Below are positions 1-64,000 of a stretch of DNA of 64,000 nucleotides, in pieces. This DNA is from Kiritimatiellia bacterium. GTDB taxonomy: Bacteria > Verrucomicrobiota > Kiritimatiellia > RFP12 > UBA1067. Numbering within the stretch: position 1 is the first letter of the stretch; each line of letters starts with the position of its first letter. The DNA lies in contig JAGBZX010000018.1 of NCBI GenBank assembly GCA_017628025.1, forward strand, positions 4,786 through 68,785. Reading direction: 5' to 3'. The position numbers and the translations under genes are program-made. The notes below the pieces were generated by a model. That model did not search any database, was not told the origin of the DNA, and saw only the letters and a list, made by a program, of their open reading frames with translations.

Positions 1-190
1 TTGGGGCAACACTTATTTCACGACCTGTAATTTTATAGATATACGAACTAAATTCTTTAGCAGCATATTGCTGAGAAGCACTAGCATCATCTTCCAAAAT
101 GATTGTACATCTCGACAAATCAAGCTCTTTAGAGTGCAGAATTGCCGATTGAAGCAACAACCCAAAAAGAATTGATGTCTTAATTTTCAC
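1..190 (-). CDS. 5' part of a secreted protein that runs off the left edge of the window
   Basis: Minus-strand reading from GTG at 188-190 gives MKIKTSILFGLLLQSAILHSKELDLSRCTIILEDDASASQQYAAKEFSSYIYKITGREISVAP with no stop before position 1. The hydrophobic N-terminus looks like a Sec signal peptide. It is truncated by the window edge and so absent from the ORF track. Confidence 0.35.
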   Translation of the reverse strand, partial: MKIKTSILFGLLLQSAILHSKELDLSRCTIILEDDASASQQYAAKEFSSYIYKITGREISVAP

Positions 191-1237
191 TTATAGTGAT
201 TCCCCGGGAATGAACTCAGGAGGCAAAACGAGATTTATCTCATGCTTTTCATCGCGCAAAAACATAAGTATTTCATCTGCCGCGTCGCGCCCATTTTTAA
301 AAGGATTCATCTGCATTGTCGCTAACTCAATTGACGCACAATGCTCGTTACCCTTATGGGAAAGAACTAAGAGTTTAACATTTGATGGCACATCTATTCT
401 TAAATGCTCAATGGCGGCAACAACACCAGTTGCTAACACATCGTCAGATACAACAATTAGCTCAGGCAACACACCAGCATTGTCGTTGTAATACTTGACA
501 AAGCCATTATAACCTACTCTGCGAACTTGGCCAATAGTAACGGTGTCATGGCTTGAGGGGAAAAGAACTGTCTTTACTGAGATACTAGAATCTTCAAAAC
601 CATGAAGAAGAGGCTTTTCCTCTGTCGCTGGAACCCAAATAAACTGAACAATATCTTTAATTTGCTTTTCCTTGCAATAACTCAAAAGCTTCTCATTGGC
701 CCCATATCGCTCACGCTTAATATAGCCGACACAATAAGGTAGCACACATTGACCATCTCCTACAACCACAAACCTAGCTGCTAAACTATTAAGCCGCTCG
801 GTAACATCTGAAGAAGGCATAAGCGCTACGACTAAACTTACATGTTTATTTAGTGCTTTATCTATACGATCAAGTTTAGCCGCACCATTGTTATCACTAT
901 CAAGAAATAGCGTTGAAACAGAGTAGCCCTTCTCGCTCATCCCTTCTGAAAACGCATTAGCAAACGCACTACCATAATAAGAGCTAATCATACCTGGAAC
1001 AACAATAAGAATATGTCCAAGATATGACCGCTCACTTTGCGAAAGGACTATAGTGCCTAAACGAGGACGAGGCCTAACGTAACCGTCTGCTACTAGATAC
1101 TCAACAACATCAAGGGCGATGCTCATGCTAACACCGAAAATTTCGCGCATATCGCGCAGTGTAGGCAAAACATCGCCAGGCTTATAATACCCCGATTCGA
1201 TGGCGCTAGCAAACCCCATACGAAGCTGCTGCGTCAT
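191..1237 (-). CDS. Transcriptional regulator: GntR-type winged-helix HTH fused to a LacI/periplasmic-binding-protein-type sugar-binding domain
   Basis: The N-terminus MTQQLRMGFASAIESGYYKPGDVLPTLRDMREIFGVSMSIALDVVEYLVADGYVRPRPRLGTIV is a GntR-like HTH. The remainder resembles a PBP type I fold. The track ORF extends to 1423 (TTG) but would overlap the upstream gene by 61 nt. I prefer the ATG at 1237, though no clear SD is present, so the start is uncertain. Confidence 0.65.
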   Translation of the reverse strand: MTQQLRMGFASAIESGYYKPGDVLPTLRDMREIFGVSMSIALDVVEYLVADGYVRPRPRLGTIVLSQSERSYLGHILIVVPGMISSYYGSAFANAFSEGMSEKGYSVSTLFLDSDNNGAAKLDRIDKALNKHVSLVVALMPSSDVTERLNSLAARFVVVGDGQCVLPYCVGYIKRERYGANEKLLSYCKEKQIKDIVQFIWVPATEEKPLLHGFEDSSISVKTVLFPSSHDTVTIGQVRRVGYNGFVKYYNDNAGVLPELIVVSDDVLATGVVAAIEHLRIDVPSNVKLLVLSHKGNEHCASIELATMQMNPFKNGRDAADEILMFLRDEKHEINLVLPPEFIPGESL

Positions 1238-1362
1238 CGAAACGGATGAATCGCGTTCAAGTTTAAAGGGTGGCAACTTCCACGCCAACTTACGTTTGCC
1301 TGGATGCAACTTACCCTCGCCCCTTGCACGCTTTGGTAGCTTGATGTCTTGAATATCTACTT

Positions 1363-2697
1363 TCAAACTAGCTCCCAACCCTTCGCGTATTCTCTGCCCC
1401 ATGCATTCATCGCACGGGAACAATTAATAGGACGGCCTGTCTTGTCATCTATCTCAATATCAGAGCGAATGTCTGCGGCGATATTTGCTAAAAGCGGCAT
1501 TTGTGAACTCATATAGCCTTCATCAGCAGGGTTGAATGTGCCTTGCTTTTGGGCTCTAAGTTTTTCAACAAAATCTGCCATATTAGCAACGTCAAGCTTA
1601 GCCGTTGGATTAGTAAGAGAGCCAACCTTCATATCAGCAGGCGGATAATTACGAATTTCCTTGCCGGCCGCGTCGTAAATTACAACATCATCCTGAAGAC
1701 CAAAGAAGATTGAACCCTTTTCACCATAAACGATGCAACCTGCTTTCATATCATAGTCATTGCGTTTTGGTGTACGGCTCGAAATATCAAACACAATCTG
1801 TTTGCCGCCTGCGTATTCAAACGACATATTGTTTGTGTCAAACCATTCAAAATCATCGTTCTTAGGGAATAGCGTCATCGCGGAGCAAGTAACTCTCCTG
1901 GGGAAGCCAACTCCAAGCGCCCAACGCGAAATATCACTAAAGTGAACGGCGTTATTGCCTGTCTCACCTGTGCCCCAATGACGGAACCAGTGCCAATTAT
2001 AGTGAACAATATTATCCTTAAATTCTTTACGAGGAGCCGGTCCTTGCCAAAGCTCCCAGTCAAGCCACTCTGGAACATTCGCCACTTTTCCGCGACCAAT
2101 AGAGGCGCGCGAGCAAGAACAAAGGCATTTTGCAAATGTAAGTTCGCCAAGAGGCTTTGCCGCACTCTGCGCCCACTCAATCGCTTCACGATAAGTTTTT
2201 GACGCACGTCTCTGAGTACCAATCTGAAGCGTCTTACCAGTCTGCTTCCAAGTTTTGACAAGAATCTCACCTTCTTCTGGACAGAAGCAGCAAGGCTTTT
2301 CAAGATAGACAGACTTACCTGCTCGCATCGCAAGAACTGCTGAATATGCATGCCAATGGTCTGGCGTAACAGAAATAATACCATCGAGTTCCTTGTCTTC
2401 AAGAACTTTACGCAGATCCTTCTCTTTCTTGGGAGCAACGCCAGAAATCTTCTTAACCTGTTCAGCAGCATAATCACGAGCGCGGGCATCAACGTCGCAC
2501 ACATAAGCGATTTCAACGCCTGGCACCTCAAGAGCCGCAAGCATCATACGATTGCCGCGACCCTTGGCGTGACAACCGACAATAGCTAGCCTTACACGAT
2601 TTGAAGGAGCACCAGCTCCAAAAACTCTGTTCGGGCTAGCGATGAAAAACGCACCGCTAGCTGCAGCTGCCTGTAAAAACTGTCTTCTTGTGTTCAT
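1363..2697 (-). CDS. Gfo/Idh/MocA-family NAD(P)-dependent oxidoreductase with a twin-arginine (Tat) signal
   Basis: MNTRRQFLQAAAASGAFFIASP is a Tat-type leader. The Rossmann segment is LAIVGCHAKGRGNRMM..EKPC. An SD (GAGGAAA) lies 8 nt upstream of the ATG. Confidence 0.85.
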   Translation of the reverse strand: MNTRRQFLQAAAASGAFFIASPNRVFGAGAPSNRVRLAIVGCHAKGRGNRMMLAALEVPGVEIAYVCDVDARARDYAAEQVKKISGVAPKKEKDLRKVLEDKELDGIISVTPDHWHAYSAVLAMRAGKSVYLEKPCCFCPEEGEILVKTWKQTGKTLQIGTQRRASKTYREAIEWAQSAAKPLGELTFAKCLCSCSRASIGRGKVANVPEWLDWELWQGPAPRKEFKDNIVHYNWHWFRHWGTGETGNNAVHFSDISRWALGVGFPRRVTCSAMTLFPKNDDFEWFDTNNMSFEYAGGKQIVFDISSRTPKRNDYDMKAGCIVYGEKGSIFFGLQDDVVIYDAAGKEIRNYPPADMKVGSLTNPTAKLDVANMADFVEKLRAQKQGTFNPADEGYMSSQMPLLANIAADIRSDIEIDDKTGRPINCSRAMNAWGREYAKGWELV

Positions 2698-2718
2698 GAT
2701 TTTTCCTCAATACTTAAA

Positions 2719-2856
2719 TTAGCACTCTTCGAATTGATCCTTGCCTACTCCACAGAAAGGGCAGGTCCAATCGCTAGGAAGATCTTCAAAAGCGACATTG
2801 TTATTATTGGCTGGGTCATATACATAACCACAAACCTTGCACACGTATTTCTTCAT
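2719..2856 (-). CDS. Rubredoxin (45 aa)
   Basis: My own translation of the minus strand gives [45 protein letters not shown]. It has the two CxxCG knuckles (CKVCG, CPFCG) and the conserved W. An AAGGAG SD lies 11 nt upstream. It falls below the 60-aa cutoff of the ORF track and sits directly downstream of the flavodiiron gene. Confidence 0.85.
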
Positions 2857-2876
2857 ATTTTTGGACTCCTTTCGAT

Positions 2877-4031
2877 TTATTTAAGTATTTCATTAGCAAG
2901 ACGCTCAAGCGCTTGAAATTCTGTTTCTTTAGCCTCGCCTTTAATTGTGACGACTTCAGGCACAAACTCAAGTTCCTGAGCCCCTTCAAACATTGCACGC
3001 ATACATTTAGCAGCTAATGGCGCCCACGACCCATTTTCAATAAGCGCGATTTTGCGACGCTTATATGCTCGTGAAGTAAGGTGATTAATAAATTCACGCA
3101 TAAATGGGAATACACCCATATTATAAGTCGTAGTAGCAAGAATAAGCTTGCCGTATCTAAATGCGTCTTCTATAGCTTCATGCATATCTACACGCGCTAA
3201 ATCATTGACAACAACCTTTGGGCAACCCTTCTCTTTAAGAATATTAGCCAACTTCTCAACTGCTTTAGCTGTATGTCCATACACGGAAGTATAAGCAATC
3301 ATTACGCCAGGCGACTCTACTGCATAAGACGACCATATACTATATTTAGAAATGACATGATTTACCATCTCTAATGTATCATGCACCGGTCCGTGAAGCG
3401 GAAGAATACGAGCAATTTCAAGACTCGACGCCTTCTTTAAAAGCGCTTGAACATGGTCACCAAACTTGCCAACAATCCCGAAATAATAACGCCTTGCTTC
3501 GCAGTCCCATTCATCATCTGGTTTAAATGGTCCGAATCTACCAAAACCATCAGCCGAGAAAAGTGTTTTAGTGCTAGAGTCATAAGTAACTATAACTTCA
3601 GGCCAATGCACCATGGGGGCAGCAACAAAGTTAAGCACATGACCACCTAAATCAAGAGCATCACCTTCTTTAACGACTACTCTGCGCGAGGCATAATCAT
3701 TATCGAAGAAGTTCTTCATCATAGCAAAAGATGGAGCGCTAGAAACTATTTTAGCGTCAGGATAGGCACGAGCAAAAAGATCTATGCATGCAGAGTGATC
3801 GCTCTCCATATGTTGAACGACGAGATAATCGACTCTATCAGTGTTAGCAGATATTTTCTCGAGCCATTCATCAGCCTTTCGCGCATCAACCGTATCCATC
3901 ACTGCAATCTTATCGCCCTTTATAAGATACGAATTGTATGCCATGCCCTGTGGCACTTTAAACTGACCTTCAAAGAGGTCAATATCTAAATCATCAACTC
4001 CAATATAAAATATGTCATCAGTTATCTTCAT
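2877..4031 (-). CDS. Flavodiiron protein (class A; metallo-beta-lactamase-like diiron domain plus flavodoxin domain), O2/NO reductase type
   Basis: Contains the H-x-E-x-D-H diiron motif (HMESDHSA). The C-terminal flavodoxin-like segment is [20 protein letters not shown]. The adjacent rubredoxin is the classical electron donor. Confidence 0.85.
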
Positions 4032-4040
4032 AGCAGTTGT

Positions 4041-4069
4041 ATTATAGCAAAAATACGGTATTAACGAAA
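4041..4069 (-). promoter_or_regulatory. Candidate extended -10 promoter of the flavodiiron/rubredoxin operon, giving a nearly leaderless mRNA
   Basis: The minus strand reads TGCTATAAT (TGn + TATAAT, 4041-4049). Only 9 nt (ACAACTGCT, no SD) separate the -10 box from the ATG at 4031. The -35 position reads TTTCGT, which is weak. Confidence 0.3.
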
Positions 4070-4122
4070 CTACTCTTTTTATAAAACTTTTAGTATACTA
4101 CAACCTCCAGTATACGCATAAG

Positions 4123-4421
4123 GGCAAAAACCACTCGTTCGCAATCCCTACGGACAAGGTCTCAGACTTCAAGGCCGCCGTTGCCTCCGGAAAGAAGCTG
4201 CGGGAACTCGTGCTCGAACTCTCGCTCACGAACGCCCGCGAGATTGCCTCAACCGAAACCCCTCTAACATAGGGCAACGCTTCAAGCAATCTGGCATGAT
4301 ATGGTCTCTCAAAGGCGCGAAGGCACTAATCCCGCTACGCACGCTTTATAAGTCGAACCGCCTGGAGCAATTTTTCGCATACCTCATAAAGGATCTGAAG
4401 CAGGTCGACTGCGCAGCATAA
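4123..4421 (+). pseudogene. C-terminal remnant of an IS transposase (ISKra4-like tail), frame-disrupted
   Basis: Plus-strand 4275-4421 translates to QRFKQSGMIWSLKGAKALIPLRTLYKSNRLEQFFAYLIKDLKQVDCAA*. The segment SGM-W-S--GA-A----R resembles the conserved C-terminal tail of ISKra4-type transposases as I recall them. 4123-4272 is open in another frame (GKNHSFAIPTDKVSDFKAAVASGKKLRELVLELSLTNAREIAS..) and ends in TAG. No N-terminal part is present. The GC content is locally elevated. Confidence 0.45.
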
Positions 4422-4506
4422 ACTACTCTGTCACAAAGTCAAAATGTCATTGGTTCTGCATAAAAATCTCGTTGCACCCTGGCAATATCTATTTCTGGTG
4501 GAACAC

Positions 4507-7500
4507 TTATCTGATCATTACTTGGAAACCTTCCGGCCAGACAATTTTTCCACCGTCGCCAGTTACGATTGTATTCGCCGCGATACGCTCCTCGTAATTC
4601 CCGCCTGTCCAACCTTTACCACCTTTATGGTCACGCGAAAGAAGTTTTATTTTACTCGAATTCAAATAAACCTTTGCGTTTGATGCCTTTAAAACCATAT
4701 CCTTCAACACAAGGGTAGATCCAATCTTCCATGTATCATTCTTGACCGTTATAGAATTACCACCAGAAATAATTACACGAACCTTTCTGTATTCCGAAAG
4801 ATTATCATTGGACATAGGAATATAAACCGTTCCTGAAGTATTATACGCTTGGTCGATAAATAGCTCCCCAACGCCTGAACCATCCTCTCGGTAGTATGTT
4901 CCGCCTGTATATCCACCTGCACTAATGGATACCCCATAATCACTCCATCCAATGCGCTCAGTTTGGTAAATCGCAATTCTTCCAGCAGAAGAATGCTGCG
5001 CCCAACCATCACCAGCCGTCGATCGAACTGAAATTGAACCAGCACCTTTTACACTAGCTCCAGAAACCCATACACTTCCGCCAGTACCAGGAGCATAACT
5101 AACAACCGACGAGCCAGCTTTTATTTCGCAATCCAACACGACATGCCCATCTGCAATTAGCCTAAATGCGCCGCCGCCGTGTGCACCAGCCGCATAACCA
5201 TGAGATCCCAAAGAAAATGGATGCAATATTGATCCGTATGGTTTATTACCTGCTTGAGACCCCAATCCTGCAAAAGCAGAGCCGCCCGTACCGCCTGCAG
5301 TCCTCCCTGGACCAATCGCGCCACTACCAAAGCCTTTATTCTCAATATTTACCGAAGAACCAGCCTCTAAAGTCGCATCACCTGCAACTTCAAAGTTGAG
5401 CTTATACACCTCCTTATTACCAGAAGTAGTCGCACCGTGCGTCAATGTTACCCCTCTTTCAAGAAGAAAATCTCCATCGATTTCGTTAGGGCTCGCCCAA
5501 TAACCGAAAGAGCACGTCGCTCCAGAGAGCATATAAAGCCCTCCTGCGATATCATGCTTATAATTCGACGTGAAATTAACCGTTCCACCGTCGCCGCCAA
5601 TGACGATTTCTCCTGTTGCTAAGTTACTAGACGTATTGACGGTCCAAGTTACGCCTGATGCAGGACATATACAAATCTGTGTTTCTGCTTGCGGAACTAT
5701 CCCGTTCGCCCAACAAGACTCAGTCGAAAACCCTGTCCCGCCGCCAATCCATTCTGCGGCAGCCGCAGGAGAAAAGTCGCAATTAAGGCTATTCCCGTTG
5801 CCATCGGTAGAAAGCGCCCCGAGTTTGATATCCGCGCCCAAAGACGCGTCGCAATTCGATAGAACTACGCCTCTCAGATGCTGCGGACCTGTAACTTTCA
5901 AATTCCATGGACCAGTCGAGCCAACTGAAAGCACATGGTCATACGCGCCGCTCTCTCCGACAAGACCGAAAAGCGAAAGATGATATACCTCTACAGTCTG
6001 TCCCGCGGCAAACGCGAGCGATAGGGGATTGGTCACGCGAGAAAGGAAGTGCCGCGCCTTAAAGCCGTTTTCAAACTCAATCGACCCGCCAGATTTAGCC
6101 ACAGTTATCCGCGAATACGAATTATTCCCCAAATCCACTTTCTGATAGCCGTCACCTTCAAACTTCAGAACATCATCCACCCCGAATGTCATCGTACCCA
6201 AAGACGAAAAGGCGTTTGTGACGATAAGATCTCCTCCTGAAAGCGTAATTGCCGCGCCCGCTTCATTCGTGAGCGAGTTCACGACTGTGTTGTTCGCTAT
6301 CAATGGATAACGATCGCGACCGCTAGGAATTAAAATACAATTCTCTTCATTCGGAACCATCATAGGATTCCAATTGCCAGCGTCAGTCCACGATGTACTT
6401 ATGTTACCAGTCCACTCAACAAGATCGCCAGGCTTTGAAGATGCCATAATTGACCAACCGATATTGTTGCCCAAGTCAACTCCGTCTTCATCAAGCGGCA
6501 TCATACCGGACGAAGCGTCAGAATCTTTTACATCACAATAAGAGATTGATACCGTCGCATCTGGCTCAATGGAAAGTTGCCACTGCGAATCGTCCGTCTT
6601 TGAGAGAAGATTAATTGCATTGCCCTCTTCACCCGCGAGTGATAAACTTCCTTTAGAAAGAATGGTTGTTTTGTTTCCTGATCCTTCCCCGAAGCGGATC
6701 GTCTTTCCGGGGGTTGTACAAGACAACGAAAAGAATTTGTTCGCGCCTTCAATTACAGCATCTTCGGGCCCCTCGAAAGTAACCTTCGACCCCTCCTCGC
6801 AACTAAACTTCCCCTTCAGAGTGCAAAGGCGCTTCGTTATCCTAAGATTTGCACCACTTGGAAGTTTTAAATGTGCACCATTAGTAACGATAACTGTCCC
6901 GAACACCTCGTTGCGGTCAATAACAAGTGAATCCATAGAAGTAGCACAATAATAGCTAGTTGGAGTAATATTACCGCTATCAATTAAAAGCGTACCCTCC
7001 CCATACACGTCACCGGCATGTTCAAGATATATCGTTCCACATCCAGCTTTCGTCGTGGCGCAACCATACGCCTTTACGGAGCCTTTGAATGCGTCGAACG
7101 AGTCTGCCACGGATTGGCGTATTGAAATACGACCGCCACCAGCGCCCGAAGAGCTCGTAACGCGTCCAGCCGATGCATCTATTGTTCCTTTACCAGAGAT
7201 AGAGCCGACTTTTAAGTATATACTCCCGCCAGTGCCGTTGTAGTAGTTCAAGCCCGCCTTACTAAGGACAGAAATCGTCCCATCAACTACTAGTTCACCA
7301 GCCACCTCAAGATACACTGCTCCGCCAGCCTTATATGACTCATTATTCCCACTATTTCCAGCGCCTCCCAAATCCTTCGGTTCACGTATAGACCCCCAAC
7401 AGCGCCTACTGGTAAGTTGATTACTATGACCTCCTACACCACCATAAGCAGGTTGATTAACGAGGTTACCTGTACCTATAGAACCGAAAGTTGCTCCATC

Positions 7501-9243
7501 AAAAGGCCCCTTCAAATCACCATTGACGCTGGCTCCAGAAGCTATATTCATCGTAGAGCACTTAAGACAAAGTTTGTACTGATTAGACTTGTTATTGTTA
7601 ATGCGGTGCGTCAATGTAGCGCCGCGAGCAACAGTTACCTTGCCAGCGACCTTGTTTAACTCAACTCCGTTACAGAAATTAACCGTTGGGTAAGCTTTTC
7701 CTTCGCCGCCGCCCACAATAAATTCGCCAATGTCCAAAGGTGAATTCACCGTAACGGTATAAGCCGAAGCCTTATTAGGCAGTATTACAATGGAATTTGC
7801 GCCAGGAACAACACCAAGACTCCAATTGGCGGCATCTTCGAAATTACCCGAGCCGCCCGTCCATATATTAAGTTCATCCGATGCAATGCTTGAGCAGGTA
7901 ATGGAGCACTGCGATTCAACAACAGGAATATCAAAAGATATTGAGGAATTATCCATTTCATTCATTACCGCGCCTGCTGGCAAGTTACCCCAAGTGAAGT
8001 ATGCATGATCTCCCTCTGATACATTGCGCGCGTATACCGTCACATTAGACGTTGCAAAGACATTAGGAAGTTGAATTGAAGAACCCCAATTCTCGCCATC
8101 AAAAGAAAATTCCGTATTTTCATCGCTAGATGACACAGCAAGATTAAACCTCGCCGCTTTACAAGTAATTTCAAGATCTTCTGGCGGGTTTTTAAATTGA
8201 ACTTGAGAATTGTTCTTATCAAGGAATTCAGCATCTGAGGGAAGCCCAGACCAGATAAAATGCGCTCCTTCAAAAACTGAATTTTGAGCTTTGATGGTAA
8301 CGGTAGAGGCATTTTCTACATCGTCTGCAACAATACTCGAGTGCCATGTTTCGCCATCGAAAGAAAGTTCCGTCTCGCTGTCAGCCGCCGAACAAGCAAC
8401 CGTTGTCTTAACACCAATTCCGAGAAAACGCTCTCTGTCAATTGCAAGGTTTGTGGCAATTTCCTCTGCGGTCAACTCCCTATTATAAAACCTTATGGCA
8501 TAAAGTCGCATTTTAGCACTAGTATTATTTGCCGCGCAACCAAGCCACACCGTATTCTTTGTGGGATCTGTCGATCCACCTTTGTTAGTGAGAATTACAT
8601 CTCCATCATCAATACTAAGGCTGGCACCTGTAGTAGAATTGATTCTTATGTTAAGTAAAATATCCTTATTTATGTATGATGATGTACTAATGCTAGGACA
8701 TGCCGACGCTTTGCCTGGGAAACTGGTACCATTTCTATACTGAAGGCCTCCTATTGCCCCATTCTTACAAATTGTATTATCTTCTCTTTGGTCGAGAATA
8801 AGTTGGCGGTAATTATTGCCGCCACCGACGGAAAGATAACCGCTAAACTTTAAATATGCTTCTGGCCGCACAAAAATCTGCACTGTCATCGCCTTATCTT
8901 TTAAAGCAGTTAAGATCGGGGCACTTGCTATCGAATAATACGCTTTAGCTCCTGCACCAGCAAAAGAAAGATATGTATCTTTTATAGATATGGTACCCGA
9001 CTTCGATGCTCCTGATCCAGAAACGATATCTTTCCATGTAGTGGCGGAAGCATTATGGATATCTCCTTGTTCGGCACTCCAGCCTGCATTCGCAATTGCA
9101 TCAAACTGAGCGATAAGTCCGTCTTGCACATAGTTCTTAACCGTCTTATCACCGTATGCAAGCACATTATTAGCCGTAAAGATAAGTATAATCCCTATAG
9201 CAAACCTACTCACAGAACAAAAGGATTTTATGATATTATTCAT
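4507..9243 (-). CDS. Giant secreted surface protein (1578 aa): signal peptide, LamG/concanavalin-like domain, two Ig-like repeats, and duplicated beta-helix-type modules
   Basis: The signal peptide ends ..NNVLA/YGD. The LamG-like region spans aa 35-275 (YVQDGLIAQFDAIANAG..RLYAIRFYNRELTAEEI). Two ~85-aa tandem repeats cover aa 277-450. Modules begin W-x-G-G-x-G-x-F...NW..G-x-VP at aa 460, 944 and 1165. The C-terminus is ..EGFQVMIR. An SD (AAAGGAAGAG) precedes the ATG. Confidence 0.9.
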   Translation of the reverse strand: MNNIIKSFCSVSRFAIGIILIFTANNVLAYGDKTVKNYVQDGLIAQFDAIANAGWSAEQGDIHNASATTWKDIVSGSGASKSGTISIKDTYLSFAGAGAKAYYSIASAPILTALKDKAMTVQIFVRPEAYLKFSGYLSVGGGNNYRQLILDQREDNTICKNGAIGGLQYRNGTSFPGKASACPSISTSSYINKDILLNIRINSTTGASLSIDDGDVILTNKGGSTDPTKNTVWLGCAANNTSAKMRLYAIRFYNRELTAEEIATNLAIDRERFLGIGVKTTVACSAADSETELSFDGETWHSSIVADDVENASTVTIKAQNSVFEGAHFIWSGLPSDAEFLDKNNSQVQFKNPPEDLEITCKAARFNLAVSSSDENTEFSFDGENWGSSIQLPNVFATSNVTVYARNVSEGDHAYFTWGNLPAGAVMNEMDNSSISFDIPVVESQCSITCSSIASDELNIWTGGSGNFEDAANWSLGVVPGANSIVILPNKASAYTVTVNSPLDIGEFIVGGGEGKAYPTVNFCNGVELNKVAGKVTVARGATLTHRINNNKSNQYKLCLKCSTMNIASGASVNGDLKGPFDGATFGSIGTGNLVNQPAYGGVGGHSNQLTSRRCWGSIREPKDLGGAGNSGNNESYKAGGAVYLEVAGELVVDGTISVLSKAGLNYYNGTGGSIYLKVGSISGKGTIDASAGRVTSSSGAGGGRISIRQSVADSFDAFKGSVKAYGCATTKAGCGTIYLEHAGDVYGEGTLLIDSGNITPTSYYCATSMDSLVIDRNEVFGTVIVTNGAHLKLPSGANLRITKRLCTLKGKFSCEEGSKVTFEGPEDAVIEGANKFFSLSCTTPGKTIRFGEGSGNKTTILSKGSLSLAGEEGNAINLLSKTDDSQWQLSIEPDATVSISYCDVKDSDASSGMMPLDEDGVDLGNNIGWSIMASSKPGDLVEWTGNISTSWTDAGNWNPMMVPNEENCILIPSGRDRYPLIANNTVVNSLTNEAGAAITLSGGDLIVTNAFSSLGTMTFGVDDVLKFEGDGYQKVDLGNNSYSRITVAKSGGSIEFENGFKARHFLSRVTNPLSLAFAAGQTVEVYHLSLFGLVGESGAYDHVLSVGSTGPWNLKVTGPQHLRGVVLSNCDASLGADIKLGALSTDGNGNSLNCDFSPAAAAEWIGGGTGFSTESCWANGIVPQAETQICICPASGVTWTVNTSSNLATGEIVIGGDGGTVNFTSNYKHDIAGGLYMLSGATCSFGYWASPNEIDGDFLLERGVTLTHGATTSGNKEVYKLNFEVAGDATLEAGSSVNIENKGFGSGAIGPGRTAGGTGGSAFAGLGSQAGNKPYGSILHPFSLGSHGYAAGAHGGGAFRLIADGHVVLDCEIKAGSSVVSYAPGTGGSVWVSGASVKGAGSISVRSTAGDGWAQHSSAGRIAIYQTERIGWSDYGVSISAGGYTGGTYYREDGSGVGELFIDQAYNTSGTVYIPMSNDNLSEYRKVRVIISGGNSITVKNDTWKIGSTLVLKDMVLKASNAKVYLNSSKIKLLSRDHKGGKGWTGGNYEERIAANTIVTGDGGKIVWPEGFQVMIR

Positions 9244-9276
9244 TATCTCTTCCTTTATAATATATTATTTTGTTAA

Positions 9277-9306
9277 ATTATAGCATTTACCCCCCCCCCC
9301 TGTCAA
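9277..9306 (-). promoter_or_regulatory. Sigma70-type promoter with a G11 homopolymer in the spacer (candidate phase-variable promoter of the giant protein gene)
   Basis: The minus strand reads TTGACA (9301-9306), G x11 (9290-9300), TAAATGC, then TATAAT (9277-9282). The spacer is 18 nt and TGC-TATAAT forms an extended -10. The promoter lies 34 nt upstream of the ATG. Confidence 0.7.
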
Positions 9307-9413
9307 ACGCTTTCTTCAAAAGTAGCTTTTTCTTGCTGCTTTTCTTACCGTTGTGCGCATCTCGCGCTTACAACATGATAGGAGATGATGAGCTTCTTGA
9401 TCCTCAAAAACTA

Positions 9414-10073
9414 TTATTCGGGTGCAACAATTTTTATCTTGCGACCATCTGGCAAAATAAAGCTTAATTCCACAGAGCGTAGCGCTAACGGGACGCGTTT
9501 TTTCGAACCATACTTTACATCACCTGAAACAGGATGTCCTGCCTCCGAAAAATGAACTCTTATTTGGTTCTTTCGCCCCGTCTCTAACTTAACTTCGACA
9601 TTTGTTGCATTTTTTAATCGAGACAACACCTTCCATCTGGTAATAGCTTTTTTGCCACCGTTAAGAACAGAACGCACCCTATAACCATCTGCGTCCTCAA
9701 GCATATAAGTCTCAAAAACACCTTCATCTTCTTCTATTACACCGTCTACTGTGGCGTGATAAGTCTTTTCTGTTAAATTAGCCCAGTCTGATCTAAAATA
9801 ATTAGCAACCTCTTCACTCTTGGCAAAAATCATCACTCCACTAGTATCCTTGTCTAGCCGATGAACCAACCATGCCCTAAGCCTGCTTTTTTGTTGACCC
9901 TTACGAAGATAATCGCTTAAGATATTTTCTGCTGTAATTTGCGATTGCTGCTCTCGCCTAGTTCCATAAAGCGTGTGCGTACTTAGCAATCCCGCCGGTT
10001 TATCTATAACGATGACATTTTTGTCCTCGTAAAGAATTTTAAATGGTAGCCTTTTGCCAGAACGACGCTTCAA
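9414..10073 (-). CDS. RluA-family pseudouridine synthase
   Basis: Contains the catalytic motif HRLDKDTSGVMIFAKS and the conserved C-terminal NQIRVH. Confidence 0.85.
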   Translation of the reverse strand: MKRRSGKRLPFKILYEDKNVIVIDKPAGLLSTHTLYGTRREQQSQITAENILSDYLRKGQQKSRLRAWLVHRLDKDTSGVMIFAKSEEVANYFRSDWANLTEKTYHATVDGVIEEDEGVFETYMLEDADGYRVRSVLNGGKKAITRWKVLSRLKNATNVEVKLETGRKNQIRVHFSEAGHPVSGDVKYGSKKRVPLALRSVELSFILPDGRKIKIVAPE

Positions 10074-10082
10074 TTTACCACC

Positions 10083-12041
10083 TCAACCAAACCTTGCTAA
10101 AAACTCGTCCTCTGTTATTATAGGTATTGAAAGAGCTGCTGCCTTCTTATTTTTAGATGATGAAGATGTTGCATCATTATTAACTAAGAAAGACGTCTTA
10201 GATGAAACAGCAGAGGCAACCTTGCCGCCTTGAGATACAACATAAGCTTTAAACTCGTCTCGATTAGCATAATGAGTAACATCGCCTGTTATGACAAATA
10301 TAAAGCCAGAACACTTGCCCCCAGCAGGCTCCTTAAATTCTTCAAGCGTAACTTCTGAAAGCACATCTCTTACTAATGCGATATTCTCTTCATCATGACA
10401 CCAACGCACAAACTCTGCTGATTTCGCAGGCCCTATCCCGTCAATATCAGAAAAGACTTCTTCTTCCGCTTTTGATGCAACTTCAAAAAGCTCTACCACC
10501 GAATAAGCAGATAAAAACTTTCGCGCAACATCTGGGCCGCACAATGGAATAGAAAGCGCATTAATAAACTTTACCGCATCTATCGTTCTGGCAGATTCGA
10601 TGGAATCTACAATTTTTTCTGCACTCTTTTCTCCAAATCCTTCCAATCTGGCTATATCGTTTTTATGACTGCCGAGCCTGTAGATGTCACCAAAATTCTT
10701 TATCCAGCCACAATCTATGAATCTTGCCAATGTCTTACCTGCTAAACCATCGATATTAGCACCTGCTTTTGAAACAAAACGCATAAACTTGCGCAATTCC
10801 CGTGCTGGGCACTTCGCGCTCGTGCAACGCAATGTCTTCGTGCCGGACTCTGATATATTTATCTCAGTAGGCGCACCACAAACTGGGCAAAAAGAAGGAA
10901 CCTCAAATTCTCCACACGGAGCTTTTACAGAGACAATTTTAGGAATAATTTTGTTGGCTTTTATTACCTCTATCTCTGTACCACTACCAGCTATACCAAG
11001 CCTCTCGCATTCTGAAATATTACAAAGAGAAGCGCGCTTAACTATAGTGCCTTCAAGTTCTACACTCTTAAACACCGCAACAGGAGAAATCGAAGCTACC
11101 GCTGTACTCCACTCGATTCTCTCTAGCGTCGTAAAAGCAGACTCATCCTTCCATTTAAAAGCGATACCCGAACGAATCGCGTGATGACCAGTTACAGAAC
11201 CAGAAGCGGCATACTCCAAATCATCATACGAGACGACAAGTCCATCTACTGGATAAGGATTAATACGACTTGTTACTTTATATGTCCACCCATCAATAAC
11301 TTCTGCTAGCGTCTGTTGGGTAGGCTCGACTACTAACTCCGATTCAACATGCTCAAAGCCTAAAGAAGTAATAAACGATACGGTCTTGTCTTTCGTCGTA
11401 AATTTTTCGTCTGAGTCGACTATAGAAAAGACAACCCATCTTATTTTGCGTAACTTTAATTCATTAATATCCTTTAAAGAAAGAGAGCCTGATGCTAGGT
11501 TACGGGGGTTAGAATAAACTTCTTGAGAAGTTGCTAAAAACTCTTCGAAGTCAGCATACGAAATCACAGCTTCTCCACGAAGCACAAGATGGCCCTTGTA
11601 ATCAATTTCATCTAATATGCCAGTTATCCCAGCAGACAAATGCGTTATATTAGTCCCAACATGACCATCGCCTCTAGTCACTACACTTTTTAACTTACCA
11701 CCACCGTAAGTTACAACTAAAGTTAAGCCATCAAGTTTCCAAGAAAGCCACACCCGCTTTAGCGAAGCCCATGATGCCAACTCCGCAACGCTCTTAGTTT
11801 TGGCTAAAGAAAGTGCTGGGTGTTCGTGCGCCTCCTTGCGCCCTGCAAGATTATCTGAAGAAACTCTCTGAGTAGGAGAATCATCAAGTATGACACCTGT
11901 TTTTTTCTCAAGTTCCTTTACTCTATCAAAAAGAGCATCCCACTCAAAATCCGTCATCAATTCGCCGCGACCGGAGTAGTACGCATCTGCGGCCTCATTA
12001 AGACGACGCACAGCCTGCTTCATTTCTTCAATCATACTCAT
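10083..12041 (-). CDS. ligA: NAD-dependent DNA ligase
   Basis: Contains the adenylation motif WKLDGLTLVV, an OB fold, a Zn finger (CPVCGAP..C..C), HhH repeats and a C-terminal BRCT domain. I prefer the start at 12041 (MSMIEEMKQAV..), which forms an ATGA overlap with the upstream stop. The track ORF extends to 12131. Confidence 0.9.
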   Translation of the reverse strand: MSMIEEMKQAVRRLNEAADAYYSGRGELMTDFEWDALFDRVKELEKKTGVILDDSPTQRVSSDNLAGRKEAHEHPALSLAKTKSVAELASWASLKRVWLSWKLDGLTLVVTYGGGKLKSVVTRGDGHVGTNITHLSAGITGILDEIDYKGHLVLRGEAVISYADFEEFLATSQEVYSNPRNLASGSLSLKDINELKLRKIRWVVFSIVDSDEKFTTKDKTVSFITSLGFEHVESELVVEPTQQTLAEVIDGWTYKVTSRINPYPVDGLVVSYDDLEYAASGSVTGHHAIRSGIAFKWKDESAFTTLERIEWSTAVASISPVAVFKSVELEGTIVKRASLCNISECERLGIAGSGTEIEVIKANKIIPKIVSVKAPCGEFEVPSFCPVCGAPTEINISESGTKTLRCTSAKCPARELRKFMRFVSKAGANIDGLAGKTLARFIDCGWIKNFGDIYRLGSHKNDIARLEGFGEKSAEKIVDSIESARTIDAVKFINALSIPLCGPDVARKFLSAYSVVELFEVASKAEEEVFSDIDGIGPAKSAEFVRWCHDEENIALVRDVLSEVTLEEFKEPAGGKCSGFIFVITGDVTHYANRDEFKAYVVSQGGKVASAVSSKTSFLVNNDATSSSSKNKKAAALSIPIITEDEFLARFG

Positions 12042-13099
12042 TTCCTGCGCTTGAAAACCCATTTCTTCTGGATTGAATATGAACCGAAAAACAGCCCCGT
12101 CTCTACCAGGATTTTTACTAGCGTAATCCAAAAACCGCGCACATCACCGATACGCGACAATAACCCAGTAAATACCGCAGACAGCAGTGCTATACCAATC
12201 GCCAATAACCAATACTGGAAATAACTACGCTTGCGAACTTTCTGTTTAAAAACTACAAACCTATTGTATAAATACTGAAAATTACCTGAAATAAAACGCG
12301 CAACAGCAAATGCAATTAAGATATGCATCTCTCTACCTGTCGCGCCTTTATTGAGGAGTGCTATCAAAACGCTAAACACGATGTTATCTAGAAGAAATGC
12401 CGCTACTGAAGAAATACAAAATTGCAAGAGCGAACGATAAATGCGGATAGCATCTTTAATCGGATGAAAATGACTAGAGGCATTATCCTGTATATAAATT
12501 GTATCTATCGGCACTTCAACAGGCAGCGCATCGTGGCGCTTTGCGTCTGCCAGCATCGTCATCTCATACTCGTAGCGCTTGCCGGGCAACTTTGACGCGC
12601 GTCGGATAAGCTTATGTGGAATGCCTCTTAACCCAGTCTGGGTATCTGAGACTTTCATTCCTGTCAAAAGGAAGAAAACAAAAATCGTAAACTTATTGCC
12701 GAATATCGAGCGAAGCGGCACCTTGCCAGTAAACCGGCGAACACCAAGTGTTAGCCCATTAGGGTTTTCAATCATCCGCTCGGCTACACGAACAATATCT
12801 CTAACTATGTGCTGACCATCGGCGTCAGCAGTAATAACTCCTGCGGCATCTGGATACGCCTCAAGAATATACACTAAGCCAGTTTTTATCGCCGCACCCT
12901 TGCCGCGATTGACTTCATGCTTTAATATCGCATCTGAAAAATCTTTAGCCTTCGCAAAAATCGCATCCGACTTTGTCGAGCCATCATCCACTAAAACGAT
13001 ACGCTTAAAAACTGGCCTAAGTTCAATAAGCAAGTTTATAAGCTTATCATCCGGCTGATATGCCGGAATTAAAACTACGCATTGATCAAGTGTGTTCAC
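12038..13099 (-). CDS. Family-2 glycosyltransferase fused to a GtrA-like membrane domain
   Basis: The N-terminal GT2 signature is VLIPAYQPDDKL..VDDGS..DADGQH. The C-terminal ~120 aa contain 4 hydrophobic helices typical of the GtrA family. Confidence 0.8.
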   Translation of the reverse strand: MNTLDQCVVLIPAYQPDDKLINLLIELRPVFKRIVLVDDGSTKSDAIFAKAKDFSDAILKHEVNRGKGAAIKTGLVYILEAYPDAAGVITADADGQHIVRDIVRVAERMIENPNGLTLGVRRFTGKVPLRSIFGNKFTIFVFFLLTGMKVSDTQTGLRGIPHKLIRRASKLPGKRYEYEMTMLADAKRHDALPVEVPIDTIYIQDNASSHFHPIKDAIRIYRSLLQFCISSVAAFLLDNIVFSVLIALLNKGATGREMHILIAFAVARFISGNFQYLYNRFVVFKQKVRKRSYFQYWLLAIGIALLSAVFTGLLSRIGDVRGFWITLVKILVETGLFFGSYSIQKKWVFKRRK

Positions 13100-14166
13100 A
13101 ACGAAACAACCTCCTTCACGATACGATTAATCGCACAGCCATCGCTATGAAGTAAAGACATTGCATTATCCAAACGCTCTACACTTTGGCGACGCTCAAC
13201 ATCATCTGTTAGCCACTTTGAAAGATATTCACAAACATTCTCTGGCGTAAAATCTGCTTGCAAAAGCTCCGGCATAGGCTGTTGGCCTTTACCAGCACAC
13301 TTATCCCAAATAACATTAGCTAAGCCTGCGTACTTCGTACCTTTTATCATCCTTCTTAAAATAAATTCCGTTATGGGCCCGACCTTATAAACTAAAACTG
13401 TCGGGCATCGCGCAAGCGCCGCCTCTAACGTTGCAGTGCCGCTAGCTACAACAGCACATCTAGCACGGCACAAAAGCTCTCTAGCACCGCCGTCAATAAT
13501 CTCGACTTTTGGCATTAACTTCGCAAATTTCTCTAATGCCTTGCGTGCCCTAGCATTTGCCGCGGGAATAACAATCTTCAAGTTTTTATTCTGCAAAAGC
13601 TCTATCGCCTTCACGAGTATAGGCATGTGTCGCTCTATCTCATACACGCGGGAGCCTGGCAGCACCGCCAAAAGCGACTCATCGCGTTCTAAAGATGAAA
13701 TATTTCTAAAATCATCAAAGAGCGGATGACCAACAAAAACAGCAAAATCTCTCTTGTAATAAGGTGGCTCAAATGGAAAAAAGCAACAAAGCCTATCAAA
13801 CGCTTTTTGTATCCGTGGTATTTTACCTTTCTTCCAGGCCCAGACTTGAGGAGAGACAACATGAAGAGTGCGGATGCCTAGTTTTTTGGAATATTCGGCT
13901 ATTGGAATATTCATGCCTGGATAATCTACTGTAACAACTATATCGGGCCGCCACGAACGCACTGCATTAAGCATCACTCGCCTTACACGCATAAAGAAAA
14001 ACAACTTCTTTATAACTGGCCAAAAGCCCATCACCGCAAGATCTGCAATAGAGAAACCATAATCACTATAACCACGAATCTCATATTCACGCCCCAAGCC
14101 TTCAGCTATCTGGCGAGCATACGCTAAACCAGACTCTTCACCGCTAAGAAGGAGAATTTTTTTCAT
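13096..14166 (-). CDS. lpxB: Lipid-A-disaccharide synthase
   Basis: The N-terminus LLLSGEESGLAYARQI and the overall GT19 pattern fit LpxB. The gene is adjacent to lpxI. Confidence 0.85.
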   Translation of the reverse strand: MKKILLLSGEESGLAYARQIAEGLGREYEIRGYSDYGFSIADLAVMGFWPVIKKLFFFMRVRRVMLNAVRSWRPDIVVTVDYPGMNIPIAEYSKKLGIRTLHVVSPQVWAWKKGKIPRIQKAFDRLCCFFPFEPPYYKRDFAVFVGHPLFDDFRNISSLERDESLLAVLPGSRVYEIERHMPILVKAIELLQNKNLKIVIPAANARARKALEKFAKLMPKVEIIDGGARELLCRARCAVVASGTATLEAALARCPTVLVYKVGPITEFILRRMIKGTKYAGLANVIWDKCAGKGQQPMPELLQADFTPENVCEYLSKWLTDDVERRQSVERLDNAMSLLHSDGCAINRIVKEVVSL

Positions 14167-14996
14167 GGCTCTGTTGGCGCTGCAGGTAAATCTGTTTTTA
14201 TACCTACTATCGCTATTGAATGACGATTAGCAAACTCCATCACTTTTTCTTTATCAAGCATTACTAGGCGATTTGCATGAAAAGCTAACGCTGTAATCCC
14301 CGCACGCTTCATAACCTTAAGCGTTTTTAAACCCACTACTGGTATATCAAAACGCATATCATGCCCTACGCGAGCAGCCTTAAAAACAACTCCACCTCGA
14401 CCATCAAGTTTACCTGCTCTCTTAATCGCCGCGTTTGTGCCTTCAAAAGCCTCTACCGCAAGAACCATGCCATCTTTAACTACAACTGTCTGCCCTACAT
14501 CATGACGCCCCATATCCTCAACCACCTTGGAGGCATGGATGACATCCTTAAGCTCTTGCTCCGAGAAATCTCGCTTTGCAATACACCCCTCTCCAGGAAG
14601 GGAGTCTTGCATGTAAAGAGAAGCGGGCAAAATCTTTAACCCTGCTTCTTCAAACTTTTCAACTAATTTACCGAATAAAGAGTGAGCGTTTTTAGCATTA
14701 AGTTCCGATAACCATTTAATGGTTTCCTTATCGAACCGAGTTCTAAAAAGCGAAAGAGGAGAAATTTGACCAGCTAGAATTGCACCTTCGTAGCCAGCTT
14801 TAGAGGCCCACGATACTGCCGTAGCAATCTCTCCTAAACCAAACTCTATAACGGCATCTGCTAAAGAACGGACGCGGCGTGACGTAGAGCCTTTTACGGC
14901 AAGAACGTCAACTTTCGCCACGCCCGCTTTTTTGGCATTTGTCACCAACAGCTCCGGATAAACTCCGGAGCCTGCTATGACAAGTAACTTTTTCAC
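14163..14996 (-). CDS. lpxI: UDP-2,3-diacylglucosamine diphosphatase LpxI (DUF1009 family)
   Basis: Contains GQTVVVKDGMVLAVEAFEGTNAAIKRAG and DMRFDIPVVGLKTL, which are characteristic of LpxI. It overlaps lpxB by 4 nt. Confidence 0.8.
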   Translation of the reverse strand: MKKLLVIAGSGVYPELLVTNAKKAGVAKVDVLAVKGSTSRRVRSLADAVIEFGLGEIATAVSWASKAGYEGAILAGQISPLSLFRTRFDKETIKWLSELNAKNAHSLFGKLVEKFEEAGLKILPASLYMQDSLPGEGCIAKRDFSEQELKDVIHASKVVEDMGRHDVGQTVVVKDGMVLAVEAFEGTNAAIKRAGKLDGRGGVVFKAARVGHDMRFDIPVVGLKTLKVMKRAGITALAFHANRLVMLDKEKVMEFANRHSIAIVGIKTDLPAAPTEP

Positions 14997-15922
14997 AGCC
15001 CCTTCGTCTTGAGGAACTTATACGACTCAGTAACGGCGTAGAGCGAGTCAAAATGCTTTTCGCATTCAACAACCATCCACTTGGAGCCGTTTGAGCTTGC
15101 TGTTGCTATAACCTTATCCCAATCAACACCGATTGCACCGGGCTGACCAGGCTGACCGAGAATCGCGTCAAACTTCTTAACGCCCTTGCCCATACCATTT
15201 TCCTTAGCGTGGACATTAATGGATCTATTGGGATACTTGAGGAATTCCTTGCAGGGATCGACACCTGCGCAAACGCTCCAGCCAACATCCTGCTCCATCT
15301 GAACGCGCTTATCGGTATTGGTGAAGAAATAATCCCAATAAGACGTACCATCTTCAAGCTTAAGCTGATGCTCCCACATATGATTGTGAAGCGCAATATA
15401 GCAGCCTTTCTTTTCAGCGGTCTCTGCAGCCTTGTTATAGTATTCGCAAAGCTTCTTCATATCATCAAGCTTAGGTGTGCCCTTGCCGTTCCAACCGCAA
15501 CCGGCAGGAACATTACCGCCACCAGGGCAGCAAATATAATTACAACCATAAGAAAGCTGCATATCGAGATATTTCTCAATTACATCTGGACCAAACTCTT
15601 TACGCTGGCAGTGGATACCGCAGTTGACTAAGCCGTTGTCTTTAAGAACTTTCGTAAGCTCCGCGGCAGAAACACCATAATAATCACCTGCGAAAAACTC
15701 CACGCCCTTGTAACCAATTTTAGCTACATCTTCAAGAGTCTTTATAATACCATTGGTCTTGATGTAATTCTTGATTGAATACAACTGTAATGCCAACTGA
15801 GGCTTGCAAGACTTGCATGCACCAGCAACTAATTTGCATGCCGCATTGCAATCAGAAAACATAGCCATACCACCTAGTGCTGCCGCGCCGCCTAGGAACC
15901 CTCTTCTTGATATATTGTTCAT
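14993..15922 (-). CDS. Sugar phosphate isomerase/epimerase (xylose-isomerase-like TIM barrel) with a Tat signal
   Basis: I prefer the start at 15922 (MNNISRRGFLGGAAALGGMAMFS, a twin-arginine leader) with an AAGGA SD. The track ORF extends to 16012 and would overlap the upstream gene. Confidence 0.75.
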   Translation of the reverse strand: MNNISRRGFLGGAAALGGMAMFSDCNAACKLVAGACKSCKPQLALQLYSIKNYIKTNGIIKTLEDVAKIGYKGVEFFAGDYYGVSAAELTKVLKDNGLVNCGIHCQRKEFGPDVIEKYLDMQLSYGCNYICCPGGGNVPAGCGWNGKGTPKLDDMKKLCEYYNKAAETAEKKGCYIALHNHMWEHQLKLEDGTSYWDYFFTNTDKRVQMEQDVGWSVCAGVDPCKEFLKYPNRSINVHAKENGMGKGVKKFDAILGQPGQPGAIGVDWDKVIATASSNGSKWMVVECEKHFDSLYAVTESYKFLKTKGL

Positions 15923-15962
15923 ATTGTAATCCTTGATTTTATTGTTGGATATTTGAATTATA

Positions 15963-16985
15963 TCACATTTTTGGGCTTTTGGACAAAACTTTATTTCCGT
16001 CCTCTGTGACAAGGACTAAATCCTCGATTCGCACGCCAAGATTACCTTCCAAGTAAATTCCTGGCTCAATTGTCACAATCATCCCTGGTTCAAAAACGCA
16101 TTTGGATTTTTTGGAGGCGATTGGCGCTTCATGCACCTCATAGCCAACACCATGGCCTAACGCGTGACCGAACGCGTCTCCAAAACCGCCCTGCGTGATT
16201 ATATTCCGCGCAACCGCGTCTAGCTCTACTCCCGTCATCCCGGGCTTAAGAGCGTCGACTGCCGCTTGCTGCGCGCGTTTCACAAGTTCATAGACGCGCC
16301 TATAAAGAGCGGATGTGCGCTTTGGCGGTATCGTACGTGTCATATCGCTGCAAAAGCCGTTCACCTTGACGCCCATATCAACCAAAAGCGCCTCTCTGCC
16401 ATTCCACAGAGTATCATCGGGCATGTGATGACATTCCGCGGCGTTTGCGCCTACGCACACGATAGTTTCAAACGCTTCTCCGTCGCCATACTTAATCATT
16501 GCCGACTTTATGACGCGCGCCATATCGCGCTCCGTCATGCCAGGCTTGAAACGCGGAAACGAATACGCCCAAACCTTGTCATTGATCTTCGCGGCATTAG
16601 CGACGCCTTCTATCTCGACATCGGTTTTCTTGGCCCTCAGGCTGTTGAGGATTTCATCTGCCTCGCAAAACTTCGCCTGATAAAAACGCAGCTTGAAATC
16701 AAGATATTTCCTATGACTGACTTTTGACTCGTAGGCTACTTTGCCCGCTTTGTGGGCTGTAAAATCCGACATTTCTTTGACATCCAGAAACGGGCACAAC
16801 CTTCTGGCGGCGGGAATATAACGGAAATCCGTATACAAAACAGGCTTTTTGGGAGCTCTTTCAACAATTAAAACAGCAGCGTCAAACTCTACGCCAGTAA
16901 GAGCTTTTATATTGAATTTATCGCAAAGCGCGACTGCATCAAGCCGCCTTTTCGACATCATCTTTTGTAGTTCGTTAATTCTCAT
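15963..16985 (-). CDS. M24-family Xaa-Pro aminopeptidase
   Basis: The metal-ligand segments are DMGVKVNGFCSDMTRT, HALGHGVGYEVHE and TIEPGIY..GVRIED. Confidence 0.8.
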   Translation of the reverse strand: MRINELQKMMSKRRLDAVALCDKFNIKALTGVEFDAAVLIVERAPKKPVLYTDFRYIPAARRLCPFLDVKEMSDFTAHKAGKVAYESKVSHRKYLDFKLRFYQAKFCEADEILNSLRAKKTDVEIEGVANAAKINDKVWAYSFPRFKPGMTERDMARVIKSAMIKYGDGEAFETIVCVGANAAECHHMPDDTLWNGREALLVDMGVKVNGFCSDMTRTIPPKRTSALYRRVYELVKRAQQAAVDALKPGMTGVELDAVARNIITQGGFGDAFGHALGHGVGYEVHEAPIASKKSKCVFEPGMIVTIEPGIYLEGNLGVRIEDLVLVTEDGNKVLSKSPKM

Positions 16986-18933
16986 TCTGTGATGACGCGG
17001 TCAATTTTTCCAATTCTTCCGATGCTTCTTCCCACTCGACAGAATACCTGTCGATCTCAAATTGCAACGTTCTGACGAGGCGATTGACCTCTGCAAAATC
17101 AGTATCGGGGCGAGGATTAAACAGTTCTTGACTAGCCTCGTCCAGCGACTTCTGCAACTCATCGAGTTTTTGCTCAGCCCTTTCTATGCGCTTTTTAAGC
17201 TCTTTAACTACAGGCGCAATTTTCGCCCGTTCTGCCGCGCGCTCGCGACGCATTTGTTTCTGCGAGACCGTGACGCGCTGAGCCTGAGACTCTTTGACTT
17301 CGACCTGAGGCTTTTTCTGCGTGAGAGCATCCTCCTCGCGCTTCTGGCAGTAATAGTCGTAACCGCCAGGATACCGCGATATGCCCTCTCGGGTGATTTC
17401 GAGAACGGATGTCGCTACATTTCTCACAAACTCAATATCGTGCGACACCAGAACCACGGTGCCGGAGTAATTTTTTAAAGCTTCCTGCAGCAAGCGCCTG
17501 CCGTCAAGGTCAAGGTGTGTAGTCGGTTCGTCGAGCAGCAGCAAATTAGGCTTCGAAAGGAAAAGACACAGAAAAGCCAATCTGATTTTTTCGCCGCCTG
17601 AAAGAACTCCTGACGGTTTTTCCACATCGTTTTCGTCAAATCCAAACGCGCCGAGCTGATTGCGAAACACTTTCTCTGGCCCGCCGCCATGATTATCCCA
17701 AGTGTTTTTGGCTATTCTGTATACCGTCAAATCCGGAGGGATTGTTTCTGCAAGTTCTTGACTTAAGTATCCCGGCACCACGTTATGACCGATGACGGCC
17801 TTGCCCAATGTTGGCGTGCGAACGCCGGCCATTATCCTCATGAGCGTCGTTTTGCCGAGACCGTTATAGCCAATCACAGCAACCTTATCGCCTCTTATAA
17901 CGTTGAAATCGAGATCTTTAAAGACATATTTCTGCCCGTCATAAGAAAAGCCCGCGGATTCGCACCTGAACATTTCAACTCCGGAGGGCGGAGGCTCAGC
18001 GAGGCGCAAACGCCCGGAATTCATGCCTCTGCGCGGCAAAACTATCCTGTCTTCGTCAAGTTTATCAAGAAGCTTCTGTTTGCTCTGCGCTTGCGATGCG
18101 GTTGAGGCCTTTGCCCTGAAACGGTCAACGAATCGCTGGAGCTGCTCCCTCTGGCGGTCTTGATTCGCTTTGGCCGCCTTGAGATGCTCCAAGCGCACCT
18201 CTCGCTCGTTCAGATACCAATCAAGATTGCCTTCATACCTGACCGCGGTGCAGGCATCGACCTCAACTGTAATGGAAGTGAGAGAGCGCAGAAGATATCT
18301 GTCGTGCGAGATAAGCATCAGCGTGCCGTCGTAAGCCTTCAAAAACTTTTGCAACCACTCGACGGCAGGCAAATCCAGATAGTTTGAAGGCTCGTCCAAG
18401 AGCAGCAAATCAGGCTTCGACGCCAACACCCGCGATAATTCCGCACGCATGCGCCAACCGCCTGAAAACTCAGAAAAAGGCTTGGAGAACTCTTCGACGG
18501 AAAACCCAAGACCACCAAGCGCGACCTTAACGCGAGTATCTATATCATAGCCGCCTAAATGTTCAAACTTCGTCTGAAGTTCACCGTATCGGTTCATTTT
18601 TCTCGGATCGGAAAGATCTTGCTCGAGCTCCATCATTTCAGCTTCAATCTCAGAAAGCCCCGGAACGCCGCGCAGAGAATATTCAAGCAGCGTTTCTTCC
18701 GGCGAATCAGGCTTAGGATTCTGCCGCGTCCAGCCGATTGTCGGCGAAGACTCTATGACGAGCTCTCCCTTGTCTGCCGAAATTTCTCCAAGAATCAATT
18801 TGAACAGAGTCGACTTGCCGGAGCCGTTAGGCCCGACAACGCCGACTCTTTCTCCCTTATTGACGCGAAAGGAGACGTCCGTGAGCACATCCTGGTGCCC
18901 ATAGTGCAGACTTACGCCTTGAAAATCAAGCAC
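16975..18933 (-). CDS. ABC-F family ATPase (two ABC cassettes and a C-terminal coiled coil; no membrane domain)
   Basis: Two Walker A motifs (GPNGSGKST, GYNGLGKTT), two LSGG signatures and a charged helical tail. Confidence 0.85.
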   Translation of the reverse strand: MLDFQGVSLHYGHQDVLTDVSFRVNKGERVGVVGPNGSGKSTLFKLILGEISADKGELVIESSPTIGWTRQNPKPDSPEETLLEYSLRGVPGLSEIEAEMMELEQDLSDPRKMNRYGELQTKFEHLGGYDIDTRVKVALGGLGFSVEEFSKPFSEFSGGWRMRAELSRVLASKPDLLLLDEPSNYLDLPAVEWLQKFLKAYDGTLMLISHDRYLLRSLTSITVEVDACTAVRYEGNLDWYLNEREVRLEHLKAAKANQDRQREQLQRFVDRFRAKASTASQAQSKQKLLDKLDEDRIVLPRRGMNSGRLRLAEPPPSGVEMFRCESAGFSYDGQKYVFKDLDFNVIRGDKVAVIGYNGLGKTTLMRIMAGVRTPTLGKAVIGHNVVPGYLSQELAETIPPDLTVYRIAKNTWDNHGGGPEKVFRNQLGAFGFDENDVEKPSGVLSGGEKIRLAFLCLFLSKPNLLLLDEPTTHLDLDGRRLLQEALKNYSGTVVLVSHDIEFVRNVATSVLEITREGISRYPGGYDYYCQKREEDALTQKKPQVEVKESQAQRVTVSQKQMRRERAAERAKIAPVVKELKKRIERAEQKLDELQKSLDEASQELFNPRPDTDFAEVNRLVRTLQFEIDRYSVEWEEASEELEKLTASSQNEN

Positions 18934-18947
18934 CTTTGCCTCCGAAT

Positions 18948-21410
18948 TTATCTTATAGGCTCAACATGCCAGATATTCTTAGCATACTCTAGAACTGCAC
19001 GATCAGAGGAGAAATAACCAGACCTAGCAATATTAATAAGCGACATCTTATTCCAAAGATCTTGATTATGATATGTCTTATCGATTCTCTCCTGCGCTGC
19101 AACATATGCCTCAAAATCTGCTAAGAGCATATAGTGATCATTGTAATCCAAGAGATTACGAATTATTGGATCAAATAGCCCCCTATCTGCATACGAGAAT
19201 GCATTAGCTGAAATAAGATCTATCGCTGACTTAAGCGCAGGATTCTTTTCGTAATATTCACGCGACACATAACTTGGCCTAAGCTTTTGAACCTCATCAG
19301 CACGAAGCCCAAAGAGGAACATATTTTCGTCGCCAACTTCACGATGAATCTCAACATTAGCGCCGTCATAGGTACCAAGCGTTAATGCGCCATTCATCAT
19401 AAACTTCATATTGCCGGTCCCTGACGCCTCCATGCCCGCCAAGGATATCTGCTCTGAGACTTCAGAGGCTGGCATAATTTTCTCAGCCAAAGAGACTCTA
19501 TAGTCTGGCAGGAAGACAACTGAGAGTTTGCCGCGTGTGCGCTTGTCGGAATTGACGACGTCCGCAATGCCGTGAATCAGGCGTATTATAAGCTTTGCCA
19601 TGTGATATCCAGGCGCTGCCTTTGCCGCGAAAATAAATTGACGCGGAACAGGGTCAAACGAGCTGTCTTCACGCAGGCGGTTGTAGAAGTAAATAATATA
19701 AAGAGCAAGCAAAAGCTGCCGTTTATATTCATGAAGTCTCTTTACTTGAACGTCAAATATCGCATCAGGATTTAGTTTAATACCTAAATCTACTTTGGCA
19801 TGATCTACTAGCAGTTGCTTATTTTCATATTTAATCTCTGCTAGTCGCGAAATAACCGACGAATCTGAAGTATACTTCTCCAAGCCCTTAAGCATATCAA
19901 GGTTTGTAACCCAATCTTCGCCAAGTAATTCTGTAACGAGCGAAGCGAGCTTTGGATTTGCTTTAAGAAGCCAACGACGAGGAGTTATACCATTTGTTAC
20001 GTTAAGGAAGCGCTCTGGCGCATACTCGTAGAAATCTTTAAACAAAGACTCCTTAAGGATGTTTGAATGAAGCTCGGCAACGCCATTTACAGAGCTACTT
20101 GCTACTATGCACATATTAGCCATACGCACATAGCGCTCTCCTGATTCATCAATAAGGCTCATCCTCTGTAAGCGATCCATATCACCAGGATACATCGTAT
20201 TGATGCTACGCAGAAAACGCCCATTGATTTCGTAGATAATCTGCAAATGACGCGGAAGCAGCCTCTCCATCATTGCAACAGGCCATTTCTCGAGAGCCTC
20301 GGGAAGAATCGTGTGGTTCGTATACCCAATAGAGCGGCGCGTGATATCCCAGGCGCGTTCCCACTCGACACCATGAATATCAATAAGAACACGCATAAGC
20401 TCTGGTATTACAAGAGCTGGATGAGTTTCGTTAAGATGAATAAACACCTTCTCTGGAAGCAGCGACCAATCATTATTAAGCTCACGGAAACGGCGTAGAA
20501 TATCGTTAAGCGAGCAAGCAACAAAGAAGTACTGCTGTCTTAGACGAAGCTCCTTACCTGCCATCGTATTATCGTTGGGGTAAAGCACCTTTGTGAGATT
20601 TTCTGCATGAACCTTGTTTTCAACGGCATCTACATATGAACCTTTGTTGAAATCCGAAAGATCAAATTCGTCAACTGCTTTAGCAGACCAAAGTCTTAAA
20701 GAGTTTACCGTTTTAGTATAGCCGACGATTGGCAAGTCGTATGGCACACCTTCAACAACTTCAGATGGTACCCAGCGCCACTTCATACCTCCTTCATGAG
20801 AGAGGCAATCAACATGGCCGCCAAAGCCTACTTGGAGCGAATACTCTGAGCGCTCCATCTCCCACGGATAGCCGTGCTTTAACCACTGATCTGGCTCTTC
20901 GACTTGGCGCCCCTCTACTATCTTTTGCCTAAAGATACCATAGTCATACCTTATGCCATAACCCATGCCTGCTAAATCAAGAGTAGACATTGAATCAAGA
21001 TAGCACGCAGCTAATCGCCCTAAGCCACCGTTACCTAAACCAGCATCAGTTTCAAAATCTCTAAGCTCGTGCCAATCGATGCCATACTCGCCAAGCGCAT
21101 CGCTACACATCTTATCAGCCTTTAGATTTATAACATTGTTACCCAAAAGGCGACCCATAAGAAATTCAAGTGAAAGATAATAAACTCTTTTAGTGTTAAG
21201 CTTATGATATTTCTCTTGAGTATTTATCCAACGCTCTACAATTCTATCGCGAACAGCATTTGCAAACGCGGTGTAACGGTCTCTAGGCGTTGCCCGCAAT
21301 ACACCTTTACCAAGAGTATATCTTAAATGCCATTCATAATCATACTTTAGCCCTTCAACCGTCATTTCGGCCCGGCTATGTCTTAAGCTTTTCTTGTTTT
21401 TATCGCTCAT
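18948..21410 (-). CDS. glgP: Glycogen/maltodextrin phosphorylase
   Basis: Contains the PLP-site motif EASGTGNMKFMMNGALTLGTYDGANVE. At 820 aa it has the full GT35 architecture. Confidence 0.9.
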   Translation of the reverse strand: MSDKNKKSLRHSRAEMTVEGLKYDYEWHLRYTLGKGVLRATPRDRYTAFANAVRDRIVERWINTQEKYHKLNTKRVYYLSLEFLMGRLLGNNVINLKADKMCSDALGEYGIDWHELRDFETDAGLGNGGLGRLAACYLDSMSTLDLAGMGYGIRYDYGIFRQKIVEGRQVEEPDQWLKHGYPWEMERSEYSLQVGFGGHVDCLSHEGGMKWRWVPSEVVEGVPYDLPIVGYTKTVNSLRLWSAKAVDEFDLSDFNKGSYVDAVENKVHAENLTKVLYPNDNTMAGKELRLRQQYFFVACSLNDILRRFRELNNDWSLLPEKVFIHLNETHPALVIPELMRVLIDIHGVEWERAWDITRRSIGYTNHTILPEALEKWPVAMMERLLPRHLQIIYEINGRFLRSINTMYPGDMDRLQRMSLIDESGERYVRMANMCIVASSSVNGVAELHSNILKESLFKDFYEYAPERFLNVTNGITPRRWLLKANPKLASLVTELLGEDWVTNLDMLKGLEKYTSDSSVISRLAEIKYENKQLLVDHAKVDLGIKLNPDAIFDVQVKRLHEYKRQLLLALYIIYFYNRLREDSSFDPVPRQFIFAAKAAPGYHMAKLIIRLIHGIADVVNSDKRTRGKLSVVFLPDYRVSLAEKIMPASEVSEQISLAGMEASGTGNMKFMMNGALTLGTYDGANVEIHREVGDENMFLFGLRADEVQKLRPSYVSREYYEKNPALKSAIDLISANAFSYADRGLFDPIIRNLLDYNDHYMLLADFEAYVAAQERIDKTYHNQDLWNKMSLINIARSGYFSSDRAVLEYAKNIWHVEPIR

Positions 21411-21436
21411 AAAACTTAATTAATCTCTTAAATTTA

Positions 21437-22237
21437 TTACTTAAAAATCCCCTTGAAAAGTTTGCCAGCGTCCTTAACTGCCTCGCCGACACCTTTTACA
21501 GCTTCTTTAGTCTCTTTCACGGCCGAACTTGAAACGCCCGCTGCGCTCTTAAGCGCGTCAATACTTACGTTTGACAAACCCTCGCCCAATGAAATTACAC
21601 CATCGGCAACAGCCCCGCACGATTTAATTAGCGCATCAAGGATAGTTACTAAAACTTCACTAAAAACAACACCGTTTGACTCTTTGCCAATATCCTTAAG
21701 CTCCATATTTGGAACAGGCAAAGGCATTAAACCTAATTTAATCTTAGCGCCTTCAAGCTTAACTAAATCAATAACAACCTTCTTTTCTTCCTCTTGCGCT
21801 TGTGGCTCTTCCTTTTCTACTTCACTTGTTGCTATTGTCTCTTCATCTTTAGACGCATAAGATGAAATATATTCAAAATTATTTGTACCATTTGAGGATA
21901 CATATGAAACAAAAAGATCTTTTATTAACACGCTTTCAATGACAATTACATTTGTCTTTAGCGATTGCATTGAAAGTTTTATGTCAACATGACCTACTCT
22001 AACAGCATCGGCGTCTCTAAAGCCTTTAGGATTTTTAAGTAGTATACCCTCTGCTCTAACTTGTCCATTATATGGGTTTATTGAAAGATCATCAATCTCA
22101 AAATCTGTCCCTGTTATATCAGGAACAACACTCTCTGCAACAATCTTAGACACCGATCCAAGCCACAAAGGAGAAGCAACCAAAAGAACTATAATGCTCG
22201 CTAAAACAATTAAAGTTATTTTTACGGCTTTTTTCAT
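21437..22237 (-). CDS. Membrane-anchored protein of unknown function (AsmA/DUF748-like N-terminal region)
   Basis: A single N-terminal TM helix (ITLIVLASIIVLLVASPLWL) is followed by a beta-rich region, then an acidic linker and a low-complexity tail. It overlaps the upstream gene by 4 nt. Confidence 0.45.
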   Translation of the reverse strand: MKKAVKITLIVLASIIVLLVASPLWLGSVSKIVAESVVPDITGTDFEIDDLSINPYNGQVRAEGILLKNPKGFRDADAVRVGHVDIKLSMQSLKTNVIVIESVLIKDLFVSYVSSNGTNNFEYISSYASKDEETIATSEVEKEEPQAQEEEKKVVIDLVKLEGAKIKLGLMPLPVPNMELKDIGKESNGVVFSEVLVTILDALIKSCGAVADGVISLGEGLSNVSIDALKSAAGVSSSAVKETKEAVKGVGEAVKDAGKLFKGIFK

Positions 22238-22842
22238 TTCAACTCCTCAATAGTTATCTTAGTCCTTAAACCAGAGCCTACTATTTCAACTTCCATCACG
22301 CTCGGCGCCCAACGCTCGCCAAATTTCTTTAGCCTCGTCCCCCAAAGCCTTCTGACGCGCTTATCGTCTCCAGAAAGAGTTTCTTCTGCTTGCAACAATG
22401 CAGATGTTTTCTTATCAAGCCACACACGCATTACTCTATCGGCATTTCTCAAAATAATTACTCTACACTTCTGTCCATGCACCGACTCGCCAACTAACTT
22501 TGGATCATACAAGACATCGTCCCAATTAAGATAATCTAACGATAAATCGCTCCATGTCACGGCAGACCCTTCGAGAAGTGGCTTAAACGGATCCTTAGTT
22601 GAGCGTTCTATTAACGCGCCATCTATCTTAAGTTCCAATAACTCTGACTTAGCGCGCTTGTAAGTATATGTATGCTCTGATTTTACGATGCCACGGCGAT
22701 TACGAACAATTATCCTACCATTTAACTCAACCTCTGCTGGTAGCATTTGGCGACAGCGCTCTAGAAGCTCTTTAGCAGGAATATCAGCTACTGGGGTAGT
22801 TAATTGGGCTACTGCAAGAAATAAAGATGCCAAGAAACTCAT
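22234..22842 (-). CDS. LolA-like (outer-membrane lipoprotein-sorting-like) fold protein
   Basis: It has a signal-like N-terminus. The pattern WSDLSLDYLNWDDVLYDPKLVGESVHGQKCRVIILR...ERWAPSVMEVE resembles the LolA_like family. The assignment rests on motif memory only. Confidence 0.45.
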   Translation of the reverse strand: MSFLASLFLAVAQLTTPVADIPAKELLERCRQMLPAEVELNGRIIVRNRRGIVKSEHTYTYKRAKSELLELKIDGALIERSTKDPFKPLLEGSAVTWSDLSLDYLNWDDVLYDPKLVGESVHGQKCRVIILRNADRVMRVWLDKKTSALLQAEETLSGDDKRVRRLWGTRLKKFGERWAPSVMEVEIVGSGLRTKITIEELK

Positions 22843-23651
22843 TCGAACTCCTTTTCAAGAATCTTGTGCTGTGGTCCGCCATAATTACGACCTGTTTCGT
22901 AATATCTGCGCGCAGCATCACGCGACTCAGGGCGAAATTTTAAAATAAGAGCCGCCATATTATAGTACGCGTGATACGAGCGAGGATTTGTCATTATCGC
23001 CCTATAAAGAGTCTCCTCGGCAGCTTTAAAATCGCCCGCCTTAGCCTCCATCATAGCTCTCATATTAAGAGCTTTTGCATCATCTGGACGCAAATTAAGA
23101 CGCTCTTCAATTTCTGCCTTTGAAAATGTTGGCACCGATGTTGGTCTAGGAGATTGATCCTTCTCTACCTTTGCTACTTTTTCCTCCGTCTTAACAGTCT
23201 CTTTTTTTACCGCTGGCAACGGAGCTTTACCACCTTTACGCGCCAAACGCCTAGCCTCAAACTTTTTCTCCAATTCAGTAGTATTCGTTACTTGAACTGC
23301 TTTTGCATTATCTTTGCTCTGCTCGAGTAAAATCGAGTCAATCGCTGCATTTACATAAGCTCGCTTATTTCTCAAAGACGAATACTCTGGCAATGGCGCG
23401 ATCGCAGGATTTTCGCGTTCAACCCTGTCTAATTCTTGAAGTGCCTTGCGATAATGCTCCAGGGCCTTATCCAAATCACCTTGGGCGGCGGCCTCTACAG
23501 CATCGTCAATCTCAATCGAAGCTTGCTCAACAAGTTCAGAGAGTTTTGGCTTTTCTGGCTTGTCATCATCAGAGCCAAACGGCCAATACCACGCTGCATT
23601 AAGAGCGTTACATAATAGAATAACTATAATAAGAGAAGTTGTTTTTTTCAT
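22839..23651 (-). CDS. Secreted TPR-like repeat protein
   Basis: It has a signal peptide (LIIVILLCNALNA). Helical-repeat segments with TPR-like spacing occur at both ends (GDLDKALEHYRKAL.., GDFKAAEETLYRAIMTNPRSYHAYYNMA). The middle is a lysine/glutamate-rich linker. Confidence 0.55.
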   Translation of the reverse strand: MKKTTSLIIVILLCNALNAAWYWPFGSDDDKPEKPKLSELVEQASIEIDDAVEAAAQGDLDKALEHYRKALQELDRVERENPAIAPLPEYSSLRNKRAYVNAAIDSILLEQSKDNAKAVQVTNTTELEKKFEARRLARKGGKAPLPAVKKETVKTEEKVAKVEKDQSPRPTSVPTFSKAEIEERLNLRPDDAKALNMRAMMEAKAGDFKAAEETLYRAIMTNPRSYHAYYNMAALILKFRPESRDAARRYYETGRNYGGPQHKILEKEFE

Positions 23652-23699
23652 TGGTGATATTATATCAAATTTTCAGAATATTATCACCAATTAGCGCCC

Positions 23700-25859
23700 T
23701 TATCTGACTATAACCGAAAGACCGTAAACTTTATCTAAGCAAAACTTTATATTATCCAATGCGGAATGAGCAAAATTTCCTGGATTCTTGCCATCTGTTG
23801 AATCATTATCACTAATTGAACTTATTAGCAATACGAATCGCAACTTGTAAACACCAGGCTTTTTGACTCTGCAATATGACTCATATTGCTTATCCCAGAC
23901 TCGATTCTTGTCATATTGATGCACCATTTGGCCAAGAGAAATTTCTTTACCATCTTCATCAACAAGAAGAACATTAATCACCCACTTTGAATTAACAACT
24001 CGAGTATTATGGTATCCGGCAGAACCGATACAAGAAAACTTATATTCTCCTTTATCTGTTACTCTAACATCTGTCTCTATAACAGCATCTGTTCTCCCAT
24101 TAATATAATTATTTCCAGCCATAATAGCAGAAAGACCTTTTGCGTTATAAGTCTTTATCCCTGTATTAGTACACCCTTCCTTTTGGGCGGCCAAAATTCC
24201 TGTAAAACATATTGTTTTTGTCCCTTCTTTAACAATCGTCCAAGATCCAGCTGTCAATCGGTCAAAATTCCGAATTATATCTTTGCTGTGCGAAGAATTG
24301 TTATTTATTTCGAAATCACCATTTAAAATTAAATTATCCTTTTTATGAGCTGAAAAATACGCGTTAATCGTCATTGGTGCAGCAACGGCGGTAATTAATT
24401 TACTTTGCTCTATCAAACGCTGAGTTCCGTCTCCCCAACCGCCCCAGCCGACAAAGTTATCCATAGATGCAATTGCTACATTAATAGTATCTCCTTCTCT
24501 ATACCAGCCGGATTTATCTTCAACAAGGCTGCCTCTTTCGCATGAAGTTACTGTTGAAACATAATATTCTTTTATGAATTTCCATTTAAGAACAACGCCT
24601 TTATTTTCGCCTATCGCATACTGAACGGTGTCTGCAGTGCTTTGGTTATCTCTGTAATCATCTGCATATTCATCTATCAACACTGTTTCATCTTTATTCC
24701 AAAGTTCACAGCCTACACACACAGCTCGAACGCCTTCACTAACATCAGAAAACCTAGGAAAAGTATACTCGCCGCTACTTGGAAGTATTGGATATAACCC
24801 ATAAGTAATATCAGGCGAACCAAACTTTTCTGTAGTACTATCTATTACAATTCCTTGGAAATCATCATCGTTAAGCGCATATCTCAACACAACGATGCCA
24901 CTACCGCCGGAGCCGCCTCTGTTTGCCCCGCGTCCGCCGCCGCCACCGCCACCTGTAGAAGCTTCACCAGAATAAGCAGCTGAGTTGTATGTATCATTAT
25001 AACCACCGCCCTTGCCACCTCCTCCTTTTCCTCCATTTCCGCGATATGCGTTATAATAATTATAAGAACCGCCGCCACCGCCGCCAGCATACCAAGTTTC
25101 CACACCAACAATATACGAGGATCGTCCGTTACCACCATGACCTATACCGCTAGAACTTCCAACAGAAGTCCCGCCGCCGCCTGCGCCGCCGCCGCCTGCG
25201 CCAGGTGAATTACCTGATGTAGAAAAAGTTCTATTTCCACCATTGTTTCCTTGATCAGGTATTCCTGCTCCTCCTTGAGACGCATCATATGCCAGGCTAC
25301 CACTCGTACCAGCTCCACCTCCGCCGCTACCTCCATCAGAACCATTTGCGGCTTCTTTAGAAATTGCAGATCCACCAGCTCCGCCGCCGTAAGCAATTAT
25401 AGCATCTTGTCCGACCGCTGTAATTGAGGAATCTGCTCCATTTTTTGCCAGAGTTGAGCCTCCACCGGTAGCACCTGAACCACCTGCACCAACAACTATA
25501 TTTAAATCGGTATTTGCAGAAATACCGGTAAGAATACCTGTAAGCATGCCACCAGCGCCGCCACCGCCACCACCACCAGATGAAGCGCCGCCGCCGCCAC
25601 CACCGCCGGCAACGACTAGATAATTAATTATGCCTTCTTTAATGCCGGCGGGAACTTGCCAAGTGTGAGGATTTGTCTCATCGGCAACAGCTGTAAACGC
25701 TACAACATACTCAAGCGTTCCGTTTGGCAATAACAACGCCTGTGTGTAGCCGTTATCAGTAGTAACTTTCTGAGCAAAATATTTTGCCGCTATAGGTTCT
25801 TCAGCAACTACGGTAGAAGCGATAATAACCGCTGGAAGGAAAGAACGCAGATATTTCAT
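23700..25859 (-). CDS. Glycine-rich secreted surface protein, paralog B (719 aa)
   Basis: The signal peptide is MKYLRSFLPAVIIASTVVA/EEP with an AAAGGAG SD 8 nt upstream. The track start at 25886 is a GTG extension. Architecture: conserved N-terminal beta segment (..HTWQVPAG..YLVVAGGGGGGG), ~260-aa Gly-run domain ending GSGIVVLRY, an InlB-B-repeat-like segment (WYREGDTINV..FVGWGG..INAYF), a divergent jelly-roll-like C-terminal domain starting DNLILNGDFE, and the tail GLSVIVR. Confidence 0.85.
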   Translation of the reverse strand: MKYLRSFLPAVIIASTVVAEEPIAAKYFAQKVTTDNGYTQALLLPNGTLEYVVAFTAVADETNPHTWQVPAGIKEGIINYLVVAGGGGGGGASSGGGGGGGAGGMLTGILTGISANTDLNIVVGAGGSGATGGGSTLAKNGADSSITAVGQDAIIAYGGGAGGSAISKEAANGSDGGSGGGGAGTSGSLAYDASQGGAGIPDQGNNGGNRTFSTSGNSPGAGGGGAGGGGTSVGSSSGIGHGGNGRSSYIVGVETWYAGGGGGGSYNYYNAYRGNGGKGGGGKGGGYNDTYNSAAYSGEASTGGGGGGGRGANRGGSGGSGIVVLRYALNDDDFQGIVIDSTTEKFGSPDITYGLYPILPSSGEYTFPRFSDVSEGVRAVCVGCELWNKDETVLIDEYADDYRDNQSTADTVQYAIGENKGVVLKWKFIKEYYVSTVTSCERGSLVEDKSGWYREGDTINVAIASMDNFVGWGGWGDGTQRLIEQSKLITAVAAPMTINAYFSAHKKDNLILNGDFEINNNSSHSKDIIRNFDRLTAGSWTIVKEGTKTICFTGILAAQKEGCTNTGIKTYNAKGLSAIMAGNNYINGRTDAVIETDVRVTDKGEYKFSCIGSAGYHNTRVVNSKWVINVLLVDEDGKEISLGQMVHQYDKNRVWDKQYESYCRVKKPGVYKLRFVLLISSISDNDSTDGKNPGNFAHSALDNIKFCLDKVYGLSVIVR

Positions 25860-25889
25860 AGCTAATACTCCTTTTATAAATTTCACATC

Positions 25890-25918
25890 ATTTTATCATT
25901 TACCCCCCCCCCTGTCAA
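25890..25918 (-). promoter_or_regulatory. Sigma70-type promoter with a G10 homopolymer spacer (paralog B)
   Basis: The minus strand reads TTGACA (25913-25918), G x10 (25903-25912), TAAATGA, then TAAAAT (25890-25895). The spacer is 17 nt and TGA-TAAAAT forms an extended -10. Confidence 0.7.
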
Positions 25919-25944
25919 GAACTTCAAAACCGAAACAAAAATAG

Positions 25945-25968
25945 AAAAGTAGGTCTGACCTACTTTTT
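25945..25968. terminator. Bidirectional hairpin flanked by an A-run and a T-run (second terminator after paralog C)
   Basis: AAAAGTAGGTCTGACCTACTTTTT is palindromic around the centre. It is conserved at 28806-28832. Confidence 0.5.
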
Positions 25969-26009
25969 GATTTTTGAAAACTCATTTTAGAAAAAACTCA
26001 TAACGAAAC

Positions 26010-26042
26010 AAAACTCCCGCCCAAAATCAGGACGAGAGTTTT
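26010..26042 (-). terminator. Rho-independent terminator of paralog C
   Basis: The minus-strand RNA is CUCUCGUCC-UGAUUUU-GGGCGGGAG, a 9-bp stem including 2 G-U pairs. It is followed by UUUUGUUUCGUU and starts 25 nt after the stop codon. Confidence 0.7.
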
Positions 26043-26066
26043 ATTTAGCTTAGTCTCTTACCTTAC

Positions 26067-28637
26067 TTATCTGACCATGAGCGCGAAGCCACAACGCTTG
26101 TCAAGGCAAAGCGAGATGTTATCAAGCCCCATTGAAAGAGTATTATAAGTACCAATTCGAGACTCTTTTGGTATGGTAAATTTCAATTTATAAGCGCCTC
26201 CCTTTGGGATATTAAACTGCTGCACTTGTGATTTCCAGTTACTTTGACCAATATCTTTAACATCAAACTCTCCAATAGAAATTATCCTATCAGAATTATT
26301 TTTATCAACAAGCTCTACTTTTACTTTCCACTCATTATTTGCTATATTACTAGTATTCGCGCCTCTTACTAACATACAAGAGAATGTATAAAGCCCCCCA
26401 CAATGAGGATTTACATCACATGAAACACACCCTTCATCTCCATCATATAAGGTAGTCAGCTGCAGAGAAAGCCCTGTAAGTCCATACGATCTAATATTGG
26501 TACCATATGATAAATTATTGTGTGAAGAGATTATTCCACACACAAAATAACTACTTCCTGCATTCTGCTCTATATTCCAAGATCCGGCATTTAATAGTCT
26601 GAGGCTTCCTATAACATCCAGCTGACTAATATATTCTACATGTTGTTCAAAATCACCATTTAAAACAAGATTATCTTTAATATTTTGAGTAAAATATGCC
26701 GTTGCAACAATAGGTTTATTTTTAACTACTACTTCAGCCTGCGCCTCGCTTGGGCATCCGCCAGAAAAGAACCCACCCCAACCTTTAAAGCCTACGGTAG
26801 AAGCAACTTCAAGAGTTATCTCATCTCCAGTCTTATACCAACCAGACTTATTCTCTTTTAATGCACCATTACCTTCAACAACAGTCGAAACATAATACTC
26901 TTCACGCCATTTCCATGTTAAAAGAACCGGTTCTTCAAATTGAACAGAGGCTGAGACATTCCCGTTTTGTGCCTCGCTTACCGGGAAAACTTCAGATGTA
27001 ACACCTGTTGAAAATGAAGTAAGCGTATAACCTACACAATGTTGACGGATTGTTTCTGTTACCTCTGTAAATTCCGGAGCATAAAGTGTATAAGTGCTTC
27101 CAACGCTTGAATACGAAGCAAAATGATCTTCCAAAGAACCATTTATTGCAAATCCGTCATAACTAACCGTAATCCCACTAGGAATGAAAAATGCCTTGAT
27201 AGTTGTAGGTTTCGATTCAACCGTAAATGCATACTCATTTGAGGTATTCTCTAAATCCACACCATCTTTTTGCCATTTGCCCAAACTATAGTTAAATCCA
27301 GGAGTTGCTACGATAGTCATCAATGTACCTGAACTATAATAGCCAGTTGACACATTAAACGTGCCTTCTCTATCTTTTTCGATAGTAACTAAATAGCGAA
27401 GCTCCCACTGCCATTCAAGTGTAGATCCAGCACAAGAAGAATCAAGTATTGCCTTTAAATTAGTCTCACCTTCCGCAAGAGTCCCAGAAGAGCGAATAAG
27501 TTCTCCTGATGAACCATAAAGTTTCCACCCTGTGCAATACGCCCTTACACCATCTTCTACTTGTACATACTCTTGACAAGAATACTCATTTGCAGGAATT
27601 TCTTCATAAGCGCCATAAGCAGGAACAGGTGTGCCATAAGAGCCGCCAAAAGAAGAAATAATAATACCAGACGAAACATCTACTTTTGCGTAACGCAATA
27701 TAACAATACCACTACCACCAGCTCCGCCATCCTTTGATGCATGACCGCCCCCGCCTCCACCACCGAGACCATTCGTTCCGGGGTTGCCAACAGTAGCGTA
27801 GCCTATTTTCTTATCAGAGGTTCCTCCACCTCCATCGCCACCTCCACCAAGTCCTCCAGAACCAGAAGAATTATAAGTACTCGAATAACCAGCACCACCG
27901 CCGCCGCCACCATAATAAATTTCAGTACCAGTAATAGAAGATTTCCGGCCGTTCCCACCAGAGAACCCTGTAGCAGGCGCTCCTGCACCGCCACCGCCAT
28001 AACCTCTTGAATTGCCACCCATTGCGACCCTACCATATCCATTATTACCCTGTCCTTCAAATCCATTTCCTCCAGGAGCTGGATAACTCCTTGATGCACC
28101 TGCAGCCGTTCCCGCACCACCGCCGCCACTGCCGCCATCAGCACCACCAAACAAATCTTTCAAGTTCGCATCATTATAAATACCGCCGCCACCACCGCCT
28201 CCATAACTAGTCACCTTTCTTAATCCAAAAGCAATGTATGAATCCCCTCCATTTGAACCACGAATAGAACCGAGACCATGTTTCACTCCTCCTGCACCAC
28301 CGTCTCCTACTTTAATCTCAATTTCTTGATTGGGACTAACCGAGGAAGTCTCTTCTATCATACCGCCGCCACCACCACCGCCACCATGGTAGTATCCACC
28401 ACCGCCACCTCCGGCAACAACAAGATATTCCATAGAATACACACCAGACGGCACTGTAAATGAATGAGGCGTCGATGTATCAGTAAAAGCAACGACATAC
28501 TCTGTCTTCCCCTCTGCCGTTACAACTTCATTCGACCAGCCGCCTTCGATTTCAAACGGACCAGAAACAGATACATCTTGTGCATTAATAAAAGAAAATA
28601 CCGATATTCCAAGCGAAAAAACTATGCTCTTTTTCAT
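26067..28637 (-). CDS. Glycine-rich secreted surface protein, paralog C (856 aa)
   Basis: The signal peptide is MKKSIVFSLGISVFSFINA/QDV with a GGAGG SD. It has the same architecture as B and D, plus additional InlB-B-repeat-like modules (..GKWQKDGVDL..IKAFF, ..FKGWGG..ATAYF). The Gly-run domain spans aa 57-316 and ends GSGIVILRY. The C-terminal domain starts DNLVLNGDFE and the tail is GFALMVR. Confidence 0.9.
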   Translation of the reverse strand: MKKSIVFSLGISVFSFINAQDVSVSGPFEIEGGWSNEVVTAEGKTEYVVAFTDTSTPHSFTVPSGVYSMEYLVVAGGGGGGYYHGGGGGGGGMIEETSSVSPNQEIEIKVGDGGAGGVKHGLGSIRGSNGGDSYIAFGLRKVTSYGGGGGGGIYNDANLKDLFGGADGGSGGGGAGTAAGASRSYPAPGGNGFEGQGNNGYGRVAMGGNSRGYGGGGAGAPATGFSGGNGRKSSITGTEIYYGGGGGGAGYSSTYNSSGSGGLGGGGDGGGGTSDKKIGYATVGNPGTNGLGGGGGGGHASKDGGAGGSGIVILRYAKVDVSSGIIISSFGGSYGTPVPAYGAYEEIPANEYSCQEYVQVEDGVRAYCTGWKLYGSSGELIRSSGTLAEGETNLKAILDSSCAGSTLEWQWELRYLVTIEKDREGTFNVSTGYYSSGTLMTIVATPGFNYSLGKWQKDGVDLENTSNEYAFTVESKPTTIKAFFIPSGITVSYDGFAINGSLEDHFASYSSVGSTYTLYAPEFTEVTETIRQHCVGYTLTSFSTGVTSEVFPVSEAQNGNVSASVQFEEPVLLTWKWREEYYVSTVVEGNGALKENKSGWYKTGDEITLEVASTVGFKGWGGFFSGGCPSEAQAEVVVKNKPIVATAYFTQNIKDNLVLNGDFEQHVEYISQLDVIGSLRLLNAGSWNIEQNAGSSYFVCGIISSHNNLSYGTNIRSYGLTGLSLQLTTLYDGDEGCVSCDVNPHCGGLYTFSCMLVRGANTSNIANNEWKVKVELVDKNNSDRIISIGEFDVKDIGQSNWKSQVQQFNIPKGGAYKLKFTIPKESRIGTYNTLSMGLDNISLCLDKRCGFALMVR

Positions 28638-28667
28638 AAAACCCTCCTACAACAATTATTCTTAGGT

Positions 28668-28696
28668 ATAATATCATTTACCCCCCCCCCTGTCAA
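28668..28696 (-). promoter_or_regulatory. Sigma70-type promoter with a G10 homopolymer spacer (paralog C)
   Basis: The minus strand reads TTGACA (28691-28696), G x10 (28681-28690), TAAATGA, then TATTAT (28668-28673). The spacer is 17 nt. Confidence 0.7.
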
Positions 28697-28805
28697 TGCC
28701 AAAGTTTTGTACCATTATTTCAATTTGCAGGTCTATCACCAAAAGGGCCTACGTGGGCGAATATACGGCTCGAATCAGCTCTTACGGCGATGCCGTTGAC
28801 AAAAT

Positions 28806-28832
28806 AAAAAAGTAGGTCTGACCTACTTTTTT
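28806..28832. terminator. Bidirectional hairpin flanked by an A-run and a T-run (second terminator after paralog D)
   Basis: AAAAAAGTAGGTCTGACCTACTTTTTT is a near-identical copy of 25945-25968. Confidence 0.5.
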
Positions 28833-28871
28833 ATTTTTGAAAACTCATTTTAGAAAAACTCCTAACGAAAC

Positions 28872-28904
28872 AAAACTCCCGCCCAAATTTAGGACGAGAG
28901 TTTT
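28872..28904 (-). terminator. Rho-independent terminator of paralog D
   Basis: It has the same 9-bp stem as 26010-42 (CUCUCGUCC/GGGCGGGAG). The only differences between the two copies fall in the loop (CUAAAUUU vs CUGAUUUU). A U-tract follows. Confidence 0.7.
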
Positions 28905-28928
28905 ATTTAGCTTAGTCTCTTACCTTAC

Positions 28929-31085
28929 TTATCTAACCATGAGCGCGAAGCCAAAACGCTTTTTAAGTTTAAGCATGAGGTTGTCTATCGCTGAATGAGC
29001 ATTAACATTATCGTTAACATCATTTTTGTATACCTTAGATCTTTCTATTTTAAATATCAATTTATAAATTCCGCCTTTTCGAATTTGAATTTCAAAAGGA
29101 TAATTTGCCTTAGAAGCATTATCTTTTTGAAGGATATTACAAACATTTACCTCTTCACCACTTCCATTTTTTTGTAAATAAACACTTATCTCCCATGTTG
29201 TTGCATTTACATCACCTGGATCTGCATCAAATGATAAATCATAAAGACCTGAACACGGTATATTGACATAACAACTTATTGATGCAGTTCCTGAGTAGTT
29301 AGTGTTTTTTCCTTTTGTCCCTATAATTCCTGAATGATTACCACTTATGACCTTTGAGCCAGAGTTTGCTACACCTGTCGATCTAGCACTTAATAATCCT
29401 GTTGGATAGGATGTATAAGAATTTTGTGTAGATTCCCATATTCCTCCTATTAAACGAGAAAATGTCGTATCTATCGTCGTAGAATCGCTAGTATTTCCAC
29501 TCATTTCAAAATCGCCATTAAGTACCAAATTATCTTTATTATGCGCTGTAAAGTAAGCGGTAATTGTCATTGGTGCAGCAACAACTTCAATTGTTTTACT
29601 TGGCTCAATTGAACGATCTGCGTTAATTCCCCAGCCGCCCCAGCCGATAAAGTTGTCCATAGAGGTAATTGCTACTTGAATAGTATCGCCTGCTCTATAC
29701 CAACCGGATTTGTCTGCAACAAGGCTGCCTCTCTCGCAAGAAGCTACAGTTGAAACATAATATTCTTTTTCAAATTTCCATTTAAGGATAACGCCTTTTT
29801 CAGAATCGTTCCTTGTGAAAGTAATCGTTTTTGATAAATCAGTTTCTTCGTATGGAGGATTTTCCGAATCAAAAGTATCAGACCTGATTAGATACTCTTC
29901 ACCTTCTTCATTCCTACCATAAAGTTCCCAACCAATACAAGTAGCCCTTGCACCTTCGCTAAGTACCGTATATTTCGGACAAGTAAATGCGCTATTACTC
30001 GGTAGTTCCTTGTAAATATCATAAGCAGGACTTGGTGTACCAAACTTCTCAGTAGTAGAATCAACTGCAATACCTTGGAAATTATCGTTATTAAGCGCAT
30101 ATCTCAACACAACAATGCCGCTATCGCCTGAGCCGCCCGATCGGTAACCTCTCGCGCCACCGCCACCACCGCCTGTAGAAGCAGTTCCCGACCCTCCATT
30201 ACCTACTGGTTCATTGCTTATATTACCGCCAGCGCCACCTCCGCCAGCGCCACCAAGACCATTATTATCAATCGAGTTACCATAGGTACCGCCGCCACCA
30301 CCACCAGCATACCGAACCTGTGCACCAGTGATATAAGAATATCTACCATCCCCACCATGCCCTCGATTATTGGTATTAGCAGTTGTAATCGTAATTCCTG
30401 CCATCCCTGCTCCGCCACCTCCTGCTCCTGGTCTATTTTGGGTAGTATCCGAGGTTCTGTTACCACCTGCAAAACCTTGTCCTTCCACGCAAGTTCCACC
30501 AGTTGTTGGTAATTTAGCTGAACTGCCACTTGTTCCAGCAGCACCGCCACCACTGCCACCAGCTGAACCATTAGCAACATCTTGAGAATATGCAGAGCCT
30601 CCAGCACCACCACCAATGGCAATTATATCAGTCGCCCCTTTAATAAAGGAATCTTCACCATTATTTGCTACTTTATTTGCACTAGAACCGCCGCCACCAC
30701 CAGCGCCAACAACAATAGTTAAATCAGTACTTTCAGAAATACTATTAAGCGTGCCTGTAAGCATACCGCCACCGCCGCCGCCACCGCCGCCACCACCAGA
30801 GGATGCATTATTACCAGTACCGCCACCGCCACCACCGGCGACGACTAGATAATCAATTTTGCTGTCTTTAACATTGGCGGGAACTTGCCAAGTGTGAGGA
30901 TTTGATTCATCATTAACAGTTGTAAATGCAACGACATATTCAAGTGTTCCATCGGGCAACAACAATGTCTGCGTGTACCCGCTATCAGTCGTTTCTTTTT
31001 GAGCAAAATATTGTGCCGCCGTAGGCTCTGCAAGAACAGAAGAAGCAACAAAAAATACCGAGACAAACGAAAGCAACAATTTCAT
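28929..31085 (-). CDS. Glycine-rich secreted surface protein, paralog D (718 aa)
   Basis: I prefer the start at 31085 (MKLLLSFVSVFFVASSVLA/EPT) with a GGAGG SD 8 nt upstream. The track ORF runs on to 31412 through non-coding-looking sequence. D is close to B in the N-terminal, Gly-run and B-repeat parts. Its C-terminal domain (from DNLVLNGDFE) is strongly divergent, and the tail is GFALMVR. Confidence 0.85.
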   Translation of the reverse strand: MKLLLSFVSVFFVASSVLAEPTAAQYFAQKETTDSGYTQTLLLPDGTLEYVVAFTTVNDESNPHTWQVPANVKDSKIDYLVVAGGGGGGTGNNASSGGGGGGGGGGGMLTGTLNSISESTDLTIVVGAGGGGGSSANKVANNGEDSFIKGATDIIAIGGGAGGSAYSQDVANGSAGGSGGGAAGTSGSSAKLPTTGGTCVEGQGFAGGNRTSDTTQNRPGAGGGGAGMAGITITTANTNNRGHGGDGRYSYITGAQVRYAGGGGGGTYGNSIDNNGLGGAGGGGAGGNISNEPVGNGGSGTASTGGGGGGARGYRSGGSGDSGIVVLRYALNNDNFQGIAVDSTTEKFGTPSPAYDIYKELPSNSAFTCPKYTVLSEGARATCIGWELYGRNEEGEEYLIRSDTFDSENPPYEETDLSKTITFTRNDSEKGVILKWKFEKEYYVSTVASCERGSLVADKSGWYRAGDTIQVAITSMDNFIGWGGWGINADRSIEPSKTIEVVAAPMTITAYFTAHNKDNLVLNGDFEMSGNTSDSTTIDTTFSRLIGGIWESTQNSYTSYPTGLLSARSTGVANSGSKVISGNHSGIIGTKGKNTNYSGTASISCYVNIPCSGLYDLSFDADPGDVNATTWEISVYLQKNGSGEEVNVCNILQKDNASKANYPFEIQIRKGGIYKLIFKIERSKVYKNDVNDNVNAHSAIDNLMLKLKKRFGFALMVR

Positions 31086-31110
31086 AACAAATCCTCCCTT
31101 GTTTTTAAGT

Positions 31111-31141
31111 ATTTTATCATTTACCCCCCCCCTGGTGTCAA
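31111..31141 (-). promoter_or_regulatory. Sigma70-type promoter with a CCA+G9 spacer (paralog D), 19-nt spacing
   Basis: The minus strand reads TTGACA (31136-31141), CCA, G x9 (31124-31132), TAAATGA, then TAAAAT (31111-31116). The spacer is 19 nt. Confidence 0.6.
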
Positions 31142-31254
31142 CAAAAAAAAGACAAAAAAGCCTAATCAACACAATTATTGGTAGCGGCGGGATTCGCCTG
31201 CCGCGTGATGCACCTATCGCGAAGCGATCAGGTCCCCCGACGAGCAAAGCGAGG

Positions 31255-31291
31255 AGCTTTCGCATAGCGAGTCTCAAGAGTCCGAGCCGCA
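31255..31291. repeat. 37-bp perfect direct repeat, copy 1
   Basis: AGCTTTCGCATAGCGAGTCTCAAGAGTCCGAGCCGCA is identical to 31773-31809. Confidence 0.9.
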
Positions 31292-31680
31292 GAACTGACT
31301 TTTCCGATTGCGCATAGGCTTCGCTACATTGATATTGATAATTGGTACTGGCAACACTGGAGTAATCGGTTACTCGATTATCCATTGTACATTGCGCCTG
31401 CGGCGCGACCACTAAAACCGTTGGGCGGCTTTATAGCGAACTAACACGAAAAAGACCAGAGTTTGGGAACACTTTCCCTTGTACTTCAGACCTTCTAATC
31501 TCGTATCTCTATTTTAGTGAACATTCGTGTCGCCGAACCGCGGCGTTTCGTGTCTGTGGCGTGTGACGAAACCCGTAAGGGTGAATCAGAGATGGACGCA
31601 CCACCAAGGGGAAGCCTTATCGAAGCGAACTGCGAAGAATATCTACCGACCGAAGGTCGCTGCCGAAGGCAGTCGCTAGA

Positions 31681-31767
31681 GTGGTGCCTCAAGGCCCCGC
31701 GCGAGGAGCTTTCTAGAGAGAGTGTTACGCGCGAGGATTTTGATTCGTGGTGCCTCAAGGCCCCGCG
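31681..31767. repeat. Pair of 21-bp direct repeats (31681-31701 and 31747-31767)
   Basis: GTGGTGCCTCAAGGCCCCGCG occurs twice, 66 bp apart. Each copy is followed by a GAGGAGCTTTC / GAAAAGCTTTC variant that also precedes the 37-bp repeat. Confidence 0.85.
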
Positions 31768-31772
31768 AGAAA

Positions 31773-31809
31773 AGCTTTCGCATAGCGAGTCTCAAGAGTC
31801 CGAGCCGCA
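31773..31809. repeat. 37-bp perfect direct repeat, copy 2
   Basis: It is identical to 31255-31291 and lies 518 bp away in the same orientation. Confidence 0.9.
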
Positions 31810-31842
31810 CAGGGGATTGCTCTTGAAGATACACTACACTTC

Positions 31843-32745
31843 TTAAGGTCTTGGATGGAACCTGCGATGCATCTCGCCAAATTTGCGCTCGTCAATATGA
31901 GTATATATCTGAGTTGTGCCAATATCTGCATGACCAAGCATCTCTTGTATCGCTCTTATATCAGCGCCATGTTGCAACATATGCGACGCAAATGAATGCC
32001 TCAAAACGTGTGGCGAAATTCTATTAGCCGAGATTCCTGCAATAGCAGCTCTTTCTCTAAGCAACTTAAAAATACCCTGCCGCGTAAATGGTCGACCTAA
32101 ACGAGTTACAAAAAGGATACTCTCAAACTCCGGTAACTTTGGAAACGTAGGTCTAGACTTATCTAAATAATTACAAAGCGCATTTCCAGCAGCATTGCCT
32201 AACGGTATTAATCTCTCTTTTGAACCCTTACCCATTACACGCAAAAGCTCTCCATCGGCTACTATATCATCTAGTCTTATTGCACAAAGCTCTGACACTC
32301 TAAGCCCACAGCCATACAAAAACTCTATTATCGCCCTATCCCTTAGAGATCTAGGGTCTTCTGCCGTAATTAATTCTATAAGATTTTGCGTTTCATCCTC
32401 TGAAAGAACTCGTGGCAATACACGAGCTCTCCTTGATGACTCAATAAGCTCAGAAGGTGCTGTTTTCAAAACGCCTTGAGAGACTAGAAAACTAAAAAAA
32501 CCTCTTAATGCTGCTACTCTTCTCGTGCGTGTCGCAGAAGACTTACCTTCATCTCGCTCTACTTCAAGAAATTGAGTTATATCAGAACGAACAACTTCTG
32601 AAGATTCTGTCTTTGCGCGCTTTGAAAGAAAATCTCTAAAAAACGACAAATCACTTGAATACGCCAACGACGTATTCGAAGACAAGCCTTTTTCCAAAAG
32701 CAACGAGGCAACAAAATCTGCAATATCGTCTTTTAATAAACCCAT
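31843..32745 (-). CDS. xerD: Tyrosine site-specific recombinase, XerD/XerC type
   Basis: The catalytic region is HVLRHSFASHMLQHGADIRAIQEMLGHADIGTTQIYTHI, with GLRVSELCAIRLDDI and GKGSKERLIPLG. The 300-aa length is typical of Xer and lacks an integron-integrase insertion. Confidence 0.75.
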   Translation of the reverse strand: MGLLKDDIADFVASLLLEKGLSSNTSLAYSSDLSFFRDFLSKRAKTESSEVVRSDITQFLEVERDEGKSSATRTRRVAALRGFFSFLVSQGVLKTAPSELIESSRRARVLPRVLSEDETQNLIELITAEDPRSLRDRAIIEFLYGCGLRVSELCAIRLDDIVADGELLRVMGKGSKERLIPLGNAAGNALCNYLDKSRPTFPKLPEFESILFVTRLGRPFTRQGIFKLLRERAAIAGISANRISPHVLRHSFASHMLQHGADIRAIQEMLGHADIGTTQIYTHIDERKFGEMHRRFHPRP

Positions 32746-32780
32746 AAAAAAATTCCGCTAGGGCATATTACTCCTAGCGG
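32746..32780 (-). terminator. Rho-independent terminator after the RND operon, abutting the xerD start codon
   Basis: The minus-strand RNA is CCGCUAGG-AGUAAUAUGC-CCUAGCGG (8-bp stem), then AAUUUUUUU, then AUG of xerD directly. Confidence 0.65.
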
Positions 32781-32804
32781 ATTATTTTTTACGCAACTAA
32801 ATAC

Positions 32805-34286
32805 TTACTGCGCAATACCACCACCGAGTGCCTTAAAGAGCGAGATAGCATTAAGTGTAATTTCGCCGCGCGAAACCACAAGCTCCTCTTCAAGATTCAA
32901 TAACGAACGCTGAGCGTCAATTACAGCCGTAAAGTCGCGAAGACCATTCTTATAGAGGTCCTTAGATATCGACACTGCATCTTGTGCTGCCTTAACAGCA
33001 CCCTTAAGCGCTTTGTGACGGTGATATTCCTGAGTATACGCTGCATAAACATCGCGCACTTCAGCATAAGCATTTTGAAGTGTTAACTCATAGGATAAAC
33101 ATTTCTCATGCATAAGAGCTTCTTGCGCCTTAATGTTCGCGTAAATACTACCACCGCGGAAAATTGGCCAACTGACGCTGGGACCAATTGCCGCGAAAAA
33201 TGACTCACGCTCAAAGAGATGATTCGCCTTGAGATTTTCAAGACCAAACGAACCATTAATAAAGAGTTTAGGGTACCAAAGCGATTTGGCAACACCAATT
33301 CTAGCTACCTCGGCGGCGAACTGGCGCTCGCTCTTACGAACATCAGGGCGAGAACGAAGCATATCAAGCGGGATCTGCGAAAGGCGCATAGGTCTTACCA
33401 TCCAATCGCGCACAGGGCAAGAAGACAACTCTTCATGTAATGAGCCAGGCATCTCACCTGCCAAAACAGCAATTGCGTTTTTAAGCTTTTCTTCTTGAGC
33501 TAAAAGCTGAGGAATTCTAGCGCGCGTCTGATCAACAACATACTTTGACTGATTAACAGCAAGCTCATCACCGATACCAGAATCTAAACGCGATTTCAAA
33601 ATATCATATGTCTCGCTTTGTAAAACGAGGTTTGTGCGAGCTACTTCAATACGCTGTTGGGTAGTACGAAGTTCTATATAACGACGAGCAACTTCTGCCG
33701 TAAGAGTGACCCATGCATCAGAAAGCCCCCAACCTGCAGCCATTGCATCAGCCCATGCAGCCTCAGCCGCCCTTCTGCTACCGCCGAAAATATCAATTTC
33801 CCAGCTAGCATCAAAGCCAACAGTGAAAGATTCTCCAAAGCGCTTATCGCCCGCACCAGATGGAGTATTAGCACCTTTTTCTGTCCACGTCGCATTGCCC
33901 GAGCCGTCGACTTTTGGCATAAAAGCAGCATAAGCACCAAAAAGCTGCCACCTGGCCTGAGTCAAACGCTCCTGCGCTACTAAGTACGACCTATTATCAG
34001 CAACTGCTCTAGTTACCAAATTATCAAGAAGTGGATCATTAAACTTGCTCCACCACGAAACAATCTCGTTGGTCGTTATCTCAACGCGCAAATCATCGTT
34101 TTTTTCTGCAGACTTGTATTCGCCTATCTTATTGAGATCATCAATCGGCATACCCGCATCTGGCATAGATGTTTTAGGCAACTCAAAAGTAACCTCTTTA
34201 TAGTCAGGCCCAACCGAGGGCAAAGACATGCAACCAGCAACTAACGCAACTAACGCAATTAGTCCATATTCATTTTTATTCTTCAT
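32805..34286 (-). CDS. RND efflux outer-membrane factor lipoprotein (NodT/TolC family)
   Basis: It has the lipobox LVALVAGC and two TolC-like repeat halves. It overlaps the RND pump gene by 4 nt. Confidence 0.85.
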   Translation of the reverse strand: MKNKNEYGLIALVALVAGCMSLPSVGPDYKEVTFELPKTSMPDAGMPIDDLNKIGEYKSAEKNDDLRVEITTNEIVSWWSKFNDPLLDNLVTRAVADNRSYLVAQERLTQARWQLFGAYAAFMPKVDGSGNATWTEKGANTPSGAGDKRFGESFTVGFDASWEIDIFGGSRRAAEAAWADAMAAGWGLSDAWVTLTAEVARRYIELRTTQQRIEVARTNLVLQSETYDILKSRLDSGIGDELAVNQSKYVVDQTRARIPQLLAQEEKLKNAIAVLAGEMPGSLHEELSSCPVRDWMVRPMRLSQIPLDMLRSRPDVRKSERQFAAEVARIGVAKSLWYPKLFINGSFGLENLKANHLFERESFFAAIGPSVSWPIFRGGSIYANIKAQEALMHEKCLSYELTLQNAYAEVRDVYAAYTQEYHRHKALKGAVKAAQDAVSISKDLYKNGLRDFTAVIDAQRSLLNLEEELVVSRGEITLNAISLFKALGGGIAQ

Positions 34287-37200
34287 ATTAATTTCCTATC
34301 CTTTAACTGACGACGACGTGCCGCGATTGTTGAAACGTATGAAAACGCGCGCTTAACCCTTTCACGCCACGTCTGGAAGAGTGCGTAAAGACCAGGCACG
34401 AGTAGTATACCAAAAACAACTGAGAATAACATTCCAAAGAATTCAGTAGTACCTAAATGGTTGCGGCTAGCAGCACCAGCACCAGTGGCAATCATCATAG
34501 GCAAGGTACCTAATAGAGTGGTAAGAGCAGTCATCAAAAGCGCTCGGAGTCGTTCGCCAGCTGCGGTTCCCGCCGCATCAACAATATCCATACCATCTTC
34601 CTCGCGCTTATCCTTAGCAAATTCGACAATTAAGATTGCATTCTTCGAAGCTAAGCCTACAAGTAAGACTAGACCTAGCTGAGCATAAATTGAAAGCGCA
34701 AAACCATAAATATGTAGCCCTACAAGAGCGCCAAACACAGCAACAAATATCGAAAGCATTACTGGCATTGGAATCGTCCACGACTCGTATTGAGCCACCA
34801 AGAAGAGATATCCAAATATAATGGCAAGTGCAACCAAAGGTGCCGCGGAGCCAGCATTCTTCTCTTCTTGATATGTAATACCACTCCATTCATAGCCAAA
34901 GTCTGGAGGAAGATTATCTGCCAGCAAACGCTTAACCTCTGCCATAACCTCGCCAGTCGCCACTCCAGGAGCTGGTAAAATAGTAATACCGCAAGCTGGA
35001 TACATGTTATAGCGACTCATTGCACGAGGACCAAGCTCGCGCTTAATCTCACCTAAGGAGCCTACTGGCACCATATTGCCTGTTGATGAACGCACATAAA
35101 GCTGCGCAACCGCCTCTGGAGTAGCGCGCCCTGCCCAGTCTGCCTGTACTGTCACACGGTTAACCTGCGTTCCTAGGTTAATATCATTAACGTATCTAGA
35201 ACCAAGATAGTTCTGAAGTGTTGCATATGCGCTTGCAACTGGCACATGGAACATTTCTGCTTTAGTACGATCAATTTCAAGCCTAAGGTGCGGAGTTTTT
35301 GCAGTATAGCCTGAGAACGCCGCCATAATTAGAGGAGAAGCATTAAATTTACCGAGCATTAAATTCTTGATATTATCAAGCCTAATAGCATCTGTACCAC
35401 CTCGCGACTGTAAACGCAAGTCAATGCCATTTGAATTGCCTAAGCCTGGAATAGCAGGCGGAACGAAGACCTGAAACTTTGGCTCAGGAATCTCCGAAAG
35501 CAACGTTTGTATGCGCCCAATCATAGCTGAAGCATGCTGCTCAGGCAATGGCCTAGAGCCCCATTCATCAAGGTCAATAATAAGCATCGACTGGTTTTCG
35601 CCGCGCCCACCTACCATCGACATACCATTAATTGCTAGAACAGACTTCACCTCTGGGAACGTCTTGATAAGTAATTCTGTAGCTCGCATAGTGACAGCCT
35701 GGCTTCTTGCACGCGTCGTTCCTTCAGGCATTTCACACATACAAAAGACAACGCTTTGGTCTTCTTCCGGCAAGAATGAAGTTTGTGTTTTCGAGAAAAG
35801 ATACGCCGTCAAAACCATCGTCAGCAAAAGTAACACAGCCGTAAGGAAAAGACGGGAGGCTAGCCACTTTGCCATTTGCACAAAGAAGCCTTTGAATTTA
35901 TTGATTGCCCAGTTGAACCACGCAAGCGGTCCATGCTTAAATGGTCTAGCTTCATGAAGCAAAAGCGAACATAATGCTGGCGCAAGCGTTAACGCGCACA
36001 CAGTTGAGAAGCAAACTGCCGCAGAAAGCGTAACTGAGAATTGCTGATAAATGCGACCTGTGATACCTGTCATAAAGCCTACAGGCACGAAGATACCTAG
36101 CAAAACAAGTGTAGTTGCTATAACAGCACCTGTAACATCACTCATCGCCTGTATCGTCGCTTCCTTCGCATTAAGACCACGAGTTTCAATTAAATACTGA
36201 ACGCGTTCAACAACAACTATACAGTCATCAACTACAACGCCGATAGCTAAAACTAGGCCAAACAATGTCAGAATATTAATCGAATATCCTAGCACTGCCA
36301 TCAAGATAAACGTTGAGCATAACGAAACTGGAATTGTAATACACGGTATTAATGTGGCGCGCCAATCTTGAAGGAAGAGATAGCACACAAACACAACAAG
36401 GAAAAACGTAATTGCTAAAGTTACTACGATTTCTTCAATACAACTTCTAACATAGATTGTCGCGTCATATGGCGTAACAAATTCCATATCTGCTGGAAAC
36501 GACTCAGAAAGTCGGCGCATTTCAGCCTGTACTGCATCCATCGAGGCAATTGCATTTGCGCCTGGCTTTTGTTGCAAACCAATCGCCACTGCATTACCAT
36601 TATTGAGCATACCAGAGAACATATAGTTTTGTTCACCTATCTCTGTACGCGCAACATCTTTTAATTTTACAATACCACCATTTTCATCGCGGCGAATAAC
36701 AATCTCTTCAAATTCCGCAGGCGTCATCAAACGCCCTTTAGCAATAAGAGTATAGGTAAAAGCACCATACTTTTCAGTTGGAGAAGCGCCAACAGCGCCT
36801 AGTGAAGCTTGAATGTTTTGTTTAGAAATAGCTGTTATAACCTCCTCAGAGTTCATCTTCTGAGCAGCCATTCTATCTGGATCAAGCCAAATTCGCATTG
36901 AGAGCTTTGGACCATAGACAGTAGCCTCACCGACACCAGGAACACGAAGAAGAGCTGGCTGAATATTCTGATAAATGTAGTCAGAAATAGCAAGGCGCGA
37001 ATGCGTCCCCTTAGGCGATGTTATAGCCATAAAGCCCAGGAAGTCTGTCGCCTGCGCACGCACACGGCCGCCTAATTCTTTAGCTTCTGCTGGAAGTTTT
37101 GCTTCAGCCTGCGAAAGACGGTTTTGAACTTTCACTAAGTCCATATCTCTATTTGATTCAACATCAAACGAGACATTAAGCTGATATGTGCCATCGTCTG

Positions 37201-37489
37201 TGGAGTCGCTTGTCATGTAAATCATGTCATCGACGCCATTAATCTCATCCTCGATTGGTGTAGCAATCGTATTCATCACTTCCTTGGCATTCGCACCAGG
37301 GTAAGTGTATGTAACTTGTATCTGCGGAGGAGTAAGCTGTGGATACTGCGATATTGGCAATTTCGTAATAGCCATTACACCAGCTATCGTCAAAACAATC
37401 GAAATGACCATCGCAAAGCGCGGGCGTTCAATAAACGTTCTTGAAAACGTTTTAATCTGGTCAATCGACGCTCTAATTGAAATTTTCAT
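34283..37489 (-). CDS. RND multidrug efflux permease (HAE1, AcrB-like)
   Basis: At 1068 aa it has the 12-TM AcrB architecture. Conserved segments include GLVLAIGVVVDDCIVVVE and LVGLASKNAILIVEFA. Confidence 0.9.
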   Translation of the reverse strand: MKISIRASIDQIKTFSRTFIERPRFAMVISIVLTIAGVMAITKLPISQYPQLTPPQIQVTYTYPGANAKEVMNTIATPIEDEINGVDDMIYMTSDSTDDGTYQLNVSFDVESNRDMDLVKVQNRLSQAEAKLPAEAKELGGRVRAQATDFLGFMAITSPKGTHSRLAISDYIYQNIQPALLRVPGVGEATVYGPKLSMRIWLDPDRMAAQKMNSEEVITAISKQNIQASLGAVGASPTEKYGAFTYTLIAKGRLMTPAEFEEIVIRRDENGGIVKLKDVARTEIGEQNYMFSGMLNNGNAVAIGLQQKPGANAIASMDAVQAEMRRLSESFPADMEFVTPYDATIYVRSCIEEIVVTLAITFFLVVFVCYLFLQDWRATLIPCITIPVSLCSTFILMAVLGYSINILTLFGLVLAIGVVVDDCIVVVERVQYLIETRGLNAKEATIQAMSDVTGAVIATTLVLLGIFVPVGFMTGITGRIYQQFSVTLSAAVCFSTVCALTLAPALCSLLLHEARPFKHGPLAWFNWAINKFKGFFVQMAKWLASRLFLTAVLLLLTMVLTAYLFSKTQTSFLPEEDQSVVFCMCEMPEGTTRARSQAVTMRATELLIKTFPEVKSVLAINGMSMVGGRGENQSMLIIDLDEWGSRPLPEQHASAMIGRIQTLLSEIPEPKFQVFVPPAIPGLGNSNGIDLRLQSRGGTDAIRLDNIKNLMLGKFNASPLIMAAFSGYTAKTPHLRLEIDRTKAEMFHVPVASAYATLQNYLGSRYVNDINLGTQVNRVTVQADWAGRATPEAVAQLYVRSSTGNMVPVGSLGEIKRELGPRAMSRYNMYPACGITILPAPGVATGEVMAEVKRLLADNLPPDFGYEWSGITYQEEKNAGSAAPLVALAIIFGYLFLVAQYESWTIPMPVMLSIFVAVFGALVGLHIYGFALSIYAQLGLVLLVGLASKNAILIVEFAKDKREEDGMDIVDAAGTAAGERLRALLMTALTTLLGTLPMMIATGAGAASRNHLGTTEFFGMLFSVVFGILLVPGLYALFQTWRERVKRAFSYVSTIAARRRQLKDRKLI

Positions 37490-37499
37490 TTTTTAGTTC

Positions 37500-38702
37500 T
37501 CATTTAGTTTTGGCTTTTACACCGTCGGGGTTCTCATCATTAGCCGTAGGCGTGGCAAGGACAACCTTCATGCCATTGCCTAACTTACCTACACCAGAAC
37601 AGACAACCTTCTCTCCTACTTCAAGACCTTCTATCACAGGCACAAAACCATTCGCCGCAGGAAGAACCTTAACATTGCGAGCCGTTACTGTTGAATCAGA
37701 ACCAAGAACATAAACGCCCACATTACCTCCAGGCATATCAGTTACTGCCGACTGTGGCACCGAGGGATATTCTGGCGGAACCTTGTCATCACTTAGAAGC
37801 GTTACATAGCTATTAGGCACAAGAAGTCGCTCTGGATTGGGGAACGAAAGACGCATCTGAATCGTAGCAGTCTCAAGGCTCATCGCATTGTCATCGAATG
37901 CCCACGTGCCTTCTTGGTTATAAATTGAGCCATCTGCAAGAACTAGCCTTAAACGATAATCGGCTGCCTTGCCTTCTTCTTTTGCGCGGCGCCAAGCGAT
38001 ATAACTACGGTCAGTAAGAGGGAATGAAACACGCATCGGATCGATTTGTACAATCCTAGCTAAAGCACCCTTTGAAGGGGCGACATAGTCACCTACATAC
38101 ATATTGGACTTACCAATTTGCCCAGAAATTGGAGCATAAACCTTTGTCTTTTTAAGGTCGTATTCTGCAACTACTAAATTAGCCTTTGCCTGAAGAACAC
38201 CGGCCTTTGCTGATTCAAAAGCAGCCTCTGCATTATCACGCTCTAACTGTGTGATACCACGCGAGTCTGCCTCTTGCATACGCTTAAAATATCTTTCAGC
38301 GCGGCGCTCTTCTGCTACTGCCGCTGCAAGATCTGCCTTGCGTTGATTTGCTACAGCCTGATAGCGTTCATCATCAAGAATATAAAGAAGTTGCCCTGCT
38401 TTTACAGTATCACCTTCTTTAAAAAGCATCTCCTTAATATAGCCATCTACTTGAGGTAAAAGATCGACCTCTTGCATTGCCTCTGCGTGAGCAACAAACT
38501 TCTGAGCGCTAGCATAAGGCATCTTTTTAACTTCACTAACAGCAACACTTTGAGCAGCCTGTTGAGGCATCGCAACAGCAGAGGCTGATTTTTTTGGCAT
38601 AAGTTCTCGGGCTATCCAGCCACCAGTTACACAAGCAGCAGACAAAACAACCGTCGCCAAAACTGAACCAACGGCTGATTTTGTATTATTTTCAGTACTC
38701 AT
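37500..38702 (-). CDS. RND efflux periplasmic adaptor (membrane fusion protein)
   Basis: It has the lipoyl/hairpin pattern (VDGYIKEMLFKEGDTVKAGQLLYILDD..YAPISGQIG). I prefer the start at 38702 (MSTENNTKS..) with an AAAGGAA SD. The track start at 38747 overlaps tetR. Confidence 0.85.
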   Translation of the reverse strand: MSTENNTKSAVGSVLATVVLSAACVTGGWIARELMPKKSASAVAMPQQAAQSVAVSEVKKMPYASAQKFVAHAEAMQEVDLLPQVDGYIKEMLFKEGDTVKAGQLLYILDDERYQAVANQRKADLAAAVAEERRAERYFKRMQEADSRGITQLERDNAEAAFESAKAGVLQAKANLVVAEYDLKKTKVYAPISGQIGKSNMYVGDYVAPSKGALARIVQIDPMRVSFPLTDRSYIAWRRAKEEGKAADYRLRLVLADGSIYNQEGTWAFDDNAMSLETATIQMRLSFPNPERLLVPNSYVTLLSDDKVPPEYPSVPQSAVTDMPGGNVGVYVLGSDSTVTARNVKVLPAANGFVPVIEGLEVGEKVVCSGVGKLGNGMKVVLATPTANDENPDGVKAKTK

Positions 38703-38725
38703 TAGATAATTCCTTTCAATTGCTT

Positions 38726-39343
38726 TTAAACTTTTATACCGTTCCATAACGAATCATACGCATGCTTAAGCGTAAGAGACATATCGGAAACAAGAAAACC
38801 TTCTATTTTACGCTTTATAATGCCATCCCAGATAGCCATTACAGAACTAGCTATTTCATCAGGATTAACACCCACCTTTACGCGGCGCGCTTCTACATCT
38901 GCATTTAACGCATTTAAGACTGCCATATACGGGCCATCAGAACGCTCTTCTATAAAACTTTTAGCTAACTGTGCCAATTCGGCATCTGTCCATTTAAGCC
39001 CTACATTCATCAACATAAAAAATTCACTGCGCCGTCTATCTGTAGTAATGCGCTCAGCCATTTGAACTAGCATCTCCGCGACAGCAGGAAACGTTATTTC
39101 GCGACCTTGCATTTTCTCTGCCAATGCTGCGGAGAAGCGATCTAAAGCCTCACTAAGAAGAGCTTTAAGAAGATCTTTTTTAGATGGGAAATGCCAATAG
39201 ATAGCACCTTTTGTCATTTTGAGTTTTGCAGCAATATCATTAAATGTAGTATGCTCATAACCCCTTTTAACAAAAAGCGCAAGAGCGTTCGAAAGTATTC
39301 TCGAACGCGTTTTTTCTGCTTCTTCTTTAGTCTTTCTTGACAT
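38726..39343 (-). CDS. TetR/AcrR-family transcriptional repressor
   Basis: The N-terminal HTH is ILSNALALFVKRGYEHTTFNDIAAKLKMTKGAIYWHFPSKKDL. It is the first gene of the efflux operon. Confidence 0.85.
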   Translation of the reverse strand: MSRKTKEEAEKTRSRILSNALALFVKRGYEHTTFNDIAAKLKMTKGAIYWHFPSKKDLLKALLSEALDRFSAALAEKMQGREITFPAVAEMLVQMAERITTDRRRSEFFMLMNVGLKWTDAELAQLAKSFIEERSDGPYMAVLNALNADVEARRVKVGVNPDEIASSVMAIWDGIIKRKIEGFLVSDMSLTLKHAYDSLWNGIKV

Positions 39344-39354
39344 AATTGTCGCGT

Positions 39355-39384
39355 ATTATACATACTTTCAGGTAGGTATGTCAA
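39355..39384 (-). promoter_or_regulatory. Candidate promoter of the tetR-RND operon with an embedded palindromic operator
   Basis: The minus strand reads TTGACA (39379-39384), an 18-nt spacer, then TATAAT (39355-39360). The inverted repeat ACATAC-N10-GTATGT (39360-39381) spans the spacer. Only 11 nt without an SD lie between the -10 box and the ATG. Confidence 0.4.
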
Positions 39385-39493
39385 GCACTTTCTTTTTATA
39401 TACGTAAATCCCCTACGTGGAACAGAAAAACGCCCGCTACCGCGGACTTCCCTAAAACCTCAACAATTACGTTGCGCTTGGTCTTGAACACAT

Positions 39494-42400
39494 CTATCGC
39501 GAAAATCTCCGCGGCGCTTGAATTGACAACTTAACCGGCCCTATTAACCCAGAAGGCAAAAGCGCATCATCTGCTCGCCAATATCGCCATGAAGCAAATG
39601 TTACTCGCCCTTCCCTTTTAGGATTTTCAAATATCGGCAGCTCTGAAGCAACTTCTCCATACTTTGTTTTTACCCACTTCTTTTCTGGTGCAACCTTCTC
39701 ATCACCAATTATCCTATTAGGCCAAAGATTCGCAACTTTTATTATAACTGAAGCTTCCCCATCAGGCGAAAGAGAATCTGTTATGTCAAGTTTATATGGT
39801 CTTCTCCATAACGCATCATAAGTGCGACCATTTACAGTTACTTCTGCCACATTTTTCACATCTCCTAAACTAAGAATTGCACGCTCACCTCTTTGCACAT
39901 CACACTTAATAGTAGTCTTATATGTAGCACTACCTGAAAAATACTTAATGTTGGGATCAGCAAATTTCGACCAATCAAACAATGAATTCATCCGGATTTT
40001 CTCTTTACGCTCTCCTCCTGTATACCAATCAATCGGAAACTCGATTATCCATGGCCCTTTAATTTCTTCACCATTACGCTCTTCAAAAACTTCATTACTT
40101 TGAGCTGACTCCGTTGGCAAAGGCCTAAACATCACAAAGAACGAACCCTTTGGCGGAAAGCTAATTTTCACAAACGTGCGCCCATCTTTCTCTCGCACAT
40201 TTACCGCGTCAAAGACTCTGCCACTTTCCATATCCCACAGCTCGACATTACGCCCAGTAATTCTAAACGAACACTCTTCTTCAACTTCTTCCTCTCCTGG
40301 CCACGCGACAAAATACCCGTCTGTCCCATCTGTATATTTACGATGAATATATCTTATCTCTTTTGAAGAAGTAAAATCAGGTTTTAAACCATATGATTCT
40401 AACACTTCAAGCGTAGGAGTTTCTTGAACTACAACCAGTCCTTCATCTCGCCATTTCGAAATCAAATCAAAATCCTTTTTAGAACAATACTGCGCTGGAT
40501 TAACAATAAGATGCGAATACTTAACTCCTGATGGAGCAACAAGCAAGCCATTTACCATTTTAAAAGAACCCAGTATTGAGCCACATGCTGAATCAATACC
40601 GTAATTTTTACTAAGCTCGATTACTGGATCTTCGTTAACAGTGCATGCGTTCGTCCATCCGCCATAATTTGGTGTAGTTGAGCCAGTAAAAAGTAAAATA
40701 TCTCTACATATACGACCTTCTTGAAGAAGATACTGTGCACGCGTCTGATACTTTATCCAAGGTCGAACATACCGCCACCATGTCTGGGTACGTTCAAACC
40801 AAGTGCCCCACGGCCCCATCGTCATACCAGGTAAACAATCGTTCTTCACCCACGGCTGATGCGCCCAACGATGATAAACAACTTTATTCACACCAGCGGC
40901 ATAAGCTTCATCGCCACGACCCTTGTAACTAAAAATATCATGAGACCAGCCCTTGACCTCAGTAGATGTCGTAAATGACTCGGCGGCAATTTTCCTCTGC
41001 CCAAAAATATGTCCTATCGAAGCTACTGGATAAACATTTTGAGCATGAGTATACATTGGTTTAGGCGTATCTGAACTCCAAAATTCCCACATCGGCTCAT
41101 CTGCTACGCTCCCATATAATTGATCGTCTGCTGGATGCGAGCCATACGGTTCTATTACTAACTTTAGAGAATGCTCTTTTAATCGACGTTTCATTTCTCC
41201 AGCATAGTTTTCTACGAAAAGTTCGCTTACAGTGTTTCGGAAATCTTGAAGAAACTGCTTCGTTTCATCTATAGAGTTTATTATTTTGCCAGCAAACAAT
41301 AACATGTAAGGAGTAATCTCGTAGCCAGATTTTCGTAGAAACTCTTTTTCAAAACCATCTGTCCAGTTTTGACAACCCACCTCGTAACTATCAATAAGAA
41401 CGGCATTTATACCTTTACCAGTTTTAGCGCGCGGCCCTATGCGTTTTAAAACCTTGCCTAGATACCCATCGAAAAAGCGAGATATTGCAGCCGCCGAAAG
41501 TTTATCACTCTCAAGCCCACTACCGAATTTTGTTGCTGGGTGATTTTTAACTCCAGTTGATGTATACCCAAACCTAAAAATCTGCCAATCGCCATCAGGC
41601 AAACAACAAGAAAGGACGCCGTCTTTTGAGTATCTTGTTAAATCCATGACTTTATACTTTTCTATTACGCAATCTTCTGCACTAATATCGCTAGTAATAC
41701 CTCTTCCTGTTCGTGAATAAACCAGGTGTTCGCTAAGTGTCGGAAAATCCACTCTACGGACTAATCCGATATCAGAAGATACAACCCTAAAACTATTTTT
41801 TTCCAACCCCTTGAAATCTACTATTATACGAAAATACTTAGCCTCTACTTCTTGATCAAAATCTATATACCTAGTTTGCAACTCTGCTTGTTTGCCTACT
41901 CGTAACTTATAATGCGGCTGTTCAAGAACAGTTTTATAAACTTCACCATCATTTGATGCTTTTATTGTAAGGCTACAAGTTTCGTTCCATGATTTGTTAA
42001 GAGGGCCATCAAAACGAATTTGAAGTTGAGAAGCGGCTGACTTTTTAGGAAACTCAAACGATTTAACATAGAGACTATCAAGGATGCGTTCTTGAATTTT
42101 CACCTCAGGCTCTAGCGTTGGAAATTGCTCTCCATTCACTGCTGGTATAGCAAGTGTACAGATATCGCGATAAAAATTCTCTTTAATCATTGGCAACGGT
42201 AAATCAACTTCAATCTTACCACCGCCTCTAATAAATTTTTCACTGTAAGTAACAACCTTCATTGAATCTTCAGGCTCTACCCACGGGCCGCCAGAACTAG
42301 AAAATCCGCTACAATTTGCTAGCGTTAATTCTAACCCTAGTCGTTGGGCTTGGAGATTTGCGTGTTCTAGCATCTCATACCAACTTTCCGAACCGAACTT

Positions 42401-42646
42401 AACAGGGCCTTCAGGGATATCACAATGGACATCAAAAATATGAGCGCCCGAAAGTCCTGCCCATGCCATTGCTTCTAAATCTGCCGTTATCCCTTCTTTA
42501 GTTACATTACCATTCATCCAGTGCCACCAAGTTTGAGGGGCGTATTCGCGACGCGGCGAAACGAACCGATCATATAGTTCATCGGCAAAAATAACAAGAG
42601 AAAAAGAAAGAGTAAAAAATGCCGTTATAGATAATTTACAGATCAT
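39494..42646 (-). CDS. Secreted glycoside hydrolase, GH106-like (alpha-L-rhamnosidase type) with a C-terminal galactose-binding-like jelly roll
   Basis: The N-terminal motif is PRREYAPQTWWHWMNGNVTKEGITADLEAMAWAGLSGAHIFD. The C-terminal motif is LSLGDVKNVAEVTVNGRTYDALWRRPYKLDITD..KVANLWPNRIIGDE. The family assignment rests on motif memory and was not searched. Confidence 0.65.
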   Translation of the reverse strand: MICKLSITAFFTLSFSLVIFADELYDRFVSPRREYAPQTWWHWMNGNVTKEGITADLEAMAWAGLSGAHIFDVHCDIPEGPVKFGSESWYEMLEHANLQAQRLGLELTLANCSGFSSSGGPWVEPEDSMKVVTYSEKFIRGGGKIEVDLPLPMIKENFYRDICTLAIPAVNGEQFPTLEPEVKIQERILDSLYVKSFEFPKKSAASQLQIRFDGPLNKSWNETCSLTIKASNDGEVYKTVLEQPHYKLRVGKQAELQTRYIDFDQEVEAKYFRIIVDFKGLEKNSFRVVSSDIGLVRRVDFPTLSEHLVYSRTGRGITSDISAEDCVIEKYKVMDLTRYSKDGVLSCCLPDGDWQIFRFGYTSTGVKNHPATKFGSGLESDKLSAAAISRFFDGYLGKVLKRIGPRAKTGKGINAVLIDSYEVGCQNWTDGFEKEFLRKSGYEITPYMLLFAGKIINSIDETKQFLQDFRNTVSELFVENYAGEMKRRLKEHSLKLVIEPYGSHPADDQLYGSVADEPMWEFWSSDTPKPMYTHAQNVYPVASIGHIFGQRKIAAESFTTSTEVKGWSHDIFSYKGRGDEAYAAGVNKVVYHRWAHQPWVKNDCLPGMTMGPWGTWFERTQTWWRYVRPWIKYQTRAQYLLQEGRICRDILLFTGSTTPNYGGWTNACTVNEDPVIELSKNYGIDSACGSILGSFKMVNGLLVAPSGVKYSHLIVNPAQYCSKKDFDLISKWRDEGLVVVQETPTLEVLESYGLKPDFTSSKEIRYIHRKYTDGTDGYFVAWPGEEEVEEECSFRITGRNVELWDMESGRVFDAVNVREKDGRTFVKISFPPKGSFFVMFRPLPTESAQSNEVFEERNGEEIKGPWIIEFPIDWYTGGERKEKIRMNSLFDWSKFADPNIKYFSGSATYKTTIKCDVQRGERAILSLGDVKNVAEVTVNGRTYDALWRRPYKLDITDSLSPDGEASVIIKVANLWPNRIIGDEKVAPEKKWVKTKYGEVASELPIFENPKREGRVTFASWRYWRADDALLPSGLIGPVKLSIQAPRRFSR

Positions 42647-42681
42647 TCTTTATTATCGCTTTCTTAAATTCTTATAGAACA

Positions 42682-43563
42682 TTAATCAAATGTTATTCCG
42701 AAATTTAGCGCAACACTTCTAATGCTACCTTTACGGTGACGATTTAACATTCGCGGTGTTTTACTAGGCCCATCAAGCACAACTAGCGCAGTCGACCCGC
42801 CTCCGTCCATATTCAAAATATCTGATGCCCCTGCAGGCAACAAAATATCATTCAAATCTGCTAAATTCGCACCAAGGCTATAGCCAGGTTGTCGTCCATC
42901 AACCACAAGAAGATATAAGTATCGGCGATCTTTCGAAATACCAAACGCTGTGCGAGGATGCAAATCCTTAAGTTTACGTGGCGCTATTGCGACAGAGTTT
43001 GTTGCAATTATTTCAAAACCTGGATGCGAATGTAAAACTCTACCAAGTAACTCTGGTGCAACCTCTGAAGTAATCTCCGCTCGCCCATCTTTATATACTA
43101 CAAAAAGCGCGCCCTTGCCTGGCGTTTTGCCTGCACAAACCTCAACTCCATCTGAAACTACCCAACGCTCAGGATCTGCCCACGTATGCGTCCAAGGCGA
43201 GCACCAAGGCACCCATGGGGCAGTATTAATCGCAATCTCGACATTACGCCCCTCTCCACGCTTTCGCGACATAAAATCAAGCGTGCTTTCTCGTTTCGTG
43301 CGAATAAGCTTTACATCATTAGTGTAATCGGACATTATCTCTCCCCACTCTTTAGCACGCTCCGTCGTTACAAAGCCAATGCCGGGAGTCTTTAAATCAA
43401 TACTCATCACCCACGCCTTCATAAGGCGAGGTTTCTTAAAAGATAACGCCTTAAGTTTTACTCCTTCACGCACTTTTTTCGCGTCACGCCAATACGCACC
43501 ATCATTTGCGCAGCAAACCCATGATAAAAATGTCAGTAGAACTGCTATGATACTATTTTTCAT
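42682..43563 (-). CDS. Phosphodiester glycosidase family protein (DUF2233/NAGPA-like), secreted
   Basis: It has a signal peptide and the motif ILNMDGGGSTALVV typical of the family. Confidence 0.7.
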   Translation of the reverse strand: MKNSIIAVLLTFLSWVCCANDGAYWRDAKKVREGVKLKALSFKKPRLMKAWVMSIDLKTPGIGFVTTERAKEWGEIMSDYTNDVKLIRTKRESTLDFMSRKRGEGRNVEIAINTAPWVPWCSPWTHTWADPERWVVSDGVEVCAGKTPGKGALFVVYKDGRAEITSEVAPELLGRVLHSHPGFEIIATNSVAIAPRKLKDLHPRTAFGISKDRRYLYLLVVDGRQPGYSLGANLADLNDILLPAGASDILNMDGGGSTALVVLDGPSKTPRMLNRHRKGSIRSVALNFGITFD

Positions 43564-43565
43564 AG

Positions 43566-44534
43566 TTATGTAAAAATTATTTCTTGTCCATGAAAATGAA
43601 AATTACCACCAACGACATATTCTATTGCTGACGGAGAAAATCGGTCTTGAATAGTTATATGCGCATGGCCTGCCAATATCCCCCTGAGAAGTTTCTCATT
43701 TTTTAAATAGGCAATAAAATCGCTAGTGACTTTATCTTTTAATTGTATATCGCCGCTGCATTCCCATGGCCTATCTTTGAGCGTCGAATACTTCTTTCCA
43801 ACTGCACTCCAAAACTTGCGACTTGCGTTCCAGATTTTTTGCGTATAAAAAGGAACATGCATGCAAAGAATTATTGGTAGGCCCTTCTTTACCTCTGCAT
43901 GAAAACGCTCTACTTGATTTTCTGTAACATAACCAAAAACATCGTCTAATGAAACGAAATTAACGCCATTAACAACTTTTGAGTCAAATGCTATATCAAA
44001 GGGGAAAGCTGCTGCAACCTTATCCCTCATGCCATTCTTATAATCTTCATTATACTTAACACCTGTTGGCGATATTGACCTAGAGTATTCGTGATTACCA
44101 ACAGCACCAAAAGTTTCACTACCAAAATATTTTTTTACAAGATCAAAATTAGCCTCTGATTGCCAATCTATCAAGTCGCCTGTGTGCAAGAGAAAATCTA
44201 CATTTTCTTTTGCCCATTTTATTGAATCTCTAAGCGCCTCTTCTTGGCGCCCACCAAATGTTTTCGTGCGAAGTTCTTTTAATTTTAAACTTTGTGTATT
44301 CTCATGTGGATATGCTTGTGTAAGATGCGTATCCGAGATATGAAGAATCGAAAACGGCTTCGTCGCTCCAATTTCAATCTGATTATATGCTAATACTAGG
44401 CGTTCCCATTTACCTCTACTTGGGAAAAACGCTGCTCCGTCATCTGCCAATGCTGGCAATTTAGAAACCGCTACTAGTCCACCAACAGAAGCAATACCCT
44501 TGACAAAATCGCGTCTTGAGAATATTTTTTTCAT
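43566..44534 (-). CDS. Calcineurin-like metallophosphoesterase with a Tat signal
   Basis: The leader is SRRDFVKGIASVGGLVAVS. The metal-binding motifs are HISDTHL, GDLIDW, GNHE and GHAH. Confidence 0.8.
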   Translation of the reverse strand: MKKIFSRRDFVKGIASVGGLVAVSKLPALADDGAAFFPSRGKWERLVLAYNQIEIGATKPFSILHISDTHLTQAYPHENTQSLKLKELRTKTFGGRQEEALRDSIKWAKENVDFLLHTGDLIDWQSEANFDLVKKYFGSETFGAVGNHEYSRSISPTGVKYNEDYKNGMRDKVAAAFPFDIAFDSKVVNGVNFVSLDDVFGYVTENQVERFHAEVKKGLPIILCMHVPFYTQKIWNASRKFWSAVGKKYSTLKDRPWECSGDIQLKDKVTSDFIAYLKNEKLLRGILAGHAHITIQDRFSPSAIEYVVGGNFHFHGQEIIFT

Positions 44535-44592
44535 ATAAGAATTATATCGAAATATTTTACGCTACCCAAACCTTAGTTTATTGCCAACAAAG

Positions 44593-45921
44593 TTAACGGC
44601 TCATCCACCGACGAAGTTCTTGACGAACCTTCGGGTCAACATCGTGTGTGCAATGAGGCATTATAACAGCTGCCTTGTCTTTAACTTTAATCTCATTATA
44701 TGCAGAATATGCCGACGTCGGAGAAACTACTAAATCACCAAAACTAATAATTACTCTAACTGGACATTTTATACGAGAGGCAAAATTTGCCGCATCATAA
44801 TATGGAATATTTTTTAGTGCCGCAGCAAACTCATCAGGGCGCTTTTTATAAACCTCTAGAAAGTATGGCCAGCCACTGCGACGCCCCTCTAGACACCCCA
44901 TTAAATCGCAAAGTCCAGGAACGAAAATCAAAGATCTCGTAAACGAATGATTTAAACCGCACAAATAAAACCCAAAACCGCCCCCTTGGCTTGTGCCTTG
45001 ATACCACACCTTGGTACGATCAACATCGTCTCTTGAAACAAGATAATTAATCGCCCTATCAATACCAAGTATATGGGGATAATAGTAATAATCTTCTGGT
45101 GATTTTTCGATTATTCCTGCATTAGAATAACCTGGGACGCGGTATTTTTGCATCAGCTGCTTTTCAAACTCATTGTATTTATCCTCTAGCCCCGTTTCAC
45201 GCCATTTCCAATCTGGCTCAAATGGAAACATTGTAAAAAACACACTTATGCGGTCTCGTCTACCGTTCATATCATTGGAATGGTCGCCAAACCCAGCTGA
45301 TGAAACTGAAATTTCTAGCGGATAAGGCTTTTTTGCCTTTTTAGGCACACTCATATATGCATGAATACGCTGCTTATATGTAGCAAACGAGATTCTATAA
45401 TATGTAAAATATTCAGTTGAACGCTCTGGGACTTCACGCATTTGCACGTCAATTGGAACATCCCTTTCAAGTTTAGCCTTAGCTTGACTCCAAAACTTAT
45501 CAAAATCAGGATTATCTGGAACTACTTTTTTAATTTTTTCCACATCAAATCCAAGTGAATACATGCGACGCGAGAACTCTTTCACCGAGCCATCATAATC
45601 CTTAGCATAGCAATTCCTCACCATGCACCTTACAAAACCTGGCTTGTCAAGTGTTACTTCGTATTTCGCTGGATTAGCTTTAGAAAAATCCACTTTTCCA
45701 ACATAAAGCATATTTGTACCGCAATCATCCATAACAAATCTTACTGAGCCAGAAGTAACCTTTTGTCCGTTAGTTGTAAGTCCAGTTACGAAGAGAGAAG
45801 CCTTTTCTCCAACTTTATAAAGGCAATCTTTGCGATCTGCTGAAAACTCAACAAGAATAGGTTCTGCAGCAAATGCCATAGAAGCGACAGCGACAACTAA
45901 AAACATCAACATATTTTTCAT
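44593..45921 (-). CDS. Acetylxylan esterase / cephalosporin-C deacetylase-like (CE7-type) serine hydrolase, secreted
   Basis: It has the nucleophile elbow GTSQGGG. I prefer the start at 45921 (MKNMLMFLVVAVASMAFA signal peptide). The track ORF extends to 45972. Confidence 0.7.
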   Translation of the reverse strand: MKNMLMFLVVAVASMAFAAEPILVEFSADRKDCLYKVGEKASLFVTGLTTNGQKVTSGSVRFVMDDCGTNMLYVGKVDFSKANPAKYEVTLDKPGFVRCMVRNCYAKDYDGSVKEFSRRMYSLGFDVEKIKKVVPDNPDFDKFWSQAKAKLERDVPIDVQMREVPERSTEYFTYYRISFATYKQRIHAYMSVPKKAKKPYPLEISVSSAGFGDHSNDMNGRRDRISVFFTMFPFEPDWKWRETGLEDKYNEFEKQLMQKYRVPGYSNAGIIEKSPEDYYYYPHILGIDRAINYLVSRDDVDRTKVWYQGTSQGGGFGFYLCGLNHSFTRSLIFVPGLCDLMGCLEGRRSGWPYFLEVYKKRPDEFAAALKNIPYYDAANFASRIKCPVRVIISFGDLVVSPTSAYSAYNEIKVKDKAAVIMPHCTHDVDPKVRQELRRWMSR

Positions 45922-46064
45922 TGTTCTTACCTTATGAAAACGAAAGACGTATAAATACTTCACTAAGTACAATTAGGCTTATTTAATATTCGCCTATTAT
46001 ATCATTTGCCCCCAGTATTAGCAAGAAATCAAAAAATTATTCTAGCTTTGATATTAGTGGGGAA

Positions 46065-46138
46065 TGGAGCGGGCGAAGGGAATCGAACCCTCGTAAGAAG
46101 CATGGGAAGCTCCTATTCTGCCATTGAATTACGCCCGC
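46065..46138 (-). tRNA. tRNA-Gly (anticodon CCC)
   Basis: The reverse complement is GCGGGCGTAATTCAATGGCAGAATAGGAGCTTCCCATGCTTCTTACGAGGGTTCGATTCCCTTCGCCCGCTCCA. It folds as a cloverleaf with acceptor GCGGGCG/CGCCCGC, anticodon loop UUCCCAU and T-loop TTCGATT. The CCA end is encoded. Confidence 0.9.
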
Positions 46139-46143
46139 AAAAT

Positions 46144-46235
46144 TGGCGGAGAGAGAGGGATTCGGACCCCCGATACCCTTGCGGGTATGCATGATTTCGA
46201 GTCATGTGCATTCAACCAGGCTCTGCCATCTCTCC
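46144..46235 (-). tRNA. tRNA-Ser (anticodon CGA), long variable arm
   Basis: The reverse complement is GGAGAGATGGCAGAGCCTGGTTGAATGCACATGACTCGAAATCATGCATACCCGCAAGGGTATCGGGGGTCCGAATCCCTCTCTCTCCGCCA. The anticodon stem-loop is CATGA-CUCGAAA-TCATG and the variable arm is ACCCGCAAGGGT. The CCA end is encoded. Confidence 0.9.
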
Positions 46236-46297
46236 GTTAAGGAATATGATATCAAATAAACAGTTAGATTGTCAATAATGTTAATTAATTGCCCGCA

Positions 46298-47182
46298 TTA
46301 AGGCAAGGAACTTGAGCCAAAATCAAGCATATTCAACGCATCACGCATAACTCGTTGCGCCGTCGCATTGCGGTCTTTGCCAGTCTTACATCCCATAATA
46401 GCCAGAACCACTCTACGACCAACTTTGTTTTTCGCTGTTAACACTAGTGAACACCCACCTGCATTATGAAAACCTGTTTTCAAACCATCAGCTTCCTCTA
46501 AATAAAATTCCGAATCTTTGCGAAGAAGATTGTTGTGCGTCCTATAATAATACACCTTGCCGTCTCCGTCCGAAACCTTCAAGTTGGTTATATTTGTATA
46601 CTTAAAAACATCTGTTTTTTTTACTAGCTCAACCCCTAATATTGCCATATCTTGTGCTGTTGAACGATCAAAACCCCTTTTAGAACCTTTGGGCGGCGGA
46701 TACCCATTTGGCGTAACAAAATGCGTGTCTTTCATCCCGAGTTCACGAGCCCTAGTATTCATATCATTAATAAAACAACTAAGACGCTGCTGCGAGTTTG
46801 TTGCAGTCTTGTACCTTGCTGCCGCCACATGCTCAGCTATCATCACTGCACCATCATTCGCACTTTTTACCATCAGAACTTTAAGTAACTCGTCTAATCT
46901 TATCGAGCCGGGATAAGGAATACCACTTATAGAAGGCAACTCTCTAGAAGAAAGTTTTGTAGTCTTCACCATATCTGAAAGCGACACTTCGCCCCTCTTT
47001 ACACTCTCTAGCGTAAGAAGCAACGTCATCAATTTAGTGCATGAAGCAGGATAACATTCAACATCATGTTTATCCGACATAAGCACTCGCCCATTATCAG
47101 CATCAACCACATGTAGCCCAAGATAGGGTGAAGCTATCTTGGGCGTAATAACAGCAAGCAATAACGCAGCTAAAAACGTCAT
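46298..47182 (-). CDS. Serine-type D-Ala-D-Ala carboxypeptidase (S11, PBP5/6-like)
   Basis: Contains SxxK (ASCTKLMT), SxN (SAND) and KTG (LKTGF) motifs. Confidence 0.8.
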   Translation of the reverse strand: MTFLAALLLAVITPKIASPYLGLHVVDADNGRVLMSDKHDVECYPASCTKLMTLLLTLESVKRGEVSLSDMVKTTKLSSRELPSISGIPYPGSIRLDELLKVLMVKSANDGAVMIAEHVAAARYKTATNSQQRLSCFINDMNTRARELGMKDTHFVTPNGYPPPKGSKRGFDRSTAQDMAILGVELVKKTDVFKYTNITNLKVSDGDGKVYYYRTHNNLLRKDSEFYLEEADGLKTGFHNAGGCSLVLTAKNKVGRRVVLAIMGCKTGKDRNATAQRVMRDALNMLDFGSSSLP

Positions 47183-48018
47183 TTAATCTCGCGCTTTGTC
47201 GTCTTAACAATAAGCTTCCAAAGCGCTTCAGGAGACGCAGATTCGATAATGGAATCTCTAACATCTTTCTTTGAAAAGCACTTGGCAAGCCCTGCCATAA
47301 GTCTAAGATAGAAAGCAGAAACCGCTACAGGGATTGCAGAAAGGACAACGATATGAACCTTCTCTCCATCCCAATCAATACCCTCTTTGGAAGTACCAAT
47401 AGCAAGCGTAAGCCCACCACCTTCAACTCCGCGGACATGAGGAAACGCAACTCCCTCACCAATGGCAGTCGAAAGAACTCCTTCTCTTTGCATCGCTGCA
47501 GCAACTAGCGAATCTGCATTTTCAATAAACTTGTTCTGCTCCATAAGTTTCGCCAACACTTGAATTGACTCTTCGCACGAAACTTTGCCCAAATCAACAG
47601 CCATAAGTTCAGGAGCAGAAAAACGCGATATGCCATTCTTCGTTTCTTCTCTAGTTACACTCTTATCTGGTATATGTCTAGGTTCATCTACATCGCCCTC
47701 AAACAAAATACGCCCGCAGCTAGTGCATGAAACAAGATGCTGCGCAAGCTTTACCTGCTGTATTTGAGCGATAGGCACTTGCATCCCGCAAACTGAACAG
47801 CATCCTCCTGTAGTAGCAGCTGTTACAATATGGCTCTTAGCATAAAGCCTTTCATAAACAGCAGAAACCTGTGGCAACAGTTTCTTTTGAATGGAGCTAA
47901 TCGATGTATTAAGCTGGTCAAGATGACTACCATCACCAGACTGAAAATGTTCATCACGAGTAAGAACGAGCTCTTGAAGCTGCCTAAGAATGTTAATTTG
48001 AGATTTCATTTTATTCAC
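47179..48018 (-). CDS. Fusion protein: coiled-coil/C4 zinc-ribbon N-terminal domain plus PTS EIIA(Ntr)-type (EIIA-2) C-terminal domain
   Basis: The N-terminal part has a zinc-ribbon pattern (CSVCGMQV...CTSCGRIL). The C-terminal part has VAFPHVRGVEGGGLTLAIGTSKEGIDWDGEKVHIVVLSAIP, an EIIA-2 pattern with a His site. The start is either GTG 48018 (GTGA overlap) or ATG 48009. Confidence 0.7.
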   Translation of the reverse strand: MNKMKSQINILRQLQELVLTRDEHFQSGDGSHLDQLNTSISSIQKKLLPQVSAVYERLYAKSHIVTAATTGGCCSVCGMQVPIAQIQQVKLAQHLVSCTSCGRILFEGDVDEPRHIPDKSVTREETKNGISRFSAPELMAVDLGKVSCEESIQVLAKLMEQNKFIENADSLVAAAMQREGVLSTAIGEGVAFPHVRGVEGGGLTLAIGTSKEGIDWDGEKVHIVVLSAIPVAVSAFYLRLMAGLAKCFSKKDVRDSIIESASPEALWKLIVKTTKREIK

Positions 48019-49088
48019 CTCCCGAATTGACTTGATTTATAAACTAAATTCATAAATTTTACCGCTTCTATCGATTCATCAAGCGTATATGGCAACGGCT
48101 GCGCAAGTCGCACAACAGAATACACTGACTGCCAAAAAGCTTGCAACCCACTTACTGTGTCAGAGGGTAACGAAATCCTCTCAGACACTGTAGGCACTAC
48201 ATCTTGAACTTCATCCACCGGAGGCGTACGCACAGAGGTACGAACCTTCGGCAACTTATATGAAGGATCAATACAAGTTAACAAACCGGAACTTTCGCCT
48301 GGCATAACGCTAAATACACCTGATGAGCCTATAATTGAGTACGATGGCGATCTGTTTTCTGGAAGCATTGCGCCATTATAATCAATATCTGCCGTAATAC
48401 CTGAACGCGAGACAATATTTAAATGAACATAATCCTCTACGTCGCCAGTTGCAACTATACGTTTAACATCACTCCATAATTGAACTGGCTGACCCTGTAT
48501 TAACTTAAGAGCGGCTGTTATCAAATCTGGCATTTGGCAATTGACTGCTCCGCCGCCCATTCTGCGAACTGCTTGCCAGTCATTGCGACGAACAAATTCT
48601 TCCCTCCTAACCGCGATTTTATGGACTTTCCCAATGCGTTTGTCGGAAATCATTTTTTCAGCAAGCAAATAATCTGGCTGGAAGAAACTACGCTCTACTA
48701 CTGCTAAACGGTTTTTCGCCTTAATCGCAGCGCCTCTTAATATCTTAGCTTCATCAAGAGTTAACGCAAGCGGTGACTCTACAAGCGTCCAAAAACCACT
48801 CTCTAACGATTTAAGAATATATTTAAGCCTATCTGCCGCGGGTAATGCGATAAAAACTAAATCAATGTCTCGCTCATCAAGCATATCATCGAACATGCGA
48901 AACATTTTACAATCAGGGAAACGCTCTGCTACTATATCTCGACGTGACTTTATGAGCTCACAAGCAGCTACTACATTAAACAAAGAAGGATTAGCGGATA
49001 AAACAGGGAAATGAACATTAAGCATCGCTCTGCCCAACCCCATCAACGCCACCTTTAGAGGCGGCCTATTAAACGCCGACTCTTTCAT
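48015..49088 (-). CDS. Gfo/Idh/MocA-family oxidoreductase (cytoplasmic)
   Basis: The N-terminal Rossmann segment is LKVALMGLGRAMLNVHF and ..ESPLALT is EKP-like. It has ATGA overlaps on both sides. Confidence 0.75.
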   Translation of the reverse strand: MKESAFNRPPLKVALMGLGRAMLNVHFPVLSANPSLFNVVAACELIKSRRDIVAERFPDCKMFRMFDDMLDERDIDLVFIALPAADRLKYILKSLESGFWTLVESPLALTLDEAKILRGAAIKAKNRLAVVERSFFQPDYLLAEKMISDKRIGKVHKIAVRREEFVRRNDWQAVRRMGGGAVNCQMPDLITAALKLIQGQPVQLWSDVKRIVATGDVEDYVHLNIVSRSGITADIDYNGAMLPENRSPSYSIIGSSGVFSVMPGESSGLLTCIDPSYKLPKVRTSVRTPPVDEVQDVVPTVSERISLPSDTVSGLQAFWQSVYSVVRLAQPLPYTLDESIEAVKFMNLVYKSSQFGR

Positions 49089-49528
49089 TTTTGAACTATC
49101 TCCGTTATAGCCGAAAGAAATTGGACAACGTCAGTAAATTTGCGATATACACTAGCAAATCTAATGTAAGCCACTTCATCAACCTTATGTAACTGTGTCA
49201 TCACTAACTCAGCAATACTTGCTGAAGTAATTTCGTCGCCTTCGATTTTTGAAACAACATTATCAATCATCGAACGAATTTGCTCGTCTGAAATCTTTCT
49301 TTTGCCGCAAGCCTGACGTATAGCTTTATCAAGTTTAGCCCTCTCAAAAGTCTGTCTGCGGCCATCGTTTTTTACTACCACAACTTCATCGCGATCAATT
49401 TCCTCATATGTGGTAAAACGATGATGGCACTCTAAACACTCTCGTCTACGGCGAATCGCAGCCCCCTCACGTAAAGTACGAGAATCGAGGACTTTATCGT
49501 TATCAGTACTGCATCTAGGGCACTTCAT
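49085..49528 (-). CDS. nrdR: Transcriptional repressor NrdR
   Basis: MKCPRCSTDNDKVLDSR...RRRECLECHHRFTTYE is a zinc ribbon and is followed by an ATP-cone. Confidence 0.9.
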   Translation of the reverse strand: MKCPRCSTDNDKVLDSRTLREGAAIRRRRECLECHHRFTTYEEIDRDEVVVVKNDGRRQTFERAKLDKAIRQACGKRKISDEQIRSMIDNVVSKIEGDEITSASIAELVMTQLHKVDEVAYIRFASVYRKFTDVVQFLSAITEIVQK

Positions 49529-50202
49529 TTCGATTTAGAACACATTGTACAGTGACGGCAGTCGAGATTCACCGGCAAAGGAGCCGGTGCACCGTGCTTA
49601 CGGGCATTCCATTCCGAAAATCTATTAATTGCAGCTAAAATCATACCAAGGGCAATAAAGCCACCAGCTGGGAGTATCGCAAGTGTCACGGGGCCGGGAT
49701 TTATATCTTTAATCGCTAATGATCCCCAAATTGTTAGCGTGCCTTGACCGATTATTTCACGTACAGAAGCTACGAGCGCAAGCGCAAGCGTAAAACCTAT
49801 CCCGCTACCAAGTCCATCTGCAAAAGAATAAAGAACTTTATTACGCGACGCATAAGCCTCTGCACGGCCAAGAATAATGCAGTTGACTACGATTAGTGGG
49901 ATAAATATACCCAAGCTCTTAGATAGTTGCGGCAAATACGCTTGCATAAGCAAATCAATTGCCGTCACAAAAGTCGCGATAATAACGATATAACACGGTA
50001 TGTGCACAGCTGCTGGTATTAACTTGCGTAATAGCGAGACTAACGTATTTGAACAAATAAGAACAAACGTAGCCGCCATGCCCATACCGAGGGCATTTTC
50101 TAAGGAGGTGGTCACAGCTAATGTTGGACAAAGCCCAAGCACTAACTTAAAAATAGGATTCTCCCGAAAAATGCCATTTATAGCCTGAGAGAATAATTTC
50201 AT
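49525..50202 (-). CDS. rnfE: RnfE/RsxE (NqrD-related) membrane subunit homolog, isolated from other rnf genes
   Basis: Contains LVLGLCPTLAVTTSLENALGMGMAATFVL and LGIFIPLIVVNCIILGRAEAYA, which align well with E. coli RsxE as I recall it. It has a C-terminal tail with CRHCTMC. Confidence 0.8.
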   Translation of the reverse strand: MKLFSQAINGIFRENPIFKLVLGLCPTLAVTTSLENALGMGMAATFVLICSNTLVSLLRKLIPAAVHIPCYIVIIATFVTAIDLLMQAYLPQLSKSLGIFIPLIVVNCIILGRAEAYASRNKVLYSFADGLGSGIGFTLALALVASVREIIGQGTLTIWGSLAIKDINPGPVTLAILPAGGFIALGMILAAINRFSEWNARKHGAPAPLPVNLDCRHCTMCSKSK

Positions 50203-50229
50203 TTGAAGACCACCCCCTAAGAGTGTTAA

Positions 50230-50994
50230 TTAACCTTCGGCCTCAAGTGCCGCGTCAACCTCGTCAGTCGTCTCCATATTGGTATAAACGTCCTGAACGT
50301 CTTCAAGGTCTTCAAGCATATCAATGAACTTATTGACTGCCTTAGCCGCTGCCACATCAGAAACTGGGTTCATCATATTTGGCACGAGACCTACGGAGCT
50401 GTTCTCTTCATCTACACTAATCCCTGCTGCCTTGATAGCTTCAAGAACGGTCGTGAAATCATTTGGCTGGCACTTTACAGTGAAACCGCCATCTTCAGAA
50501 ACGACATCTTCCGCACCGCACTCAAGAGCAACTTCAGTAACCTGATCTTCAGTAACGCTCTCAGAAGCTGGGATCATAATCTGACCCATGCGATCAAAGA
50601 GACGAGTAGCACTACCCTGCTTAGCAAACTCAATGCCGTTTTTCTTAAATACATTACCCACTTCTGCAGCTGCACGGTTCTTGTTATCGGTAAGAACGTT
50701 AACAACAAACGCAACACCGCCCTTAATGCCTTCGTACTGAGCATCTACGAGAGCAGCAGACTCAAGTTCGCCTGTACCCTTCTTGATGGCGCGTTCAATG
50801 TTGTCGTTAGGCATCTGCGCTGCTTTAGCCTTAGCAATAAGTGTACGCAGCGAGGGGTTGTTGTCTGGATTGCCACCCTTGGCTTTGACAACGATTGTGA
50901 TTTCTTTGCCGAGCTTTGAAAAGATCTTACCCTTACGTGCGTCGGCTGCGCCTTTAGCGCGCTTAATTGTAGCCCAGTGACTGTGTCCTGACAT
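50230..50994 (-). CDS. YebC/PmpR-family DNA-binding regulator
   Basis: MSGHSHWATIKRAKGAADARKGKIFSKLGKEI is the canonical family N-terminus. Confidence 0.9.
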   Translation of the reverse strand: MSGHSHWATIKRAKGAADARKGKIFSKLGKEITIVVKAKGGNPDNNPSLRTLIAKAKAAQMPNDNIERAIKKGTGELESAALVDAQYEGIKGGVAFVVNVLTDNKNRAAAEVGNVFKKNGIEFAKQGSATRLFDRMGQIMIPASESVTEDQVTEVALECGAEDVVSEDGGFTVKCQPNDFTTVLEAIKAAGISVDEENSSVGLVPNMMNPVSDVAAAKAVNKFIDMLEDLEDVQDVYTNMETTDEVDAALEAEG

Positions 50995-51017
50995 GTTATT
51001 TCTCCTTGGATTTTATC

Positions 51018-51245
51018 TTAAGCTTTGTGTCTGTACGTAATGCGGCCCTTGCCGAGATCGTATGGTGATATCTCAACAGTTACCTTATCGCCAATAGCGA
51101 TCTTAATAAAGAATTTGCGCATCTTACCTGAAATGTGAGCAAGAACCTCATGCCCATTTTCAAGTTGAACTTTGTACATTGTTGCAGGCAGAACTTTCGT
51201 GACCGTACCAGTCACTTCAATCGCCTGATCTTCTTCTTTTGCCAT
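51018..51245 (-). CDS. infA: Translation initiation factor IF-1
   Basis: The 75-aa product has an S1-like fold, with [60 protein letters not shown]. Confidence 0.95.
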
Positions 51246-51277
51246 TCGTGCAGACCTTTATTTATTTCCTTGAAAGT

Positions 51278-51306
51278 ATTTTATCAAATGCCGTTATTAA
51301 ATTCAA
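51278..51306 (-). promoter_or_regulatory. Candidate infA promoter (TTGAAT-17-TAAAAT with TGA extended -10)
   Basis: The minus strand reads TTGAAT (51301-51306), a 17-nt spacer ending TGA, then TAAAAT (51278-51283). It shows the same TGA-TAAAAT -10 grammar as the poly-G promoters, but with an ordinary spacer. Confidence 0.45.
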
Positions 51307-53201
51307 GCATTACCGAGCATTAATTCAGTCACTAATTTAGCAAATCTTGCTGGATCAGAAACTAAGGAACCCTCCGCTATCAATGCAGTATCATAAAGTA
51401 AAGTAGCCGATTTCTCAAGTTCTTCACCTGTAAGCTTACCAAGTTTCTCTACCAACCTATGAGATGCATTAAGTTCAAGAACTCTTTTTTGCTCTGGAAC
51501 ATCTTGTTGCATTGCACGCATCATTCGAACCATTGAAGGGCTCATCGCCCCCTCTGCCGCTACAAGACAGCAAGGCGAATCTTTAAGACGCGTGGAGATA
51601 CGAACATCTGCTACTCTTTCCTTGAGTGTATTTTTAAGAGAATCAATTAAAGGCTTTAATAGTTCTGCTTGTTTCTCGCCGGCCTCTTTCTCCGCCTTCA
51701 CTTCTTCTTCTGTTCCAAAAGATACATTGCCAGAGCCAACATCTACGAACTTGTGACCTTCAAACTCACCGAGCGAATCAGCAATGTATTCATCTATTGG
51801 ATCACAGAAAAGAAGTACATCAATACCGCGACTTAACGCTGCTTCTAGCTGAGGCAACTTGCGTGCGTCGTTTTCGTTGCGACCAACTGCATAATAAATA
51901 TCCTTTTGACTTGCTGGCATCGCTGCAACATAATCGGCAAATGAAACCTTGCGAGAATCTTCGCCGCGTGCAGTTGCAAAAAGGAGAAGTTTCTTAATAC
52001 GCTCGCTATTAGCGTAGTCAGAATACACTCCTTCTTTCATCACCATACCAAATTTCGCATAAAACTCGGCGTAACGCGCAGGGTCTTTTTTACGAATATC
52101 TTCAAATACATTTAAAAGTTTTGAAGTGACAGCTGATTTGATTTTTCTGATTATCGCGTCATCTTGAAGCATTTCGCGCGAAACGTTAAGCGGTAAATCG
52201 CTCGAATCAACAACGCCCTTAACAAACCTTAGCCATGATGGTAAAAGCATATCTACATCATCGCTAATAAAGACATTGCGAACATAAAGCGAAAGACCGT
52301 GCTTTTGACCAGGCATATAAAGATTCATGTCTGCGCGCTTTGGCAAGAACAGTAGCGCCTTAAATTCTACCTGCCCTTCTCCTGAAAAAGGAATTGTCTC
52401 AAATGGCCCTTCCCAATCATGTGCAAGATGGCGATAAAATTCTTCATACTCAGAATCTTTAACCTCGCTCTTTGGGCGCTTCCACAAAGCAACCATCGTA
52501 TTAACAGCCTTTGCCTCGTCTTCAAGGCGTTTTTCGCGATCTTCGCTCTTCTCGTCTTTTGGAGGATTCTGATTGTGGATAGTAACAGGATACGTTATAA
52601 AATCAGAATATTTCGATATCAAATCTTTCAGACGATAGACATCAAGATATTCTAACTGATCGTCATTTAAATATAATGTTATTGAAGTACCTGGAAAATC
52701 ACGCGAGCCATCGCTTAAGACATATACGCCAGACAAATCGCTTTCCCATGCAAAAGCTTGATCTGTTCCGCGTTTCATAGTTTCCACTCTGACTTTGTTT
52801 GCAACCATAAAAGCCGAATAGAAACCAACACCAAACTGACCAATTAATTCTGGCAAATCTGCGCCGCCCTTTTCTTTGAGCATTTCGCGGAATTTCTTTG
52901 TCCCTGAACGAGCGATAGTTCCTAAGTTATTTTCCAACTCCTCAAGGTTCATACCAATGCCGTTATCAGAAATAGTAAGCGTTTTATTCTCTTTATCAAA
53001 CGCAATTTTAACTGCCCATTCTGGATTTTCTGCAGCAATTGAAGAATCCGTTAATGCAAGAAACTTTGCTCTATCTATAGCGTCAGATGCATTTGAAACG
53101 AGTTCGCGCAAGAAGATTTCTTTTTTAGAATAAAGCGAATTAACAACGAGATTTAGCATCTCCGCAATTTCAGCTTTAAATGTTTCTGTCTTTTTCTCCA
53201 T
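51303..53201 (-). CDS. htpG: Molecular chaperone HtpG (Hsp90)
   Basis: Contains LVVNSLYSKKEIFLRELVSNASDAIDR and GQFGVGFYSAFMVA motifs, with the full-length 632-aa architecture. Confidence 0.95.
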   Translation of the reverse strand: MEKKTETFKAEIAEMLNLVVNSLYSKKEIFLRELVSNASDAIDRAKFLALTDSSIAAENPEWAVKIAFDKENKTLTISDNGIGMNLEELENNLGTIARSGTKKFREMLKEKGGADLPELIGQFGVGFYSAFMVANKVRVETMKRGTDQAFAWESDLSGVYVLSDGSRDFPGTSITLYLNDDQLEYLDVYRLKDLISKYSDFITYPVTIHNQNPPKDEKSEDREKRLEDEAKAVNTMVALWKRPKSEVKDSEYEEFYRHLAHDWEGPFETIPFSGEGQVEFKALLFLPKRADMNLYMPGQKHGLSLYVRNVFISDDVDMLLPSWLRFVKGVVDSSDLPLNVSREMLQDDAIIRKIKSAVTSKLLNVFEDIRKKDPARYAEFYAKFGMVMKEGVYSDYANSERIKKLLLFATARGEDSRKVSFADYVAAMPASQKDIYYAVGRNENDARKLPQLEAALSRGIDVLLFCDPIDEYIADSLGEFEGHKFVDVGSGNVSFGTEEEVKAEKEAGEKQAELLKPLIDSLKNTLKERVADVRISTRLKDSPCCLVAAEGAMSPSMVRMMRAMQQDVPEQKRVLELNASHRLVEKLGKLTGEELEKSATLLYDTALIAEGSLVSDPARFAKLVTELMLGNA

Positions 53202-53212
53202 AATTAACTCCT

Positions 53213-53782
53213 TTACGAAATTGATACTCCATTAAATTCATTCATCGCCTTTTGTGCGCCTTGGGTAATTAGACACTCAACAGCATTAGAAGCTACTTCA
53301 ACTATTTTTGTCGCTATCTCTCTAGCGCGCGGAGGAAATTTACCTAGCACATGGCCTATTACATTAGAGGCGTCCTTGCCCACACCAATCTTAACACGAA
53401 TAAAATCCTGCGTGCCAATTCGCTCTATGATATTTTTTATGCCATTATGCCCTCCCGCACTACCGCCTACACGGACACGTAAGCGCCCTAATGACATATC
53501 AATATCATCTTGAATAACAATTAAATCTCCAACAGAAGAATTAGAATACCTAAAAAGCGCAGCTACGCTTTCTCCTGATAGATTCATAAAAGTCTGAGGC
53601 TTAACTAAAGTAACTTTCTCTGATGCAATTGTTACCTCTGCTGCATAACACTGCGCTGCGCGCTTATGCACCCATTCGGCACCATAGCGCGCAGCAATGT
53701 AATCTACTGCCTCAAACCCAATCGAATGCGGTGTGCTTTCATATTTCACACCGGGATTGCCCAAGCCTACAACAATCTTCAC
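53213..53782 (-). CDS. pth: Peptidyl-tRNA hydrolase
   Basis: Contains VGLGNPGVKYESTPHSIGF and GGHNGIKNI motifs. Confidence 0.9.
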   Translation of the reverse strand: MKIVVGLGNPGVKYESTPHSIGFEAVDYIAARYGAEWVHKRAAQCYAAEVTIASEKVTLVKPQTFMNLSGESVAALFRYSNSSVGDLIVIQDDIDMSLGRLRVRVGGSAGGHNGIKNIIERIGTQDFIRVKIGVGKDASNVIGHVLGKFPPRAREIATKIVEVASNAVECLITQGAQKAMNEFNGVSIS

Positions 53783-54744
53783 TCGTGATTAAACAAATCG
53801 TTAATTGACTCATTAGCGTGAGTGCGACGAATCGCTTCGCCAATGAGAGGAGCTACTGAAAGACGAGTAAGCTTAAACGGCAAATTCGCAATATCAAAAC
53901 CTTCTCTCAAAGGAATCGTATCAGTCACTACAAGCTCATCAAGCTGCGTTTCGTGCATTAATCTATCGACACCCTTTGCTGTAAGTGGGAAGTGCGAAAC
54001 GAACGCGTGAACTGTGCGCGCACCATATTCGCGGCACATTTTTGCAGCGGCAGAAAGAGTGCCACCAGTAGCTGTCATATCGTCAATCATAATGACATCG
54101 CAATCTTTGACATCACCAACGACAGAAAACGCATCTACAGTAGAGTCACCAGTGCGCTGCTTAGCTACAATCGCTAAACCACAACCGAGCTTTCTGCTAT
54201 ACCCGTAAGCAGTTTTAGCCCCGCCCGTATCAGGCGAAACTACTACAGGCTTTGCCCAGTGTTGATCGCGAATGTAATCAAGAATAATTGGCTCGGCCTT
54301 AAGGTGATCTAAAGGAATATCAAAGAAGCCCTGAATTTGGTTCGCGTGAAGATCCATTGTCAAAACTCTGTCAGCACCTGCTGTCTCAAGGAGATTGGCG
54401 ATAAGACGAGCCGTAATGGGCACTCTAGGCTGATCCTTTCGATCCTGACGGGCATAGCCGTAGTAAGGAATAACAGCTGTAATACGCTTTGCACTGCCAC
54501 GCTTAAGAGCATCCATAATAATGAAAAGCTCCATGTATGACTGATTTGGCTCTGGGCTACCCGACTGTATTACAAATACATCCTTGCCACGAACACCTTC
54601 TGTAACTTGACAGAAAGTCTCTCCGTCTGGGAAGTGCTTAATATCAATTTTGTTAAGCGGATGACCAAGATACTCTGCTACCTTTTCTGCTAAAGGCAAA
54701 TTCGCCGTGCCAGAAAACACCATTATTTCATCATTGCAACTCAT
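53779..54744 (-). CDS. prs: Ribose-phosphate pyrophosphokinase
   Basis: Contains the PRPP-binding loop VIMIDDMTATGGTL and YYGYARQDRK. I prefer the start at 54744 (MSCNDEIMVFSG..), which forms an ATGA overlap with the upstream stop. The track ORF extends to 54810. Confidence 0.9.
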   Translation of the reverse strand: MSCNDEIMVFSGTANLPLAEKVAEYLGHPLNKIDIKHFPDGETFCQVTEGVRGKDVFVIQSGSPEPNQSYMELFIIMDALKRGSAKRITAVIPYYGYARQDRKDQPRVPITARLIANLLETAGADRVLTMDLHANQIQGFFDIPLDHLKAEPIILDYIRDQHWAKPVVVSPDTGGAKTAYGYSRKLGCGLAIVAKQRTGDSTVDAFSVVGDVKDCDVIMIDDMTATGGTLSAAAKMCREYGARTVHAFVSHFPLTAKGVDRLMHETQLDELVVTDTIPLREGFDIANLPFKLTRLSVAPLIGEAIRRTHANESINDLFNHE

Positions 54745-56228
54745 TTTGACCCTTTCTCTGCGTTTGACGCGCAGCAGGCATGTGGACAACCAGAACACGG
54801 CATTGAACACCCGCCGGCTAGCGAGATATCTCGGCCGTCAAAGCAATACGTACAAAGCGACTGACGCGGCAAACCAATAGATTCGACAAGATCATCAAGT
54901 CGCTGAAATTCAAGAGAAGTCAAGTTAAGCTTACCGCGGATATACTCAACCATTTCGCGATATTCTACACTATCTGGATTAACATATTTTGTTATATCCG
55001 CACCTACTCCCTCTTTGCCGCGTATATAGCGACGCGTAATAAGATCATACTCACTTTTTGAGCGAGAGAAATTAATGAATTTACATGGGAATAAAATAGG
55101 TGGGCATGCTATACGTACATGGGTCTCTAAGCAACCTTCTGCATAAAGCCTCGTAGCTTGCTTGCCAAGTTGCGTGCCGCGGACAACTGAATCATCACAA
55201 AACACTAATCGCTTATCACGAATTAATCCTGGTATCGGGATTAATTTCATTGAAGCTACTCTTTCGCGTTGCCTTTGATCACTGGGCATAAATGAACGCG
55301 CCCAAGTTGGCGTGTATTTAACGAACGGCCTAGCGTATTTCACTCCTGCTTCATGAGCATACCCTAACGCATGGGAAATACCACTATCTGGAATACCACA
55401 AGCTGCATCTGCCTTAACAGGATAACGCCTAGCAAGATATGCGCCACTACGATATCTAGCCATTTCTACATTACGCCCCTCATAGGTAGATGCTGGGTAG
55501 CCGTAATAAACCCAAAGAAAAGCACAAATAGCCTTCTTTTGTCCTGGAGGAATCACCACCTGTTCAGAATCAGGAGACAAAACAACCATCTCTCCTGGAC
55601 CTAAATCTCTAACGTGTGTATATCCAAGATTTGGCAACGCACAACTTTCCATGACAGCAATCATAGACTTGTCGCTTCGACCAATGACAACTGGTGTACG
55701 CGCAAATTTATCGCGGGCGGCATATATCTCGCCCTTCTCTGTCATAATAAGTATAGAACAAGACCCTTGAATCTTAGATTGAACGTATTTTACGCCTTCT
55801 ACAATCGAGTCTTGAGTAGCAATAAGAGCCGAAACAACCTCTGTTGGCCCAACCATGCCACTAGTCGTCGAAAATTGCAATTGCGAGGAGTTACTCGAAA
55901 ACAATTCATTTTTCAACTCCTCAATATTCGTTATTAGCCCTACGGTAACTATCGCAAATGTGCCTAACTTTGAGCACATTACCAACGGCTGAGGATCAGT
56001 GTCTGAAATTACACCAATTCCAGAGTTGCCACTAAAACGAGCAAAGTCGTTTTCGAACTTTGATCTAAAAGGTGAATTCTGAATATTATGAATAGACCTT
56101 TGAAACCCATCCTTACTTAAAACTGCCATTCCCCCGCGGTGAGTACCGAGGTGGGAATGGTAATCAGTTGCGAAGAACAAATCGCTTACGCAATCTTCCT
56201 TCGAGACAACTCCACAAAAACCGCCCAT
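54741..56228 (-). CDS. Amidophosphoribosyltransferase-like class-II (Ntn) glutamine amidotransferase with a PRT domain
   Basis: The N-terminus MGGFCGV carries the Cys nucleophile. The PRT loop is LVFCDDSVVRGTQL. It has an unusual Cys-rich C-terminal tail (CTYCFDG..GGCSMPCSGCPHACC). Confidence 0.7.
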   Translation of the reverse strand: MGGFCGVVSKEDCVSDLFFATDYHSHLGTHRGGMAVLSKDGFQRSIHNIQNSPFRSKFENDFARFSGNSGIGVISDTDPQPLVMCSKLGTFAIVTVGLITNIEELKNELFSSNSSQLQFSTTSGMVGPTEVVSALIATQDSIVEGVKYVQSKIQGSCSILIMTEKGEIYAARDKFARTPVVIGRSDKSMIAVMESCALPNLGYTHVRDLGPGEMVVLSPDSEQVVIPPGQKKAICAFLWVYYGYPASTYEGRNVEMARYRSGAYLARRYPVKADAACGIPDSGISHALGYAHEAGVKYARPFVKYTPTWARSFMPSDQRQRERVASMKLIPIPGLIRDKRLVFCDDSVVRGTQLGKQATRLYAEGCLETHVRIACPPILFPCKFINFSRSKSEYDLITRRYIRGKEGVGADITKYVNPDSVEYREMVEYIRGKLNLTSLEFQRLDDLVESIGLPRQSLCTYCFDGRDISLAGGCSMPCSGCPHACCASNAEKGSK

Positions 56229-56242
56229 GGCTAGTATCGAAA

Positions 56243-58795
56243 TTATCGTTCTTCTGCTTCAAACTCAGGGCGATTACCCTTGTACCACCAATACATAATT
56301 GGCGTAGCAATGAAGACAGACGAATAAGTACCAGCGATAACGCCAATAAGCATCACAAGAGCAAAGTCAAAGATTGAGCCGTCACCAAACGCGAAGAGCG
56401 CGAGAACTGCAAAGAACGTCGTAAGAGACGTAATTACTGTACGCGAAAGCGACGCATTAAGAGCAGTATTGCAAAGGTCATAGAATTTGAGGCTCTTATC
56501 ACGACGAAGCATCTCGCGAATACGGTCAAAAATAACTACTGTATCATTTACAGAGTAACCGATAATCGTAAGGATTGCCATAATAACAATCAAAGAAATC
56601 TGTCTACCGCAAAGAGAGAATAGGCCAATAGAAATAAGCGCGTCGTGAGCAAGAGCCACTAGAGCACCTAAACCAAAGCCGAATCTAAAGCGGAAGCCAA
56701 CATATACAAGGATTGCAATCAAAGAGAAAACAACTGCATATGTTCCACTTTCTTTAAGATCCTTGCCGACGATCGAACCGACTTCATCTACAGAGGAAGC
56801 TACAAACATCGCCTCTGGGAACTTAGCGTTCAGAAGCTTTGTGATATAAGCGGCAACGTCCTTACCTTCGAGAGCTGCACCCTTCTTTGTTTCTGCCGTT
56901 TCACCAGTTTTCAAAAGGAGCGTAGTATCGCCAACGCCATATTGGAACTGAATGACCGCAGCATTATCAAAATCATTGATGGCCTTACGGATTTCAGACT
57001 CAGCAGGTCTTGCTTCCTGTTTGAAGTCATAAACAATTGATGTACCACCAGTAAGATCAACAGAAAGAACAGCTGCTTTATTTGTCAACAATCTTGTTGC
57101 AAAAATCGCTAAGGAAACAGCAACAATCACAAATGAAATACCGACAGTATACTTTGTTACCTTAAGGAAATCAAAGTCTGAATTCTTAAATAAGGCAAGC
57201 ATCTTGAACGGTTTCGCACGCGATGGATCAACGGTATGATCGAAAATAAGGCGCGTAACTACAACAGCAGTAAACATCGAAATAACAACACCGGCTGTGA
57301 GTGTAATTGCAAAGCCACGAACAGGACCGGTGCCAACTGCAAAGAGAATAATACCAGTTATGATGGTTGTTAAGTTTGAGTCAAAAATAGCAGTAAACGC
57401 ACGACCATAGCCGTTTTTAATTGCTTCACCAGCATTCCTACCCATAAGGAATTCTTCTCTAATTCTTTCAAAAATAAGAACGTTAGCATCTACAGCCATA
57501 CCAAGCGAAAGAACGAGACCAGCGATACCAGGCATCGTCAACACAGGCAATTGCATCGATCCGCCACCACCCATTGAAGGATCGTGCGCAAAGACACCGA
57601 GAATGTTAGCGCAGATAACTAAAGCCGTTGGGAGCAACGCAATATCAAGGAAAAGCGCCACATTAGCAACTAGACCAGAGAACCAATAATAGATAAACAT
57701 GAAAATCGCGACGAGGATAAAGCCAAAACCTGCCGCAACAATGCCTGCCTGAATAGCGTCTTGGCCAACGGTTGGAGCAACGCTAGACTCAGCAAGAATG
57801 CAAAGAGGAGCAGGAAGAGCACCAGCATTAAGCTCGTTTGCGAGTTTCTGAGCACTTGCACCATCAAAACGACCAGAAATCTGGCCATTGGCACCGATTT
57901 CGTCATTGATAACTGGAGCAGAGATAAGCTGGTTGTCAAGCACAATCGCAAGCTGACGACCGACCGGGGATGGATTCTTTACACCATTTGGCTTAAAGTT
58001 TCTAGTAAGAGTTGAGAATTTCTGCGCGCCTTCAGCGTTAAGTCTAAAGGAAATTACAATCTCTCCGGAAGTAGGATTGCGGTCAACAACAGCAGAAACG
58101 AGGTGCTCGCCAGTTACACGAGGCTCTGTGCGACGAGCGACAAAATTAGGAGCGTATGTACCATCACCATTATCTTCAAGCATGAACTGATAACGAGAGT
58201 CTGGAGTTTGCCATGCTGCAAGTCTAGCAGCATAACCAGGGGTGCGGCTAACTTCTGCCCAGTTGGCGGCACGCGCATAACCATTGCCCTTGCGCTCGTA
58301 ACCTTCTGGGGCGATATCCTTAGAAAGGAGTTTTGCAACAAGCTGAGAATTCTTAGAGTGTGTTAAGCGAAATTCAAGAAACGCCGCGCTCTGAAGGTTT
58401 GCCTTAGCTGCTTTACGAACTTCTTCATCGACACCAGGAAGCTGAACGAGAAGACGGTGGTCTTTAAGACCTTGAATAACAGGCTCATTCGTACCCATCG
58501 CATCTACGCGGCGGCGGATAACTTGAATAATACGATCATCACAACCCTGAAGCGTTTCTTCGACCTTTTTGTCAAGAGCGGCAGGGTTATTTGTTATGCT
58601 AGGATTATCTGCAATGATAGACTCTTTTAGGCTGTCGATGTCAACACCGAGCGTGAAAGATGTTCCGCCTTTAAGATCGAGTCCAAACCTAAATTTCTCT
58701 TTAGGTGGATTGCAAATATAAAACGACGTCGCCGCAATAAGGCCCAACGCGAGCCATTTCCAAATATTATTACGCATTACCGATTCTTTAGCCAT
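56243..58795 (-). CDS. secDF: Protein translocase subunit SecDF (fused SecD-SecF)
   Basis: It has two 6-TM bundles and a large periplasmic P1 domain, with motifs LDLKGGTSF and DANVLIFERIRE. I prefer the start at 58795 (MAKESVMRNNIWKW..) with an AAGAGG SD. The track start is 58843. Confidence 0.9.
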   Translation of the reverse strand: MAKESVMRNNIWKWLALGLIAATSFYICNPPKEKFRFGLDLKGGTSFTLGVDIDSLKESIIADNPSITNNPAALDKKVEETLQGCDDRIIQVIRRRVDAMGTNEPVIQGLKDHRLLVQLPGVDEEVRKAAKANLQSAAFLEFRLTHSKNSQLVAKLLSKDIAPEGYERKGNGYARAANWAEVSRTPGYAARLAAWQTPDSRYQFMLEDNGDGTYAPNFVARRTEPRVTGEHLVSAVVDRNPTSGEIVISFRLNAEGAQKFSTLTRNFKPNGVKNPSPVGRQLAIVLDNQLISAPVINDEIGANGQISGRFDGASAQKLANELNAGALPAPLCILAESSVAPTVGQDAIQAGIVAAGFGFILVAIFMFIYYWFSGLVANVALFLDIALLPTALVICANILGVFAHDPSMGGGGSMQLPVLTMPGIAGLVLSLGMAVDANVLIFERIREEFLMGRNAGEAIKNGYGRAFTAIFDSNLTTIITGIILFAVGTGPVRGFAITLTAGVVISMFTAVVVTRLIFDHTVDPSRAKPFKMLALFKNSDFDFLKVTKYTVGISFVIVAVSLAIFATRLLTNKAAVLSVDLTGGTSIVYDFKQEARPAESEIRKAINDFDNAAVIQFQYGVGDTTLLLKTGETAETKKGAALEGKDVAAYITKLLNAKFPEAMFVASSVDEVGSIVGKDLKESGTYAVVFSLIAILVYVGFRFRFGFGLGALVALAHDALISIGLFSLCGRQISLIVIMAILTIIGYSVNDTVVIFDRIREMLRRDKSLKFYDLCNTALNASLSRTVITSLTTFFAVLALFAFGDGSIFDFALVMLIGVIAGTYSSVFIATPIMYWWYKGNRPEFEAEER

Positions 58796-58937
58796 TATTG
58801 ATACCTCTTTATCTTTTGTGAAAAGTATCTCATAGTATATCAAATTTTACCTATAAAAACAAAGGCGAAATTACTTTCAGAAAATTGACTCACTTGACTT
58901 GCAATTTACCGGCGAAATTACAAGTGTTGGGAATATC

Positions 58938-60305
58938 TCAAAGATTGCCTAACAAATAGATAAATAAAGCGATAACTATAAGAGGAAGAACCCATCTACA
59001 ATAAACTCGCATAAGCCTAGGCATTTTTATTCCTTGCCCAGAATTGGCCTCCTTTAAAAAGCCTTCCCAGCCCCAGCCGCATTTGAGAGTACAAAATAAC
59101 ACAAATGCAAGAGCCCCAAAAGGAAGAATAAATGTACTAAGTACAAAATCTTCTAAATCTAAAATCGTGGTACCCTTACCCATAGGCGAAATATCTTTCC
59201 AAAGATTGAATCCAAATATACAAGGAAGTGCTAATGCAGTTAGTGAAATAGCCACAATAACACATATCTTTCGCCTACTTATAGAAAGATAATCGCACAA
59301 ACTAGCAACTATCGCTTCAAAAACAGCTAATACCGTCGAAAATGCTGCAAAAGACATTAACAAAAAGAACATCGCCGCACACACTTGGCCATATGGCATA
59401 TGTATAAAGACATTTGGCAAAGTTACAAAAACTAAACCTGGACCTTGAGAAGGCGACACCCCACAGGCAAAACACGCTGGTATCACTACTAGGCCAGCTA
59501 TTATAGCAACAAATGTATCAAGACAAGCGACAGAAATCGATTCGCCTAATAAAGAGCGTTTCTTGTCAATATACGAGCCGAATATAGCCATAGATCCAAC
59601 ACCAAGCGACAAAGTAAAAAACGCCTGATTCATGGCCGCACCTAAAAGCTTTGCTAAACCTATCTGCCTAACTCGTTCTATATTTGGGAGTAAATAAAAC
59701 TGAACTCCTTTAATAGCTCCATCTAAAGTGCATGATCTAATAGCTAAAAGGGTTATTAGTATAAACAAGGAAGACATCATCCATTTTGAAACTCTCTCAA
59801 CACCCTTCTCTACACCTATGACACATACGATTGCAGCTACTACTACCATAACAGTTGAGGATGCAAATTGCAAAGGCCAGTTCTGTAAAAGACCACTAAA
59901 CTCTGTCGCAGCACTTTGCGCAGTTATACCTTCAAAGCCAGAACAAAGGCTTTTCACAAAATAAATAGCCATCCATCCAGAAACTGTAGTATAAAACATC
60001 ATAAGAAGCGTATTACCTGTCAAGCCCCAAAGACCGTGGATGCGCCATAGCGGTTTATCTGGGCGTAATCTTTTATGTAGTAATGCTAATGATGACGACG
60101 CTGCTCGACCCGCGGCAAATTCCATAGTTAAAATTGGAACACCAAGCAAAAGCAAACAAAGCAAATATGTTAAAACAAAAATCCCACCGCCATACTCTCC
60201 AGCAACATAAGGAAAGCGCCAAACATTACCAATACCTACTGCACAACCAACACTAATAAGAATAAAACCTAGACGTGTTGATATCTTCTGGCTACCTGAA
60301 CTCAT
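58938..60305 (-). CDS. Sodium-dependent transporter, SNF (neurotransmitter:sodium symporter) family
   Basis: It has the GNVWRFPY motif in TM1 and a predicted 11-12 TM topology. Confidence 0.85.
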   Translation of the reverse strand: MSSGSQKISTRLGFILISVGCAVGIGNVWRFPYVAGEYGGGIFVLTYLLCLLLLGVPILTMEFAAGRAASSSLALLHKRLRPDKPLWRIHGLWGLTGNTLLMMFYTTVSGWMAIYFVKSLCSGFEGITAQSAATEFSGLLQNWPLQFASSTVMVVVAAIVCVIGVEKGVERVSKWMMSSLFILITLLAIRSCTLDGAIKGVQFYLLPNIERVRQIGLAKLLGAAMNQAFFTLSLGVGSMAIFGSYIDKKRSLLGESISVACLDTFVAIIAGLVVIPACFACGVSPSQGPGLVFVTLPNVFIHMPYGQVCAAMFFLLMSFAAFSTVLAVFEAIVASLCDYLSISRRKICVIVAISLTALALPCIFGFNLWKDISPMGKGTTILDLEDFVLSTFILPFGALAFVLFCTLKCGWGWEGFLKEANSGQGIKMPRLMRVYCRWVLPLIVIALFIYLLGNL

Positions 60306-61102
60306 CTTCTAAAATGTCCTAAATACGTTTCTTGATCTTCAAATTGATTAAATGCATACCCTATTGCTTGAGGGCAATGCGCATCTGATGAAAGAATAAA
60401 GCTTACTCCTCTAGCACGAAGAAGTGAGCGAAAGAAAGCTGACGGATAAGCATCTTGCAAATACCCGCGATATATTGCCCCAGTATTAACCTCTACTATT
60501 TTGTTAGAGGTTGCTATAGCATCGGCAGTTGCTTCAAGTTCGCCCTTGTACCACGCATCGGACTCATCAAAAAATATAGAATTAGAATTAAACTTGCGAA
60601 CCAAATCTGCGTGTCCTATAATATCAAAATCACAAGTCTCCACCATTAAACGCTCTTGACGAAAGTAATCTTTTACGAATAAAGAAAAATCTCCATCGTA
60701 ATTTTGTTCTACACCTTCCTTTAAATTTTCTGGCGACATATCAACTATAACATTTGCGCCAGTTGGAGAAGCAACAAAATGCACCGAACCTATAATGTAG
60801 TCGGGCGAGATGTCACTATATACCTTGCGGTCGCAAGTTGCCACACCTGGCAAAAAATCAGCCTCTACACCAAGTGATATTTCTATTTTGTTTTTATAAC
60901 TCTCAGCAACTTCTCTAACATCAGCAGCATATCGCGGCGCTTTCGCTACCGTCAAAGCCCAGTCAAGCATATCTGAAGGCAACATTGAATGAGAAGAGAA
61001 GCCTAATTTGCAAAACCCTTTCTCAATCGCCGCCAAAGCCATCTCTTCAACTCCAGCGCGTCCGTCGCACCATTTCGTGTGACAGTGAAAATCTGATTTC
61101 AT
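60302..61102 (-). CDS. PHP-family histidinol-phosphatase-like phosphoesterase (HisJ type)
   Basis: Contains SDFHCHTKWCDG, SSHS, GSVH, IIGHADL and SSDAH metal-ligand segments. Confidence 0.7.
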   Translation of the reverse strand: MKSDFHCHTKWCDGRAGVEEMALAAIEKGFCKLGFSSHSMLPSDMLDWALTVAKAPRYAADVREVAESYKNKIEISLGVEADFLPGVATCDRKVYSDISPDYIIGSVHFVASPTGANVIVDMSPENLKEGVEQNYDGDFSLFVKDYFRQERLMVETCDFDIIGHADLVRKFNSNSIFFDESDAWYKGELEATADAIATSNKIVEVNTGAIYRGYLQDAYPSAFFRSLLRARGVSFILSSDAHCPQAIGYAFNQFEDQETYLGHFRR

Positions 61103-61902
61103 TTTGTTGTCTTAAGATGCCTATGCGGGCGATGATTTGCGACAATGCGAGAGACACCAACTAATAGGCAAGTAAGAACTAGCATTATCGTCGAAAGAGA
61201 ATTTATTACTGGCATTTGCCTAGAATGCTTAATCATTGAATAGATCTTAAGCGGCAAAGTATCAGCACCAGGACCAGTAACAAAAAACGTTATTACAAAA
61301 TCATCAATTGAAAGCGTAAATGCCAAAAGTCCGCCAGCCACTATTCCTGGCATAAGAATAGGGAGGGTAACATGAAAGAAGGTATAAAGCCCACCTGCTC
61401 CTAAATCGTAAGCAGCCTCGGTGATTCGATCATCAAAATCCTGTAATCGAGCCAATACTGTCATCGTAACATAAGAGATACAAAATGTTATATGAGCAAT
61501 AATAATCGTCAGTAGTCCACATGGTATCTTAAGCGAGGCAAACATCATTAGAAGCGATATACCCATCAATATTTCAGGCACAACAAGCGGAGTATAAATT
61601 AACCCAAAATGCACCGTCTGCAGTCTACCCTTCCATTTATTTAACGCCATTGCAGCCGTAGTCCCTAGCACACAACTAACTACTGTAGCAATAGCTGCTA
61701 CAAGTAAAGAACGCTTGAAGGACATCCAAATCTCTCTATTACGCGGCGAAAAAAGCGCCGCATACCAGTCAAAGGTAAATCCTGCCCATTCGCCTCCGAA
61801 TTTTGCTGCATTAAACGAATTGCCAACTAAAACAAAAATAGGCAAATACAAGAAAACTAGAACTAACGCAAGTATAACTATGCAAAAAGCCGATTTCTTC
61901 AT
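61099..61902 (-). CDS. potC: ABC transporter permease, spermidine/putrescine type (PotC-like)
   Basis: It has 6 TM helices and the EAA-loop ITEAAYDLGAGGLYTFFHVTLP. Confidence 0.75.
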   Translation of the reverse strand: MKKSAFCIVILALVLVFLYLPIFVLVGNSFNAAKFGGEWAGFTFDWYAALFSPRNREIWMSFKRSLLVAAIATVVSCVLGTTAAMALNKWKGRLQTVHFGLIYTPLVVPEILMGISLLMMFASLKIPCGLLTIIIAHITFCISYVTMTVLARLQDFDDRITEAAYDLGAGGLYTFFHVTLPILMPGIVAGGLLAFTLSIDDFVITFFVTGPGADTLPLKIYSMIKHSRQMPVINSLSTIMLVLTCLLVGVSRIVANHRPHRHLKTTK

Positions 61903-62804
61903 GCTGCACCTCCTGAAATTCTACGAGATGTAGCCTCTGCCAAACGCTTTGCCTCACGCTCGTCTTGGCGCTTCATCCACCAAGCAACACAACCTAACGG
62001 CAACAATACTGCTACTGCAGTTAGACCAGCAAGCGCCGAGGCGTGGGGCAAATTACGATCTGGGAATGTGCGCTGATATATCTTATTACCAATAAGTTCA
62101 GAATCTGTTCCACCAACTAAATCAGGAATAACATAAGAACCAATAGCGGGAATAAATACCATCAATACCGCGCTTATAACTCCACGTCTTACGCCTGGTA
62201 AGAATATTTTGCGAAACGCAAAAAAGCTCCTCGCACCAAGATCTCTGGCAGCCTCAAGAAGCGAAAAATCAAACTTCTCCGCAGCAGCATATATCGGCAT
62301 TATCGCAAATGGAAGAAAGGAATAAACTGATACCACAAGAATCGCACCAGAATTGTAATTAAGAGAAACTGATTGATCAATAATACCTATTGATGAAAGC
62401 AACCCCTGTAAAAAGCCTTCTGGATTTAATAGCGTGCGCCAAGCGAAAACGCGAACAATAAAACTCGTCCAAAAAGGTAGCATAATAAGCCCTGCGACCG
62501 CCGCTCGCCATTTCGTCGTCATTCGCGCAATAGCATACGCACATGGCAACGATAGGATTACGCAAAAAAACGTAGTAAGCGCAGATATCCAAATCGTACG
62601 CCAAACAATAGCTGGATAGTTAGGATTGGAAATGCTGCGCCATGTAGCAAGCGTAAACCCAGGGGCAATGCCGCCGTCGGGACTTGCGGCATGAAAAGCT
62701 ATCGATAAAACGATAACAGTTGGCACTACAAAGAAAAACGAAAGCCAGAGGAAACTTGGCATCGTTAGACCAACTTCGCGAAGCTTATTGCGAACACCGA
62801 CCAT
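61899..62804 (-). CDS. potB: ABC transporter permease, spermidine/putrescine type (PotB-like)
   Basis: It has the EAA-loop LLEAARDLGARSFFAFRKIFLP and overlaps potC by 4 nt. Confidence 0.75.
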   Translation of the reverse strand: MVGVRNKLREVGLTMPSFLWLSFFFVVPTVIVLSIAFHAASPDGGIAPGFTLATWRSISNPNYPAIVWRTIWISALTTFFCVILSLPCAYAIARMTTKWRAAVAGLIMLPFWTSFIVRVFAWRTLLNPEGFLQGLLSSIGIIDQSVSLNYNSGAILVVSVYSFLPFAIMPIYAAAEKFDFSLLEAARDLGARSFFAFRKIFLPGVRRGVISAVLMVFIPAIGSYVIPDLVGGTDSELIGNKIYQRTFPDRNLPHASALAGLTAVAVLLPLGCVAWWMKRQDEREAKRLAEATSRRISGGAA

Positions 62805-63913
62805 CAGACGTCATCCTCCTCAACCATGTACCCATCGTCTGGGTGCCACCATACAAAGACTTTATCGTTCCATGTTATAGCTTCTTGGTCAAGCAAGAAT
62901 CTTGAATGCGGCTTAAGCGCAGAAATACGAACACCATTTGCATCAAGCCAATACTTAGTATAGACACCTTGATATACGATATCCTTTACCGTTGATGGGA
63001 AAACATTTATCGCGGCACCCTTTTCTGGAGGAGGAGGAGAAAGCGTAACACGAATCTTCTCGGGTCTAACAGAAAGACCAACCCTTTGCCCTGTGGCTAG
63101 ATTCTTATCGTTGAACGCTTTTATTTGGGCAAAACCATCTGTTTTTATAAAACAGTAATCTCCTTCAACGGAAACTATTTCGCCTGAAATAAAATTCGTG
63201 TCCCCAATAAATGACGCGACAAAACGAGAGGCTGGAGCTTCGTAAATCTTAGCAGGCCCATCTAGTTGCTCAATTTTCCCACGATTTATAACGGCAATTC
63301 TATCAGAAAGGCTCATCGCTTCGCCCTGATCATGCGTTACATACAGAAATGTAATGCCAACTTGATCGTGAATAGTATCAAGTTCAAGAAGCATATGCTG
63401 CCTAAGTTTTAAGTCAAGTGCAGCAAGTGGCTCATCTAAAAGTAAAACTTGAGGTCTATCAACGAGCGCTCGCGCAATTGCCACACGCTGCTTCTGCCCA
63501 CCAGAGAGCTGGCTTGGGTATTTCCAAGCCTGGTCGCTCATCTGAATCATTTCAAGAATCTCTTCTACTTTCTCCTCTATCTCCTTGCCATCCATATGGG
63601 CAAGTTTCAGTGAAAACGCGATATTATCCCATATCGTCATCGTAGGAAAAAGCGCGTAATTCTGGAACACAGTATGAACGCGGCGACGATTAGGAGGCAA
63701 GTCTGTAATATCTTTACCCTCGAGATATATGCGCCCTGAATCGGGGCGTTCGAACCCACCAAGCATACGCAATAACGTTGTTTTGCCGCATCCTGAAGGA
63801 CCTAACAACGAAAAGAATTCGCCGCGATTAACGGTCAGTGAAACGTCATTTACCGCAGTAAGCGCTCCGAAGCGCTTGGTAACATGGTCGAATACGAGAA
63901 AGTCGTCTTTCAA
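62804..63913 (-). CDS. potA: ABC transporter ATP-binding protein, spermidine/putrescine type (PotA-like)
   Basis: Contains Walker A GPSGCGKTT, LSGGQKQRVAIARAL, Walker B LLLDEP and a C-terminal TOBE-like domain. The start is TTG at 63913, preceded by an AAGGAG SD. Confidence 0.85.
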   Translation of the reverse strand: MKDDFLVFDHVTKRFGALTAVNDVSLTVNRGEFFSLLGPSGCGKTTLLRMLGGFERPDSGRIYLEGKDITDLPPNRRRVHTVFQNYALFPTMTIWDNIAFSLKLAHMDGKEIEEKVEEILEMIQMSDQAWKYPSQLSGGQKQRVAIARALVDRPQVLLLDEPLAALDLKLRQHMLLELDTIHDQVGITFLYVTHDQGEAMSLSDRIAVINRGKIEQLDGPAKIYEAPASRFVASFIGDTNFISGEIVSVEGDYCFIKTDGFAQIKAFNDKNLATGQRVGLSVRPEKIRVTLSPPPPEKGAAINVFPSTVKDIVYQGVYTKYWLDANGVRISALKPHSRFLLDQEAITWNDKVFVWWHPDDGYMVEEDDV

Positions 63914-64000
63914 CTTTACGCTCCTTTCCCGCGGCCTTTTGAAAATTCTAGCCGCGTTTTGGCTTTCGACAAACCAACCTTTACACTCTTTCCGAGTTTT

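Follow-up and report, generated by a model that had tools for sequence, protein, structure and literature searches.

The 64-kb stretch of DNA analysed here, which we call the window, carries on its minus strand a gene for a 1578-aa exported protein. Directly upstream lies a promoter, P1, whose spacer is filled by an uninterrupted run of G residues. The features of the locus, in the direction of transcription, are as follows.

9301..9306, minus strand: -35 hexamer of P1, TTGACA, a consensus match (12 of 12 positions together with the -10 hexamer)
9290..9300, minus strand: G11 homopolymeric tract in the spacer of P1, the hypermutable element as judged from its sequence and from the allele series described below
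9283..9289, minus strand: TAAATGC block of P1, made up of an A/T-rich segment and a TGn extended -10, the TG preceding the second hexamer
9277..9282, minus strand: -10 hexamer of P1, TATAAT, assigned from the sequence
9247..9255, minus strand: Shine-Dalgarno sequence AAGGAAGAG in the short leader, assigned from the sequence
4507..9243, minus strand: gene for the 1578-aa exported protein, with a signal peptide and a C-terminal tag (...PEGFQVMIR)

Read on the minus strand from 9306 to 9277, P1 is TTGACA-G11-TAAATGC-TATAAT, with 18 nt between the hexamers and a 33-nt leader to the ATG at 9243. This string, with its 18-nt spacer and extended -10, is exactly the one that a sequence-only reading of this DNA had described. 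A mechanical promoter scan of positions 4000-10200 gave P1 as the sole 12/12 sigma-70 match with an upstream TG, and sigma-70 geometry predicts a transcription start near 9269-9271. Between P1 and the pseudouridine-synthase gene that precedes it, no terminator was predicted, so that read-through could mask an OFF state or give basal expression. An Rfam scan found no RNA families near P1, its sole matches being two tRNAs near 46.1 kb. Two other readings of the element were dropped by argument: that it forms a G-quadruplex, since an intramolecular quadruplex needs more than one G run, and that it is served by an alternative sigma factor, since the hexamers are the sigma-70 consensus.

Three further poly-G promoters are present in the window, each upstream of a gene for a glycine-rich protein.

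25890..25918, minus strand: P2, TTGACA-G10-TAAATGA-TAAAAT, spacer of 17 nt, upstream of the gene for a 719-aa Gly_rich_2 protein (23700..25859)
28668..28696, minus strand: P3, TTGACA-G10-TAAATGA-TATTAT, spacer of 17 nt, upstream of the gene for an 856-aa Gly_rich_2/Flg_new_2 protein (26067..28637)
31111..31141, minus strand: P4, TTGACA-CCA-G9-TAAATGA-TAAAAT, spacer of 19 nt with an interrupted tract, upstream of the gene for a 718-aa Gly_rich_2 protein (28929..31085)

TTGACA followed by G8 or longer was counted three times in the window, where shuffled sequences predict 0.01, P4 being a fourth, interrupted site. The P1-P4 tracts are the only G/C runs of at least 7 nt in the 64 kb; such runs were absent from the remainder of the window and from 61 kb of related loci, and A/T runs of at least 9 nt were not found in the window at all. 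When P1-P4 were aligned, similarity was confined to the core from -35 to -10 and to the Shine-Dalgarno sequence, with unrelated upstream sequences and leaders. Within the core, TAAATG is identical at all four sites. No inverted repeats were found flanking P1-P4, those nearby being terminator hairpins only. The match between the core of P1 and those of P2-P4 bears out the proposal that the same poly-G design stands before a non-homologous exported protein.

Two further observations concern the surroundings of these sites. A promoter on the minus strand at 45990-46025 (TTGCTA-ATACTGGGGGC-AAATGA-TATAAT), upstream of the gene for a signal-peptide protein (44593..45972), has the poly-G promoter layout with G5 only, and is a possible precursor or decayed form; we refer to it below by its position, 46004. 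In the 757-nt intergenic region upstream of P4 (31086-31842), a 37-nt sequence is repeated exactly and in direct orientation (31255-31291 and 31773-31809), and a related 33-nt repeat family is present. The region adjoins a tyrosine recombinase gene (Phage_integrase, 31843..32745), for which no link to the promoters was found.

The proteins encoded behind the four promoters all carry signal peptides. Those of P2-P4 are three Gly_rich_2 (PF21722) paralogs, two of which share 50% identity; for the 718-aa protein, gene callers had placed the start further upstream. The 1578-aa protein, by comparison, gave no significant Pfam or NCBIfam match, Gly_rich_2 included, and a PDB sequence search also returned nothing. 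A BLASTP alignment of this protein with the 856-aa protein had an E value of 0.17, and when the C-terminal 140 aa were compared as profiles with hhalign, the alignment was limited to the last 15 columns, with a probability of 1%. Together, the BLASTP value and the 15-column alignment uphold the view, first taken from the sequence, that the 1578-aa protein is not a Gly_rich_2 paralog. A shared C-terminal domain behind the shared tail was rejected, given that the profile-profile alignment extends over these last 15 columns only.

The architecture of the 1578-aa protein was approached through AlphaFold models. In the model of residues 1-450 (pLDDT 78), residues ~40-275 matched ConA-like lectin domains, with an E value of 7e-10 for a trans-sialidase lectin domain and further matches to BoNT HCN and SraP. 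Weak Laminin_G_3 matches were also obtained with some homologs of the protein, among them P0003 with 24.5 bits, under the cut-off of 27.6. The 'LamG' label previously given to this protein finds no counterpart in Pfam or NCBIfam; the ConA-like structure match and the weak Laminin_G_3 matches of homologs support it at the level of the fold, the model pointing to a ConA-like/LamG lectin fold at the N-terminus. For residues 451-1050 the model had a similar pLDDT (79) and its best PDB structure match reached only 5e-3. The top matches of this segment were all right-handed beta-helix adhesins, lyases or tailspikes and there was no Beta_helix Pfam match, so that the model is suggestive only of beta-helix or beta-solenoid repeats. 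Ig-like beta-sandwiches were also assigned to the protein. This lectin-domain protein is probably located on the cell surface, a predicted localisation.

All four products of P1-P4 end in a common tag, G-[FLMT]-x-[VIL]-x-[VIF]-[R/K]-COOH, which can be summarised as G-Φ-x-Φ-x-Φ-R/K. The tagged C-termini are encoded at the following positions.

4507-4530, minus strand: C-terminus of the 1578-aa protein (P1)
23700-23723, minus strand: C-terminus of the 719-aa protein (P2)
26067-26090, minus strand: C-terminus of the 856-aa protein (P3)
28929-28952, minus strand: C-terminus of the 718-aa protein (P4)

These are the only tagged products in the window (4 of about 44-55 ORFs). In Kiritimatiellae-type loci from other genomes, with and without poly-G promoters, the tag ends 7 of 102 ORFs, compared to 1 of 322 in other loci; it was also seen in L006, L029, L031, L075, L086, L003 and L087. 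Examples are GFQVMIR, GLSVIVR, GFALMVR, GFAVTVR and GMQVIFR. The tag is kept in homologs of the 1578-aa protein down to 26-30% identity, and no Pfam or NCBIfam model covers it. It may represent a sorting signal not described before.

We compared the window with independent assemblies that encode identical or near-identical proteins, using consensus sequences only. The P1 tract differed in length among seven assemblies, being G11 in two (the window and L060), G10 in three (L001, L002 and L090) and G9 in two (L088 and L091), while its flanks from -30 to +60 nt were identical in all seven. L001 differed from the window by a single G in this tract and by nothing else over 7,976 nt. P2 was G9 in L055 and G10 in the window, L058 and L088; P3 was G9 in L057, G10 in the window, L056 and L059, and G11 in L055. 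The interrupted G9 tract of P4 showed no variation in three assemblies (the window, L055 and L059). The modal tract at P1, P2 and P3 is therefore G10, giving a 17-nt spacer, with neighbouring alleles at plus or minus one. The G10 alleles of P1 in other assemblies agree with the suggestion that G11 lies a single slip away from a 17-nt optimum. Read across P1, P2 and P3, tract lengths were 11/10/10 in the window vs. 10/9/11 in sample ERZ27256945.

Length variation was concentrated in the G tracts. Same-strain comparisons over 42.9 kb yielded 6 substitutions and 4 indels, and all four indels fell in G tracts. G runs differed in 4 of 9 comparisons vs. 0 of 11 for A/T runs of at least 7 nt, these control runs (7-8) being shorter than the G runs. 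In a strain group of 99.2% identity, no indel other than that of the P1 tract was seen over 17.0 kb for L088 or over 13.3 kb for L091. Two contigs end inside tracts: L054 at P2 (positions 1-7) and the NCBI MAG contig L089 at P1 (15348-15355). Illumina and assembler errors climb steeply at G runs of 9 nt or more, and could be behind some of the differences in consensus length and some of the contig breaks. The promoters had the same orientation in every assembly examined, and the differences seen were length changes of 1-2 nt. Since the tracts fragment assemblies, indels at such sites in MAGs should not be taken as strain markers.

In a more diverged strain (L058, 96-99% identical), the hexamers and TAAATGA are intact and the G runs have decayed: the P4 tract to GGTTTGGTGT, with a spacer of 17 nt (region 3525-3560), the P3 tract to GGGCTGGGCGTG, with a spacer of 19 nt (region 5938-5975), and the tract of an extra promoter copy to GGGGGAGGG (region 8700-8740). 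The strain also carries an additional 717-aa gene between the paralogs. The decayed tracts are 'locked' alleles, the usual fate of contingency loci. As the G runs were lost while the hexamers and TAAATGA persisted, the G run is a length filler rather than a sequence-specific site. A repeated element end, 'ccttgcctttccgatttgactcaNttaattgtacaa', was found beside an insertion in L058 (9310-9370) and at the opening of contigs L003 and L004 (1-60); assemblies probably break here at the terminus of an IS or MITE.

The TAAATG block had been described as conserved, and at P1-P4 it is. Part of it is nevertheless the ordinary extended -10 of this genome: WWWTGn-TAWWAT is also found in the window at intergenic promoters of the ordinary kind (51286, 46004, 23667 and 4049), meaning that the TGn and the A/T richness are what this genome normally uses. 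An unbiased metagenome scan with the pattern TTGACA-G(9 or more)-N0-9-TGnTAWWAT returned 24 promoters, with TAAA before the TGn in just 3. Some of the 21 promoters lacking TAAA drive products that bear the C-terminal tag. The idea of TAAATG as a universal companion of poly-G promoters was rejected on this count, the exact TAAA being lineage-specific and not mechanistically required. Base n of TAAATGn is itself variable, changing from A to T in L059.

As for the origin of the P1 cassette, the genes of homologs of the 1578-aa protein at 60%, 30% and 28% identity either are preceded by ordinary promoters or belong to an operon, in keeping with the earlier argument that the promoter was not inherited by gene duplication. 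The spacer in front of the 60% homolog (L003) is already G-rich (GCCGCGGGTGG-ATTTGA), which makes evolution of the P1 cassette in situ plausible beside the alternative of its acquisition by recombination.

The distribution of the design was examined by scanning one genome per species with TTGACA-N0-3-G8-N0-6-TAAATG, a pattern that itself required TAAATG. The 49 loci obtained showed no synteny with or similarity to the window. Clusters were seen in one sheep-colon Kiritimatiellae MAG, with 5 sites, in one Kiritimatiellia MAG, with 2 (G10 and G13), and in two 'Verrucomicrobia' MAGs. An uncultured Bacilli MAG forms a separate cluster of 9 sites. All sites of the Kiritimatiellae-type loci lie upstream of a gene for a signal-peptide protein, with tracts of G9-G13 and spacers of 16-20 nt, and the products are non-homologous (Beta_helix, Laminin_G_3 with DUF2341, PEP-CTERM and unknown). 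A search of the kind proposed at the outset thus places the sites of related Kiritimatiellae MAGs before signal-peptide proteins only. Isolated matches in other phyla, some of them before cytoplasmic-looking proteins and with poor -10 elements, look like chance.

Three groups of sites lie outside this main distribution. The Bacilli MAG CAKOLD01, from Hadza gut (L005, L007, L014, L015, L023, L047, L049 and L052), has nine TTGACA(A)-G11..G14-(C)TAAATG-TATAAT sites, most with a conserved leader of ~95 nt, before genes for ~510-680-aa paralogs that begin with a transmembrane segment ('...YAYYKTK') and match nothing in Pfam; these sites form a poly-G promoter family independent of the others, in a lineage of Gram-positive type. 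Loci L062, L076 and L078 of the Ga0265298 metagenome share a second lineage-specific cassette, '...tttgcat TTGACA G10-11 (N)TTT TGG TAAAAT', with a 19-nt spacer. It precedes genes for signal-peptide proteins, two of which have tag-like ends (GMVLYVR and GMKIIFY). Lastly, L040, binned as Anaerovoracaceae, has TTGACA-G12-TAAATGTGATATAAT before the gene for a 1000-aa DUF2341 and Laminin_G_3 protein with the architecture of the Kiritimatiellae-type L029 protein; this short contig may be mis-binned.

The best explanation of the data, and one that we consider likely, is that P1 is a spacer switch operated by poly-G slippage and one of several independent contingency loci. P1 would be a sigma-70-type promoter with an extended -10 and a hypermutable poly-G tract that fills its spacer. 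As the DNA is replicated, slipped-strand mispairing would add or remove single G residues, moving the spacer between 16, 17 and 18 nt, and the length of the spacer would grade transcription up or down, with 17 nt (G10) as the expected optimum and the G11 tract of the window one step off it. At least four such switches would operate in the 64-kb stretch, each changing on its own, and the population would express differing combinations of tagged exported proteins, that is, a 'phasome'. Both the geometry of sigma-70 spacers and the clustering of lengths on the 17-nt value suggest that tract length affects transcription, and we infer that switching within the population is reversible. An extended -10 (TGn) lowers the dependence of a promoter on its -35 and on spacing; with the TGn buffering the spacing in this way, P1 may work more as a dimmer, or its tract length may matter little.

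Several of these points can also be read in another way, namely that P1 is a fixed, constitutively strong promoter, G-rich by chance, and that the length differences are artefacts or neutral polymorphism. Sequencing error at G runs of 9 nt or more would fit this reading, as would the fact that contig breaks can come from poor reads alone, the capacity of the extended -10 to absorb changes in the spacer, the invariance of P4 in three assemblies, and the G-rich upstream half of the spacer at ordinary promoters of the clade (L003, GCCGCGGGTGG; 46004 in the window, G5). However, 4 of 9 consensus comparisons differ while 42.9 kb of flanking sequence is almost identical, and the lengths cluster tightly on the 17-nt value plus or minus one. 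Moreover, within about 125 kb, perfect G9-G13 runs are confined to the spacer position; they recur in several MAGs and before exported proteins only, and the decayed alleles of another strain fit the life cycle of a contingency locus. We therefore regard a fixed promoter as improbable.

The sequence-only reading had favoured a 'phase-variable regulon' in the sense of shared regulation. In its strict form, a trans-acting factor would read the G-run/TAAATG cassette and switch the four genes together. TAAATG is indeed identical at the four sites, the four products share a C-terminal tag, and the TAAATG cassette recurs before unrelated genes in other Kiritimatiellae MAGs, where the scan required TAAATG. 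The regulon nonetheless seems to us less probable still than a fixed promoter: nothing is conserved outside the core promoter, the TGn part is the general extended -10 of the genome, base n is not constant (A to T in L059), the promoter survives when its G run decays into unrelated sequence, and TAAA is missing from 21 of 24 poly-G promoters, including some with tagged products. Tract states also vary independently between samples, which argues for independent contingency loci, each with its own switch in cis, rather than a regulon. The remaining candidate, site-specific recombination of an invertible or transposed promoter cassette by the tyrosine recombinase (31843..32745), has in its favour the position of this Phage_integrase-family gene at the edge of the Gly-rich cluster and the appearance of the core promoter as a four-copy 'repeat' (family D11). 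It is nevertheless very improbable, with no inverted repeats flanking P1-P4, the same promoter orientation in every assembly examined, a recombinase gene 22 kb away from P1, and every observed difference a length change of 1-2 nt.

Neighbouring genes (LpxB, LpxI, LigA and others) indicate a diderm host, the YebC protein of the window falls into a cluster at 90% identity with NCBI proteins from Kiritimatiellae/Kiritimatiellia MAGs, and the samples with identical genes are ruminant gastrointestinal metagenomes. Taking the poly-G switches together with the tag, we tentatively raise the broader possibility, about which we remain rather doubtful, of an undescribed clade-wide system of host-associated Kiritimatiellia, consisting of a phase-variable surface repertoire and a new sorting signal. 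The repertoire would comprise large surface proteins of lectin, beta-helix and glycine-rich types, phase-variable in combination. If true, the PVC superphylum would have its first simple-sequence-repeat phasome, and commensal uncultured gut bacteria would be using a contingency-locus strategy usually tied to pathogens. To our knowledge, nearly all that has been learnt of phase variation by promoter repeat tracts comes from pathogens in culture, such as Neisseria, Haemophilus, Treponema, Mycoplasma and Campylobacter. Work on gut commensals has so far concentrated on invertible promoters. The mechanism itself is textbook, and the gain would therefore be one of breadth and not of a new principle; the most original by-product is the probable new C-terminal sorting tag. 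Ordinary metagenome assemblies suffice to expose a multi-locus poly-G switch with states that differ from sample to sample. The analysis also identifies the variable proteins of ruminant-gut Kiritimatiellia, the selective pressure on which is presumably phage, immune or substrate. On the practical side, poly-G tracts break contigs and create spurious 'strain' indels in MAGs.

The arrangement proposed for P1-P4 has relatives among known systems. The clustered vlp lipoprotein genes of Mycoplasma hyorhinis each have a poly-A tract in the -35/-10 spacer, and they switch independently to give combinatorial surface phenotypes. All vlp genes are paralogs, whereas the poly-G design described here is shared with a gene of no homology at a distance of 14-16 kb, and the vlp tract is poly-A, not poly-G. 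In its established sense, a 'phase-variable regulon' is a phasevarion, in which a phase-variable DNA methyltransferase acts on many genes in trans. Each of the P1-P4 genes, in contrast, has its own cis switch and independent states, with no methyltransferase in evidence. Multi-locus phasomes based on simple sequence repeats have been described for Neisseria and Campylobacter (PMC5953494; PMC6321876).

The closest parallels are promoters with poly-G in the spacer itself. In N. meningitidis porA, ~9-11 G residues lie in the -35/-10 spacer and transcription is best at 17 nt (PMC7864442). As described there, porA resembles P1 in that a G tract fills the sigma-70 spacer of a surface-protein promoter and a change of 1 nt shifts the spacing to or from 17 nt, which in porA grades transcription. 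The two differ in their hosts, porA belonging to a pathogen of the Proteobacteria and P1 to an uncultured ruminant-gut commensal of the Kiritimatiellota. They differ also in that P1 has perfect consensus hexamers and a TGn extended -10, and in that its design is repeated at several loci for non-homologous proteins. T. pallidum tp0126 likewise has poly-G between the -35 and -10 and is transcribed best with 17 nt, and in Treponema tracts lengths of 7-11 G coexist in vivo (PMC7864442). With the tpr genes (E, G, J and L), tp0126 forms a set of several genes for outer-membrane or exported proteins in one genome, with variable promoter poly-G, much like P1-P4. In most tpr genes, however, the tract comes immediately before the point where transcription starts and not in the spacer; the Treponema proteins are unrelated to the P1-P4 products, and their variation was shown within isolates by fragment analysis, whereas ours is seen between assemblies. 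A search of the literature on Kiritimatiell* with phase variation or homopolymeric tracts returned no paper. At P1, as in a promoter of the porA/tp0126 kind, the tract lies between the hexamers, is polymorphic with invariant flanks, and precedes the gene for an exported product. P1-P4 are thus most likely a case of porA/tp0126-type spacer phase variation, as far as their sequences and alleles allow us to judge, and one not previously reported in this phylum.

Follow-up and report, generated by a model that had tools for sequence, protein, structure and literature searches.

Poly-G promoter spacers of varying length precede putative surface-protein genes in a Kiritimatiellia bacterium and may act as slipped-strand expression switches

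The window, that is, the whole 64-kb stretch of DNA that we analysed, comes from an uncultured Kiritimatiellia bacterium of the ruminant gut, its taxonomy being assigned from LigA homologs. It contains three tandem genes (B, C and D) and a fourth gene (A) whose sequence is unrelated to theirs. All four are on the minus strand and each stands behind a putative promoter with a pure run of G residues between its -35 and -10 elements.

Gene A, 4507..9243, minus strand: 1578 aa; signal peptide, tail GFQVMIR
Promoter A, 9277..9306, minus strand: TTGACA 9306-9301, G11 9300-9290, TAAATGC, TATAAT 9282-9277; spacer 18 nt
Gene B, 23700..25859, minus strand: 719 aa; signal peptide, Gly_rich_2 domain, CBM-like C-terminal part, tail GLSVIVR
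Promoter B, 25890..25918, minus strand: TTGACA 25918-25913, G10 25912-25903, TAAATGA, TAAAAT 25895-25890; spacer 17 nt, extended -10 TG
Terminator of C, 25936..25976, minus strand: palindromic, 3' of gene C (hairpin 25945-25967)
Gene C, 26067..28637, minus strand: 856 aa; signal peptide, Gly_rich_2 and InlB B-repeat-like (Flg_new_2) domain, tail GFALMVR
Promoter C, 28668..28696, minus strand: TTGACA 28696-28691, G10 28690-28681, TAAATGA, TATTAT 28673-28668; spacer 17 nt
Terminator of D, 28801..28837, minus strand: palindromic, hairpin 3' of gene D
Gene D, 28929..31085, minus strand: 718 aa; signal peptide, Gly_rich_2, tail GFALMVR
Promoter D, 31111..31141, minus strand: TTGACA 31141-31136, CCA, G9 31132-31124, TAAATGA, TAAAAT 31116-31111; spacer 19 nt

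Read on the minus strand, the four tracts share the form TTGACA-(CCA)-G9-11-TAAATGN-TAnnAT. This would make each of them a sigma-70-type promoter with a perfect -35 hexamer, an extended -10 element (TGnTAnnAT, the TG being present in four of four) and a spacer built from nine to eleven G residues and the fixed heptamer TAAATGN. A preliminary description of this DNA had given the letters of promoters B, C and D and the coordinates of the four tracts exactly, and had placed G/C runs of nine or more only at these four promoters; in our script scan of the 64 kb, tracts A, B, C and D are the only G/C homopolymers (n=4) even at a threshold of seven. The pattern TTGACA-N0-3-G9-N0-2-TAAATG has four matches in the window where 100 shuffles lead one to expect 0.00, and G9TAAATG with up to two mismatches also has four, against 0.02 expected from shuffles. 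The same description took the sigma-70 grammar to be valid for this organism, and the rest of the window agrees. Six of the seven best sigma-70 matches (at least 11 of 12 positions, coding strand) are intergenic, in a window that is 5.8% intergenic, and this enrichment validates the grammar. Among the intergenic matches are those of the tRNA operon and of tetR (at 39384, TTGACA-N18-TATAAT). For infA, the promoter sequence is TTGAAT-N17-TAAAAT, with TG. To judge from these sequences, a sigma-70 reading of the four promoters is a reasonable fit to the organism. An Rfam search of the window returned two tRNAs and nothing else.

Promoters A-D lie 56-63 nt upstream of their start codons, which have good ribosome-binding sites (RBSs), and the G tracts lie 44-57 nt upstream of these starts, each of which has both an RBS and a signal peptide. 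A start of D further upstream was considered, in a frame that is open to 31412 and that gives a 778-aa call in one assembly (L002), and was rejected: the RBS and the signal peptide fix the start at 31085, and the upstream-extended ORF has neither. A switch by intragenic frameshift was rejected for D as well, its tract being outside the reading frame; B and C have no upstream extension, and none of tracts A-D is located inside a frame in the manner of the intragenic repeat of Amuc_1413.

The view that B, C and D are tandem paralogs is upheld by Pfam family PF21722 (Gly_rich_2), which matches all three at 80, 77.3 and 87.9 bits, respectively, above a gathering cut-off of 24.3 bits and with E-values of 1e-21 to 1e-24. 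Pairwise identity is 50% between B and D and about 32% between C and either of them. Gene A has no Pfam domain above threshold, Gly_rich_2 included. A structure model of B combines a phage-fibre-like glycine-rich domain with a CBM-like domain, and we ascribe the same two parts, the CBM-like one C-terminal, to all three paralogs. The products of all four genes are secreted and probably exposed at the surface. They also share a hydrophobic-Arg C-terminal tail, found in four of the four tract genes and in no other gene of the window. An NCBIfam search assigned none of A-D to a family and recognised no known C-terminal sorting domain, a PDB sequence search with B gave insignificant matches only, an exact look-up of the sequence of protein D found no record, and our literature search found no paper on Gly_rich_2. 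GGG codons are scarce in B and D (5% versus 13.6% in other genes), and where these genes encode glycine-rich sequence no G run exceeds 4, while simulation gives a mean of 6.9 for the longest run (P<=0.0005). Slippery G runs are avoided within the glycine-rich coding regions.

A separate terminator had been proposed for every paralog. C and D do have clear hairpins, and that of C belongs to a terminator module of about 160 nt that is present in two copies, one downstream of C (25965-26123) and one downstream of D (28827-28985); on the 3' side of B, the 48-nt gap contains no terminator-like hairpin, so the proposal fails there.

The lengths of the tracts were compared among short-read metagenome assemblies and are consensus-level values. 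Against the near-identical strain ERZ27256945, about 29.9 kb could be aligned with three mismatches and three single-base indels, and the indels are all in tracts A, B and C. The alignments of the window with single contigs are 18,082 nt of L055 with two mismatches and two gaps (tract C from 10 to 11, tract B from 10 to 9), 11,806 nt of L065 with one mismatch and one gap (tract A from 11 to 10), and 2,717 nt of L004 with no mismatches and one gap, in tract C. The comparison of related genomes that the preliminary description had proposed thus yields lengths of 9, 10 and 11 for A (G11 in the window, G10 in L065 and L066, G9 in L072 and L073), 9 and 10 for B (G10 in the window and L054, G9 in L002 and L055) and 9, 10, 11 and 12 for C (G9 in L004, G10 in L003 and the window, G11 in L055, G12 in L057), with at least 12 for C at the contig end of L056 and an interrupted tract, GGGCTGGGCGTG, in L054. 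Both longer and shorter tracts occur among strains, and in these assemblies the lengths at different promoters vary independently of one another. Tract D is constant at CCA+G9 (19 nt, a spacing predicted to be poor) in three assemblies, those of the window, L055 and L069. With indels confined to the tracts and flanks that are nearly identical, the proposal of hypermutable, slipped-strand poly-G spacers gains support, and the G runs are shown, at the level of consensus sequence, to be hypermutable, single G gains and losses far exceeding the mutation rate of the flanks.

Spacer lengths within this species centre near 17 nt, and this is also the length found where the repeat has been lost. The divergent strain L071 has the interrupted spacer GGGGTGGGGG (17 nt) at the position of tract A, and the divergent D allele of L054, L056, L057 and L059 has the non-repeat spacer GGTTTGGTGT (17 nt); the promoter of a distant C homolog is of the ordinary type, TTGACT-N17-TATAAT. 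From such alleles the -35/-10 spacing looks functional, divergent strains having swapped the repeat for non-repeat sequence of the same length. Two other promoters in the window have an 18-nt spacer, so the organism's optimum may not be 17 nt. The genes behind the tracts differ among strains too. Strains that are 99.6% identical in the flanks share only 75% identity in the D slot, and the number and content of the cassettes vary. Together with the four signal peptides, these features fit a phase-variable surface repertoire.

We consider it most likely, with a probability of roughly 0.7, that the poly-G promoter spacers form an expression switch of the classical slipped-strand kind, in a bacterial group that is new for it, because the tracts are nearly the sole difference between near-identical strains. 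Slipped-strand mispairing would add G residues to a tract or remove them, and each slip would alter the separation of the -35 and -10 elements by one base pair, within the 15-19 nt that are observed. If porA and tp0126 are a guide, the changed spacing would raise or lower transcription of the downstream gene, at each promoter separately. A ruminant-gut Kiritimatiellia population would then be a mixture of expression states of its surface proteins, with states that arise stochastically, are heritable and can be reversed. We infer the dependence of transcription on tract length, the position of the transcription start sites and the reversibility of the changes within a clone.

Extended -10 promoters can depend less on the -35 element, so the outcome may be a modest rheostat instead of an ON/OFF switch. 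Taken further, the same property leads to the best of the competing explanations, in which the tracts are hypermutable and their lengths near-neutral: the extended -10 drives transcription largely without the -35, and there is variation without a switch. The tract might then be kept as a rigid G:C spacer, as a binding site for a regulator or as a by-product of promoter-cassette duplication, for example. The TG in all four promoters and the constancy of D at 19 nt agree with this explanation, as do spacers in other taxa that are not centred on 17 (see below) and a promoter-terminator module that has clearly been duplicated and reshuffled, L054 having an orphan promoter copy at 17035-17069 and L068 the same upstream block. 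Yet a perfect TTGACA is kept at every copy, including those of distant relatives with 43-61% GC, which would be unexpected of a dispensable -35 element, and the 17-nt spacing is retained in the interrupted derivatives. The adjacent coding sequence, moreover, is selected against G runs, so the promoter tracts would need selection to persist. We regard near-neutral lengths as improbable, but as the alternative to be taken most seriously.

Some of the length variation could be technical, as homopolymers collect sequencing, PCR and assembly errors. An explanation of all of it in this way, by Illumina or PCR slippage and the choices of assemblers at promoter elements that are in fact stable, has in its favour that homopolymers of 9-12 are error-prone and that the data are all short-read metagenome assemblies. 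Different assemblers break contigs inside the tracts (L001 and L062 start in B, L056 ends in C and L067 ends in A), as expected if the reads of one sample differ in tract length; contig ends at these places could also mean a loss of coverage or quality, and L056 has junk sequence after its G12. Against this, the consensus lengths range from 9 to 12, and independent assemblies or samples of the same allele reproduce the same length (G9 at A in L072 and L073, G10 at A in L065 and L066, and D in the window, L055 and L069), which argues against random assembly error. Substitutions inside the tracts of divergent strains are not a product of such errors either, and we think a purely technical origin quite unlikely. 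Site-specific recombination, by promoter inversion or cassette shuffling with a poly-G that is no switch, is very improbable: a 300-aa gene of the Phage_integrase family for an XerC/D-like integrase (31843-32745) does lie directly upstream of D and strains do differ in cassette number and content, but the palindromic terminators are the only inverted repeats, none flanking the promoters, cassettes and promoters have one orientation in every assembly, and the integrase is 100% conserved and matches a housekeeping XerC/D in size and domains. An inverton reading was rejected on the same grounds, flanking inverted repeats and a second orientation both being absent.

The mechanism that we favour, a slipped-strand switch, is itself classical, as porA and Treponema pallidum tp0126 illustrate; it is the bacterial group that is new. 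In Neisseria meningitidis a homopolymer in the promoter spacer of porA (poly-G) and of opc (poly-C) switches expression in a graded way, between three levels or more. As in the window, a surface-protein gene has the repeat between its -35 and -10 elements, but porA and opc are single genes of a proteobacterial pathogen and belong to no array of tandem paralogs. In architecture, the best match is the vlp system of Mycoplasma hyorhinis, in which tandem paralogous surface-protein genes, each with its own promoter with a poly-A spacer, give combinatorial ON/OFF expression; it differs in its poly-A tract, its lipoprotein products and its wall-less Mollicute host.

The general mechanism of SSR phase variation has been reviewed (PMC11868660). 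A study of T. pallidum places a poly-G between the -35 and -10 elements of tp0126, an OmpW homolog, with optimal transcription at 17 nt (PMC7864442), and reports that the poly-G tracts of tp0126 and tpr (about 8-11) differ in length from strain to strain and also inside a strain (PMC7864442, which cites Giacani 2015 and 2007). Both tp0126 and tpr resemble the window promoters in having a poly-G in the sigma-70 spacer of genes whose products are putative outer-membrane or surface proteins; they belong to a spirochaete pathogen and encode unrelated proteins, and their tracts were assayed by reporters and fragment-length analysis whereas those of the window are known from comparative sequence. 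Unlike them, the window module has the fixed extended -10 context TAAATGN and a link to the C-terminal tail. Among PVC bacteria, Akkermansia muciniphila has in Amuc_1413 an intragenic 9G tract that gains or loses one G, varies among genomes and affects mucin binding (PMC13055324). This gut bacterium resembles that of the window in its PVC affiliation and in a G9 tract that varies by one G and bears on a surface property, but the switch is a translational one, by frameshift within a single locus, and not in a promoter spacer. The preliminary description had known of no account of the mechanism for this protein family or for PVC-type bacteria. With Amuc_1413, poly-G phase variation as such is on record in PVC bacteria; of the promoter-spacer form, the literature on the group yielded no case. 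Our literature search found no paper joining Kiritimatiellia and phase variation, and for homopolymeric tracts in PVC phyla it found only the Akkermansia paper.

The module extends beyond the window. In further contigs of Kiritimatiellia and Verrucomicrobia it is found, with G9-13, upstream of genes for proteins with signal peptides, and promoter module and tail both recur there (Fisher P=1.4e-8). A genome scan gave 49 matches, of which 31 have a -10 element within 0-2 nt, a few more have it at +3 and about 13 are chance-like; over all the phyla matched, spacers of 16 nt (n=9), 17 nt (n=3) and 19 nt (n=13) are not centred on 17. A strain-level pattern scan of JGI metagenomes with GGGGGGGTAAATGMTAWWATDHHDHRR had no matches. 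A tentative extension of our findings, which we hold to be possible though doubtful, is that promoters A-D are local copies of a 'phasome' module that spans the class Kiritimatiellia and some Verrucomicrobia. Its cassette would sit preferentially on secreted, tail-bearing proteins and, in higher-GC relatives, would be joined directly to apparently leaderless ORFs, and the cargo of one secretion or anchoring pathway would be stochastically expressed as a set. The conserved cassette would in that case be TTGACA-Gn-TAAATGN-TAnnAT. The tail would be a previously undescribed C-terminal sorting tag in which about 4-5 hydrophobic residues precede an Arg or Lys at the end of the chain.

Kiritimatiellia are common yet almost uncultured in ruminant and other gut communities, and we know of nothing that has been learned about variation of their surface. 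If the tracts do switch expression, the SSR contingency loci that characterise host-adapted pathogens would be at work in a commensal PVC lineage as well. The poly-G module would provide a simple signature with which to recognise the variable surface repertoire of this lineage in metagenomes, and it would account for contigs that break and long ORFs that are mis-called at these loci. The shared C-terminal tail, through its link to the module, points to an uncharacterised sorting pathway in these bacteria.

Four intergenic sites on the minus strand share one promoter module, in which TTGACA is followed by a pure run of G, the motif TAAATGN and a -10 hexamer. Each lies upstream of one of the genes A to D, and the hexamers, runs and spacers of B to D are as the preliminary description gave them, as is the position of the run of A:

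Promoter A, minus strand: G11 at 9300-9290, then TAAATGC and -10 TATAAT; spacer 18
Promoter B, minus strand: G10 at 25912-25903, then TAAATGA and -10 TAAAAT; spacer 17
Promoter C, minus strand: G10 at 28690-28681, then TAAATGA and -10 TATTAT; spacer 17
Promoter D, minus strand: CCA and G9 at 31132-31124, then TAAATGA and -10 TAAAAT; spacer 19

The suspected restriction of long G/C homopolymers to these promoters proved correct: runs of 7 or more occur four times in the entire 64 kb and all are tracts A to D. The composite pattern occurs 4 times (0.00 expected from 100 shuffles), and G9TAAATG with up to two mismatches finds the same four tracts against 0.02 expected. A TG lies two bases 5' of each -10 hexamer, making these promoters of the extended -10 type. 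The sigma-70 reading assumed for this organism is justified, since six of the seven best coding-strand matches to TTGACA/TATAAT are intergenic in a window that is 5.8% intergenic DNA; these include the promoters of tetR and of the tRNA-Ser/tRNA-Gly operon (both N18). The infA promoter is TTGAAT-N17-TAAAAT, with TG. The organism itself is, by its protein matches, a member of the Kiritimatiellia: all named matches listed for LigA are Kiritimatiellia or Kiritimatiellae MAGs (61-64% identity), as are the named homologs of B. Sample names suggest an origin in ruminant gastrointestinal metagenomes, presumably those of the Xie et al. catalogue.

About 20 same-species contigs (L-handles) from independent assemblies were gathered through exact-protein look-ups. 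Over 18,082 nt, L055 and the window differ at 2 mismatched positions and by 2 single-base gaps; each gap falls in a G tract (C, 10 to 11; B, 10 to 9). L065, from the same assembly, differs over 11,806 nt by 1 mismatch and 1 gap, in tract A (11 to 10), and the sole difference in 2,717 nt of L004 is in tract C. In the L055 and L065 comparisons pooled (about 29.9 kb) there are 3 substitutions and 3 indels, and all 3 indels fall within three of the four tracts. The comparison among related genomes that the preliminary description proposed gave these lengths:

Tract A, 9-11: G9 in L072 and L073; G10 in L065 and L066; G11 in the window
Tract B, 9-10: G9 in L055; G10 in the window and L054
Tract C, 9-12: G9 in L004; G10 in the window and L003; G11 in L055; G12 in L057; at least 12 in L056
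Tract D, constant: CCA and G9 in the window, L055 and L069

At a different locus, in L068, one more paralog has this same promoter, here with G8. The length differences are unlikely to be purely technical: independent assemblies of one allele repeat identical tract lengths, which speaks against random error in homopolymers. Three contigs, made by different assemblers, terminate within a tract, as would result from a branching assembly graph if reads from the same sample differed in length. The comparisons support hypermutability of tracts A to C at the DNA level.

The module is found in other genomes. Scanning 185,579 species genomes with TTGACA-N0-3-G8-N0-5-TAAATG returned 49 loci, about two thirds of which run on into a -10 hexamer that was absent from the search pattern; most downstream ORFs have, as judged by eye, signal-peptide-like N-termini. 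Multiple matches were seen in a sheep-colon Kiritimatiellae MAG (5), another Kiritimatiellia MAG (2), two Verrucomicrobia MAGs and a Hadza-gut 'Bacilli' MAG (9). The PVC loci (43-61% GC) contain no G run of 8 or more other than the promoter tract. A second scan, of JGI metagenomes, added 8 loci whose tracts are G9 or G10; a single data set contributed them all. The 'Bacilli' MAG, CAKOLD01 (Firmicutes-type; L005, L007, L014, L015, L023, L047, L049, L052), has at least nine promoters of the form TTGACA-G12-14-(C/T)TAAATG-TATAAT, and behind most of them come a conserved leader (tataatggtaagtagtatagg...ctacttataaaattagacaaaatattctata) and membrane-anchored paralogs of 660-676 aa, apparently an independent multigene family with poly-G promoters. 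In higher-GC Kiritimatiellia-like contigs (L017, L031, L009, L074, L075, L077-L079, L081) the start codon lies just 6 nt past the -10 hexamer, as in TAAATGATATCAT-attgag-ATG, implying leaderless mRNAs for these secreted proteins, whereas the window promoters have leaders of about 30 nt with an AGGAG RBS.

A slip in the G run would change the -35/-10 spacing and so alter expression of the downstream gene. Spacers within the species cluster at 16-18 nt, and divergent strains keep the length with non-repeat sequence in place of the G repeat: promoter A of L071 is TTGACA-GGGGTGGGGG-TAAATGC-TATAAT (17 nt), the D-slot allele of L054, L056, L057 and L059 is TTGACA-GGTTTGGTGT-TAAATGA-TAAAAT (17 nt), and the C promoter of L054 has GGGCTGGGCGTG (12 nt, spacer 19), equal in length to the uninterrupted G12 in the closely related L057. 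In a genome of 63% GC, a distant homolog of C is preceded by an ordinary promoter, TTGACT-N17-TATAAT. Thus, the G run is dispensable for promoter function as such and is best read as an add-on that renders spacing mutable. In B and D, GGG makes up 5% of glycine codons compared with 13.6% in other genes, and the longest G run in their glycine-rich coding regions measures 4, where simulation gives a mean of 6.9 (P<=0.0005), pointing to the purging of slippery runs where they are harmful and their retention in promoters only. The D ortholog of L069 (GCA_045646825.1) differs from the window strain, which avoids coding G runs beyond 4-6: at 6451-6478 its poly-Gly stretch reads ggggggg t gggggggg tggc gggggggg, with G7/G8/G8 runs, either an extra intragenic slippage site or an assembly artefact.

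The most serious rival explanation is that the tracts mutate with little effect on expression. Promoters of the extended -10 type cope with poor -35 geometry, D stands at 19 nt in all three assemblies, and spacers are not centred on 17 across the 49 matches of the genome-wide scan, which span many phyla. The phase-variation reading stands in part: hypermutability is seen as indels in the tracts, and tract length would, by analogy with porA and tp0126, affect expression. Invertons were rejected (no inverted repeats surround the promoters and orientation is constant in all assemblies), as was an intragenic frameshift switch, because of where the RBS and the signal peptide lie. The frame of D is open upstream by chance, so that gene callers extend it through its own promoter (28929-31412, 827 aa; likewise L002:7372-9708, 778 aa) and the tract seems intragenic, an annotation trap like that of T. 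pallidum tp0126 and tprL.

The claim of three glycine-rich paralogs was confirmed: B (719 aa), C (856 aa) and D (718 aa) all match Pfam Gly_rich_2 far over threshold, with 50% identity between B and D and about 32% between C and either; C has an additional InlB B-repeat-like domain. Each begins with a typical Sec signal peptide. C and D have strong palindromic terminators of their own, as had been proposed for all three, but in the 48-nt gap after B there is none. The AlphaFold model of B (mean pLDDT 71.5; residues 30-330 mostly >90) best matches phage glycine-rich tail-tip/fibre proteins in the PDB (Bxb1 9d93_Qb, cyanophage Pam3 7ypx_A) and also carbohydrate-binding-module beta-sandwiches, the latter probably through its C-terminal part. 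Given these matches, B to D appear to be secreted surface proteins that probably bind glycans. The 1578-aa product of gene A likewise starts with a signal peptide; its sequence is unrelated to B-D and no recognisable domain was found in it. Several Kiritimatiellae proteins of 860-1249 aa (P0013, P0015, P0020, P0080, P0108) combine sigma-70 region 2/4 (ECF-type) with Gly_rich_2 domains; the annotation of one is sigma-70 family sigma factor. They may be fused sigma/anti-sigma-like sensors.

Exactly the four poly-G-promoter genes among the 43 in the window, and none of the other 39, end in a tail of about 4-5 hydrophobic residues and a terminal Arg (R or K in other contigs):

A, 4507-4530, minus strand: GFQVMIR
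B, 23700-23723, minus strand: GLSVIVR
C, 26067-26090, minus strand: GFALMVR
D, 28929-28952, minus strand: GFALMVR

In the window and 17 PVC loci, 11 of 17 promoter-adjacent ORFs have the tail compared with 4 of 101 others (Fisher P=1.4e-8), one of these four being D itself, miscounted through its over-extended ORF. It is present in many Kiritimatiellia Gly_rich_2 homologs, and was seen also in Kiritimatiellia and Verrucomicrobia contigs L006, L029, L031, L075 and L077-L080; some of the sigma-70/Gly_rich_2 proteins have a similar hydrophobic tail. No NCBIfam sorting-signal model matches it, which makes it a candidate for a C-terminal sorting tag not described before.

The cassette array of L054 (11560-20903) differs from that of the window (23700-31400) between flanks that are 99.6% identical, and the D-slot proteins share only 75% identity. 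L054 has an orphan promoter copy at 17035-17069, TTGACA-GGGGGAGGG-TAAATGA-TATTAT; after it come some 740 nt of unrelated DNA, then a secreted protein of 717 aa whose promoter is ordinary. Some of the inserted DNA is also found upstream of the L068 paralog. These arrangements suggest recombination at terminator-promoter modules. Three copies of a G+C-rich direct repeat of about 33 nt (GTGGTGCCTCAAGGCCCCGCGCGAGGAGCTTTC, plus strand; 31229-31261, 31681-31713, 31747-31779) sit in the 700 nt that separate promoter D from the gene of an XerC/D-like integrase, where they overlap an ORF of 109 aa on the other strand.

Phase variation of N. meningitidis porA and opc works as in T. pallidum tp0126. The vlp genes of M. 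hyorhinis are, like B-D, tandem paralogs with a spacer promoter each, the tract being poly-A there and poly-G here. As in promoters A-D, a poly-G run lies between -35 and -10 of tp0126, where transcription is optimal at 17 nt (PMC7864442). Among PVC bacteria, a 2026 report describes poly-G phase variation of Akkermansia Amuc_1413; its tract is intragenic, unlike the promoter-spacer tracts A-D (PMC13055324). In our literature search on Kiritimatiellia, neither the promoter-spacer form nor phase variation of any other kind came up. The proposed mechanism is a classical one; the phylum and the protein family are new for it, and promoters A-D are linked to a possible new sorting tag.

What the first reader, a model, noticed from the sequence alone, without database searches (positions are those of the whole stretch)
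24879..25664. About 260-aa domain built from ~11 glycine runs separated by short variable linkers: possible polyglycine-II (PGII) lattice
All three paralogs share this region (B nt 24879-25664, C 27690-28469, D 30102-30893). It starts after a conserved beta-like segment (HTWQVPAG..YLVVAGGGGGGG in B; HSFTVPSGVYSMEYLVVAGGGGGG in C). It ends with GGSG(G/D)SGIV(V/I)LRY. In between are blocks such as GGGGGGGAGG, VGAGGSG, YGGGAGGS, DGGSGGGGAG, PGAGGGGAGGGG, GHGGNGR, YAGGGGGGSY and STGGGGGGGRG. This is not collagen-like, because there is no G-X-Y periodicity. It is not RTX-like, because there is no GGxGxD nonapeptide and Sec signal peptides are present. Known proteins with separated Gly runs of this kind include the phage S16 gp38 tail-fibre adhesin, the ALK/LTK glycine-rich domain, the Pfam Gly_rich family and snow-flea antifreeze protein. 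These fold into lattices of PGII helices that display variable loops. A PGII scaffold on phase-variable bacterial surface proteins would be unusual. The Gly runs use mixed GGN codons with only short (GGC)4 or (GGT)3 repeats, so the coding region avoids homopolymers. This contrasts with the pure G runs in the promoters.
Basis: partly seen in the sequence, partly recalled or inferred. Interest (0 to 1): 0.7.

Follow-up and report, generated by a model that had tools for sequence, protein, structure and literature searches.

The report
Polyglycine-lattice binding domain in variable surface proteins
Three neighbouring secreted proteins of an uncultured gut-type bacterium each carry a known glycine-rich domain also found in phage tail fibres and the human ALK receptor, so the finding is real but is an ordinary member of a very large family.

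Summary
Paralogs B, C and D each contain a 260-264 aa segment that is 34-37% glycine, with 9-11 runs of at least three Gly in conserved positions.

- **Family:** all three match Pfam PF21722 (Gly_rich_2) almost end to end (E 1e-21 to 1e-24). They do not match PF12810.
- **Fold:** AlphaFold2 gives a confident model (pLDDT 93.8, pTM 0.92). About ten beta strands frame long ordered segments that are neither helix nor strand.
- **Structural neighbours:** the significant solved matches (Foldseek E up to about 0.05) are the Bxb1 phage tail tip, the cyanophage Pam3 tail fibre gp24, and the LTK/ALK TNF-like plus glycine-rich domains.
- **Scaffold and loops:** twelve Gly motifs are conserved across the family, several as GxGGxG. 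The linkers between them are hypervariable.
- **Abundance:** a profile search finds about 46,000 cluster representatives.

The context is more interesting than the domain. The genes have poly-G tracts in their promoter spacers whose length varies between assemblies. Their modules are shuffled between strains. They share a seven-residue C-terminal tail.

Verdict: new member of a known kind, modest interest.

The parts
23700..25859 (-). Gene B. Encodes 719 aa from MKYLRSF; the range includes the stop codon.
   Evidence: ORF list. The same 719-aa sequence is called in other assemblies, and a 99% identical protein, P0001, is on a related contig.
25800..25859 (-). Putative Sec signal peptide of B (aa 1-20, MKYLRSFLPAVIIASTVVAE).
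   Evidence: Read directly from the sequence. No predictor was run, so this is inferred.
24873..25715 (-). Gly_rich_2 domain of B (aa 49-329): a beta framework plus 12 conserved Gly motifs. The Pfam envelope is 24879-25670.
   Evidence: Pfam PF21722, E 3.5e-22, model positions 5-225 of 226. AF2 pLDDT 93.8. Foldseek hits to Bxb1, Pam3 and LTK/ALK. Motif map.
24354..24770 (-). Middle all-beta region of B (aa 364-502). It corresponds to the region that carries an InlB B-repeat-like (Flg_new_2) module in C.
   Evidence: AF2 model of the C-terminal part shows strands only, with pLDDT about 60-84. No Pfam hit in B itself.
23724..24335 (-). C-terminal beta-sandwich of B (aa 509-712), starting at NLILNGDFE. 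Resembles carbohydrate-binding modules.
   Evidence: AF2 pLDDT about 65-89 here. Foldseek hits to CBM4, CBM16, other CBMs, MAM and ephrin-receptor ligand-binding domains, with target-normalised TM 0.5-0.6 for the single-domain targets. Moderate confidence.
23703..23723 (-). C-terminal tail GLSVIVR. It lies outside the predicted fold and is shared by the four poly-G-promoter genes.
   Evidence: Motif scan. pLDDT is below 50 for the last five residues. Homologues carry similar tails.
25890..25918 (-). Promoter of B: TTGACA, then G10 + TAAATGA as a 17-nt spacer, then TAAAAT with an extended -10 TG. The G10 tract is at 25903-25912.
   Evidence: Top-scoring promoter-like site, 11 of 12 matches. Tract is G9 in L004 and G10 in L001 and L003.
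26067..28637 (-). Gene C (856 aa).
   Evidence: ORF list. An identical protein is on at least five other contigs.
27690..28469 (-). Gly_rich_2 domain of C (Pfam envelope, aa 57-316).
   Evidence: PF21722, E 2.3e-21.
27186..27395 (-). Flg_new_2 (divergent InlB B-repeat) module of C (aa 415-484).
   Evidence: PF18998, E 4.7e-11.
28668..28696 (-). Promoter of C: TTGACA, G10 + TAAATGA (17 nt), TATTAT. The G10 tract is at 28681-28690.
   Evidence: Promoter scan, 11 of 12 matches. The same protein sits behind G9, G10 or G11 in L006, L005 and L004.
28929..31085 (-). Gene D (718 aa from MKLLLSF). The longer GTG-started ORF reaching 31412 is probably not used.
   Evidence: ORF list. The 718-aa form is the cluster representative. 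The promoter and ribosome-binding site lie just upstream of 31085.
30099..30899 (-). Gly_rich_2 domain of D (Pfam envelope, aa 63-329).
   Evidence: PF21722, E 1.3e-24.
31111..31141 (-). Promoter-like element of D: TTGACA, CCA + G9 + TAAATGA (19-nt spacer), TAAAAT. The G9 tract is at 31124-31132.
   Evidence: The 16-18-nt promoter scan does not list it, which fits an out-of-range spacer.

Best explanation
The ~260-aa glycine-rich segment is a complete Gly_rich_2 (Pfam PF21722) domain.

**Proposed structure.** About ten beta strands form a TNF-like sandwich at the N-terminus, the C-terminus and a few internal points. Long excursions leave this sandwich, and their twelve conserved Gly motifs pack side by side as extended three-residue-per-turn (polyglycine-II type) helices. 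Only glycine fits in the core of such a lattice. Outer helices tolerate a side chain at every third position, which gives GxGGxG patterns. The lattice acts as a rigid, sequence-invariant scaffold. The short linkers joining the helices are free to vary in sequence and length and form the exposed binding surface, as in the phage receptor-binding proteins Pam3 gp24 and S16 gp38 and in the ALK/LTK ligand-binding region.

**Proposed role here.** The domain sits at the mature N-terminus of three Sec-exported paralogs. It is followed by beta modules and a CBM-like beta-sandwich, and each protein ends in a short shared C-terminal tail. Each gene has a promoter whose -35/-10 spacing is set by a poly-G tract. 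The most likely function is a family of switchable, recombining surface or secreted binding proteins (adhesins or glycan/ligand binders) in an uncultured Lentisphaerae/Kiritimatiellae-type bacterium.

**Status of each step**
- Shown: family membership, a confident predicted fold, conserved motifs with variable linkers, poly-G length polymorphism, and module shuffling.
- Inferred: PGII geometry, the binding function, surface location and ON/OFF switching.
For: **Family**
- PF21722 matches all three proteins at 77-88 bits against a 24.3-bit cut-off, covering model positions 5-225 of 226.
- 1,412 homologues, and all 120 listed carry PF21722. The domain aligns end to end wherever it sits in the host protein.
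- 46,394 representatives at E up to 1e-3.
- PHROG phrog_2295 at E 1e-39 to 1e-51, plus weaker tail-protein PHROGs.

**Fold**
- AF2 with a 50-sequence alignment gives pLDDT 93.8 and pTM 0.92. Strands lie only at residues 6-11, 21-24, 29-39, 61-66, 74-78, 100-104, 110-112, 202-204, 211-213 and 278-285. The Gly motifs are ordered but neither helix nor strand.
- Foldseek against the PDB: 9D93 chain Q, E 3e-6 (target-normalised TM 0.50-0.58); Pam3 fibre 7YPX, E 2e-4; LTK 7NX1, E 9e-4; ALK 7LS0/7LIR/7NX3, about 1e-3. After the ALK entries the E-values jump to about 1.
- BFVD: 276 hits, with query-normalised TM up to 0.81.
- A sequence profile against PDB sequences finds only the Pam3 fibre (E 0.015). 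That alignment pairs the N-terminal '..L.VvaGGGgGG' and the C-terminal 'GiviirY' strands.

**Periodicity and variability**
- Twelve Gly motifs have 0.69 bits of column entropy against 2.44 elsewhere.
- Family Gly-frequency patterns are GxGGxG or GGxGGxG in motifs 3, 8 and 12, with a related GxGGxGGGGxG in motif 10.
- Among six close relatives the motifs are 65-100% identical. Linkers 1-2, 7-8, 9-10 and 10-11 are 24-44% identical and vary in length.

**Literature**
- Pam3 gp24 has 12 glycine-rich motifs in a four-layer lattice with a variable distal tip (PMC9608196).
- gp38 PGII helices carry hypervariable loops that set host range (PMC6851490).

**Context**
- Poly-G promoter tracts and their length polymorphism.
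- Mosaic modules between strains.
- CBM-like C-terminal domain.
Against: - PGII dihedrals and hexagonal packing were not measured, because no coordinates were available. The structural argument rests on a prediction plus Foldseek.
- Global TM-scores to ALK/LTK are low (0.22-0.31) and to Pam3 moderate (about 0.4). The similarity is partial.
- PF12810, the ALK-type model, does not match.
- No experiment on any cellular bacterial member was found, so the binding function is by analogy.
- Trimerisation, which the phage fibres need, is unknown here.
- The C-terminal model is only moderately confident (pLDDT 66).
- Signal peptides and the role of the tail are unverified.
Confidence: 0.75

Rival explanations
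1. The region is an intrinsically disordered, low-complexity glycine-rich spacer (a flexible linker or condensate-type segment), and the HMM hits merely reflect composition.
For: - The segment is 34-37% Gly and has no helix or strand over most of its length.
- Single-sequence searches of the PDB return only compositional matches to engineered Gly linkers.
Against: - AF2 pLDDT is 93.8, with no segment below 50.
- 35 columns are invariant across 50 sequences that are 40-64% identical to the query, and non-Gly framework positions (L37, V38, V39, V79, I206, Y213, V279) are invariant or nearly so.
- The domain aligns end to end in every listed homologue regardless of context.
- Foldseek hits are specific to one fold class.
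Confidence: 0.03
2. The genes are phage tail-fibre or receptor-binding genes (a prophage remnant or domesticated tail module), not cellular surface proteins.
For: - The best solved and predicted structural matches are phage tail proteins.
- PHROG tail families match weakly.
- A tyrosine recombinase gene lies next to D at 31843-32745.
Against: - Each protein has an N-terminal signal-peptide-like sequence.
- The flanking genes are housekeeping: glycogen phosphorylase, LpxI/LpxB, AsmA, RND efflux and OEP. No capsid, tail or terminase genes appear in the annotated neighbourhoods.
- The same locus is kept in at least three other assemblies.
- The promoter and the C-terminal tail are shared with an unrelated 1,578-aa protein 14 kb away.
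- The recombinase has the XerD-type domain pair.
Confidence: 0.07
3. The domain is folded, but the Gly motifs adopt some other arrangement (for example a beta-roll or beta-helix, or ordinary beta-hairpins). On this view the PGII lattice is an over-reading of a prediction trained on ALK and gp38.
For: - No dihedral angles could be computed.
- The Pam3 authors themselves describe the motif dihedrals as 'close to beta-sheet' (PMC9608196).
- DSSP marks isolated bridge residues within the Gly regions.
Against: - There are no GGxGxD or Ca-binding motifs and no RTX Pfam hit.
- The three-residue periodicity of tolerated side chains fits a three-residue-per-turn helix better than a two-residue beta repeat.
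- All-Gly motifs of 6-8 residues are invariant, as expected where no side chain fits.
- The only matching solved folds are glycine lattices.
Confidence: 0.1
4. The flat glycine lattice itself is the functional surface (for example ice or mineral binding, as in snow-flea antifreeze protein), rather than a scaffold for loops.
For: Snow-flea antifreeze proteins are PGII bundles that use a flat face (10.1101/2023.11.25.568672; PMC10235112).
Against: - No antifreeze protein appears among the Foldseek hits.
- The architecture is a TNF-like sandwich plus lattice, not a free two-layer bundle.
- Variation is concentrated in the linkers, as in receptor-binding proteins.
- Close relatives occur with CBM-like and adhesin-type modules.
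Confidence: 0.02

Closest known systems
Pfam PF21722 Gly_rich_2, which NCBI names 'glycine-rich domain-containing protein'
   Same: All three paralogs match nearly the full model, far above the gathering score. All 120 homologues listed carry the same Pfam assignment.
   Different: Nothing at the domain level; these are members. The host-protein architecture (signal peptide, Gly_rich_2, beta modules, CBM-like sandwich, seven-residue tail) and the poly-G promoters are specific to this lineage.
Cyanophage Pam3 tail fibre gp24 (PDB 7YPX/7YFW): TNF-like plus glycine-rich domain
   Same: - Foldseek E 2e-4.
- It is the only solved protein that the sequence profile reaches (E 0.015), aligning both terminal strands and the Gly motifs.
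- It also has 12 glycine-rich motifs, a conserved stem and a variable tip (PMC9608196).
   Different: gp24 is a trimeric virion fibre with an N-terminal helical shaft, and it needs the chaperone gp25. Its glycine-rich part is about 125 aa. The proteins here are Sec-exported cellular proteins with the domain at the N-terminus. Their domain is larger (about 280 aa) and their oligomeric state is unknown.
Mycobacteriophage Bxb1 tail-tip protein, PDB 9D93 chains Qa/Qb ('polyglycine-rich domains' on the central fibre)
   Same: Best solved-structure match: E 3e-6 to 1e-5, target-normalised TM 0.50-0.58, 23-25% identity. Polyglycine-rich domains of Bxb1 are mentioned in PMC13252515.
   Different: It is a virion component of a phage that infects a mycolate-walled host. 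A role in lipid interaction has been proposed for such domains. I could not read the primary Bxb1 paper.
ALK/LTK extracellular TNF-like plus glycine-rich region (PDB 7NX1, 7LS0, 7LIR; Pfam PF12810)
   Same: Same fold class: a beta sandwich bearing a multilayer polyglycine-II honeycomb (10.1101/2023.11.25.568672). Foldseek E about 1e-3 with probability 0.97-1.0. Both are extracellular ligand-binding modules.
   Different: PF12810 does not match. TM is only 0.22-0.31. No sequence-level hit appears even with a profile. ALK/LTK are metazoan receptor kinases with the cytokine ligands ALKAL1/2.
Salmonella phage S16 gp38 'polyglycine sandwich' (PDB 6F45)
   Same: Same principle: glycine-rich motifs form PGII helices in a layered lattice, joined by hypervariable segments that set specificity (PMC6851490). 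The Pam3 authors report similarity between gp24 and gp38 (PMC9608196).
   Different: It is not among my listed Foldseek hits. The lattice grows out of a beta-helix rather than a TNF-like sandwich, and has 10 motifs in three layers.
Phase-variable promoters with a homopolymer in the -35/-10 spacer (for example Neisseria porA poly-G and opc poly-C; from my own knowledge)
   Same: A G9-G11 tract lies between TTGACA and an extended -10 element. G10 gives the optimal 17-nt spacing. Tract length differs between assemblies that encode identical proteins.
   Different: Switching of expression was not shown. The organism is an uncultured PVC-group bacterium. Four genes share the same promoter cassette.

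Membership tests
Pfam PF21722 Gly_rich_2 | Whole-protein score above the curated gathering score, with near-complete model coverage. | tested here: met
   79.9, 77.3 and 87.9 bits against a 24.3-bit cut-off; model positions 5-225 of 226 in B, C and D.
Pfam PF21722 Gly_rich_2 | Gly motifs and hydrophobic framework residues in register with other family members. | tested here: met
   35 invariant and 31 nearly invariant columns in a 50-sequence alignment. End-to-end HMM alignment to all 120 listed homologues.
TNF-like plus glycine-rich lattice fold (Pam3 gp24, Bxb1 9D93 chain Q, ALK/LTK) | A beta-sandwich framework whose inter-strand excursions carry the glycine-rich motifs. | tested here: met
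   In the AF2 model about ten strands flank and interrupt ordered non-helix, non-strand Gly segments; pLDDT 93.8. This is a prediction, not an experiment.
TNF-like plus glycine-rich lattice fold (Pam3 gp24, Bxb1 9D93 chain Q, ALK/LTK) | Significant structural similarity to solved members. | tested here: met
   Foldseek E 3e-6 (9D93 chain Q), 2e-4 (7YPX), 9e-4 (7NX1) and about 1e-3 (ALK). Every match with E up to about 0.05 is of this class. Global TM is only 0.22-0.58, so the match is partial.
TNF-like plus glycine-rich lattice fold (Pam3 gp24, Bxb1 9D93 chain Q, ALK/LTK) | Gly motifs with PPII/PGII backbone angles, packed about 4.8-5 A apart with inter-helix main-chain hydrogen bonds. | not testable with these tools
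   Model coordinates are not exposed; /data holds only FASTA files. The only indirect support is the three-residue periodicity of non-Gly positions.
TNF-like plus glycine-rich lattice fold (Pam3 gp24, Bxb1 9D93 chain Q, ALK/LTK) | Conserved glycine scaffold with hypervariable connecting segments. | tested here: met
   Entropy is 0.69 bits in the motifs against 2.44 elsewhere. Linkers are 24-57% identical with length variation, against 65-100% for the motifs, among six close relatives.
Pfam PF12810 Gly_rich (ALK/LTK type) | HMM match. | tested here: not met
   No PF12810 hit at E up to 1 for B, C or D. A profile search of PDB sequences did not reach ALK or LTK.
RTX / beta-roll calcium-binding repeats | Tandem GGxGxDxUx nonapeptides. 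| tested here: not met
   No GGxGxD occurs in B, C or D, and there is no HemolysinCabind Pfam hit.
Collagen-like triple helix | Long (G-X-Y)n periodicity. | tested here: not met
   The longest (G-nonG-nonG)n is 2-3 repeats.
Promoter-spacer homopolymer phase variation | A homopolymeric tract between the -35 and -10 hexamers that sets the spacer length. | tested here: met
   TTGACA-G10-TAAATGA-TAAAAT/TATTAT with a 17-nt spacer and an extended -10 TG. These are the top two promoter-like sites in the region.
Promoter-spacer homopolymer phase variation | Tract length polymorphic between otherwise identical alleles. | tested here: met
   An identical 856-aa C protein sits behind G9 (L006), G10 (L005 and the window) and G11 (L004). 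B has G9 in L004 and G10 elsewhere. Assembly error at homopolymers cannot be excluded.
Promoter-spacer homopolymer phase variation | Expression switches with tract length. | not testable with these tools
   Needs reporter fusions or paired metagenome and metatranscriptome reads.

The most novel reading that the evidence does not exclude
The three genes, together with the unrelated gene A, form a previously undescribed contingency locus in gut-type Lentisphaerae/Kiritimatiellae. In this reading the proteins are surface proteins that are switched individually by poly-G promoter spacers and diversified by cassette-like exchange of a phage-type polyglycine-lattice receptor-binding domain and a CBM-like domain. 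They would be targeted or anchored by a new ultra-short C-terminal signal, G-hydrophobic-x-three hydrophobic residues-Arg at the carboxyl end. The Gly_rich_2 module would then be a shared currency between phage tail fibres and the surface proteins of their hosts.
Probability: 0.3. Interest if true: 0.55.

Novelty: new member of a known kind. Interest (0 to 1): 0.3.

Why it matters
The glycine lattice is one of the few protein architectures built from neither alpha helices nor beta sheets. Experimental knowledge of it comes from a handful of phage fibres, ALK/LTK and antifreeze proteins.

This locus shows that the same module is used by cellular bacteria at the exposed end of exported proteins that are variable and probably switchable. 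That fits the view that the lattice is a general rigid scaffold for displaying evolvable binding loops. It also gives a compact, high-confidence bacterial example, about 280 aa with a deep alignment, for biophysical work or protein design.

It does not open a new question, because the family is already curated and very large. The promoter switch, the module shuffling and the short C-terminal tail are the parts most worth following up.

Tried and rejected
- **Single-sequence search of PDB sequences.** It returned only engineered Gly-linker constructs and 3C proteases at E above 0.003. I rejected these as compositional matches.
- **NCBIfam scan.** No family matched, so no curated C-terminal sorting-signal model covers the tail.
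- **GTDB genome scans.** The full protein found no relatives. The domain alignment found one weak Bifidobacterium MAG hit, because the degenerate pattern saturated. Neither scan helped with taxonomy.
- **Cluster look-up.** It gave no organism names. A housekeeping protein search gave one named relative, a Lentisphaerae MAG at 77% identity.
- **Rfam scan of the window.** It found only two tRNAs and nothing in the locus.
- **Pfam on the C-terminal halves of B and on protein A.** Nothing significant.
- **The extra gene in L001 and L003.** This 717-aa gene sits among the paralogs but is unrelated to A-D and is not glycine-rich. It is an insertion, not a fourth family member.
- **Primary Bxb1 structure paper.** It could not be read.
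- **Model coordinates.** I looked for them in order to measure dihedrals, but they are not exposed.
- **RTX and collagen readings.** Rejected by motif counts.
Full report
**What is there**

The region holds three tandem minus-strand genes:
- B, 23700-25859, 719 aa
- C, 26067-28637, 856 aa
- D, 28929-31085, 718 aa

They are paralogs, 39-53% identical overall. They contain 11, 9 and 9 runs of at least three Gly. Other genes of the window average 7.1% Gly, and the chance probability of the enrichment in B is about 6e-43. The quoted flanking motifs are present, with C reading GGAGGSG rather than GGSGGSG. There is no RTX nonapeptide and no collagen periodicity. The codon claim also holds: Gly codons are mixed, GGG is avoided, and no G homopolymer exceeds 5 nt inside the coding region.

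**Family**

All three proteins match Pfam PF21722 (Gly_rich_2) at 77-88 bits against a 24.3-bit cut-off, covering model positions 5-225 of 226. NCBIfam has nothing.

A search of the 5.8-billion-sequence collection returned 1,412 homologues. All 120 listed carry PF21722. They have many architectures, including FN3, LamG, cadherin, CBM and sigma-70 fusions, and some are named 'glycine-rich domain-containing protein'. An HMM built from B, C and D aligns end to end to all 120 listed hits, wherever the domain sits in the host protein. It therefore behaves as a discrete mobile module.

A profile search of 1.84 billion cluster representatives found 46,394 proteins at E up to 1e-3 and 7,601 at E up to 1e-30. 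Some giant proteins carry up to 20 matched stretches. PHROGs places the domain in phrog_2295 (E 1e-39 to 1e-51) and, more weakly, in tail-protein families. The family is large and already curated.

**Fold**

I modelled B residues 45-335 with AlphaFold2 and a 50-sequence domain alignment (A1). The model has mean pLDDT 93.8 and pTM 0.92, with no segment below 50. Strands occur only at model residues 6-11, 21-24, 29-39, 61-66, 74-78, 100-104, 110-112, 202-204, 211-213 and 278-285. The Gly motifs are confidently placed but are neither helix nor strand.

Foldseek against the PDB gave one coherent set of hits:
- Mycobacteriophage Bxb1 tail tip 9D93 chains Qa/Qb: E 3e-6 to 1e-5, target-normalised TM 0.50-0.58
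- Cyanophage Pam3 fibre 7YPX/7YFW: E 2e-4 to 1e-3
- LTK 7NX1: E 9e-4
- Many ALK entries (7LS0, 7LIR, 7NX3, 7N00): E about 1e-3 to 5e-2

After these the E-values jump to about 1. Against predicted viral structures there were 276 hits at E up to 1e-3, with query-normalised TM up to 0.81. Most are 'glycine-rich domain-containing proteins' of cyanophages, pelagiphages, prasinoviruses and a haloarchaeal virus. The sequence profile reaches only the Pam3 fibre among solved structures (E 0.015), and that alignment pairs both terminal strands.

**What the literature says about these folds**

- The Pam3 paper describes gp24 as a TNF-like domain whose strands extend into a glycine-rich domain. It has 12 glycine-rich motifs stacked in a four-layer lattice with a variable distal tip. 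The authors report similarity to S16 gp38 and C. elegans ALK (PMC9608196).
- gp38 has 10 motifs forming PGII helices joined by hypervariable segments that set host range (PMC6851490).
- ALK is described as a multilayer PPII honeycomb (10.1101/2023.11.25.568672).

**Sequence-level support for the lattice**

In the family alignment I find twelve conserved Gly motifs in B, the same number as in Pam3 gp24. Their mean column entropy is 0.69 bits against 2.44 bits elsewhere.

Several motifs tolerate a side chain only at every third position. B has GAGGSG, GHGGNG, GNGGKG and GSGGSG, with the same family-wide pattern in motifs 3, 8 and 12 and a related one in motif 10. This is what a three-residue-per-turn helix with one exposed face predicts. 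The all-Gly motifs are nearly invariant, as expected where no side chain fits.

Among the six closest relatives the motifs are 65-100% identical. Linkers 1-2, 7-8, 9-10 and 10-11 are only 24-44% identical and vary in length.

I could not measure dihedral angles or packing, because model coordinates are not exposed. PGII geometry therefore remains inferred.

**Host proteins and locus**

Each protein starts with a signal-peptide-like sequence, and the Gly_rich_2 domain follows directly. C has an extra InlB B-repeat-like module.

The C-terminal 391 aa of B model as all-beta with only moderate confidence (pLDDT 66). The last ~200 aa begin at NLILNGDFE and resemble CBM4, CBM16 and other carbohydrate-binding sandwiches, as well as MAM and ephrin-receptor ligand-binding domains.

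All three proteins end in G[FL]x[LV][MI][VI]R. So does an unrelated 1,578-aa protein, A, at 4507-9243. This tail lies outside the predicted fold.

All four genes share a promoter of the form TTGACA - Gn - TAAATGA - TA(A/T)(A/T)AT with an extended -10 TG. The B and C copies have G10, which gives a 17-nt spacer, and they are the two best promoter-like sites in the region. D has CCA + G9, giving 19 nt, and falls outside the scan range.

Independent assemblies that encode the identical C protein carry G9, G10 or G11. B carries G9 or G10. In one related strain the tracts of two genes are interrupted by substitutions.

Sliding-window identity shows module shuffling between strains. B and P0002 share a 100% identical signal peptide and a 96-100% identical middle region, but their other parts diverge. 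D and P0003 share a 100% identical C-terminal domain. D and P0005 share a mostly 94-100% identical N-terminal two-thirds.

Neighbouring genes are housekeeping: XerD-type recombinase, RND efflux, a TPR protein, a LolA-like protein, AsmA, glycogen phosphorylase and Lpx genes. The same neighbours are present in related contigs, and no phage structural genes are annotated.

The only named relative of the glycogen phosphorylase is a Lentisphaerae MAG at 77% identity. Named Gly_rich_2 homologues with similar tails come from Kiritimatiellia.

**Interpretation**

The segment is a bona fide Gly_rich_2 domain. Most likely it is a TNF-like sandwich carrying a polyglycine-II-type lattice that serves as an invariant scaffold for variable binding loops. 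It sits at the exposed end of exported binding proteins that are probably phase-variable and that recombine between strains.

I rate the three levels of the claim separately:
- Family membership: about 0.95
- The lattice fold: about 0.8
- The binding or adhesin role: about 0.5

The rivals are each unlikely for the reasons given in their entries. They are a disordered spacer, prophage fibre genes, a non-PGII fold and an ice-binding surface.

**Novelty and score**

It is a Pfam family with tens of thousands of representatives and solved relatives. This is a new member of a known kind, and I score interest at 0.3. The context features deserve more follow-up than the domain itself: the poly-G spacer switch shared by four genes, the cassette shuffling and the seven-residue C-terminal tail.

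Noticed in passing
window 25903-25912, 28681-28690, 31124-31132, 9290-9300 (minus strand); L004 3496, 5941, 8720; L005 64; L006 64: Four genes (B, C, D and the unrelated gene A) share a promoter cassette, TTGACA-Gn-TAAATGA-TAWWAT, with an extended -10 TG. G10 gives the optimal 17-nt spacer. An identical C protein sits behind G9, G10 or G11 in different assemblies, and B behind G9 or G10. In L001 two of the tracts are interrupted (GGTTTGGTGT and GGGCTGGGCGTG), as if locked.
   Followed up: yes
window 23703-23723, 26070-26090, 28932-28952, 4510-4530 (minus strand): A seven-residue C-terminal tail, G[FL]x[LV][MI][VI]R at the carboxyl end, occurs in exactly the four poly-G-promoter proteins among window ORFs of at least 150 aa. 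Related tails (for example GTVFMMR, GFVYYLR, GLLIMLR) end many Kiritimatiellae-type Gly_rich_2 homologues, sometimes directly after the domain. AF2 leaves the tail unstructured. No NCBIfam sorting-signal model matches. It may be a lineage-specific sorting or anchoring signal.
   Followed up: partly
window 23700-31085 compared with P0002-P0005 (contigs of related strains): Family members are mosaics. Signal peptide, Gly_rich_2 domain, middle region and C-terminal sandwich are each 94-100% identical in some pairs and 16-50% identical in others, which indicates cassette-like recombination between paralogs or strains.
   Followed up: partly
window 4507-9243 (minus strand): Protein A (1,578 aa) has a signal peptide and is long and probably beta-helix-like, with no significant Pfam hit. 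It shares the poly-G promoter (G11, 18-nt spacer) and the C-terminal tail with B, C and D, but shares no homologous domain with them.
   Followed up: partly
L001 7735-9888; L003 3529-5682; L001 6963: Related strains carry an extra, unrelated 717-aa secreted protein gene between the C and B orthologues. It is not glycine-rich, lacks the tail and has no BLAST similarity to A-D. A stray copy of the promoter cassette with an interrupted tract (GGGGGAGGG) lies upstream, ahead of a 49-aa ORF.
   Followed up: partly
window 31255-31291 and 31773-31809: A perfect 37-nt direct repeat, 518 bp apart, plus a 33-nt repeat family, lies in a relatively GC-rich non-coding stretch between the XerD-type recombinase gene and gene D. 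Its function is unknown.
   Followed up: no
window 25965-26123 and 28827-28985: The intergenic segments downstream of C and D are 83% identical over 159 nt. They include a bidirectional hairpin terminator (25944-25968), so the paralogs were duplicated together with their terminator and promoter cassettes.
   Followed up: no
P0013, P0015, P0020, P0080, P0108 (homologues): These proteins combine an ECF sigma-70 domain, one transmembrane helix near residue 180-200, a linker, a second signal-peptide-like stretch, a Gly_rich_2 domain and the short C-terminal tail. They may be real sigma/sensor fusions that use the domain as an extracytoplasmic ligand-binding module, or they may be merged gene calls.
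   Followed up: partly
P0135-P0148: Giant proteins of 3,000-7,300 aa carry 5-20 matched Gly_rich_2 stretches, so the domain also occurs as long tandem arrays.
   Followed up: no
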